Assembly (NCBI RefSeq): GCF_000002075.1
Contig: NW_004797300.1
Coordinates: forward strand, 1,668,510 to 1,725,604
DNA length: 57,095 bases
Reading direction: 5' to 3'
Source of the DNA: Aplysia californica
Taxonomy: Eukaryota
A program made the translations under genes and the position numbers. Under the pieces are notes generated by a model that worked only from the letters and a program-made list of their open reading frames with translations, was not told where the DNA came from and did not search any database. Positions within the stretch are counted from its first letter, which is position 1. Each line of letters starts with the position of its first letter. Below are positions 1 to 57,095 of this stretch, one piece after another.

Positions 1-175
1 TAAGTACACAAGATGCAAGAGGATAAAGATCCAATACTGTTTCCTGAATTCCGGGAAATACAAGCATTATTCTAGAAACAGAGGTAAATGACAAGAGACA
101 TGTTTAAACATTTCTAGAAAAGTGAAAATTCTTGTAAAAATGAAACCACTCAGCCTAAGATTTCAGCTCCCTTAC

Positions 176-437
176 CATTGTAAACCTGGGACAGAGTGTA
201 GAGCTGGTTGCACTTGGTGATCCACGGTTTGTGAGCTACTAGACCCGCTTCCACGGCTTTGCTCTCCAGGGCCGGCTCAATATCGACGGTGTTACGTGGG
301 ACACGAGCTGACACCAGGGGCCTTGCTTTGGCTGAGTTTGCTCCCCTGCCCTTGGCAGACAACTTTCCGCCTGTGCCGTCAGGGTTCGGAAGATTGCTGA
401 AGCAGTCTTTGAGAATGTTCTTGAACAGTGTGTGGTT
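176..437 (-). CDS. Dynein HC exon 48 (entry to AAA2)
   Basis: NHTLFKNILKDCF..WITKCNQLYTLSQVYN G|gtaagg, equivalent to KxxQLYE..VRHG, phase 0-1. Confidence 0.92.
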
Positions 438-3359
438 CTGGGGAGTGGGGAAACAGGAAAGGTGTTTTAGATTCTATTTGTACTCTATGATAGTGCAATG
501 GTAGCTGGAGAAGCTCTTTTAAGCTTTAGCTGTCTAGCTTTGTTTTTCCTTCTTCTGCAGGGGAGTTTCATCATTTGTACAACGCATTTTGGTAATACAA
601 GTTACAGCTTGTCATGAATCATAAGCCATTGTTGATTTGACAATTTTGTGTTTTCTCAATATTCAACTATTCCCTGCAATCAAAATCATGTAATTGTAGG
701 CAAATCAAGACTTATGAACAGTTTTACATACCTTTCACTCTTTGACAAAAGATCTAGTAAATGGAAAAAGCCTTGTCACAACTCAGTAGTCTGTATGATT
801 TGCATCTATCATTAGATAGCAGTTAATGAACTTGGAGACGTGTGGCTTCACCAATGAAGGTTGGGAGGAGGGAGAGGGTATGTATATGATGCCTGAGAGC
901 AGGACTACATTAAATATATGGCAACCAAGAAAGCTGTTAAGAATCTAACTGACATCAACAAGAACAAAAATGCCAGTCAGCTGCTAAAATGAACTAAGCC
1001 CAAGATTAGGAAAATTTTGGACAAAAAATTCAAAGGTCTAGCCTCTTGAATAATCTGATATTCTTACAGCGTTGAAAGAGGAGGTGAAACTTTATTATGC
1101 ATATTTTTACAAACCTCAGCTGTCAGCCTGGGACTGATGATCTCATCTATTGTCTCACAAACCATTGAGTGCTCTTGCTTGCCCTGTGTGGTCAGAGGAT
1201 TTGGTGTGCCTGGTTTTCTGATCACTCCAATTTGACCAGGCTTGTTAGCTAAAACTGAAGTGGGAGTGAGGAGGAAGGGGGTGGGGGTGAGGGGAGTGAT
1301 ATGTGACACAAGCATGCACAAACACTTGAGTGAAAAATGTGACCAATGCAAAAGGCTAAAAAGGGATGAGACAACAAAATTTTAAAGATTTCATTTAATG
1401 AGATCAAAATAAACTGCGTAAAACGGCAACAAAAGGTGGTTTCAAATTTCTTTGACAACAAAAAAAAGCACAAAAAATAAGCTTATCGACTGCATTAGAA
1501 ACTTTCTGACAGAATTTCAATAACTAAAAAATGCAATGAAAAATAATCAGATCAAAGAGCATTCATGAAGAGGGATTTTGAAAGGTTTTACACAATAATT
1601 ACAATTTGAAAAACTATAACTATTTGTGAATTAAGTGATTTTGAAGGTCTAGACACACTGATATCAAAAGCTCAGTGAGAATGATAATAAAATTCATAAA
1701 CTGACCATTCACAGGGGCCTGGGCAGTTCTGTTGGTTGGTGCCTCCGAACTCTGACTCTCTGAGCGTGATGCCTCATCCTTCAGGTCCCTCTGCACCATC
1801 CGGTCATCTCTGTCGCGGCGCCTCTTCTGGGAGGCTCTCTTCAGGACTCCGATCAGAGCCTGAGTGGTGAAGTGGTGGTGGATCTGCTGTGGCCTGCTCA
1901 GGTAAAGCAGTGAGAAACAAGATTGATTGATTGACTTACTTATTCATTGATTGATTATACATGTTCTACACCCCCATCAATATAGTCCAGATAATTTGGA
2001 ATTCGGCTTCTTCTAACCTACCTGTTGGGGCCAACCCAGGCTGAGTGGTATACAACATTCCAGCAGAAAGATAGAGATGCTTGATAAAAGATACTTCCTC
2101 AAGTAAGAATCAAACTCATGTCCCATGAATGCAAAGGTGGAACAGCCCAACCACAATCATTAAATTTCTACTCACTGTCTCTGAAAATTAGCCATTTCGT
2201 ATACTACATTTCCTTGGTAGCGGTTTAGTTTAAACACAGGTAAAAGAAAAAATTGTTATACTATTTAATTAACTTTATATAAATCATATCATGGAGGTTG
2301 CTACCCTCAATAGGACACAAAAGTTGCTACCCTCAACAGGACAAAAAACTCAAACTCACAGCTGATCCTTGACAAGCTCTGAGAGAAGCTTGAGTCTGTT
2401 GGCCAGCACGATGGGAGCCCTGAAGCCCATGGAGGAACACTTGGCCTTGAGAATCATGCCGATGTCCGGCTTCACCATGGAGATGGTTCGGAACGACTCC
2501 AGGATGTCACTCGGCATTTTGGACTTGGGGTAATTTGACGTGTCCATACTCATAAACAGACCCACTGATCGGCGTAATGGAATCTGGGAGGTAGATAAAA
2601 AGGGTTTTAAAGTTAAGTATAGATTAGCATTATTTGATAGAGAAGAAGCATGTTGACATGATAATGATGATTTTGAGCTGGGGGGGGGGGGGGGGGGGGA
2701 GTATAAGACAGACTGAGAGAATTAACATAACACTAAAGTGTAGAAAAAGAAGTGGCTCCCTCCAACCACCCACTTAAGTTAAAAGTATTGACCTTGCCAC
2801 CCCCATCAATAAAAATGACACTCATCTGTCAAAAAATCAGCAAAAACAACATACCTACCGACAGCATCTCCAACAACAACAACAAAATCCCTACTAACAA
2901 AAGCACTGACTCCCACCATCCTCACCAATAGAAACAATATTTCCAACAAGCAACAACAACAACAATCCCACCATCACCATCACAACGACGACCCCACCAC
3001 CATCACCACCACCACCACCACCACCAACAACAGCAACAGCAACAATAACCTCACCATCACTATCAACATCACAACCCAACCATCACCATCACAATAACAA
3101 TCACACCATCACCATTAACAACAACAACCCTACCATCACAATCAACAACAACAACAACAACAACAATTCCACCATCAACAACAACTACAGCATTTCCACC
3201 ATCAACAACAACAACAACACCAGCAACCCCACCACCATCATCATTAACAACAACAACCCCACCATCACCACCACCAACAACAACAACAATTCCACCATCA
3301 ACAACAATTACAGCATTTCCACCATCAACAACAACAACAACAGCAACCCCACCATCCCC

Positions 3360-3391
<32 letters not shown>

Positions 3392-6300
3392 CAAAAACAA
3401 CAACAACAATTCCATCATCATTAACAACAACCCCACCACCACCATCAACAACAACAACAACAACAGCACCAACACCACTAACAACAACATCATACTTCTG
3501 TGCCATCCACAAGGTACATGTAGGACTGTCTGGCCCGAAGAGCCAAGAAGATGGACTGGACATGGTCAAGCAGCACAGACAGCGCATGTTTGCTCAAGCT
3601 CTGGGCTTCATCACAGCAGCCCCAACATCCATCCTGGAAAAAACAAATGTGTCACGACGGGATAGAATCAGGCGCTCGTCAATTTTGGGGTATCTGGAGT
3701 TATTGGTATCATGTTAAAGCTTGTTCATTTGACCATCTTTTGATTTTTTAAAATACACGCTTATCTCCAACAGAAGTCGAGATATTTGGAATTGAAGGAG
3801 CTTGGGGTTGCCTGGTTTCAGAGGTAAAATTAGCGAGAAAATAGCTGCCAAAGTTTGGTGATTTCCAAAGCTTGAAAGTCCTTGGAAGCTGAAAATTTAC
3901 ATTTGTTGTTCCTTTTATCAAAGTTTTGAAATAAAATACACACCGAATTATGTTTTAAAATGGACATAAAAGATGTTGAGGCAAAAACAAATTTTTAAAA
4001 ATTGGCCAAACAGGAGGAAAAATGTCGATATCTTCGATTTCATTATTTTGACGAGCGCCTGATTTCATCACGATGCCTCACAAATATACTATGTCTTGCA
4101 TTTTTTCTTTTTTTTCTCTTTTGCCTTTTATTTTTGGAGAGGAAGGGGTAAAGAGAGTGGAAATGTGTTTATGTGTGTGTGTATGAGTGGGTTTGTGTTG
4201 TGTGTGTGTGGTGGGGTAGGTGTGAGTGTGTATGTATGTTGACTGCTCAATGTAACACTCATGCATACTTCACTTTTCAAAGCGACGTGAGGCGGAGTCT
4301 TNNNNNNNNNNNNNNNNNNNNNNNNNNNNNNNNNNNNNNNNNNNNNNNNNNNNNNNNNNNNNNNNNNNNNNNNNNNNNNNNNNNNNNNNNNNNNNNNNNN
4401 NNNNNNNNNNNNNNNNNNNNNNNNNNNNNNNNNNNNNNNNNNNNNNNNNNNNNNNNNNNNNNNNNNNNNNAAAGAGTGTACGAGTGAGTACTTGTTTGAC
4501 TGAGTGGGGGTGTGTGTGTCTTTTTTTTTTTAAAGGAAGGTGTAAGAGGGAGGTTCTTTTTACTTTGACACGCTGCTTTAATTCTTGGCTTTTTTTCTAA
4601 ATTACTTAAATTAAACACATACCATTGCCATTCCCTGTGCAATTTTTCCAATACTGGTCGGATCATGCTCAGAGGACACTTGGAACATGCCCAAAAAGTT
4701 TCCAAGAATATTGGCCAGACCCTGACAAGAGGGAAGAGAACACATTGTTAATTGTTTGAGCAAACAGAAGGACATCAACACAATAAAGGTCATTTAGTGC
4801 CATGTAAAAGCAAGGCAGGCAGACAAACACAATAGAAAGATAGTACTGAAACAAGACCAGCAAGTGCCCGCTCATATTGACTGTTATGACATGACAAAGT
4901 GATAAGTGTGTAGAATCACTTTTTAAAGATTTTTTTGGGTATTTGCATGATTTCAATTGAATCAAGCAAAAATGAATATCATTTTCCTGTCCGTTTTTCA
5001 TAGTCATAGTTTTTAAATACCCACAATTTTTTACTGAACACTTCATCGATTTTATATTTCTACTGCTAGGTATAGTGTGATAAACTTTTTCACTTTGATT
5101 CTGACCAAAAAAAAATCTAAAAAGTCTAACTCCTATCTCACCTTGATAGTCTCAGTTTTCCCAACTCCAGGGGGTCCCATCAAAGCAGAGCCCATCATCT
5201 GCTTCAGAGCCAGGGACATGGTGACGAAACATTTCTCCGTGGTGGGGGTGGGGCACACACCCGTGTCCGTCCCATAGAACTCTTTCCCGTACTCGTAGTG
5301 GGAGTCCAGGATCCAGAGCCGAGGCAAGGGCTTCTCCTCCACAGCTGCCAGGACAGGAAACAAGTAACATGCATGTATATCTTTTCCTTTAGTTGTAGTA
5401 AGGAAGGTATTCACGGCACTTGCAACAAAGTTAGGTCATATAGGTGAGAAAATTTGAGGTATTACTAGAGATTGATGTACAGAGAAATGAAGGAGAAGAG
5501 ATAAGGACGACAGTTTAGTTTTTTTTATAGGAAAGAAGGAGCTAACCACAGCTAAACACCCGTCAACCACCCACTACCTTTTGTTTTAATTAGTTTCAGT
5601 AAAGAGAAACACATCAGTTGCATCATGCTGGATTACGAAGCAGATGGTCCTAGTGCTCTACATCCACTTGACTCAGTCTTATCGGAGATGGACATTAAAT
5701 TTGGAAGTCCTGCCTCTTAAAAAAACTTAAATTGTTGAGAGGGGCAGTAAACAATGACTATGACAATGACGGAGCATTTTGACACGATAATGCCAACTTG
5801 GTACATAGAATAAGTAAAACAAACAGACAGAAATAAAAGAAAGAAAGCATGAAGGAAGTAAGACCTACCAGTGGCGCCCTCCAGCAGAAAATGTGATACT
5901 TCAACAACTTACAACACTATAACGTGATACTTGACATGAATAGTATTATTGAGAACAGAACTAGAATGATGCCAATGTGTGATAACGTAAATAGATACTC
6001 ACATCTCATAAAGTTAAAAACAAAGCAAGAAATCATTTAACAGGTCTAGGCATAAAAACTAGTACTGAAGGAAAAATATTTAGCACATTGAATGGTACAA
6101 TGTGATACTAGATATGAAATTACATGTTGATATAAAAAATGGTTACAGAAGGTGATAATCAGAGAAAACATCTTAAAATGATACTGTTCTTTCCATTTAA
6201 ATAGAATTCCACAAATTTCTAAGATCTGATTTTTCACTCAAAAGATTCCGCATCAAAGAAATGTGTTAGTTGGTTAACAACAGTTGGATGACCTATCACA

Positions 6301-9300
6301 AAAATATTATAATATGCCATAAACATAAGCAGAAGCAAAAATTACATTTTTAAAAAAAGATAAAAGCAAAAAACATATCTATGAAAAGGATAGATGCATC
6401 AATTCTACATAACAAAGAAAATTTTGAAGATCTTGACATGAGGTGGAGGGAGCATAAGAATGATATTTTGTGTTTCATACAGAAGCAAGAAAACACGTTA
6501 GTTTAAGACAAAAGCTGGACATGAGCTATATTGGCTCAAGAAACAAAGCGGAACAACTTGATGGGATTCAGATGTATATTTCTTTCCAGATACTTGACAA
6601 TATAAGCCCTGCAGAATTCAGTAACAACTGATACAAGTCCCTTTACTTGCTAAAAGAATTTTTTTTAAAGCTTACAGCAGCACAGTATTCACAAATGAAA
6701 GTAACTGTTTGCTATTCAAAATCTGTAAATATTGAAATGTTTTTAAAGATGTTGACAATTGTTGAAGCACTCTACAGAAACAGAAAACTTTACATTTTAA
6801 TGAAGAGAAATATTGATGTTGTCATCAAGTACTTAATATGATGTGCTTTTAGAAGCAGTATTTCATTAAACCTGATGTCACATAACTCTCAATCTCAAAG
6901 AGAAGAAAAGATACAGAAACAGACCTCAATAATTCATTAACCACGAGATTTATTGTGGACAGGATGCATTTTACAACCCTTTACATAAGCTTCACAGAAG
7001 CATAAAGGCATGATAGCAAAGATCACCACAGTAAACACATGCATGGCCTGCCACAAAGTGATAGGGCCAAATGTTTCAAATTGTAGCCAGAAGAAAAGAG
7101 CTTTTGAAAAGCCTTCAAAGTTCAAAATTAAAAGCACCTTTCTATTTCTAAATAGTTCAGTTAAGATCTATTAACACACACAATAATTGGAAAGGAGTGA
7201 GGAGTAGGAAAATTATGGGGACATAAATATTGAAAAAAGTTACATCCTTTACTAGATACAAAGACAAGTAAAAAGCAAAAGCGTTTCATTAAGATGGGAT
7301 ATGATAAAAGTAAGATGTTGTTACAAGAGAGAGAGAGCAGCAACAATCCTTGAAACATTACACGGAAAACATGTGAACCAGAAAGCAGTACCAACTTGAT
7401 GTTTTATATTGAGCTATGATTACAAACATTTTTGCTTTCCATAACATTTTGGCACAAGAAAGGTACATCACAAGGAAAGTCCTTTAATCATTACAGCAGC
7501 TGAGCTTAAACTGTGCAAAATTAAGATGCTATGGCTTAAGTCGTCTTCCTATGCCAAGTGTAATATGTCACATATTCTAATGATGCAGATGCAACTTTCC
7601 AATACAGATTGATTGTGTTGCAAAACTGTTACTTTCACTACTTCATACCATGGAGTATGCCAAATCATTGTATCTTCAGAGAGCAATTTTACGCGATATT
7701 TTAAAAGTTAGATACATTGGCATCTGTAAAGCATTGATTAGGCTCTTTGCCATGCCTCAGAAGATGTAAGTTGGATTAAAAATAATTGGAAGAAATATCA
7801 TCTAGTATCCCCGTCTTTCTGCTTGAGGGGGAGGGGGAGGGGGGGGGGGATAGTTTGATACACAGCCTTCGTTGACTCAGAAACAGGCAATCAAAGCAGT
7901 CCACTTCCCAAAAAATTTAAATTGTATCAAAAAGGGAAGGAAATAAAATGGGTAAAATCAATTATATAGGCCTACAACCGATGAAATTTCCCTCACATAC
8001 ATTTACATGAAATGTATTGAAATCTACACGAGAAATCTGGGAAGGATATGATGTATGAAGGAGGGAATATACAAAGGCAAACAGCTTTGAAGAAAAACAA
8101 AGAGTTAAAAAGCATGATGTTTGTAGAGCAGGAATGAAAAAATATACAACATGGAAAGGATAAGCAAAATAGGGATTTAGAATTTACCCTCATCGTCCTC
8201 ATCTTCATCATCTGTAGATGCTATAGGGAAACCCCACAATTCACAGTTTAGATATTGTTTCATATATGAACATGGACATATATTATTACTTTTTCTATAA
8301 TAATTGCAAAGGGCTCTGTGACTATACAATTTATATTCAGAAGTAAAAATGTAAAAGCAGCTGATTATTTCATCCAATCAGTGTGCTGTTGACAAAAACA
8401 ATTAAACCAAAGCTGGACGAAATCATTGGTTACCGCACATTTAGTGATCAACTTTTTTAATATGGTAAAGAGAAATGATCCCACTAGTGATCTAAACACA
8501 ATTTTAAAAGGGAAAGTTCGAATACTTCAGAAATCCTATTTTGTCACGTAGCTGTTCCTTTACATACCTCGAAGAGTAATGAGCTGGCTGTTTTACTGAA
8601 GCAAGTACATAAAGATAGCTAACCACCCCAGGTTCCTGGTTTGAAAGCAATAATAGTAAAAAAAAAAAAAATTTTCTTTTCACATCACTTGCCATAAAGA
8701 ATTTATTTGTGCCTATTTGGGAACACAACTTCAGAATTTTAAAAAATCGACAAATAGAAATATGTGTCACGCCACGGTGAAATCCGGCACATGTTAAATT
8801 TGGGGCATATAGAGTTAAGGTATAATCTGAAAGCCTGTTCATTTTCCCTGCTCTTTAAGAAAAAACACCCATCTATTTTGAATAAAAGTGGAGATATTTG
8901 TAATTGAAAGAGGTGGGAGTCATCTGGTGTCAGACGTAAAATTAGCCAGAAAAAGGCTTTCTTTTTAACTGTGGAGGTATCAAAATGGGTGATATGATTA
9001 AAAAACAACCAAATGCTAGTTAGATACCTCCTAGTATCACTTACACCATTCCGCAATAATAAAAACCAGACTGATTATCAGCAAATAACAGCTCAAGTTC
9101 CCACTTGATTCCACTTCTTTTTACGTTACCCCTTAAAATATAAAAGTAAAACTTGTCTGAACTACACACAAACGACTATGTACAAAGATATATCTCCACT
9201 GTAAAAGTAGGAGTCAAGATCTTAGCGCAACTACTGATGCTCTTCCGCCATTGTTATCTTGTAACAAAAAACTGCTGCGTTGCTGTTTTTTTTGTTGTCT

Positions 9301-10734
9301 TTTTTTAAGATATTATATTTGCTGTAGATGTTGAACAGTTGGTGTAACTGTTGTCATCATTGCTGTGCTGCTGTTGTCATTGTTACTGTTGTTGTTTTAT
9401 TGCTGTCAATTGAATTGTGCAGTACACCACAGGACTGTGCTTTGGCATTTCTCCCATCTTTCCCAACAACACAAAGACAACACAACAAATAACGCTGAGC
9501 TCACCTGTCTGACTTCTCTCCCCACCTGCAGAGCCAGGGATTTGTTGCACTGTGGGAGAAAGAAGAGCCATAATATTATTATCTTTTTCCCTCTGCTTCT
9601 TACTGGTTGGAAGAAAGAGAAACACATCAACACAAAATGATCACCTGGTTCCTTGAAAAAGGAAGATTGACAGAAACAACAGAGGCAGAGAAGTGAAAAA
9701 GACCTACCACTGGGACCTCACAACCACGTGCACCAGTGCTTCTGAGAGCAGGGAGAAACGAACCCGAAGGTCGGCGAAATAACTTTGTGGTTCAGTTATC
9801 AAAGCATATAAACTAAGAGATGTATACTAAAAGTTTAAGAGGAACTGGCTGACACTGTCAACTTCATACCAAGACTAGAACAAAAATTCAGAAAATTTCA
9901 ACAGTGAGGTTGAATGTGTAGATCCGACTGGAATAAAAAAAACCCAAAAAACCCCAACACTTTTAGCTTCAAGCTTGGGAATCAAGGCTCTGAGACTTAA
10001 ATATCTTAAGTGTTGGAGAGTTTGCCACCAAAAGCACCACAGAGGTCAACCTCTAAAAAGAAGAGGTAGGTACAGCGCAGAAAATGTAGAAAGTAAAAGA
10101 GAAAAATGATGTAGCAGACCTTGTTTATCACAAAGCAGTTTAACACAAAATTCCTGTAAGCACGAAAGGCTTTCAAATTTCCATTTTATTCTGTTCTTCA
10201 TTTTGTGCACTGCAACTTCCCTTAACATGAAACCTGCACAAAACCAAGAAATCCTCCAGTTCCATGAAGCTTGTGTTATCTGAGTTTGGCTGTAACTTCA
10301 GAAAAAATGAAGCAACAAACCTGAAGCGGGATCAGGCTGCAGGTAACATCTGACACTCCGGCGCCACTCAAAGTCGGTCGTCTCTCTCAGTTTCCTCTGG
10401 CACATGTTCTCCATGATGTCCTTCAGGTATGTGGATTGCTGAGAGAAAGGTTCGGCAAAGTTTTATTCAACAACGTCTTATCTCTTATTAAAAAGTTGTT
10501 ATTTGTTAGTTATATGGAAAAATGTGCAACGGCAGCTCACAACCGTGAAAGTTGAGGGTCATTACACGTCAACCTCTGAGTCAGAGATGACACCTCCAGG
10601 TATCCAGGTATTTATTAGTTGGTACAATGATGGTCCTGCTTCACAAGAAAAAAAATGATGAAAATACAGTAAAACTGGGTGCATTAACTCAGAAAAGTGG
10701 ACTGTAATAACAAGTAGAAGAAGAATCTTCAGAA

Positions 10735-10783
<49 letters not shown>

Positions 10784-13416
10784 AAAAGAGAGAATGGATG
10801 GAAGGAAGAAGGAGCAAGAGTGAGAAATTTTTGCTCTTCTATATTGTGGAAACAAACGTAAGACTGAAATCTATTCAAGGTCAAGAAAACAAAACAAATA
10901 TAGACCATTAATTAAAACCCTCCCCCAACTTACAGTGATCATTGCTTCTATGCGGACTCTGTGCATGGGCAGCATGGGTTCATCAGAGCTCCTCCACATG
11001 CCGCGCAGCAAGACAGTGACCAGTTTGCCAGTGGCCATGCTGTACTTGCGCACCGCGCCGTGCAGTGCCTTCCTGTCATACTTAATCTCAGCGATAGCAG
11101 CCTCACACTCAGCGCTCCAGTGGTACAACAAGCCCAGACGGCACACTTGGGACGGGTACTAAAAACAAGCACACAAAAGTATACCTGATTATTTCCTTTT
11201 GACAAGTAATATTGTAGTGCACATTATTATTTCTATTCAACAAAGAAACTGCAATGAACATCATTTACCCCTTAAGTAAATAAATCGGGGTATTCATAAT
11301 TATTCTCCTTTAAGAAAGAAACTCAGGTATACATTATTTTTTTTCTCTATAACAAATATATTGTCTATTTTCTGACCAAGTAACGTTATGTTGACCAACC
11401 ATTATTATTTTACTCTCCTTTAAACTGAAAATGATTGATAAAAGAGTTCACTACTACCTGCCTCCACACTAATATGTTATGCGTCACAGCATGGTGGAAT
11501 CATGTGCTCGATTGTAAGTTTTTGGGCACATGGAGTTATGGGTATAATCTTAAAGCTTGTTCATTTGTCTTGCTTTTAATTTTTTTTTAAATACCCATCT
11601 ATCATGAATAGACGTAGAACAATTTGTGATTGAAGGAGGTGGGCATCACCAAGTATCTGAACTAAACTTTTTGGTGGTTCCCAAAGCGTAACTCCTTGGA
11701 AACTACTGATTTACATTTTTTGTGCCTTTGATCAATGTTTTTCAGTAAAATTCATACAGAAATGTTTTTACATGGACATAACAGTTGTTAAGTAAGACTC
11801 CTAACAAAATAAAAAAAAGAGATGCCCAATGAAGGAAAATGTCAAGGTCTCAGATTTTATTATTTTAATGAGCACCTGATATCAAAACAATGCCACACAA
11901 ATGTTAAAACAAATCTTAGTCATTGCCTGCCACATGAAGCCACCTTAACAAGACAGCCTTGTTCCTTACCTTGAGTGCCCACTCCTCCAGACCTACTCCA
12001 TTGTTGCAGTCTGAAATGATGGCTTGATTGAGCTGATGTAGCGTGTCCCCAACCGAGTCCCTAAGTTTGCCTAGCCAGACCTCCACACCGTCACTCAGCG
12101 TCACCTGAAAATACAAGGAAATTTTTTTTAAGTTGTTCTTTTTTCTGTTCCCTCTCCGACATATTTTTTTTTGAGTGCCAGGTGCTGTTTCGTGGAAATA
12201 AATAATTAAATTTGCACAGCAATGAAAGTATCTAAATGCTTGAAAAAGAATTTGTCTTTTCTTAGTGTTTGTTTTATATTATATAAAGAGATGCAACGTG
12301 AACCAACAATAGTCATTCAAGGGTAAGTGATTTGGTGTTGGTTATTCTTGTTGTGGTTGTTAGCCTATGTTGTTGTTGTTGCTCAACTGTAGTTAACAGC
12401 AGGTCACCATGGTAACAGCAACATTTCTATAAGAACATATAAAGATAAAAGCAAGACTGAAAAAAAGATATGAGAGGGATAGACAGAAAGAAAAGCAAAT
12501 CAAGAGAAAAAGGAAGATACAGAGCTACACAATAAAGTAGGACTAAAAAGTCTCTCCCCCAAAATTATCCACTATTGAAACGCAAATAGGTCAAAGCTGG
12601 TAAGAAATGCGAATATATCAGGCTTCATATTCGACTTTAAAAATCAAATAGGCCTACACACCAAGAGGGAAGAAAAGGTAAAAACAGATGGTACAATTGA
12701 ATGCCACTGCATGGTAAAAATAATTGCTAACTTTTTTTTCCAATTGATGGATACCTAATTTTCTTTAAAGACAAAAAGTGGTTTTACGTAAACTCGAAAA
12801 GTATTCAGACTTTTGCATACTCATATGAGGATCATCTTTTCACATAATAAAAGGGTTTTTTCGATTAAAGACTCCACGTGTAGACGCACCTTGTCTATGA
12901 GGGAGAGAACTTCCCCATCGGCGCTGTGTACGGCAGTGGCGTCCATGACGATGACATCGTCTACCAGACCCTCAGAGGGAAGCATAGTGGGGCCATGTTG
13001 CATCACACTCGGATTGATATTCTGTCGCAGATATTGAAAAGTATCATTCTGAGATAAGGTCAAAAGATTTTATAATGTGAGATGAAATGAGAGAGGAAAT
13101 ATTAACAAATTTCCTTCGAAATTGAACTGACGAGAGAAGTACGAATCGGGAGTAATTATATGATTTCAGACTGAACAGGATATGAGAAAAAATAAGATGG
13201 GGTTCTATGAGATAGATGAAAAGAGAGATATGGGATGGGTTGGGAAGGAATGCAATGAGACAAACTGAGATTTGATGGGATGGGATGATGATGTGAGTGG
13301 ATATGAGTTAAGATTTCATCTTAACCATTGACAATTTAGTTATAAAGGCACCGATTATCTATGTTTGGTGCTGCTTTAGCCAAAGAGTTGGGATGTCATA
13401 GTGGTTGAAGTCTTAT

Positions 13417-13449
<33 letters not shown>

Positions 13450-26000: not shown

Positions 26001-29000
26001 GCGTCTGCACATGCTGCTCCAGGCGAGACTTGACATTACCTCGGTATGACACCACACTGTCCAGTTTTTTCTGATGGGCACCAAAGAAAAAATGTTCATC
26101 AATGTCTTTTCTTTTTACCAAGAGTGAAAAATACAAATTGTGACTTGATCGCATTTACACACGAAAGAATAACAAATGAAGCAATACGTGTATTGTTAAC
26201 CTATTTTTTGGGGGGTATTCATTCAGTAGTGTCTTTATTCATGAATGTATTCATTTTTTCTGTCACTTATTCTTTCATCAATTCCTTTCTTTACTCATTC
26301 ACTTAACATTCTTGCTTTAGTTTGCATACAGTTTCATTCATCCATCTGCGTTGTCATCTTTTAAAAAAATATAGTAATGCAGTTTTTACAATTTCACAGG
26401 AGAGTCGGAGAGCCAAAAACTGAATATTGTTACCAAGAAAACAAACTCTTTGCAAACATCCCAAATTAATCTATTTTGATAATAACTTCCTTATTATCTT
26501 TAAGGCAACTATTGTTTTATTGGTAACCACATTCAGATTCTTTGGCTTTCCTGTATAATTGTAAAAAACATTGTACTTTTTATGACTGCAGTGAAGCTGT
26601 TCATACATTTAAGTCTTTACAGTTCCATGCATTAGGAACAGAATAAAACAGATCACCATGAACAAACAAATCTTTATAATTTGAATCTAAGGTTCTGCTT
26701 CTAAACCGCAAACTTTAAAGAAACTAACCTTTGCTTCTTCATGCAGAACAGAAGCAAACTTTGTCTTCCAAGCCATGGAGAACCCATGTAGGCTGTCCTT
26801 GATTGGGTCTGAGAACAGGTTGACTGGACCGACTGGCAGCTGGGCTGGAATACCCAGAACCTTCTTCTCAAGGTATAGGTAACGCTCCACCTGATAATGA
26901 GCACAAAATCATTGCACTGTATGCTTCCCTGGAAGTTGAGATTGTTTCAGAACGCTATCAGGTCTGCTGGGGTAATTGAATAGATTGCCAAGCACATAGA
27001 GGTTGCTGTTGAGCGGGAATTTGCACTATATAAATGCTATTTATTATTGTTATTATTAAATTTACCGGTTTGCAAACTGAACTCAAAACAATAACAATGA
27101 CAGATGTGTGCATAAATAACAAGGTTTTTGAGCATACAGAATTATAGGGGGAGTCTCATTAGGTGTGAGTAAGATGACAAAAACACATTTTTCATTTCGG
27201 CAAATACAGACTTCAACATAAGTTATGGACCACCTTGACAGACAGCCCTGACTTTAAAAAAACCGAAAAAAAGACAGCAAGGAATGATTCAACATTTTTT
27301 GCTCAGAATTGGTTGCCAAAGCGTACTGCAAAGCTCCCTAAACGGGCAAAACTACCACGTGCAGCACGGAAATCCTCAAGGAATTTTAGCCAAATTTGCA
27401 GGGTTTTTTTTACTAGTGTGTGACACCCGGGACATTCCTCAGTTAAAATTTCTGGTGCACGTCATAAACGGACGTACGGTCTCAAACAGTGCTCACTTTG
27501 GTGGCAATATAAGCCGCCGCTTGTGGAAAATCCTGTATTGCATCAACATGCCACCAAGACGAAAGCTGAGAGACTTTGATCGTGCCAGAGCTATGGCATG
27601 GCTGCAGGATGGAGTTGGAGCCCGAGAAGTTGCCAGAAGGCTTGCAGTGTCACACACTGTTATTGTCTGCCTGAGACAGCGCCATCGAGCCACTGAATCA
27701 GTCCAAGAATGCCCATGTGCTGGTCGACCCAAGAAGACCACTCAGAGTGTTTGCAAGTGGTCCTTAACTTTTCTTGAAGTTTGTAGCTAGCTTGACGTAA
27801 AGCACAAGCAAAGATTGGATATCTGCACTTTCCAAAGTGAATGAAAGTAAAGATTTGAAGTGGGTGCGAGTTAGGATTTGAACTGCGTGAGAGTAAGACA
27901 TAGAAGAATCAAGCAGATTTAAAAGTAATTCTTCACAAAACAAAGTATGTACATTACACAACCTGGCCAAATTATGAAGAGATGGGTTCTCATTTCTACC
28001 TACTTTTAACACTGAAATACAATTTTTCTCACAACGTACTTTTTTTTTCAACTCTCAAATAAGTGAAAGCTTTGTATAGTTTTCGACTTTTAGAAAATAT
28101 TTTAAACATAAAACTCAGAGACTAAAGGACCATTACTTCTCTTTTGATTGCCACAACACCCGGATCAGCATCGATGAATTCACTGAAGTTGCCGTGCATG
28201 TCATCCCTCCACAAGAAGTTGTAATAGCTGAAGTGGAACAGATGACGATGGACCAAGCCTCCAAGGTCTGAGAAAACAATGGAAAAGGTAATAATTGTTT
28301 CCCATAGCTATGAACACATCANNNNNNNNNNNNNNNNNNNNNNNNNNNNNNNNNNNNNNNNNNNNNNNNNNNNNNNNNNNNNNNNNNNNNNNNNNNNNNN
28401 NNNNNNNNNNNNNNNNNNNNNNNNNNNNNNNNNNNNNNNNNNNNNNNNNNNNNNNNNNNNNNNNNNNNNNNNNNNNNNNNNNNNNNNNNNNNNNNNNNNN
28501 NNNNNNNNNNNNNNNNNNNNNNNNNNNNNNNNNNNNNNNNNNNNNNNNNNNNNNNNNNNNNNNNNNNNNNNNNNNNNNNNNNNNNNNNNNNNNNNNNNNN
28601 NNNNNNNNNNTAAGCACATCCATTCATGAATAAATATATACAATAAACACATGCATTCATAACGTCTCTCGTTTACTAATGTTAAAAGGACCGCCAGAAA
28701 TATCAAATAACAGGATTTTGCACTTTTATGCCTCACAAACCTTAAACTTGTTTATGTTTCACGCGCAAAAAAAAATTTGACTTTATGGTGTATTTCCAAC
28801 TTTATTCACTGATTTTACCCTGTTCCCTTCTACACACAATAGTGCACGACCATAGTATTATAGCAATTGACAAATGAAAGTTAGGGTGCATGGATCCTTT
28901 AGGCTCTGAGGGTTCAGGGCTCAAAAGGTTAAAATGTTCATTCAGAACAATAGGTATCACAGATCTCCTCACCATCAATGACACTGGTTAGCTGTGAGCA

Positions 29001-30055
29001 GAGCTCTTGAACATTGCAGTCGCTGCTGATCATCCCATAGAACGACTCATCCCCAGACTCACTCATCCAGGAGATCTCTGAAGTGAGAACAAAACAATAC
29101 AAATAAAATTTAAGGTTGCCCAAGGGGGAGAGGCACAGCGAAATAATAAGGCTCCTTTAAGGTGCAGTGGAAAAGAAGAAAAAAACTGTCAGGAACAAGA
29201 AAAGGAAAGAAAAGAAATATATAACCTATTGGTAGTGCACTCCAATCAGCAGGATCAAACTTGAAAAGGAAGTTTACCGGTACATCTATAAGTGTACACA
29301 CTACCCTCCCCACCCCTCCCTTCCATTCACACATTAAAAAAATTAATGGAACTGGGAAATATATTTGCTTTTGTTCAATTTTGTGTTTTCGAACTTTGAA
29401 ACAACAGGCATACATTCTTTTAATGAAAAATTACAAACATGTTATGCTGCACTCAATACAATTTACATAATTTATGATAAGGCTTGTTGGGACTCTGCCC
29501 GTCAGGGTAACCCCACACTATGAATGACTCAACATCTCAGCAGACAGACAGAGATAATCAGCAAAATAACATCCCTACATGAGAATTGAACTCACTCCTT
29601 CTGCATGCAATGGCAAAAGCAAAACCATTAGGCTTCAGCCACCTCCCAGGCAAAATTAAAAATTAATTTCCACCAAACTGATAATGCTAAATGTGTCCCG
29701 CACACTCATATGACCTTATGCAGTTGTATGCACTGTAAAACATTTACAAAAAAAAAAAAAAAAGATCGACACCAGAGACACCAATATCTAGATTCTTTGC
29801 AGCAAATGGAAGCAAGAGAACTTTTCATCGACCAATACATTCACAATGGCTAAACATAAAGATGTAATACAATTATTGTAATAAGAAACTTGCCACTGTT
29901 AGCTTCCAGGATGGCGTTGGTGACGTCAGAGATTGACTTCTGCACAACATCCAGTGTTGGCTCAACAATGATGTTGGGAATGGAGAATTTCACATTCACT
30001 TCAAACCTGCACATAAGATGAACGAAAGTTGTGGTAATTTTAATTATACTTATTA

Positions 30056-30088
<33 letters not shown>

Positions 30089-32388
30089 ATGTCATTATTA
30101 TTGTGGTTGTTGTCATTTTTCTTATTATCAACATTTAAAAAAATATTGTTACCATCATTATTATGGTGGCAGGCGCTGTCCTTTTTCTGATTTTAATTTG
30201 ACAGAGTCATGGGTATTTCCTTCGTTTAGCTGTTGCTTTATGAATCATGCCAGCTGGGCTCTTCAGTTTTCATTTTCTGTGGTAGCGTAAAGAGTCCAGG
30301 GGAGATGACTTTTGCTTCTATTAATGGAAAGTGGCCATTTGTACAGGTAACTGTCTTACACATGTGGCCATTAGAGCAAGTTCAACTGTATAAAAAAAAC
30401 TCACTGCAAAGGCGTGCTGAGCACTGCATTCTCCCCAGGTGACCAGGTCATTTCAGACAAGTTGGTCATGTTGCTGGCAGGTCGGTCCGATGTCTGAGAC
30501 TGTCTGCCGCCACTCTGAGCCGAGTTGACACGACTGTTGCCGGCACTGCCACTGTAAAATACAAAGAACCACCCAGAAAAGTTTAGACCACAAAAAGAGA
30601 AAGGAAGTTGAGTGGTAGTTCATTACAAATCAGCATAACAGCTTTATTTTTCCAGGAGCTGATCAATAAAACGATAATATCAAAGGTACCAACAGACAAA
30701 CAAAAGAGTGGGAACAAATCATCAATGAAACCAAAGGAATCAAACACAACAAATCACTGAGACCATGAGCTCAAATTAGAAATTTGTACCTCAGGATACA
30801 GGACCTGAAGGTGTTCTTTAAAAGAATCTTTAGAAGCCCCTAGGTAAAAGAACTAATTAATAATGTACTTATCATTTGAATACACATGAATAAAAAATTA
30901 ACCTTCCAACCTCAAGAACTACATTTATGCTAGATATGAAAATGCAGGTATAACCTGAAATAATCCTTTTTTTTTTTGTCTGGGAGAACCAGAACACAAC
31001 CACTGAAATTACTTCTGATACATACATATGGTCAAAATAGTTGAAAACGAATAGTTCATTCAAATTCAGCACTATCCGAAAAAGAAAATTGAAGCAGATA
31101 ACAGCTAAATTTGATATGCAAAAAGCTTGCTTTATTTCATTTCTCTACAGCTTTGATGACAAAAATTGTAAACATAATTAGTCAGTTATGTTTGGAACAC
31201 TGTGCACTCTTAAGAACAGAGAAGAAAGATGACAGTCATTACATATTATCATGTGCAAGCTTAAACTCATCATACAAGAGAACTGTTCCAAAATGCTGAG
31301 AATATTTCCAAATATTACAGGATCAGCCACAAACAACATCAAATTTTTATAAAGCATAAATAAACAACCTTCTTTAAGTAGAAATATGCACTATCAAAAT
31401 GCAGTCTATTCTTATTATTATTACTNNNNNNNNNNNNNNNNNNNNNNNNNNNNNNNNNNNNNNNNNNNNNNNNNNNNNNNNNNNNNNNNNNNNNNNNNNN
31501 NNNNNNNNNNNNNNNNNNNNNNNNNNNNNNNNNNNNNNNNNNNNNNNNNNNNNNNNNNNNTATTATTATTATATTTATGTTATCGTTATTGTATTATTAT
31601 TGTATTATTACAAGCAGAATTATTATTGCAATTACTATTATTATTACTGCAATTATTACTATTGTTATTGCAATTATTATCGCTAATACTATTATTATTA
31701 TTATTACTATTATTATTATTATTATCGTTATTATCATTATCATCCTCATCATCCTTAACTCGGGAAATAGACCCACCTGAAATAGTTGCCATAGGCAGCC
31801 CGCGGCGACGGGGAGCTGCACTCACTGTGGGACTCGTGGTTGGACACAGGGGTGAAGGCACGGACAACCTCACCCGTACAGCCGGCCGCCTCTGCCAGAC
31901 AGGCTAGGGACTTGGTGGTGGCCCCCAGCACAGCTTGGAACACCTGGTCTTTGAAGTGAGCTGAGGGCAGAGGGTAAAGGGCAGAGCTCTGATTAAAGTG
32001 AGTGTTAAGGCAGTTTACTATAAGCTCACTGACCATGTTTTCTGTACTCCGCAACCGCAATGATTAGGTTGCGGGAAAAGGGGATAGAGAAGGAAAAAGG
32101 AAGAAAGGAATGATTATTTGGAAGGGAAAGACATCGCCATAATCAGACAGCCACCGGAACAATCAGTATGGATACCTTGCGGGCTTTGGTGCTGGGGGGA
32201 ACAGAGCACTTATGGACCTGTCCCATGTGCAATGACGTTGTTGCCCATGACAGGTAATACAGGTTTTCTGTACTGCTAACCCTTAGCTCGCTCTTTCTTT
32301 TTCTTTTCACCCCCACCTCCACCTCCCCTCCTCTCTCTGTGTCTTTGTTTCTTCCTTTCACTTTTTTTTTCTTTCTCACTCTTTCATT

Positions 32389-32461
<73 letters not shown>

Positions 32462-35400
32462 CTCTCTCTCTTTCTCCTCTCTCAAACACTCTCTCCCCTT
32501 TCCATTCTACCAGCATTTAATCAAATNNNNNNNNNNNNNNNNNNNNNNNNNNNNNNNNNNNNNNNNNNNNNNNNNNNNNNNNNNNNNNNNNNNNNNNNNN
32601 NNNNNNNNNNNNNNNNNNNNNNNNNNNNNNNNNNNNNNNNNNNNNNNNNNNNNNNNNNNNNNNNNNNNNNNNNNNNNNNNNNNNNNNNNNNNNNNNNNNN
32701 NNNNNNNNNNNNNNNNNNNNNCTCAACAACATAAGCTTCCTCCATGGCGGCCAGTTGCTTCTCCTTCTCATGCTCATCATCATCCAGCATCAGCTGCAGC
32801 TTCTTCTCCTTCAAGGCCTGCTTGCTGTCAGGCTGAGCAAACAAATGGTTTTCAAAATCAAAAAGTGTACTCCTCAAAAGTCATATTTACGTACATCATA
32901 CAGCACCTCTGAGGGTCTGAGTGTGAGTAAAGAAAAGCACACCCACGCAACAACAGTCATTTAGTTTAGTACTGAGAATAAAAACAAGACAGACAGAAAT
33001 AAAAGACGGAAAGTGACCCACTCCAACCATTCCAGAATACCTCTGCAGCTTATATTCATACGACTTTATCTGAAAACAGCCTCTAATTAATCCAAAAGAC
33101 ATGTCTCATTTTTGTTGAGGTATAGGGGGAAATTATTAGTTTCTCTTCCATATTTTCAGGAGCAAAGACAACAAACAAAATACTCCTTTTTGCTAGGTCT
33201 TTACATTGAGTTCCAAGTATTAGTTCACCACGAGGCAGTAAAAAGGAACAGATAAGAGTAGCAGTAAGAGCAAAAAAGAGTAGGAGAAACAGAACACCCC
33301 AAAGACTGCACGCTACAAGATGGTTCACTCCCTGAAAAAAAAGCACCTTTGAAAATAAACTAATGGAAGTAAATAGATATTGCCAACAGTTGTGATGAAG
33401 AATTCATTTTAATTGATTATTAATTCCCAAACATAATTTTTTCGCAATACATTTACTCCCACAACTACTCTTTGTACACAAAATGCATGCACATGCCTTC
33501 CTAAGAAGAGCAATCTACATGCAATTACTACAGATGTCGACTGTGGCACTACATTAAGAATGATTCTTTGGAATCATGAATAGAAAATGGATCCATCTTG
33601 CGTATTTAATAATCTATGAGCACCAAAGAATCACTCATTCAATATGAAAAACATCACTTGAGCAGTCTGGTGAGGACAACAGTAAAGCTCATTCAGGCAA
33701 GATGATAGAATGTTTCTTATAAATAAACAGCAATTATTTGGGCAGAGAGTAAAGCAATTCAGGCTAATGTTGAAAATACTTCCCCCTTCAACAATATTCT
33801 TCTCAAAATATTGCCTTTTCCAACATTCAGATACATTGACACTACTTTCCAAGTTCATGAAACAGAGCATCTTTTTCTTTTGTAAAAACAGCCTCATTAG
33901 GTTGTGTATTATTACCTTTATTTAAAATTACAACAAATCTCTCATTTTAAACACTCACATACTACCGTTAAGCATATTTGACAAAACTGTAACAATTTGA
34001 GTGAGAAATGCACCCACCGATAAATAACCCAAGCTTGACTTAATTGTTACTCGTAGTCTGAAACTTTTGAATGCTTGCCTTAGCTGGTATTACAGGATGA
34101 AATAAAGTTTCTAGCTGCACAAAATAAAACTTGCATTCAAAGTGCTGCAGTAAGATTTCCTTATCATAAAATTGTTCCTTCCGATCCACCCTGACATTGC
34201 GGACTGCACTATCTCACAATTGATAATTTAGACAATTCATTTGGGGCCCATGCACCAAAATCAATTTCACAAAAATTTGACATGACATAGGAGTATTTAT
34301 CTTTTTTGAGAAAAACTACGTCCACACCGATATTTTAAGATAGAGCTATCCTTCATATCAAAGTCACTGCACTTTTTTCTTCAGATTGAATATTTGGGGG
34401 TATTTTTAGTTCACTGTCAGGTAAAATCTAAAAAAACAATATATTTTAAGTGCTGTTGGACAAATAGGCCTACATAATATGTTCAAAAGAGTGGAAATGA
34501 TTATAATAATATTGATGTAGCTATGGGACAAATATTTCTAACACATCTTCACTTAGTGAATTTTTTCTTGAGGGGAAAAAGGAGGATATTACCAAGAGTA
34601 ACATTTTGCAAAGTTTAACACTCATTTCCACAGAAGGTCATACATATAAGATTAAAACACATTAAGAAAATATAAAGCATACCAGATATATTCTAGAGCT
34701 AAACAAAACTACAAAAGAAAAGAAAACGTTAAAAAATTACACACTGAAAGTGCTAAATTTAGTCATTTTCTCTTAAGCACGTAGTCGTAGGTTTCACTTT
34801 AATGAAGAACTAGAACATTTTTCAGAGTGAGAAACAGAGTAGTCAAGAGTAGTCATTTGCTTGTTTGGTTTTTTTTCTCACAATTTCATGTAAAAAATTT
34901 TTAAAAATCTAAGGCAAAACAACAACTAAAACACAGCCTCATTATCAAAGATGTTTTAATTAAATTTTTTTTTCAATGGAATTTATTATTTCCTTTGTTC
35001 TAGAAAAAAGATCAGATAAGTGTAAAGCAATCATAGAAAAATGTAAGTTTCTCTTATTATCAAATTTCAACCTTTCATTTAAAGAACAAAGAACTATCAT
35101 TCTGATATTATTGTGAACGTATACCTTAAAAAAAGGGAGCCGCCCGGAGACTTTAACAACATTCAAGAGAGATTTTTTCTGAGAGCATGCACTCGTGTAT
35201 GTACAAGTGAGAACACACATGTGGGCTAGCGTGTACTTACATGTGTTAGCGTGTATGTGCGAGAGTGTGCGTGTGTGTGTGCGTGTGTATGTGTGTGTAT
35301 GCGTGTGAGTGAATGAGCTTGTGTGTGTGCAAATGTGTGTGTCTCTGTGTGTGTAAGTGTGTGGGTATGTGCGAGATCATGTGTGTGTGTGTTTGTGGGT

Positions 35401-37643
35401 GCGTGTGTGAGTGTGTTTTTGTGTGTGTATGTGTGCAAATGTGTGTGTCTCTGTGTGTGTAAGTGTGTGGGTATGTGTGAGATCATGTGTGTGTNNNNNN
35501 NNNNNNNNNNNNNNNNNNNNNNNNNNNNNNNNNNNNNNNNNNNNNNNNNNNNNNNNNNNNNNNNNNNNNNNNNNNNNNNNNNNNNNNNNNNNNNNNNNNN
35601 NNNNNNNNNNNNNNNNNNNNNNNNNNNNNNNNNTGTGCCTCAGCAGAAATGCTTACGATTGTAAATGCAATTTACGAGTAAGAAAGGAGAGATTCAAAAC
35701 CAATGACAGACTTTTTTTAAAGAAGTGCATAAAGGCTACCTATAATACATCTCCTTACCTGGCTAAAAAGATGTCTTTTCATTTTGATTTGATTTATAAA
35801 TTAGCACAATTTCACTTTCTCACCTCTAACACCAACAGTTTCAAAAGCATTTATATTCTGCCCAAAATGATACCTTTACTTAACACTGAAAAATCTGACA
35901 GACAATCTATCCACTATTTTTTAAGGGTGGGAGTAAAACTGGTAATTGTATGAGTTAAACGCTCATTTCAACATAATAATAGTAAAGTGCATAGAGCATT
36001 CTGCTGAGCTTAGATATGTCCTATATAAAGCAATTATCAGTATTACTTGTCAGTGCAGCAGACCTTTTAAAGTAAAGAATTCTGTACCACAGTCAGTCCT
36101 TACATAACATTCTTATAGAGAATGGGAAGAATAAGAATAGGCACGTTCATGAGCACCTGATGAAGTGTAGAGTCTGTTTCACCAAACGTAAAAAAAAGTG
36201 CAGGTATAACACAATCATACAAATGAAGTCAAACACAATTAATCCACCGCACAACAAAATGGCAACCAGCTGAAACAATAACTGTGCAAAATGTCGAATG
36301 AAATATACCTTCTCTGCCCACAAAATGATTACTGGATGAACCACAGTTAAATAATACTATATACTTCCTAGGTCTGCCCAGCTTTGTAAGTAGGAGAACA
36401 ATAAATGACCTTAAGAATCTCAAGACTGACATTCACTCATCAAGACACTTTAAAAAAAAGTAAAACAGAAATTTAAAATCTTGCTATTTGTAGCATACTC
36501 TCATTGTTTAAAAGATCAGACACTAAAAGAAATAATGATCATTGGACACATGAAAGAGTCCCATTTATGCAAAGCTTAACATTCCTGTCATTCTACTATA
36601 TTCACATCTGGAAAACAAATATTTAAGTCAGAAACATTTTACCATGACTATTCTCTATAAGAAATTAGTCAATAAACACCATAATAGCATCTATCTCCAC
36701 ACAACACGACAGCACATTGAATCATTAACACCTCTTTAGATATTGGTGCCATCTACGGTCCAGTAATTGGAACAAAGAAAATGGCTACACTCTAAGACAT
36801 AGTTGGTCACTGACAGATTTTGGATTTCACTGGAACATCTGTAACATTGAAGAAAAGGTTTCACACTGAGGCAGGAAGATCAGATATTCACCAGCTAAAA
36901 CAGAAGCTATAACAATGCTGACAGGACGATACCATTTATGAAGGAAAAGTGATGAGCTCAAAAAAACAAGTAGCAACTCAAATCAGTGGCACAATATTGC
37001 TTCATTCACTTCACGAAAGGTGCATGTATATTCAAAATGGTAGACAGCATACTGATTTAGATGTGTGAGTTCTGTCCGTAGCTTTCTGTCGAATGTTTCT
37101 CAGCTTAGACATGATAGTGGAGCGCGCAAGAGCAACACTTTTGAGGGTGATTGTGTACTCCTGTAAACAAAGTAAAGGTTCACAAGCATTTCACAACCAC
37201 AGTTAGGCATTAGTAATGAATTATACAGAGATGACAGGTATAAAGACAAATCAGTTGGAGTAAAATCTTAAAGGGCTGATAAGTATGAGTTTTCACTGTG
37301 ACCCTTTGGTGTACAGAAAACTAGAATGTAAGTTTTACTTCCTATTAAACATTACTCTATTCATTTCAGAGGCTATGCTGATCATTACATTTCCCTTCTG
37401 TTAACATGACAATGTTCAGAAATTCCTTTGTTAAAGAGCATAGTAAGTGTGAAAAGAAAGATATTGTAGAAATTAATTTTCAGGGAACTTAATCCAAGCT
37501 ATAGTCTAAACAAAGTAAGAACAAAACTACAATGTCAGAGATTAAAACATTCCGTACGCTGAATTCATGAAATAAAGTAAATACATGCTGGCCCAGCCAT
37601 TATGAGACTTGTTTCCCCAGCTTCTTAACCTTCAAACTTCCCC

Positions 37644-37693
<50 letters not shown>

Positions 37694-40600
37694 AAGAGAA
37701 GAAGAGAGAGAGAGACAAAGAGAGAGAAAGAGAGAGACAAACACAGAGACAGACAGACAAACAAACAGATAAACAAACAGATAAACAAACAGACAGACAG
37801 AGGGAGAAAGGGGAAAGTGGTAGGAGGTAGATGAGTAATAGGGACAGAGATAGAAAGGAAATCCACAACCTTTATTTGTGAGGCATTGTGCTGAAATCAG
37901 GCGCTCGTTAAAATAACAAAAATCGAAGATACCGGCATTTTTCTGAGGTTTGGCATTTTTTAATCTAATTTTTTTTTGGGGGGGTGAAAACCTTTCATGT
38001 CCATTTAAAAACATACCTATGTGTGGATATAATATTGATAAAAGGAACTAAAAAATGTAAATTTTCAGTTTCCAAGGACGCTAAAGCTGTGGAAGTCACC
38101 AAACTTTGTCTGCCATTTCTCCCTAATTTTACCTCTGAAACCAGGCAACTCCCACCTCTTTCAATTGCAAATATCTAAACTTCTACTCGAGATTAATGTG
38201 TATTTTTTTCATCAAAACATAGAGAAATAAAAAAGGTTTAAAATGATACCAATAACTTTACAGGCCCAAAAATTGATAAGCGCCTGATTCCACCATGTCA
38301 TGACACATTTTATATGTACTAATTTTCAAGTTTCTTCTTACCCCCTTAAACCAAGATTGCAGTAACGTGAAAGTACGGCTTTAAGAGTAAATATTCAAAA
38401 GTCAAGCAGGAATTACATATATATATAATATGGATGCAAAGCTGAATATTTCATATGGTGAAAAAGCAATTTCATGGTACTGCTGTGGCAGAACTGTAAA
38501 ATATTGCAGAATATACTAAAGCTCATAGCAGGTCAAGTAACAATTCATACGGATACATGCATGCACGAAGTCTATTTACCTTCCTTTTCTGCTTGAAAAT
38601 TAAGAAGGAAAAAAATATAACATAGAAAATGGGAATAAAGGAATACAAGGGAAAAGATTTTGCACACAATATCAATATTATAGAATATACAGGGAAAATT
38701 GCTCTATATAAAGAAGCAATGGGGAAAAATGTTGAGCACATTCTACATATATGTGAATTGTTTTTAGAAATTAAAAAAACGGTGCCCCTGTTCTATAGAA
38801 TTTGCTATCTATAGTTTTCCACCCCAAAAAGCTGGCTTGAAAAATTTTGGTTCAATCTTCCAGACTCTAGTAGTTTTTCCATCCTTTCACTGATTATAAT
38901 AAAAATTAAAAGTTCTTGCAAAGCGTGTTGTTATATCCTATTTACAACAGTACAGGCCTGCAATGTTAGTATCATCAATGTGTGGTCAAAGAGAAGAAAA
39001 ATGAAATGATCTTACAAAAATATAAAAGACATGTACAAAAGAAATATTTTGATAACAAGCAGAACACAACTAAAAAATTGGACAGAGAAAGAGACTAAAT
39101 TATAATGAACAAAGTTATAAGGGGAGAACATCTATTAGTTTTTGAAAATTAGTCTTTGAGCCATGCCCCCCAACCCCTTCCCCCTCCATGACTGACAAGT
39201 TAGAGAAACCTGTGCATCTAAGCTCCTTAGAGTTGACTACTAGATTTGCATCACTGCACGCTGAAGGATCAGTTGACATGAAGAAAGGCAAAACTAGAGA
39301 AATGCTCAGGCAAGTGTTCTAACCAAAACACAACGCCTACCACTTAGCACAGGAACGAATTATTTTTCATTCCTTTCATTTATAAGGAAATGTGATGTAA
39401 ATTGATTAATTTGAGGATGACGACCAAGTCTCAAAAACAAAACCCCAATTTTCTTTTTTTAACTAGGAAATATTACAAGACACAAATCAAAATACACGAA
39501 GGAAATGCCAAGAGACATGGGTTTTTGACCTACAGAAGAAGAAAACCTACCTTTTTGGTGGTGAGCATATTGGCCACTCCCTGCAGTCCTTCCAGCACAG
39601 TTTCCACATAGTTCTGTAGGGTCACTGATCGCTCATCAATGCTCTCCATCATTTCCTTGTTGAAGTTCTCCACAGGCTGTTACAAAGGTGCAATGAAACC
39701 CAGTAATAACATCATGCACAAACCTATTTGAGCTCAAATACGACATGAAGGAACCACCCAGACGTGAAAAAGTAATCCGCACTAGAACTGCCAGCTTTAC
39801 AAAAGATGCTTCACAAGGACCCCATCACACGTAGTGCATTTTTGTGTTAGTCTCCATTTTGCCAAGGTGTAGATTATTTATCATGAGGACTTGTGTAACA
39901 TGAATGACTTGTCTATTGAGTCTCAGGCCGAAGGGCTAGAACCCAAATGGCCGCTGGATCAGAAAAGTAGTCTATTGAGTCTTTAAAAAGAGCAATAACT
40001 GAACCTGTCTGAGGGTAAAAAAGATACGTAGAGAGACAGGTCTACATTTTAGTGACTTCTACTAATGATCAGCAGATGAAAAATTTAATGCATAAACATC
40101 TTATAAAAAAAACTCACAGAAAAAAAAGAACTAAAATTGACCTTTGATCACTGGTGTTATGCTCGTTGTGTGACAATGTATAGAAATCTTGACAAAGTAT
40201 TTCTCTCATTTCCAAAACCTTTTAGCTGTAGAATCTTACCCAGGTGCGTGAAAATGCCATGTCCATGTCATAGAGGCAGAAATCCTCAATGGTGACAATC
40301 ATTCCACAGACCTTGGTCTCCATCAGCTGATTGACCTTGGTGCTCATGTTCTTGAGACGCTCAGTCGCCGAGTGGATCTGGTGCAAGAACGCATCTGTGG
40401 AAGAAAGTTATTTATTTATTTGAGTTTATTTTTAGTTTTGGTAAAAGTTTTAAGGCACTTGCAACACAACTAGGTCATATAAGTACCGAAGATTGGAGGT
40501 GTCTCTGAAGAGAAAGATACAAAAAAAAGAAGGAGTAGAGATAAGGACGATAGACGTTTGATACAAAAAAAGTAGTAAACGCCACCAGAACAACCGCCAA

Positions 40601-43409
40601 CATTCATTTGCATATGTGAGGCATCTTGGTGAAATCAGCCATTGGTTATAGTACAATTGCCTGTACAAATGACCACTTCCCATTTCCTCTTTTGCAATTT
40701 TTTTTACATTATAATGACACTGAGTAAGATGGCCACATGTCTAAGACAGCCACTTTTCTTCTTGACAAAAGGTGGCTGTCTTAGACAGTTTTGATTGTAC
40801 TTCAAAATGGCTGCAACTACAAATTTTAATGAAGGTTAAGTTCAATGTTCCTTCCACTACATCAACAGTCTGCACAGGTAAAGTTACTCAAAGAGGGAGA
40901 GAAAGCACCCTTTAAAAAGTAGACTGGAGAGCTAACTGACCGATGTTCATGCTGTTCCAGGCCAGGGTGCTGAGTCCAGGCTGGAGCTGCTGGTGGACGT
41001 ACTCAATATGAGGTTTGAACAGCTTCAGCAGAGGCCCTGGGATAGACTGGCACACCTCCCTGCAAAGCAACAAATCAGCATTGTTCTTAAAGAAAACAAA
41101 GTATATCATTGATTAGAAATAAAGAGTTGTTTGTTGGCATTTTTTTGGGGGGGAGGGGGGGTTGTTGTTGTTAGTTTGTTGGTTCTGTGCAAGGGTAAAA
41201 GAAAATGAAATGTGTCAGATGAGGAAGACTAAGTACCATGGTAAAACAAACAAATGGGTCGCCACCTCTCTAACTCTTAAAGGAAATTCAAAATGAAAAA
41301 GCAATTAACAAGGGAATTCTTCATAACAACTGACTTGAAGTCACTGAGCACCAGCTCCAGGTGCCCCTTGTAGTTCTTGAAGCGTCCCTCCTGCTCCATG
41401 ACCGACATGGCCGACTCTGGGATCTGGATGCCCAGGCGGGTCATCCACTTGGCCTCATGGATCAGCTCCAGAACTCTGCGGGAGAGGATAAGGTAAGATA
41501 GGATAAGATAACATAAGCTAAACTAAGATAAGATAGGATAAGATAAGATACATCTTTATTGTCCAGATCTTGGCGCATTGGTTCAGAGCTTCANNNNNNN
41601 NNNNNNNNNNNNNNNNNNNNNNNNNNNNNNNNNNNNNNNNNNNNNNNNNNNNNNNNNNNNNNNNNNNNNNNNNNNNNNNNNNNNNNNNNNNNNNNNNNNN
41701 NNNNNNNNNNNNNNNNNNNNNNCACACCCATATACACCCACACTCTTCCCTCACACATCCTCTCTTCCACACACATCTGTGCACATAACTATAATAATAT
41801 AACAGTATGCTTACATTCACAAACAGGCTCATAGTCACATGCATTAGACAAATGAACAGCAATATAAACAATAATAATGTTAAGCTAGATAAGAGATTAT
41901 GTTAACGGTACGAGTATAAGGGATTGAAGGGAAGGACCGAGAGGCAGAGTGTAACCAAGACGCAGATCGATCGGTGACAGAACAGATCAGACAGGATGCA
42001 GAAAGTTGGCACAGCGCACAAAATGGTCAGGGTAGATTTGTTTGGAGAGCCATGGTATGTCTACCCCAGTCCTGTGACAACACTTGACAACTATACGTAT
42101 GTGGCACGACATGCTGGAATCAGGCGCTTATCGATTCTAGGGGGAATATGGAGTTATATCTACAATCTTAAAACTTGCTTATTTGCTATGACGTTGATGA
42201 AAAAATACCCAGAAATCTTGAATAGAAATCCCATCATTTGTGATTGTAGGAGATGGGGGTTGCCTGGTTTCAGAGGTAAAATTAGCAAGAAAATGGCTGC
42301 CAAAGTCTGGTGACTTCCATGGCTTGAGAGTGCTTTGAAACTGAAAATTTACATTTTTGTGCCTTTAATCAATGTGTATCAATAAATCCACACAGCAATG
42401 TGTTTTTAGATGGACATAAAAGTAATTGAGCAAAAAAAATTAATTAAAAAACTACCCAATGGCCAAAAAAAAGTCAGTTTCTTTGATATCATTATTTTGA
42501 CGAGCGTTTTATTTCACCAAGATGCCTCACATATGTAAATACTAGTCATACAATGAAAAATACATTTCTTGACAACACAGTTCACTAATACGGCACCAAA
42601 AGAATAGATACGGGTCCAAAAACAAGATGAAAAAAAGAATTTCATCAATTAAATTAGTGAATGAAAGACCAAGCACTAATTCTCTATTGTCAGCAGCTGC
42701 GCAACTTCAACAAAGAATACAGAATATTTGAATGTCAACTTGTGAGAGATGTCTGACTCTGCATGAGCGTGTTTGTTGAGTATGCAGTTGCATTCTTTGT
42801 AATGAATGAGCAGATGCAATAATTTATAAAGAGCTTGTTGGAATGCTCGTGCAAACGTATCAAACACTATTCTACTTAACCGACTGCACTAGTCAACTCA
42901 GATCTTTACATCAAAAAACCAAAACCAGTAACCTCGCCACGGGAGTTCCCAATCCACAAAACAAAACAAATAAACTACACATGAGGAATCCATTCGCAAA
43001 ACTTGCTCATGTCAAATAGGCCTTTTGGTTTTTAATCTCATTTTTTACAGACTAAGAAATATATACCACAGATTACAATTTTTGCTGTAAAGTAATTATA
43101 TTCTTATTTTTCTTCTTCAGATGTCGGATCTGGAGCGGACACTGATGATCATTGTGCTTCATTCCTTCCCACTAACAGTCCTTCTGGTCAGCCTTGTTAT
43201 TATGACTGTGTTACTGTCATGTGGCAATCTTTTCTCTGTCAGAATTGGTTTCACTGACCATTGCAAAAGCCACAAGCCATCTTGACCTTTAGTTCTTCTA
43301 TTTCACTAGAGAAATATTCTCCTCTGTGGTCATCCTCAGACATTGACAGATTAACTATTATTATTATATTATTATAATTTTTTTTATTACTATTACTTCT
43401 ATTATTATA

Positions 43410-43468
<59 letters not shown>

Positions 43469-46400
43469 CATCATCATTCTTCTCCTTTTTCTTATTTTTT
43501 TTTCTTATTATAGTCATATTATAGAATTACTGATAGATAAAAACCACACAAATAACAAAATTCTTTGTACCTTTCATCCGCGTTGACAATGATGTCCCCT
43601 GTTTCTGGGTGCAGAATAAACAGAGTAGCTCTCAGCCCACTGCGGGCCTGCTCGATGTTGTTCTTCCACTGGGTGAACCACAGACTCTCAAATGTGACGA
43701 GGGCTGTAGCCAGTCGGTTGTAGATGCGAACCTGACGGCTGAAGTCTGACAGAGAAGTGACTGCTTTGTTGTCTCGGAAGACCTTCATGGGGTCTTCGAT
43801 ACGTTTCAGGAGTTGCCGTGACCAGTAGATGGCGCCGGCCACCGGGGGAGCATTCCTGACCATGGTTGGGCTCTCCTGAGGAAGTGGAACAGTTCAATTG
43901 ATGTTGTTTTTTTGTCGGAGTACAAGACACAACCTGACATAAACAGGTCAATTTGTTTTGTTTTTCTTGTAAATGTTTTACAGCACTTGCAACACAATTA
44001 GGTCATATAAGTGCCGAAGATTAGAAGTGTTACAAGAGAGCACCAAACACAAAAAAGAAAGAGAGATAAGGACGAAAGATATTTGATAGAAAAGAAGAAG
44101 CAAACCACACCAGAACACCCGCCAACCACCTGATGATCAATTTGTTTTGATATTTGAGTCACAAAGAAACAGATAGATATATTGATCATCATACAGGACT
44201 TGGAAAAAAACACGAGATGGTAGGACGCACACAGCTGAGGCACAAACTGTCTTGAGGTGCCTCCAACCACCCATATAAATAGGTCCACACACCTGGATCA
44301 AGTCTGACAAAGTTCTCCTTTCCTTTTCAACAGAGAAATCAAGATTACTGCTCACATCCACATATGTCATTTTTAAGGCAGAACGCTGGGTCTAGTGGTT
44401 GTTGAAAAGAAGACAGAAGAAAAAAGGAAAGAAGACAGAGATGGTATCCCACAGCAAACATCACAAAACAGCACACAAGCACATCTTTAAGAACATGTTC
44501 ATCTTTGCTATATCATCACTGTTTCATTGTTTCATTGTTTCAGGAAGCAACATCCTTGCATTCCAGACACGTCCATTGATGCTCCGTTGTTCTCTTCAAA
44601 ATGCCCCTGAGGGTTTTTCTACAGATTGTGTCAGTGCATATCTGATTGAACATTCTTTTGTTCTTTCCTGAGGTGATTGATACCACCTCTTACTAGGCAG
44701 CAGAATCATTTTTAAGCTACTTACCCACTTGAAAGTGGAGAGGGGGAATGTTCCATGAGATGTTACTCTAACATTCGCATAATTTATGTTCCTTTTCACT
44801 GACCAGCATCAGGGACATCCAGGATGCTAAAACATTGAAGAGGGGGGCCAAAAAGAAAGAAAAAAACAAAAAGAGGACCACATTTTCTGTACCATAACAT
44901 TTTTACTTCATTTTTTTTCAGTCATGGTTCCGGCTTCCAAATCCTCACCTTGTGTTTCTCATAAATCTTCTGCACTTCATCGAGATCTCCCTCGTACCAT
45001 CCAAAGATATCGACATACTTCTCCGCCACAGTGCCCCTCACACCAGATCGGCCAGCAATGGGGTTGAACCTGAAAGTGATTTAAAGGAACAATAAAGTCA
45101 AACTTCTTTCCTGTACAAATTCCCTCCAAAACATTCTACAGAAGTGATTAAAGCATTCTGTCATAAAATAGATTTCTGTATTTCCTAGTAAGAGACAGTT
45201 TGAAGGATGGGCCATATCACAGGAAAACGGGTTACGGAACAGTGATCAGACTGGGGTGGGCTAGAGATGAAGCAATGGCAAACAGTTTCTGACATTAGTA
45301 TGACCACAGTTTTCTGTCACTTTCACAGACAGAGGGAAATCCTGTAGTGAAGATAAGATGACAAGTATTAAATCTTACTTGGTGATGACATCCAGTCCTT
45401 GCTGGGTCTTCATCTTTCTCATGAAAATGACATGAAGGTATGCGCAGAGAAATTTTTCGAGATCTTGAACGATGCATTGGAATGATTTGTAATGAGTGTC
45501 GAAGCGGTCTTTGTCCTGAAAAAGAAATAAGAATGCACAGAGTCAATTAATTGAGACACAGAAGATTACTTATTCAAATTACATTTAGAAAAATAATATA
45601 CCAATGAAATGACAGGTGAAAAGATTAAATTTCTAGGTCACCAGAGATCAGGAAGGGAACAGTATCTTTAGAAAGAGAAAGAATTATGGCCCTTTTAAAC
45701 TAGTATGTAGAATCTAGTGTAAAGAATTAATAGCCACTGTCAAACAGAGTGAAAGCAGTTGAGGAAGATAGAAAACACTATGAACATGACATACCGCAAA
45801 GTTAATTCGTATTTAACAAAAAGGTTACATAACATAACATTTTCTCCCAATGGATAGCCATTTATTGCAAACTTTTAATACAAGACCGGGATTGTGGTCG
45901 TATTCCAGATCAATCATTTCTTAGAGAAATAAAATGAAGAATAAAAAGCATAAGTAGTGCTAAACCATAGTTTTCTCTGTCCAAAGGCAAAGCAACATAA
46001 CAGCATATATTCATGATCTTAAGAAAAATTTGAAGAATACTATGTACTAGTGTGATCAATCACATACGAAGCTTTATCACTTTAAAAAACTACTATTTCA
46101 AATAAAAATACATTGTCCTGTGTTTGACACGAAAGGATATAAAACCAAACAAACTCCCTTTTTGTCACTCTGCCTTTGGACAGCAGCTTAAGGTAGAGAT
46201 GTGGGCAAATACTCCTACCTTTCAGTTTTAGTAAGACTTTTACAGCACTAGCAACACAATAAGGTCAAACAACTGCCAAAGATTACAGGCATTACAAGAG
46301 AGTAACAAACACAAAAATGAAGGAGGAGAGATAAGGGCGATAGATGTTTGATACGAAAAAAGGAGCAAACCACACCAGAGCACCCGACAACCACCCACCT

Positions 46401-49400
46401 TTGACTCCACATCTAGCATGGTCTTGGTAGTGACATACTCCTTCATGGCCTCGTTCATCTTGTTGACGTGCTGCTCCACAACACTGGACACACTGGGGCC
46501 TTCTAGGTCTTCCTCTTCAGGGTAATACTCTCCTGTCAAACAGTTGGATTTGTTATAAACACTTTGTGGTGTTGAACAAAATATTCTTAATAAGAACGCA
46601 AAGCTCTATCCGATCCTTTTGAATGACTATACCACTCTTATCTGATCCTTTTGAATGACTATACCGCTCTATCCGATTCTTTTGAATGACTATACCGCTC
46701 CATCCGATTCTTTTGAATGACTACACCTTCTCTACGAAGCTCTAAGAACCATTAGAATCTGTGCCCCTACCATCTGTTTCCGCATATCTAAAACATTGCA
46801 AATATCGACATCATATAAAGTAGTGAAAATGAAAAGTACATATTCATAATGACCAACCCCTCAACTGTGTTACACAAAAAGCAAGAGCAAACAGTTTTAA
46901 AACAAATTACAAATACAAAAATGATAGTGTCTGCTATCTCCTTCGGTTATTATTTCTTGTCTGTGAATACAATCCCACCAGGAGAAGTTTTCATCCACAC
47001 TACCCCAATACACCCACAGTATTCCATTAGGAACTAAAGCATATCAGAAGTATTTTTCTCTTTTCAAGAGCATACACTGAACACAAAGTCTATAAGATGA
47101 ACCAACAAGTGAAACTAACTTGCTCACATCATTGTGACAATAGATCAAGGAGTAAACATACAAATGTTGGCTGAACAATAACAACAACACGTTTTACTGT
47201 GGTATGCAAACAAAATTAAATAGTCATAAAAAGAAGAATACTTCAGTGTAGCCCGTCAAAAGAAAAAGAATTTGATAGAACAACACAGATAGAAATAGTA
47301 AAGGGAAAAATACGGAAAATCAAAACTTTATGGGTAATAAGTGCGGAAAAAACAAAAAAAGAATCATTGTTCACTGTATAAAATTCCAGCATGGAACGGA
47401 CAAAGAAAATTTATCTAAAAAAACAACTTTTAGTAGAAATAAAAGTGAATCAGAATTGTAGCAATAAATGTGGACATGTCAAAGTAAAGTTTAAAAAATG
47501 TGATGTGCAGGTTCATGAACTATTTACATCTCTATATGGTGAACACTTTCTCAGTAAGACATTGACAAGACAAAGAAATACAATATAAAACCGAAACAAT
47601 ATTCAGTTGAAAAAAATGCACAGACACTGTATTTGATTTTTCATTAAATCAAACTTGCATTGCGCAGATAGGCCTTCATATTCACTTAAATTGTTGTGCA
47701 GGCCCGATACATTTTCACCCCGGTAACTGGACTTTAAAATATTCACCAAATTAAAGCAATAAAAGTACAGTTATAACAAAAACAAAGAATCATTTCATAT
47801 GCAATCACAGCCAAAAAGAAATCAAGCATAATTGCAAACTTCTTTTCAAAAATCTGTAATGTATAAGACCAGCAATTCATCTATTTCAAAATTTAAGGGC
47901 TCCAATTCATTAACATTTTGCGGTCACTTAGCGCAATAGTGTGACAGTGAAAATTATCCGTTCAGGTCACCAGGCCCGAGAAGTTCACTGCAGTCACTCT
48001 CCTGGTTGGGTGACCAGATTGGGTATTTTGCACTGCCGGCTGTGTGACTGCAAAGTGTTAACTGCCAAGTAGTTATCCTCTTTTTCCAGCTTTTGTATTG
48101 TGTTTTTTTATAAATCTTTCTTGGTATTCTATTTGGGCCTTCACTGAGTTTGGGTGATATTTACCTAAAAAGAATGAAGTACAGTCGAACCTGCCTTAAC
48201 GGAAACCTGTGTAAAACGGAAACCTGTCTTAACGGAATCTTCCTGCTCCCCCCTTGATATATTCCTCTTTAATTACCTGTATAAAACGGAAACCTGTCCA
48301 ACGTGGAAACGGAAAGAAAAATCTGCTCCCTTCCGAGGGTTTCACCTGTCTAAGATGGTTAAAATGCTTTGACCGCTCAACCCTGATTTGAAACAAAACT
48401 CGCAAGTTTGGTTCCGAGGGCTCTAAACTTAACGCTATGGCCATGCTGGTGGCCGAGGAAGGGGTGCAATTTGGGGGTAGATGTTACCCATCATCTGAGC
48501 CCTGAGTGATGCAGATGGTCAGTGTAGTGTGGGTGTGAAATCTCACGACTGCCCGTGAGAGTGCTCGAGTCGCGAGCCACTACGGAAACTTTCTTGGGTA
48601 GCAAGAAGCCAGAAGTGTGAAATTAGATTGACCGATGCCAGCCGAGAAAAGAGTTCCTCGAATCGTTGTTACATGACGGCAGTGAGGGGTGGCATTGGTG
48701 GGTGAGGCTAAGGGTGGAAGCAAAGGAGATCTTCAAACGTTCCTGTTTTAATAGGTCAAACAGTGGTCGTATGAAAGGCAAGCACTGGTGGTAATTGGAT
48801 AAGTAAGACTGACGCATGTCACTATCAGAGAGGACAGCAGCTGAGAGGTGTGAAGTTTTGACCACTGCTTGCCGATCGGACAAGCCATCCTTGATCTTAC
48901 CGGCTGGGCCTTTGAACTCCACCCCCCCCCCCCCCCTTAATTCCGGAAAAGATGGAAAATGTCTAAGACGGAAAATGTCCAAGTTCTGGCTCCCTTGCGA
49001 TTCTGTCTTACACAGGTTCGACTGTACTACTTTCAACTGATACTTAAACATCAAACATAAAGCACTTGACAAAGTTGATCCCAAAACAAATAAAGTGACC
49101 AAAATAGAGTTGAATAAAAATTGTGGACTCAATTTTGGATCTCACATAGTATGGTTTTGATTCCTCTTGAGCATAGACTGAAATCAAAGTAGGGACAGGG
49201 TCAAATCAGTTTGTCAATTCATAATACTTGTCAATAAAAAAAACCCCACAAACCCTTAGAGGATATGTATACATAACAACAAATTCATTAGTAGCCCATT
49301 ACAATGCCTCAAAAACTCATGTGCATGAACTCATTGTTGACAAGCAAAATCATGAGTCATTGTGCTGTATTACTCTGTCACACGCAGGATTTAATTCTGA

Positions 49401-52400
49401 AATGTCTATAGAGTACAAACAACCATCTATAAAATCACCTTTCCTTCATCTTCGTCCACATCAATGACTTCCTTACCTACACCAGCATTTCTGTCAAGTG
49501 TCCATCTATAATATTTCTGACATTAAACAGGCTTACCAAATGGAAACATCCATTATGTCAATTCCAATTGCTAGGTTCTTGAGGAACAATTTTTATTTTC
49601 TAGCCGAAATCGATTAAAAACTTTCCAGTTTTTTAGGGTTTATTTTCCACAATCTGCACCCTGAACTTCATGATCTATTAAAAAAACTCAATAAAAATTG
49701 AAGTTTACATTTTTCAAATTCTTTAATCAATGGTATTTTACAAAACTCATCCACAGCATATTATATAACACAAGACTATTAAAACTTTCACTATCAAAAC
49801 TTATTGGTATAAATAAATGGTACCTTTACCTCACTGCAGTTACAGAAGAAAAATAATAGGAATTATTTCTAGGTGTCCAACAATACACGAACAAAGAGTG
49901 CGTGTCTGACGTAACAGCAAACGCTACAGTACCCATCAGCCTGCACATGTATAAAAGCCTAGTCAAGGGGTCTCGAAACTTACTCAGAATGTCCAACTCC
50001 TCCTCTGTCAAGCCCTTGGGACCATCGTTGCCAGAGTCCTGGTGGTCATCACGCTGGCTGCGCTCGGTGTTGGTGTTTGTCTTGTTGTCTGTAGCCTCGC
50101 TCTGGGCCTGCTCTTCATCTTCGTCAATGGCATGAAGGGGCCGGTCAGTTGGGGCCGTCACATGAATGGGAGGGCCCAACATGTCATCATCGTCATAGTC
50201 ATCCCTTTCCAGTAACTCTGTGAGAACAAGGTTGGAATTGCCTTGAAAGGGTAATGAATAATTTTGGAACGGTTTTGAAAAAGTGAAGAACAGCCTTCCC
50301 ACTCCCACATTTCATGTATTCTCTTTACCTGCACACAACTACATTTTAATGCTATAAGCTCTGCATAATGACTTAACAGCCACAGAAAAAAACCCACTCC
50401 AAAACCCTTCTTTTATCTTTTAAACAACCAACACGACCACTTGTTGAGTATTTTCATAACTTATTTGAATTCTGGTACCACAGAGAAGCTTGAGAGGAAT
50501 TTCCATTGTCTTGTTTGTTGGTCAACATACTTACACTATATATAAGTAATAGTTAAAAGCAGACCATACTCCCACACAACATTTTAAACAGTAAAAAAAA
50601 AGTATTTTTAAAAGCCTGACCAGTGAGAGGATCTTTGGCCTTTTTCTGCTTGTAGTCAGGCTCTGAGGTGTCATCAACAATAAGGTCCTCTTTTCGGGGT
50701 CGAGGAATCCCAACCAAACTTTTGCCCATCCTAAAATGAAACAAGAACAGAATTTGTAATATTATTAGGTAGTCAAAACCATAGGTTCTGGTGCTTGAAA
50801 ACCACAGCACCCAAAAATTGTACTTTCATATCAAAAGTTGGAACAACAAAACAAGTTATACAAACTATTGTACACATCCTTACTTTTTTTTTTAAGTGTC
50901 CATTTTTACAAGCACTGACAAGTTTTATACATATTCCAACTAAATGAGTGATGAAAACACAAGAATAGATGTTGAAACGCTAGTATAGATGAGAAAACAC
51001 AAGAACAGATGTGAAAACACACATAGATTAGATTACATTTTAAACACTGGAGCTTTATAAAATATCACATTTTCTTACATGTTGAACTGTGCCATGGTGT
51101 TTATAACCTCCAAGACTTGTCGCACTCGAGCACAGAAAGTGTCAAAATGAGCCATAATGGCATCCTCATCTGCAATTGGGACTCCATGTCCTGTGCCATC
51201 ATTTCCCTTCTTAGATGGAGACATCTGATTCCGGGAGCCTGGGATTATGCTTTGTCTCCTGTAAAGTCCACAGCGAACTCAGAATGTCATCAACAAATTA
51301 ATCAAACATGCAATTAAAATATGGTATAAACTGTATCGTTATATAGATTTAATACCCTAATCAAAAAAGTAAGGTTACAGACGAGACCTTCAAATTTAAC
51401 TTCCACTCCAATAGGACAAAACCAATTAGGAAGCGAGTCTAATAGATTCCCAAAAAAACTAAGTTCAAGAACACCTCACGTGGATTCAAACCAGGGCCAC
51501 CCACTATGTTAGAAAGTGTGAGCTCGAATAACATAGAGAATCTCGTAGACATTTTTTATGGAGATTATAAAGAAAGAAAACGATTTTGGAAAGTTCCTTC
51601 AACCTGCATAAATCAGCGTTTTTTTTCCTTCAGACTTCAGAAGGAGCACAATAAATACCCAAAGATTTTCAAATAGAAAACCTTATAGTTCATGCAGGTT
51701 TTTCAAAATGCTACATTTTTTCCATATATTCCTATAAAAATTAGTAAGACAGCAAATGTGTTTGATTTCACACAGAATTTAAAAGATAAGTGGATGTTTT
51801 TGCTCACACACAGTAAAAAAACGAAAACAACAAAGATATGTCATATACACACCTTTTTATCTCAAACAACTTTGAAACACAAAATTGTAAAAGAAACAAA
51901 AAGTGCATAGGAAGTTTAAAGTATGAATGTTTATACATAGCTTGTAACTTCTAACAACAATGCCCCGCACATGCAATTCTTACTTGTGCGGCTGGTTAGC
52001 AGTGGAGAAACTGCTGACAGAGGAAAAGTGGGAGAGAGTTTGCGACGCTCCGAGAGAGTCTCTGAGAGACCGCAGTAGATCTCTGAAGAAGCCTTGCAGG
52101 GAAAGGCAGGACCTGAGCCTGGAGAACAGTGTGTCTTCCACACTAGTTGATTCTCTCGAGTCCTTGGGACGGCCTCGTGACGGCGTCTGAGCAGGGGGGG
52201 GGGACACAAAACGTACTGATATGAGTGACACATTTTTAGAATAGTAAAGGAATAAAAGACTCGCTAGATGAACTATGAGAGTAACAAGTACTAAGTGCTA
52301 CATATATAATTGTTGAAAATCTTCCAGAATTATAGTACAGAGAGATAAATATGATCCAGCCTTTACAGAGCTTTCAATACAATGAGACTATGTATTCGTA

Positions 52401-55400
52401 TTTTCCTGGGTTCAGACTCGCCTCGACTTTCGAGATCAAAAGCCTAAGCATCTATTAATGAGGATTTGAAAAAACAATTAGTCTTCCTGTCCTCATTCCA
52501 ATACATCAATAAATTATTCTTTTATTTACTTGTTTATGTCTGTCGACATTAGAAACAGGTGCTTGTATTTTTCCTAATAAAAAATTTTGCAGTCAGAACT
52601 CAACACGACCTCGACCTTATGTCGATGCAGAAAAATAAAACATTATATTCACACATACACACACACTCACACACACACTCACACAAACAAACAGGCACTG
52701 ATACACATTCTAGCATGCAAACATACACAATTTTCTTCTATTCACTGTACTCCTAACAAATAGTCCATCATAGCTGTCAGGGCAACAAACAAGAAAATGT
52801 CTGCCTTGAAAAAAACAATGAATCTTCTTGACCTTCAGCTTGTTCTCAACTTGCTTGCCAAGAGCTCTCATGTTGGGGTCCCCCTGGTTCAAGAGATCTC
52901 TTGTGGACACTTCCTCTGCCACCCTGTCCCACAGTTCATCTTTGTCCTCCATCACATTGTGGGTGGACAGCTTGATGTAGTCTTTGCAGGCCTGGACCAG
53001 CTGGTTCGTCACCTATGAAACAAAATCATTTGAATAAATGTTTTCTTGAAAACAAATTAAATTTTTGTGACGGTAATTATGCAATTTTTCTGCAATGTTA
53101 TCTTAAAATATTGTGTAATAAAAGTAATATTTACGAAAACTGAGAAGGCAGCAAAATTGAGACAGGCCAGCAGCAGACAAATCCACAGAAATTTACAGAG
53201 ATGAAAAGACAGATGGGGACCTTACTGTGGCATTCCCTAATTTACTGCCTTAGGACTTCATTTATCTCCTTTATACTAAAGGCCCGTATACTAAACCTGT
53301 CAAAAGTCATTCCAGTATAGTGTTTACCTTGGTGAGTAAAATGCCCAGGAAACCTGTCCTTGCATAGAACCGTGAGATTGAGTCCATTTGCTTGATTGTG
53401 TTGGCTAGCCCAGGTAGAGCAACGTTGATGATAGAAGATGGACTGGCATCTTGATACATCTGATCAAAATGTCTTTTCAGTGATTCCAAATACTTCACTT
53501 TGTCTTTGGTGTCATTCATGGCATCTGTGATACTGCAACAGCATAAATAAAACAACTAATCAACTGAAAAACATATGGGCACCACCACAAAGTTTAACTA
53601 CAAAACATTTGCAAAATCATGAGATCAAAAGAAAGAGAACGATAGTCCAAAAAAAGTTATCTATGCAAAGTGCTTAGCTTTTGGAGAACAAATATCAAAG
53701 TCATTCAAATTTTAAGTGTCAAGGTACCTACAACATCTGCGTACAACACTTCATTTATATATTATTAACAAATTACAATCAGATTTCAGAAGGAAAAATT
53801 TTAAGTCAAATTTTTAAGAATCACAGTCCATGTTAAATGGGCGGCAAATGAACATAAAAAGTGATAAGAAAGATAATGAACTATTACAAAACTTTATCGT
53901 CAGAGATTTGTGACAATATTTTTCAAAAATTTTTCCAGTACTCCCCAAAAATGGCAACATAAAAAAGTTAAAGAAACAAAAAAAATGTACCATGCATCAG
54001 TGATCTTCCACTTTTTCAGTAATCTTGATTTGGCAGTGATGAGGACAGCAAGCACAGCCTTGCATTCTTTCCCTTTGAGCTGTTCTGTGATGTTGGTCAG
54101 CAGCCGCTGGCGCCTTCGCCATCTTTCCAGCTCAGACAGAGGCCCAGCATTTGGATCGAGAAATCTGACATGCACATGAAGAGAAAGTTCAACACACTAG
54201 ATAAAGGAAAATTTTGCTTTCAAACTTCTTGGCTGCCAAAAAAAGTTCAAGAGAAACTCTGTATATATACATGCACAAATCAAGCTTAGTCAGCTGCAGA
54301 ACTAATTTGAGGGAGAAGAAAAAAGAGAAATAGCTTTTATAACAATAAATTTCAAGGCTTCACTTCTAAACAGTAACTGTGTCAAGATATCCCACACTTG
54401 GGTCATCTTGAAAAACCTTCTGTGAGCAAAAAGGAAGAATACACGTTTGAGTACTCTAAAAAACGAACTGATATCCAATTTGGTGTCCAAGTGATGCATA
54501 TAAAAAGACAGATGTAAAAGTAAATTCTAAACTGGCAGTTTAGGTCATTCCTTTCATAACAGAATCATTTTAGTTCAAGTAAAATCAGCTCAGCAAAACT
54601 ATGAGAACAGTTCCGCTGACTGTGTTTTCAGATTATGCTACTCAATTGTTTTACAAATGTTGAGTTATCAGTCCTGGAAATAAATAACAAACTTGAATTG
54701 AACTCCTGCCAAGGCTTGCAGAAAGAGGAGTGAAGAGGAATATCCACTATAATTGTTATTGTCACAATAATTCGTGCACATATAGCTTTTGATCCTTTGA
54801 CAGTACATGACGATAATATTTTCTCTACATAGTAATATATCGATACACCCTTTCTTGAACATATTACCTTTCATCAGATGTGTCACTAAGAATAGCATCA
54901 ATGGTATTCATCCACTCAGTCACCAGCTCCTCATACTGACCAATCAGATGAGGGTCCAGAGCTGCCGCTCTCTGAAGTTTGAAATCATTGAGAATCACAT
55001 TCTCTGGTTGTCTCAGCATCTGATGGATGAGAATTAATAATGTTAATAGAGAGAAATTGAAAATGTAAAAATACATTCAGGCCTGAGCTGTCTCAAGGCA
55101 TGGCTATACACTATACATTACATGATTGACTAAATCAAATCTGTATTTCTTTCATGCCCATTATATCTGGTCTGTCTCAAAGACAGGATGACATATTTCC
55201 ATCCAAAATAGTCGTTTTCTAAGTAGTAATAATTTTGCTGTGTTAAGTGATGGATTAGATTGAGATCTCAATCCCATTATCGATAGCAGTAATTAAGGGA
55301 TACCAGTAATTTCGTCACATGGCCATTTTGTCACACCAGTGCAGTCAAGACGTCACAGTCGTCACTCCCCAAACCCACAAGGTTGAATGGAGACAGTCAT

Positions 55401-56671
55401 TTCGTCACACACTTGCAAACATCAAACAAGCATTGTCATGGTAATTGCAAAAATCACTATTTTTGAGGGGAGGGTTGGGTGGTGTGTGGAAGGACAGGGA
55501 GGGGGAGAGGGCGTGCGGGTCATCGTGCCTTGATCAGCCTTGTTCATAACTGAGTGAGGTTTTTTTTTTTGTTTTTTTTCCTCGCTCTCGATGAGTTTTG
55601 TTGAGTTCTTTTATTGGTGGGAGGGGTAGGGTGAGGGCAGTTAATTTTAGGTTTTAAATTTCTTAAAAACAAGAGGGCACAGCCGAACGATTACGTGCTT
55701 GAATTGGGATTTACAATAAAGATTGCTGGCACTGATCCTTCAAAACTCTACTAGCATGACAATTTTGAAGAGATAAGCCAAGTCATTTCGTCACACATAA
55801 TTGGGGTGTGACGAGATGACCATGCCACGAAATGACCGGTCTCCATAGTATGTCGATCTGCAATTCCATTCAACCATTTCGAGAAAAATCCACAAAATAG
55901 CTTTAGACTTGCCAGAATTATGCACTGTGCAGATATTTAAACCAGTCTTTAGAAAGCAGAACTGTATTGACAAAAATTAAAATCACTCATGAATTGGGAG
56001 CAGGTCTACCGATAATACAATGTGATGCAATTTAGCTTCGCAGTAAAGTGCAAGTGAAAGCAGTTATAACAAAATAAAGGGGTGGGGAGGAACAAACAGA
56101 AAATTATATATATATATACAATAGAGCAACCAACACACTACCTTACCCATTGTTTTGAATGTGACATAGATGCGGCAGTCTCGTTCAGGGCAGTGACAAA
56201 TTTGTCCATACTATGCATGAGACTTGTTTGACTCTCTTCATTGCTCTGACCCCAGTCTTTCTGAGCTCGAATAAGAGGGATGTAAATATCTGCAAGCAAA
56301 GCATTGAGTGTTTCTATTGTGTTATGCTTCAGTTCCCCGCAGAATATATCCTTTTCCATTCGATTAGGATCAACATCTTTCTCAGTCCTGTTTCGAAGAA
56401 AGTACAGAACGGTAACTCTGTCCAGCTCCACATCTTTGAGAGTGGCTAAGTTTCCAGTGCAATGAATTTCTCTGGTTGTAACCTCTGATCCATCAGATTT
56501 CTCACAATAAAAGAACAGACGGCAAGGCCCGCCTGCTTTGAGGAATTTATTGACTCTGGCTAAGGTTGTCTCTTCGCACATGAAATCCTCGAGCAGGGTC
56601 GGATTATCATAGCTGCCAAGCTTGAAGCTTTCCTGGATTTTTCCAGCAATCCACCAATGTCTTTCATCCAT
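176..56671 (-). CDS. DNAH5-like: Divergent axonemal dynein heavy chain, DNAH5/DNAH8 (outer-arm gamma)-like; 48 coding exons in window, 3' part (AAA2 onward) outside window
   Basis: Spliced translation gives recognisable dynein motifs: GPLSELERW..KAVLAVLITAKSRLLKKW..ITDAMNDTKDKVKYL (DNAH5/8-type tail), [50 protein letters not shown]-loop GPPGVGKTET, WGCCDE. Canonical splice sites with matching phases; family assignment from recalled motif similarity, no search run. Confidence 0.93.
1115..1254 (-). CDS. Dynein HC exon 47
   Basis: LANKPG..IISPRLTAE; a second in-frame acceptor 6 nt downstream (1248) is possible, phase 1-0. Confidence 0.85.
1706..1893 (-). CDS. Dynein HC exon 46 (AAA1 sensor II region plus insertion)
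   Basis: PQQIHHHFTTQALIGVLKRA..APVN G|gtcagt, phase 2-1. Confidence 0.9.
2360..2583 (-). CDS. Dynein HC exon 45 (AAA1 sensor I region)
   Basis: IPLRRSVGLFMSMD..FRTISMVKPD..KDQ CT|gtgagt, phase 0-2. Confidence 0.93.
2870..3492. repeat. Compound degenerate (CAA/CAC/CAT)n tract
   Basis: Triplet repeat with internal block duplication; source of the spurious poly-Val/Leu ORFs. Confidence 0.9.
3496..3633 (-). CDS. Dynein HC exon 44 (AAA1 Walker B)
   Basis: DGCWGCCDEAQSL..VDGTE|gtatga, phase 0-0. Confidence 0.93.
3647..4085 (+). mobile_element. MITE family A, full copy (about 430 bp)
   Basis: Inverted core aatcaggcgctcgtcaa (3666-3682) / ttgacgagcgcctgatt (4048-4064); body similar to copies at 11479, 37874 and 42099. 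Confidence 0.8.
4623..4721 (-). CDS. Dynein HC exon 43
   Basis: GLANILG..IGKIAQGMAM|gtatgt, phase 0-0. Confidence 0.92.
5142..5344 (-). CDS. Dynein HC exon 42 (AAA1 Walker A)
   Basis: YEYGKEFYG..GPPGVGKTETIK|gtgaga, phase 1-0. Confidence 0.95.
5390..5575 (-). repeat. Short interspersed repeat family B (about 180 bp), copy 1
   Basis: gcacttgcaacaaagttaggtcatata..gagataaggacga..cacccgtcaaccaccc shared with five other copies. Confidence 0.75.
8188..8211 (-). CDS. Candidate 24-nt acidic microexon (DDEDEDDE)
   Basis: catctacag|ATGATGAAGATGAGGACGATGAGG|gtaaat, phase 1-1. Confidence 0.5.
8762..8960 (+). mobile_element. MITE family A, partial left half
   Basis: atgtgtcacgccacggtgaaatccggc..aaagcctgttcattt..gtaaaattagc similar to the 3647 copy; right boundary approximate. 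Confidence 0.55.
9505..9549 (-). CDS. Candidate 45-nt cassette microexon (VQQIPGSAGGERSQT)
   Basis: ctttctcccacag|..CAG|gtgagc, open, phase 1-1 matching the flanking exons. Confidence 0.55.
10321..10438 (-). CDS. Dynein HC exon 41
   Basis: QSTYLKDI..DFEWRRSVRCY..PAS G|gtttgt, phase 0-1. Confidence 0.9.
10934..11158 (-). CDS. Dynein HC exon 40
   Basis: YPSQVCRLGLLYHW..RVRIEAMIT|gtaagt, phase 0-0. Confidence 0.93.
11479..11902 (+). mobile_element. MITE family A, diverged full copy
   Basis: atgcgtcacagcatggtggaatca..taaagcttgttcatttg..atggacataa..gagcacctgat..gccacacaaat. Confidence 0.7.
11970..12104 (-). CDS. Dynein HC exon 39
   Basis: VTLSDGVEVWLGKL..EEWALK|gtaagg, phase 0-0. Confidence 0.93.
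12403..12416. promoter_or_regulatory. RFX X-box motif (intron 38)
   Basis: GTCACCATGGTAAC fits the consensus GTNRCCATRGYAAC; RFX factors regulate ciliary genes; function untested. Confidence 0.5.
12890..13021 (-). CDS. Dynein HC exon 38
   Basis: NINPSVM..HSADGEVLSLIDK, phase 0-0. Confidence 0.9.
13610..13841 (-). CDS. Dynein HC exon 37 (linker insertion)
   Basis: SIFSAIADVKL..LHQHY|gtaagt, phase 2-0. Confidence 0.88.
14155..14354 (-). CDS. Dynein HC exon 36 (not in ORF track)
   Basis: [31 protein letters not shown], phase 0-2. Confidence 0.95.
14806..14898 (-). CDS. Dynein HC exon 35
   Basis: [16 protein letters not shown]..NVLQ, phase 0-0. Confidence 0.95.
15731..15872 (-). CDS. Dynein HC exon 34
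   Basis: [21 protein letters not shown], phase 2-0. Confidence 0.95.
16141..16215 (-). mobile_element. MITE family A, terminal fragment
   Basis: atttgtgtggtatcgcagtgaaatcaggtactcgtcaaaataatgaaat matches the reverse complement of the right end of the 3647 copy. Confidence 0.6.
16502..16623 (-). CDS. Dynein HC exon 33
   Basis: VLNFDHYKKRG..LATMLTS, phase 0-2. Confidence 0.92.
16968..17052. repeat. (ATG)n microsatellite
   Basis: Direct reading. Confidence 0.95.
17368..17464 (-). CDS. Dynein HC exon 32
   Basis: HKTEIEEICKGASRELELE..EEW, phase 2-0. Confidence 0.92.
18089..18198 (-). CDS. Dynein HC exon 31 (not in ORF track)
   Basis: EIRNRHWLQVM..LLDIGLI, conserved RHW, phase 0-2. Confidence 0.93.
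21690..21821 (-). CDS. Dynein HC exon 30
   Basis: VEGYWDECLALPSKLKDWDAYNDLK..PLLQKLASK, phase 0-0. Confidence 0.93.
22239..22344 (+). repeat. 106-bp near-identical direct repeat, copy 1
   Basis: tatgtctcattataacgcc..gttccaaaaaacaa; one mismatch seen against 23405-23510. Confidence 0.9.
22671..22784 (-). CDS. Dynein HC exon 29 (start of DHC_N2/linker)
   Basis: ELDLLSQLYGLF..LWAEVDLEGSSAE, phase 0-0. Confidence 0.92.
23405..23510 (+). repeat. 106-bp near-identical direct repeat, copy 2
   Basis: Matches 22239-22344. Confidence 0.9.
23909..24121 (-). CDS. Dynein HC exon 28
   Basis: TFVVEV..GPAVPGIQPAEAVSRL..LFGI..KTGE, phase 0-0. Confidence 0.93.
24912..25088 (+). repeat. Repeat family B, copy 2 (opposite orientation)
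   Basis: gtggctggttagcaggtgctcaggtgtgg..gttgcaagtgcagtaaaactcttactaaaac. Confidence 0.75.
25120..25280 (-). repeat. Repeat family B, copy 3
   Basis: gcacttgcaacacaattaagtcatataagtgcc..ttacaagagag..agcaaactacatcagagcaccc. Confidence 0.75.
25320..25476 (-). CDS. Dynein HC exon 27
   Basis: EFELRLPRKEVEEVDSLREKW..DKQVK|gtatgt, phase 2-0. Confidence 0.92.
25668..25950. repeat. Tandem 61/62-bp repeat (123-bp higher-order unit) derived from the 3' end of exon 26 and its donor
   Basis: Alternating A and B units; identical sequence at a 123-bp offset (e.g. 25741 and 25864). Confidence 0.9.
25895..26070 (-). CDS. Dynein HC exon 26
   Basis: KKLDSVV..IYLPIETMYSKL AG|gtgtgt, phase 0-2. Confidence 0.9.
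26729..26890 (-). CDS. Dynein HC exon 25
   Basis: VERYLYLEKK..AWKTKFASVLHEEAK, phase 0-0. Confidence 0.92.
27207..27783 (+). mobile_element. Internally deleted Tc1-like DNA transposon
   Basis: About 27-bp imperfect TIRs (CAGACTTCAACATAAGTTATGGACCAC / GTGGTCCTTAACTTTTCTTGAAGTTTG), TA on both flanks, contains a transposase N-terminal fragment. Confidence 0.85.
27548..27742 (+). pseudogene. Tc1 transposase N-terminal HTH fragment
   Basis: MPPRRKLRDFDRARAMAWLQDG..REVARRLAVSHTVI..GRPKKTT; DDE domain absent. Confidence 0.85.
28137..28267 (-). CDS. Dynein HC exon 24
   Basis: LGGLVHRHLFHFSYYNFLWRDD..IKRE, phase 1-0. Confidence 0.9.
28973..29077 (-). CDS. Dynein HC exon 23
   Basis: ISWMSESGDESFY..LTSVID, phase 1-1. 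Confidence 0.88.
29480..29650 (-). mobile_element. Possible decayed tRNA-derived SINE
   Basis: B-box-like gagttcaattctc on the minus strand; loose similarity to about 1990-2155. Confidence 0.3.
29894..30006 (-). CDS. Dynein HC exon 22
   Basis: FEVNVKFSIPNIIVEPTLDVVQ..EANS; donor probably G|gcaagt (alternative weak GT would end the exon at 29897), phase 2-1. Confidence 0.88.
30405..30551 (-). CDS. Dynein HC exon 21 (Ser/Gly-rich insertion)
   Basis: GSAGNSRVNS..VLSTPL CA|gtgagt, phase 2-2. Confidence 0.85.
31777..31960 (-). CDS. Dynein HC exon 20
   Basis: HFKDQVFQAVLGATTKSL..YGNYF, phase 1-2. Confidence 0.85.
32395..32470. repeat. (CT)n/(CTAT)n microsatellite
   Basis: Direct reading. Confidence 0.95.
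32527..32721. other. Assembly gap interrupting coding exon 19
   Basis: N run; exon 19 enters in phase 0 and exon 20 needs phase 1, so coding bases and a donor are hidden here. Confidence 0.9.
32722..32832 (-). CDS. Dynein HC exon 19 (3' end lost in assembly gap)
   Basis: ctcag|PDSKQALKEKKLQLMLDDDEHEKEKQLAAMEEAYVVE runs into Ns; GC-rich coding-like sequence. Confidence 0.8.
35228..35494. repeat. Degenerate (TG)n tract running into a gap
   Basis: Direct reading. Confidence 0.9.
37053..37160 (-). CDS. Dynein HC exon 18 (probable; symmetric basic exon)
   Basis: ttgtttacag|EYTITLKSVALARSTIMSKLRNIRQKATDRTHTSKS|gtatgc, 108 nt, open, phase 0-0; no homology support. Confidence 0.6.
37646..37800. 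repeat. (GA)n/(GACA)n microsatellite
   Basis: Direct reading. Confidence 0.95.
37874..38308 (-). mobile_element. MITE family A, full copy, reverse orientation
   Basis: atttgtgaggcattgtgctgaaatcaggcgctcgtt..ctaattttacctctgaaaccaggcaac..gataagcgcctgattccaccatgtcatgacacat. Confidence 0.8.
39551..39676 (-). CDS. Dynein HC exon 17
   Basis: PVENFNKEM..MLTTKK|gtagg, phase 0-0. Confidence 0.88.
40240..40394 (-). CDS. Dynein HC exon 16
   Basis: AFLHQIH..AFSRTW|gtaag, phase 1-0. Confidence 0.9.
40425..40600 (-). repeat. Repeat family B, copy 4
   Basis: gcacttgcaacacaactaggtcatataagtaccgaagatt..gagataaggacga. Confidence 0.75.
40941..41059 (-). CDS. Dynein HC exon 15
   Basis: EVCQSIP..LQPGLSTLAWNSMNI, phase 2-1. 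Confidence 0.93.
41335..41475 (-). CDS. Dynein HC exon 14
   Basis: VLELIHEAKWMTRLGIQIP..VLSDF, phase 2-2. Confidence 0.93.
42099..42534 (+). mobile_element. MITE family A, full copy
   Basis: atgtggcacgacatgctggaatcaggcgct..ggggttgcctggtttcagaggtaaaattagc..ttttgacgagcg..gatgcctcacatat. Confidence 0.8.
43356..43478. repeat. (ATT)n microsatellite
   Basis: Direct reading; similar tracts near 13420, 30050 and 31561. Confidence 0.9.
43571..43875 (-). CDS. Dynein HC exon 13
   Basis: [29 protein letters not shown], phase 0-2. Confidence 0.95.
43950..44130 (-). repeat. Repeat family B, copy 5
   Basis: cagcacttgcaacacaattaggtcatataagtgccgaagatt..cacccgccaaccacc. Confidence 0.75.
44949..45069 (-). 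CDS. Dynein HC exon 12
   Basis: FNPIAG..YEGDLDEVQKIYEKHK|gtgagg, phase 2-0. Confidence 0.92.
45379..45515 (-). CDS. Dynein HC exon 11
   Basis: DKDRFDTHYKSF..GLDVIT, phase 0-2. Confidence 0.9.
46221..46398 (-). repeat. Repeat family B, copy 6 (abuts exon 10 donor)
   Basis: cagcactagcaacacaataaggtca..gagataagggcga..cacccgacaaccacccac. Confidence 0.75.
46399..46532 (-). CDS. Dynein HC exon 10
   Basis: EYYPEEE..MLDVESK|gtgggt, phase 1-0. Confidence 0.85.
46603..46727. repeat. Minisatellite, about 31 bp x 4
   Basis: gctctatccgatccttttgaatgactatacc repeated with few changes. Confidence 0.9.
48182..49024. mobile_element. Non-autonomous Tc1/mariner-pogo-type MITE
   Basis: Perfect 12-bp TIR CAGTCGAACCTG / CAGGTTCGACTG, TA on both flanks, subterminal repeats aacggaaacctgt. 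Confidence 0.85.
49984..50241 (-). CDS. Dynein HC exon 9 (acidic insertion)
   Basis: NSNLVLTELLERDD..EEELDIL, donor A|gtaagt, phase 1-1. Confidence 0.85.
50621..50730 (-). CDS. Dynein HC exon 8
   Basis: MGKSLVGIPRP..KDPLT, phase 2-1. Confidence 0.85.
51079..51258 (-). CDS. Dynein HC exon 7 (not in ORF track)
   Basis: RQSIIPG..IMAHFDTFCARVRQVLEVINTMAQFN, acag|..|gtaag, phase 2-2. Confidence 0.9.
51984..52186 (-). CDS. Dynein HC exon 6
   Basis: cag|TPSRGRP..NQPH AA|gtaag, phase 0-2. Confidence 0.85.
52833..53012 (-). CDS. Dynein HC exon 5
   Basis: tag|VTNQLVQACKDYI..NKLK|gtcaag, phase 0-0. Confidence 0.9.
53328..53532 (-). CDS. Dynein HC exon 4
   Basis: ITDAMNDTKDKVKYL..LLTK|gtaaac, phase 2-0. 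Confidence 0.93.
53991..54164 (-). CDS. Dynein HC exon 3 (start of DHC_N1)
   Basis: FLDPNAGPLSELERW..KKWKITDA, phase 2-2. Confidence 0.93.
54868..55019 (-). CDS. Dynein HC exon 2
   Basis: cag|MLRQPEN..SDE AG|gtaat, phase 0-2. Confidence 0.9.
55298..55844. mobile_element. MITE with about 40-bp imperfect TIRs in intron 1
   Basis: ggataccagtaatttcgtcacatggccattttgtcacacc versus reverse complement of right end ggagaccggtcatttcgtggcatggtcatctcgtcacacc; internal catttcgtcacac repeats; no clear TSD. Confidence 0.7.
56147..56671 (-). CDS. Dynein HC exon 1 (start codon)
   Basis: MDERHWW..SKQW; AAG-ATG-G context, in-frame TGA 12 nt upstream, donor TGG|gtaagg, phase 0. Confidence 0.9.
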
Positions 56672-56789
56672 CTTGAATTTTCACTGAACCCAAATGTTTT
56701 GACACTAGCCAATTTTCATGTTAAATCATTCAATCAAGCAGGCTGAGGGAGTTATGCATTTTTCCCGACATAAGACGCCATACTTGTTG

Positions 56790-56845
56790 TTGTTGGTTAC
56801 CAGCGGGATTAATAATCTCGCAAAATCTCGAGTGACTCAATCTTG
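56790..56845 (-). promoter_or_regulatory. Putative proximal promoter with RFX half-site
   Basis: GTTACCAG at 56796-56803 about 125 bp upstream of the ATG, with nearby TCTCG motifs and a local CpG rise. Confidence 0.3.
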
Positions 56846-57095
56846 GTTTTCATACGTAAAAGAAGTTTAGATTTCACAGGTCGGACTGTCTTTATTTCAA
56901 CAATTTAATTGGAAGGCATAATGTTCTTGAAAGAATAATAATATTCTATTATAGTTGACGATAGAAGTAGTGTGAGATGGTAAAGGGGATTAATATAATT
57001 GAAGTAGTGTATATGCGCACGAGTGTGTGTGTGTGTGTGTGCGTGTGTGTGTGTGTGTGTGCGTATGCGTATGTGTGTGTCTTTGTGTGCGTGGG

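What the first reader, a model, noticed from the sequence alone, without database searches (positions are those of the whole stretch)
1706..5344. Intact DNAH5/8-like dynein with a degenerate AAA1 catalytic site: candidate pseudo-motor
Seen: spliced AAA1 reads ..GTDTGVCPTPTTEKC..GPPGVGKTETIK..GCWGCCDEAQSL..GLFMSMDTSNYPKSKMP..LPQQIHHHFTTQALIGVL. Established: AAA1 is the main hydrolytic site and is nearly invariant in dyneins (RLVITPLTDRC, GPAGTGKTE, WxCFDEFNR, TMNPGYAGR with sensor-I Asn, HYDFGLR with sensor-II Arg). Here Walker A Lys and Walker B DE survive, but sensor I is Asp, sensor II is Gln, and FNR, GYAGR and the adenine-binding N-loop are replaced. No stop or frameshift occurs over about 2,650 codons and splice sites are clean, so this does not look like a decaying pseudogene. 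Inference: a paralogue that may bind nucleotide but hydrolyse poorly, acting as a structural, brake or regulatory outer-arm heavy chain. This parallels DNHD1, but the tail here is gamma-type.
Basis: partly seen in the sequence, partly recalled or inferred. Interest (0 to 1): 0.72.

Follow-up and report, generated by a model that had tools for sequence, protein, structure and literature searches.

The report
Sea-slug non-motile dynein (DNAHX) gene
This is an intact, spliced gastropod copy of DNAHX, an already described animal family of dynein proteins whose main ATP-burning site has decayed, so it likely serves as a locked structural partner in cilia or sperm tails rather than as a motor.

Summary
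The minus-strand exons at 1706-5344 splice to an AAA1 that keeps Walker A Lys and Walker B Asp-Glu but has Asp at sensor I and Gln at sensor II. The AAA2 arginine finger is Ser, and the AAA4 P-loop Lys is gone. The gene is whole (about 100 exons, about 5,300 aa, no stop), and the three junctions tested are spliced in 3 of 4 runs. It is not new. It is the orthologue of DNAHX (sea urchin XP_041462850; 50.6% identity over the full length), which a 2025 cryo-EM preprint describes as non-motile with ATP trapped in AAA1. Across the family, 0 of 71 members have all five AAA1 catalytic residues, against 53 of 55 canonical dyneins. The substitutions vary, so this is relaxed constraint, not a shared N>D/R>Q change. 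Additions here: DNAHX is very probably Kollmar's 2016 class 12, has a choanoflagellate relative, and persists in internal fertilisers. The genome also has a class-13-like gene with a beta-type tail and a dead-looking AAA1, a candidate for the unidentified partner. The scan noted an octopus DNAHX before.

The parts
176..56671 (-). 5' half of a DNAHX / class-12-type dynein heavy chain gene: 48 modelled exons plus 2 small ones, codons 1-2627 of about 5,300. It continues beyond the window start for about 63 kb (50 more exons, loci L002-L008) to a normal stop
56147..56671 (-). First coding exon (N-terminus MDERHWW..., family-specific start of the gamma-type tail)
22671..55019 (-). Tail exons (DHC_N1 and coiled-coil region); closest to gamma-type outer-arm tails, with low-complexity insertions
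8188..21821 (-). Linker (DHC_N2) and pre-AAA1 exons, including small exons 20852-20829, 9549-9505 and 8220-8188
5142..5344 (-). AAA1 N-loop (GVCPTPT for LVITPLT) and Walker A GPPGVGKT (5154-5177): Lys and Thr kept, Val in place of the conserved Thr as in sea urchin DNAHX V2221
4623..4721 (-). AAA1 exon between Walker A and Walker B
3496..3633 (-). AAA1 Walker B, CCDEAQS for CFDEFNR (Asp-Glu at 3607-3612 kept)
2360..2583 (-). AAA1 sensor I loop, SMDTSNYPKSK for TMNPGYAGR (Asp codon 2542-2544)
1706..1893 (-). AAA1 small domain: sensor II HHHFTTQ for HYDFGLR (Gln codon 1860-1862) and start of a family-typical insertion
1115..1254 (-).
176..437 (-). End of AAA1S and start of AAA2

Best explanation
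The window holds the intact, spliced gastropod orthologue of DNAHX (very probably Kollmar's class-12 dynein), whose AAA1 site lacks three of five catalytic residues and so likely binds ATP without turning it over, leaving a predicted non-motile head that would serve as a locked structural partner of a second heavy chain. Shown here: gene integrity, splicing, orthology, loss of sensor I Asn, sensor II Arg, the AAA2 arginine finger and the AAA4 P-loop Lys, plus insertions in AAA4S, both stalk helices and the microtubule-binding domain. Taken from the sea urchin cryo-EM preprint: ATP retained in AAA1, only the pre-powerstroke state seen, pairing with another heavy chain. Inferred: the same holds in this animal; the gamma-type tail pairs with a beta-type tail and outer-arm accessory chains; the locked head holds its partner in an inhibited (phi) state for ciliary assembly or transport.
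For: Orthology: P0069 is XP_041462850; 50.6% identity over 5,394 columns, against 25-35% in partial stretches to canonical gamma chains; one clade of animal members, SH-aLRT 99 under LG+C20. Catalytic set K/E/N/R/R (roles from PMC4879348, passages) complete in 0 of 71 family members, 40 of 42 gamma-type, 13 of 13 others; this gene keeps 2 of 5. Binding residues persist: Walker A Lys 70 of 72, Thr 67 of 72, Walker B Asp 63 of 73; Walker B Glu only 35 of 73. AAA1L identity is 37-41% between family pairs, like the tail, but 85-88% between gamma-type pairs. AAA2 site kept (Lys 77 of 77). About 53-residue AAA4S insert and stalk/MTBD inserts at the places the preprint names. Spliced contigs of 5.4-15.0 kb in 3 studies. 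Three canonical gamma-type genes exist elsewhere in the genome (C380, C1, C58), so a motor role is covered.
Against: No ATPase or gliding assay exists in what I read; the non-motile claim rests on cryo-EM states in one species, in a preprint. This gene keeps Walker A Lys and Walker B Glu, and AAA3 motifs are largely kept (Lys 74 of 77). The predicted stalk of a snail orthologue still has a dynein MTBD fold (Z 14.4, rmsd 2.6 A over 129 of 130 residues of 6kio), though 17 of the 27 alignment rows were canonical chains and may bias the model. Tissue is unknown; the one labelled polyA run gave 0 reads and is no test. The phi-template role is the preprint's model, not a result.
Confidence: 0.82

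Rival explanations
1. It is a resident outer-arm substitute: the gamma-type tail docks it at outer-arm sites of some axonemes, where a locked head acts as a spacer or brake, rather than as an assembly or transport template. This shares the non-motile premise and differs only in role.
For: Tail scores 380-504 bits against 7 of 9 gamma-type tails (166 and 237 for the other two) and 41-162 against beta-type tails; the sea urchin protein was salt-extracted from mature sperm axonemes; MTBD fold predicted to persist; Kollmar proposes outer-arm positions for class 12.
Against: No family member among the 60 of 84 PDB matches shown, which include 96-nm axonemal repeats, although most of those species lack the gene; stalk predicted folded back in the preprint.
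Confidence: 0.3
2. It is a slow but working motor or ATPase, using the kept Walker B Glu in AAA1 or the AAA3 site.
For: Walker A Lys/Thr and Walker B Asp-Glu kept in this gene; arginine finger is Arg in 43 and Lys in 23 of 77 relatives; AAA3 P-loop kept.
Against: This gene has Ser at the finger, Gln at sensor II and Asp at sensor I; Walker B Glu is lost in 38 of 73 relatives; residues vary freely rather than converging on a new chemistry; ATP not hydrolysed in the sea urchin map.
Confidence: 0.08
3. It is a decaying pseudogene or an assembly artefact.
For: Lost catalytic residues; RefSeq predicts it as two separate proteins (1,268 and 3,872-3,894 aa).
Against: 5,295 codons with no stop; spliced contigs up to 15,041 nt; full-length orthologues from placozoan to frogs at about 40% identity and snails at 67-78%.
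Confidence: 0.01

Closest known systems
DNAHX / dynein-X (bioRxiv 10.1101/2025.01.18.633724, PMC11785096; type sequence XP_041462850)
   Same: Orthologue: 50.6% identity over the full length, same length class, Walker A Thr>Val, replaced sensor I loop, lost sensor II Arg, AAA4S insert, CC1, CC2, pre-H3 and H5 inserts.
   Different: More eroded AAA1 than the sea urchin protein: sensor I Asp (urchin Asn), sensor II Gln (Lys), arginine finger Ser (Arg). The sea urchin has a tandem second copy of the sensor II helix that molluscs lack.
Class-12 dynein heavy chain, DHC12 (Kollmar 2016, PMC5100056)
   Same: Class-3 (gamma)-like tail, highly unusual stalk, 4,800-6,000 residues, holozoan range including a choanoflagellate; one of three divergent heavy chains in this genome, the other two fitting classes 11 and 13.
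   Different: No class-12 reference sequence could be obtained, so identity rests on features and elimination. Kollmar saw no typical MTBD or coiled coil, whereas the model here keeps both, interrupted by inserts. He did not analyse ATP sites.
DNAH5 / DNAH8 (class 3, outer-arm gamma-type)
   Same: Closest canonical class in tail and motor; databases name the gene after it.
   Different: 23-35% identity by domain; canonical AAA1, AAA4 P-loop and stalk are not kept; three true class-3 genes lie elsewhere in the genome.
DNHD1 (class 11)
   Same: Degenerate AAA1 in an intact heavy chain; proposed as a functional analogue by the preprint.
   Different: Separate lineage by the preprint's account; the genome has another divergent gene (G000:C177) that resembles it (resemblance recalled, no DNHD1 reference in hand).

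Membership tests
DNAHX | Groups with XP_041462850 apart from DNAH5/8 | tested here: met
   (animal members one clade, SH-aLRT 99); 50.6% full-length identity
DNAHX | Reciprocal best hit against the sea urchin proteome | tested here: inconclusive
   Proteome not available. In the other direction, DNAHX AAA1 matches this gene at 47.7% over 218 aa and canonical loci at 30-43%; C177 gives 49% over only 53 aa; only held loci were compared
DNAHX | Unusual length (over 5,000 aa) | tested here: met
   5,295 aa model, about 5,340 with small exons
DNAHX | [quoted passage not shown] | tested here: met
DNAHX | Pre-sensor II insert in AAA4S | tested here: met
   About 53 extra residues before YVGPTTY, absent from canonical rows; its fold was not modelled
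DNAHX | Insertions in CC1, CC2 and MTBD (pre-H3, H5) | tested here: met
   Stalk 578 aa against 436-447; low-confidence loops at these places in the model of the Biomphalaria orthologue
DNAHX | ATP-locked pre-powerstroke state; heterodimer with a second heavy chain | not testable with these tools
   Reported for sea urchin only
Class-12 dynein (Kollmar 2016) | N-terminal tail like class 3 | tested here: met
Class-12 dynein (Kollmar 2016) | Extremely unusual stalk without a typical MTBD or coiled coil | tested here: met
   PF12777 absent from 77 of 77 family rows (some partial) and present in 26 of 26 others; below cut-off in the sea urchin chain, 117 bits in a canonical chain. Nuance: fold predicted to persist
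Class-12 dynein (Kollmar 2016) | Range Holozoa (choanoflagellates and animals) | tested here: met
   Salpingoeca infusionum P0166 and sponge P0171 group with the family, SH-aLRT 99, both on long branches
Class-12 dynein (Kollmar 2016) | Motor domain clusters with curated DHC12 sequences | not testable with these tools
   Supplementary trees are cut and hold no sequences
DNAH5/DNAH8 (class 3) | Complete AAA1 catalytic set, canonical stalk, nesting among class-3 chains | tested here: not met
   AU test rejects animal family plus animal class 3 as one clade, p 5e-9, with a long-branch caveat
Class-13 dynein (Kollmar 2016) | Class-4-like tail and low-complexity C-terminal extension | tested here: not met
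   Tail is class-3-like; protein ends at the usual C-sequence; the G000:C90 gene shows these features instead

The most novel reading that the evidence does not exclude
DNAHX is Kollmar's class 12, older than animals, and its unidentified partner in dynein-X is the class-13 heavy chain: together a 'shadow' outer dynein arm (gamma-type tail plus beta-type tail) in which both AAA1 sites are dead. The class-13-like gene in this genome has a beta-type tail, a canonical-looking microtubule-binding domain (fitting the straight second stalk in the map) and Walker B Asn-Asn.
Probability: 0.3. Interest if true: 0.65.

Novelty: new member of a known kind. Interest (0 to 1): 0.3.

Why it matters
The gene itself is one more member of a family described in 2025, mislabelled 'DNAH5' and split in two in RefSeq. 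What it adds is testable. (1) It links two literatures that I did not find linked (searches; the preprint has 0 mentions of DHC12, class-12 or DHC13). (2) It offers a named candidate for the unidentified second chain of dynein-X, checkable in existing cryo-EM and mass-spectrometry data. (3) The family persists in internal fertilisers and has a choanoflagellate relative, which weakens the preprint's external-fertilisation and animal-origin readings. (4) A mollusc version missing sensor I, sensor II and the arginine finger is a clean natural test of an ATP-locked dynein.

Tried and rejected
An intronic open frame at 2156-2016 reads FDSYLR, like a canonical sensor II. Rejected as an alternative exon: no acceptor AG in front of it, skipped in 3 of 3 spliced contigs, absent from 5 of 5 RefSeq isoforms covering the region. 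Loss of an arginine finger for AAA3 as a family trait: rejected, canonical gamma chains lack it too. Sequence search of the PDB with the MTBD exon alone: 0 matches, too short to inform. No family structure among the 60 of 84 PDB matches shown. No listed holder run is on record as RNA; the labelled polyA run gave 0 reads; neither is evidence. dN/dS was not computed: no orthologous DNA was in hand; four variants in contigs are 3 synonymous and 1 non-synonymous, too few. No complex prediction was run: the candidate partner is held only as short exons. No stored protein is an orthologue of the C90 gene, so co-occurrence of classes 12 and 13 across taxa is untested.
Full report
Observation. The window lies at G000:C30:1668510-1725604. 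With orthologues as guides I chose splice sites junction by junction and obtained 98 exons and 5,295 codons with one terminal stop; 48 exons (2,627 codons) lie in the window and 50 in the next 63 kb. All 97 acceptors are AG; donors are GT 95, GC 1 and one masked. Five RefSeq-predicted isoforms labelled 'dynein heavy chain 5, axonemal [Aplysia californica]' match the model from residue 1449 with 0 mismatches and add four small exons or extensions; the N-terminal part is a separate 1,268-aa prediction.

Expression. Of 4 runs laid on 150-2620, three (three studies; RNA status guessed or unrecorded) each gave one contig of 5.4, 11.4 or 15.0 kb that skips exactly the three modelled introns. The fourth, a labelled polyA raw-read run, gave 0 reads and is no test. 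The length of the 15,041-nt contig fits one transcript from exon 1 to near the 3' end (inference from its coordinates), which argues against the RefSeq split.

Family. Three protein searches and one representative search returned orthologues from gastropods, bivalves, cephalopods, an annelid, nemerteans, hemichordates, echinoderms, amphioxus, tunicates, coelacanth, bichir, sturgeon, gar, bowfin, amphibians, cnidarians and Trichoplax; look-up added a sponge and the choanoflagellate Salpingoeca infusionum. No amniote, teleost, arthropod or nematode member was among the named hits, but only 1,320 candidates were scored. A motor-domain tree of 156 rows (5 of 161 dropped for low coverage) gives an 87-row clade, sister to all gamma-type chains; IQ-TREE on 40 and 30 rows agrees. 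Forcing the animal members together with animal DNAH5/8 is rejected (AU p 5e-9), but long branches may drive this. The choanoflagellate and sponge rows are flagged as long.

Nucleotide sites. Roles of Walker A/B, sensor I Asn, sensor II Arg and the AAA2 arginine finger are from PMC4879348 (passages) and 10.1101/2020.09.22.308700 (passages). Counts use 77 of the 87 rows (10 isoform or same-species rows dropped; gaps not counted). AAA1: Walker A Lys 70 of 72, Thr 67 of 72, Walker B Asp 63 of 73, Glu 35 of 73 (Asp 32), sensor I Asn 31 of 76, sensor II Arg 0 of 77, arginine finger Arg 43 of 77 (Lys 23, Ser 7, this gene Ser). Nine echinoderm and hemichordate rows carry a tandem second sensor II helix and my column took the second copy; the first copy has Lys in 6, Ser in 2, Gln in 1, never Arg. 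All five catalytic residues: 0 of 71 family, 40 of 42 gamma-type, 13 of 13 others. AAA2 is kept (Lys 77 of 77, Glu 77 of 77, finger from AAA3 75 of 77), AAA3 largely kept, AAA4 P-loop Lys lost in 76 of 76 (Lys or Arg in 45 of 45 gamma-type). By domain, AAA1L identity is 37-41% in three family pairs, the same as the tail (35-45%), whereas gamma-type pairs keep 85-88% against 39-46% in the tail. The pattern is kept binding with relaxed catalysis.

Stalk. The stalk spans 578 residues against 436-447, with acidic inserts in both helices and two inserts in the MTBD. An AlphaFold model of the Biomphalaria orthologue's stalk (mean pLDDT 77.9, 27 rows of which 17 canonical) matches dynein stalks and isolated MTBDs (Z 14.4, rmsd 2.6 A, 129 aligned; Z 13.8, rmsd 2.3 A, 147 aligned), with the inserts as low-confidence loops. 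Whether it binds microtubules is open.

What is known. PMC11785096 (read: parts 1-4 and 7 of 7, that is abstract, results, discussion, part of the methods and legends; figures and supplements not seen) identifies XP_041462850 in sea urchin sperm dyneins by cryo-EM and names it DNAHX. It reports ATP in AAA1, no post-powerstroke particles, the AAA4S insert on the C-terminal cap, a folded-back stalk by prediction, orthologues from sponges to frogs including a modelled gastropod, and a phi-shaped dimer with an unidentified chain. That accession is my P0069; its V2221, S2322 and K2393 are where the paper says, and it is 50.6% identical to this protein end to end. The finding is therefore a DNAHX orthologue. 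PMC5100056 (read: abstract, parts 1, 2, 3 and 5 of 9, passages, supplement parts 1, 2, 4 and 5 of 5 with the tree files cut) defines class 12 as holozoan, with a class-3-like tail and an extremely unusual stalk. It proposes a class-12/class-13 outer-arm-like heterodimer and states that ATP sites were not analysed. The preprint cites it but never names these classes. Unseen supplements of the preprint could bear on this.

The rest of the genome. AAA1-family and tail-family searches show three canonical gamma-type genes (C380, C1, C58; 75-87% in AAA1 to Hydra and chicken chains), two beta-type genes (C161, C4), and two other divergent genes. C90 scores higher with beta-type than gamma-type chains (tail 155-284 against 77-119 bits, motor 336-529 against 73-105), has Glu/Lys/Ser-rich open frames after the C-sequence and an MTBD exon 37% identical to DNAH9. 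Its AAA1 exons read GPREGTKFE, CFNNISQ and YGWSVQS (junctions read by eye). That fits class 13 and a second dead AAA1. C177 keeps a Walker A GPNGTGKTE but has LFDDTDR at Walker B, as the preprint describes for DNHD1. Three divergent chains, three divergent animal classes: this gene takes class 12 by features and by elimination.

Against the novel reading. The preprint's mass spectrometry lists DNAH6 and DNAH7, not a class-13 chain, and several chains fitted its map equally. The C90 gene is only partly modelled, and no binding test was possible. On fertilisation: land and freshwater snails, sea slugs, octopods, salamanders, a caecilian and the coelacanth keep the gene and fertilise internally (recalled), so external fertilisation does not explain its range.

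Verdict. Real feature, sound interpretation, already described family. An earlier scan note reached the same family for an octopus gene; I saw it after my own identification. Interest 0.3; the partner hypothesis would merit 0.65 if true (probability about 0.3).

Noticed in passing
G000:C90:566000-673000 (L058-L065, L050-L054), + strand: Divergent dynein with a beta-type tail, low-complexity C-terminal extension, canonical-looking MTBD and degenerate AAA1 (Walker B Asn-Asn, sensor II Gln); fits Kollmar's class 13 and is a candidate partner.
   Followed up: partly
G000:C177:1134000-1170000 (L047-L049, L053), + strand: Third divergent dynein, Walker A kept, Walker B LFDDTDR; probably DNHD1 / class 11 (no reference sequence in hand).
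   Followed up: partly
window 29894-26070: RefSeq predictions split the gene here into a 1,268-aa and a 3,872-3,894-aa protein, both named DNAH5; orthologues and contig length point to one gene.
   Followed up: partly
proteins P0011, P0068-P0075, P0284: Echinoderm and one hemichordate DNAHX carry a tandem duplicate of the AAA1 sensor II helix; the first copy has Lys, Ser or Gln at the sensor position.
   Followed up: partly
proteins P0162 (Pavlovales), P0137, P0131, P0244, P0163, P0242: Long-branch non-animal or unnamed chains branch next to the family; P0162 keeps a canonical AAA1, P0137 has lost only Walker B Glu. They may be early stages of the same decay or long-branch artefacts.
   Followed up: partly
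window 27239-27787, + strand: Open frame resembling the N-terminal DNA-binding part of a Tc1/mariner transposase inside an intron (resemblance recalled, not tested).
   Followed up: no
L008:750-2300, - strand: Broken piggyBac-like transposase frames about 5 kb past the gene's stop (resemblance recalled, not tested).
   Followed up: no
window 25660-25707, - strand: Degraded partial copy of the 3' end of the exon at 26070-25895, with a stop, in the following intron.
   Followed up: no
window 2016-2156, - strand: Intronic open frame containing FDSYLR, a chance look-alike of canonical sensor II; not spliced in.
   Followed up: yes
window 29894: One GC-AG intron in the tail region.
   Followed up: no
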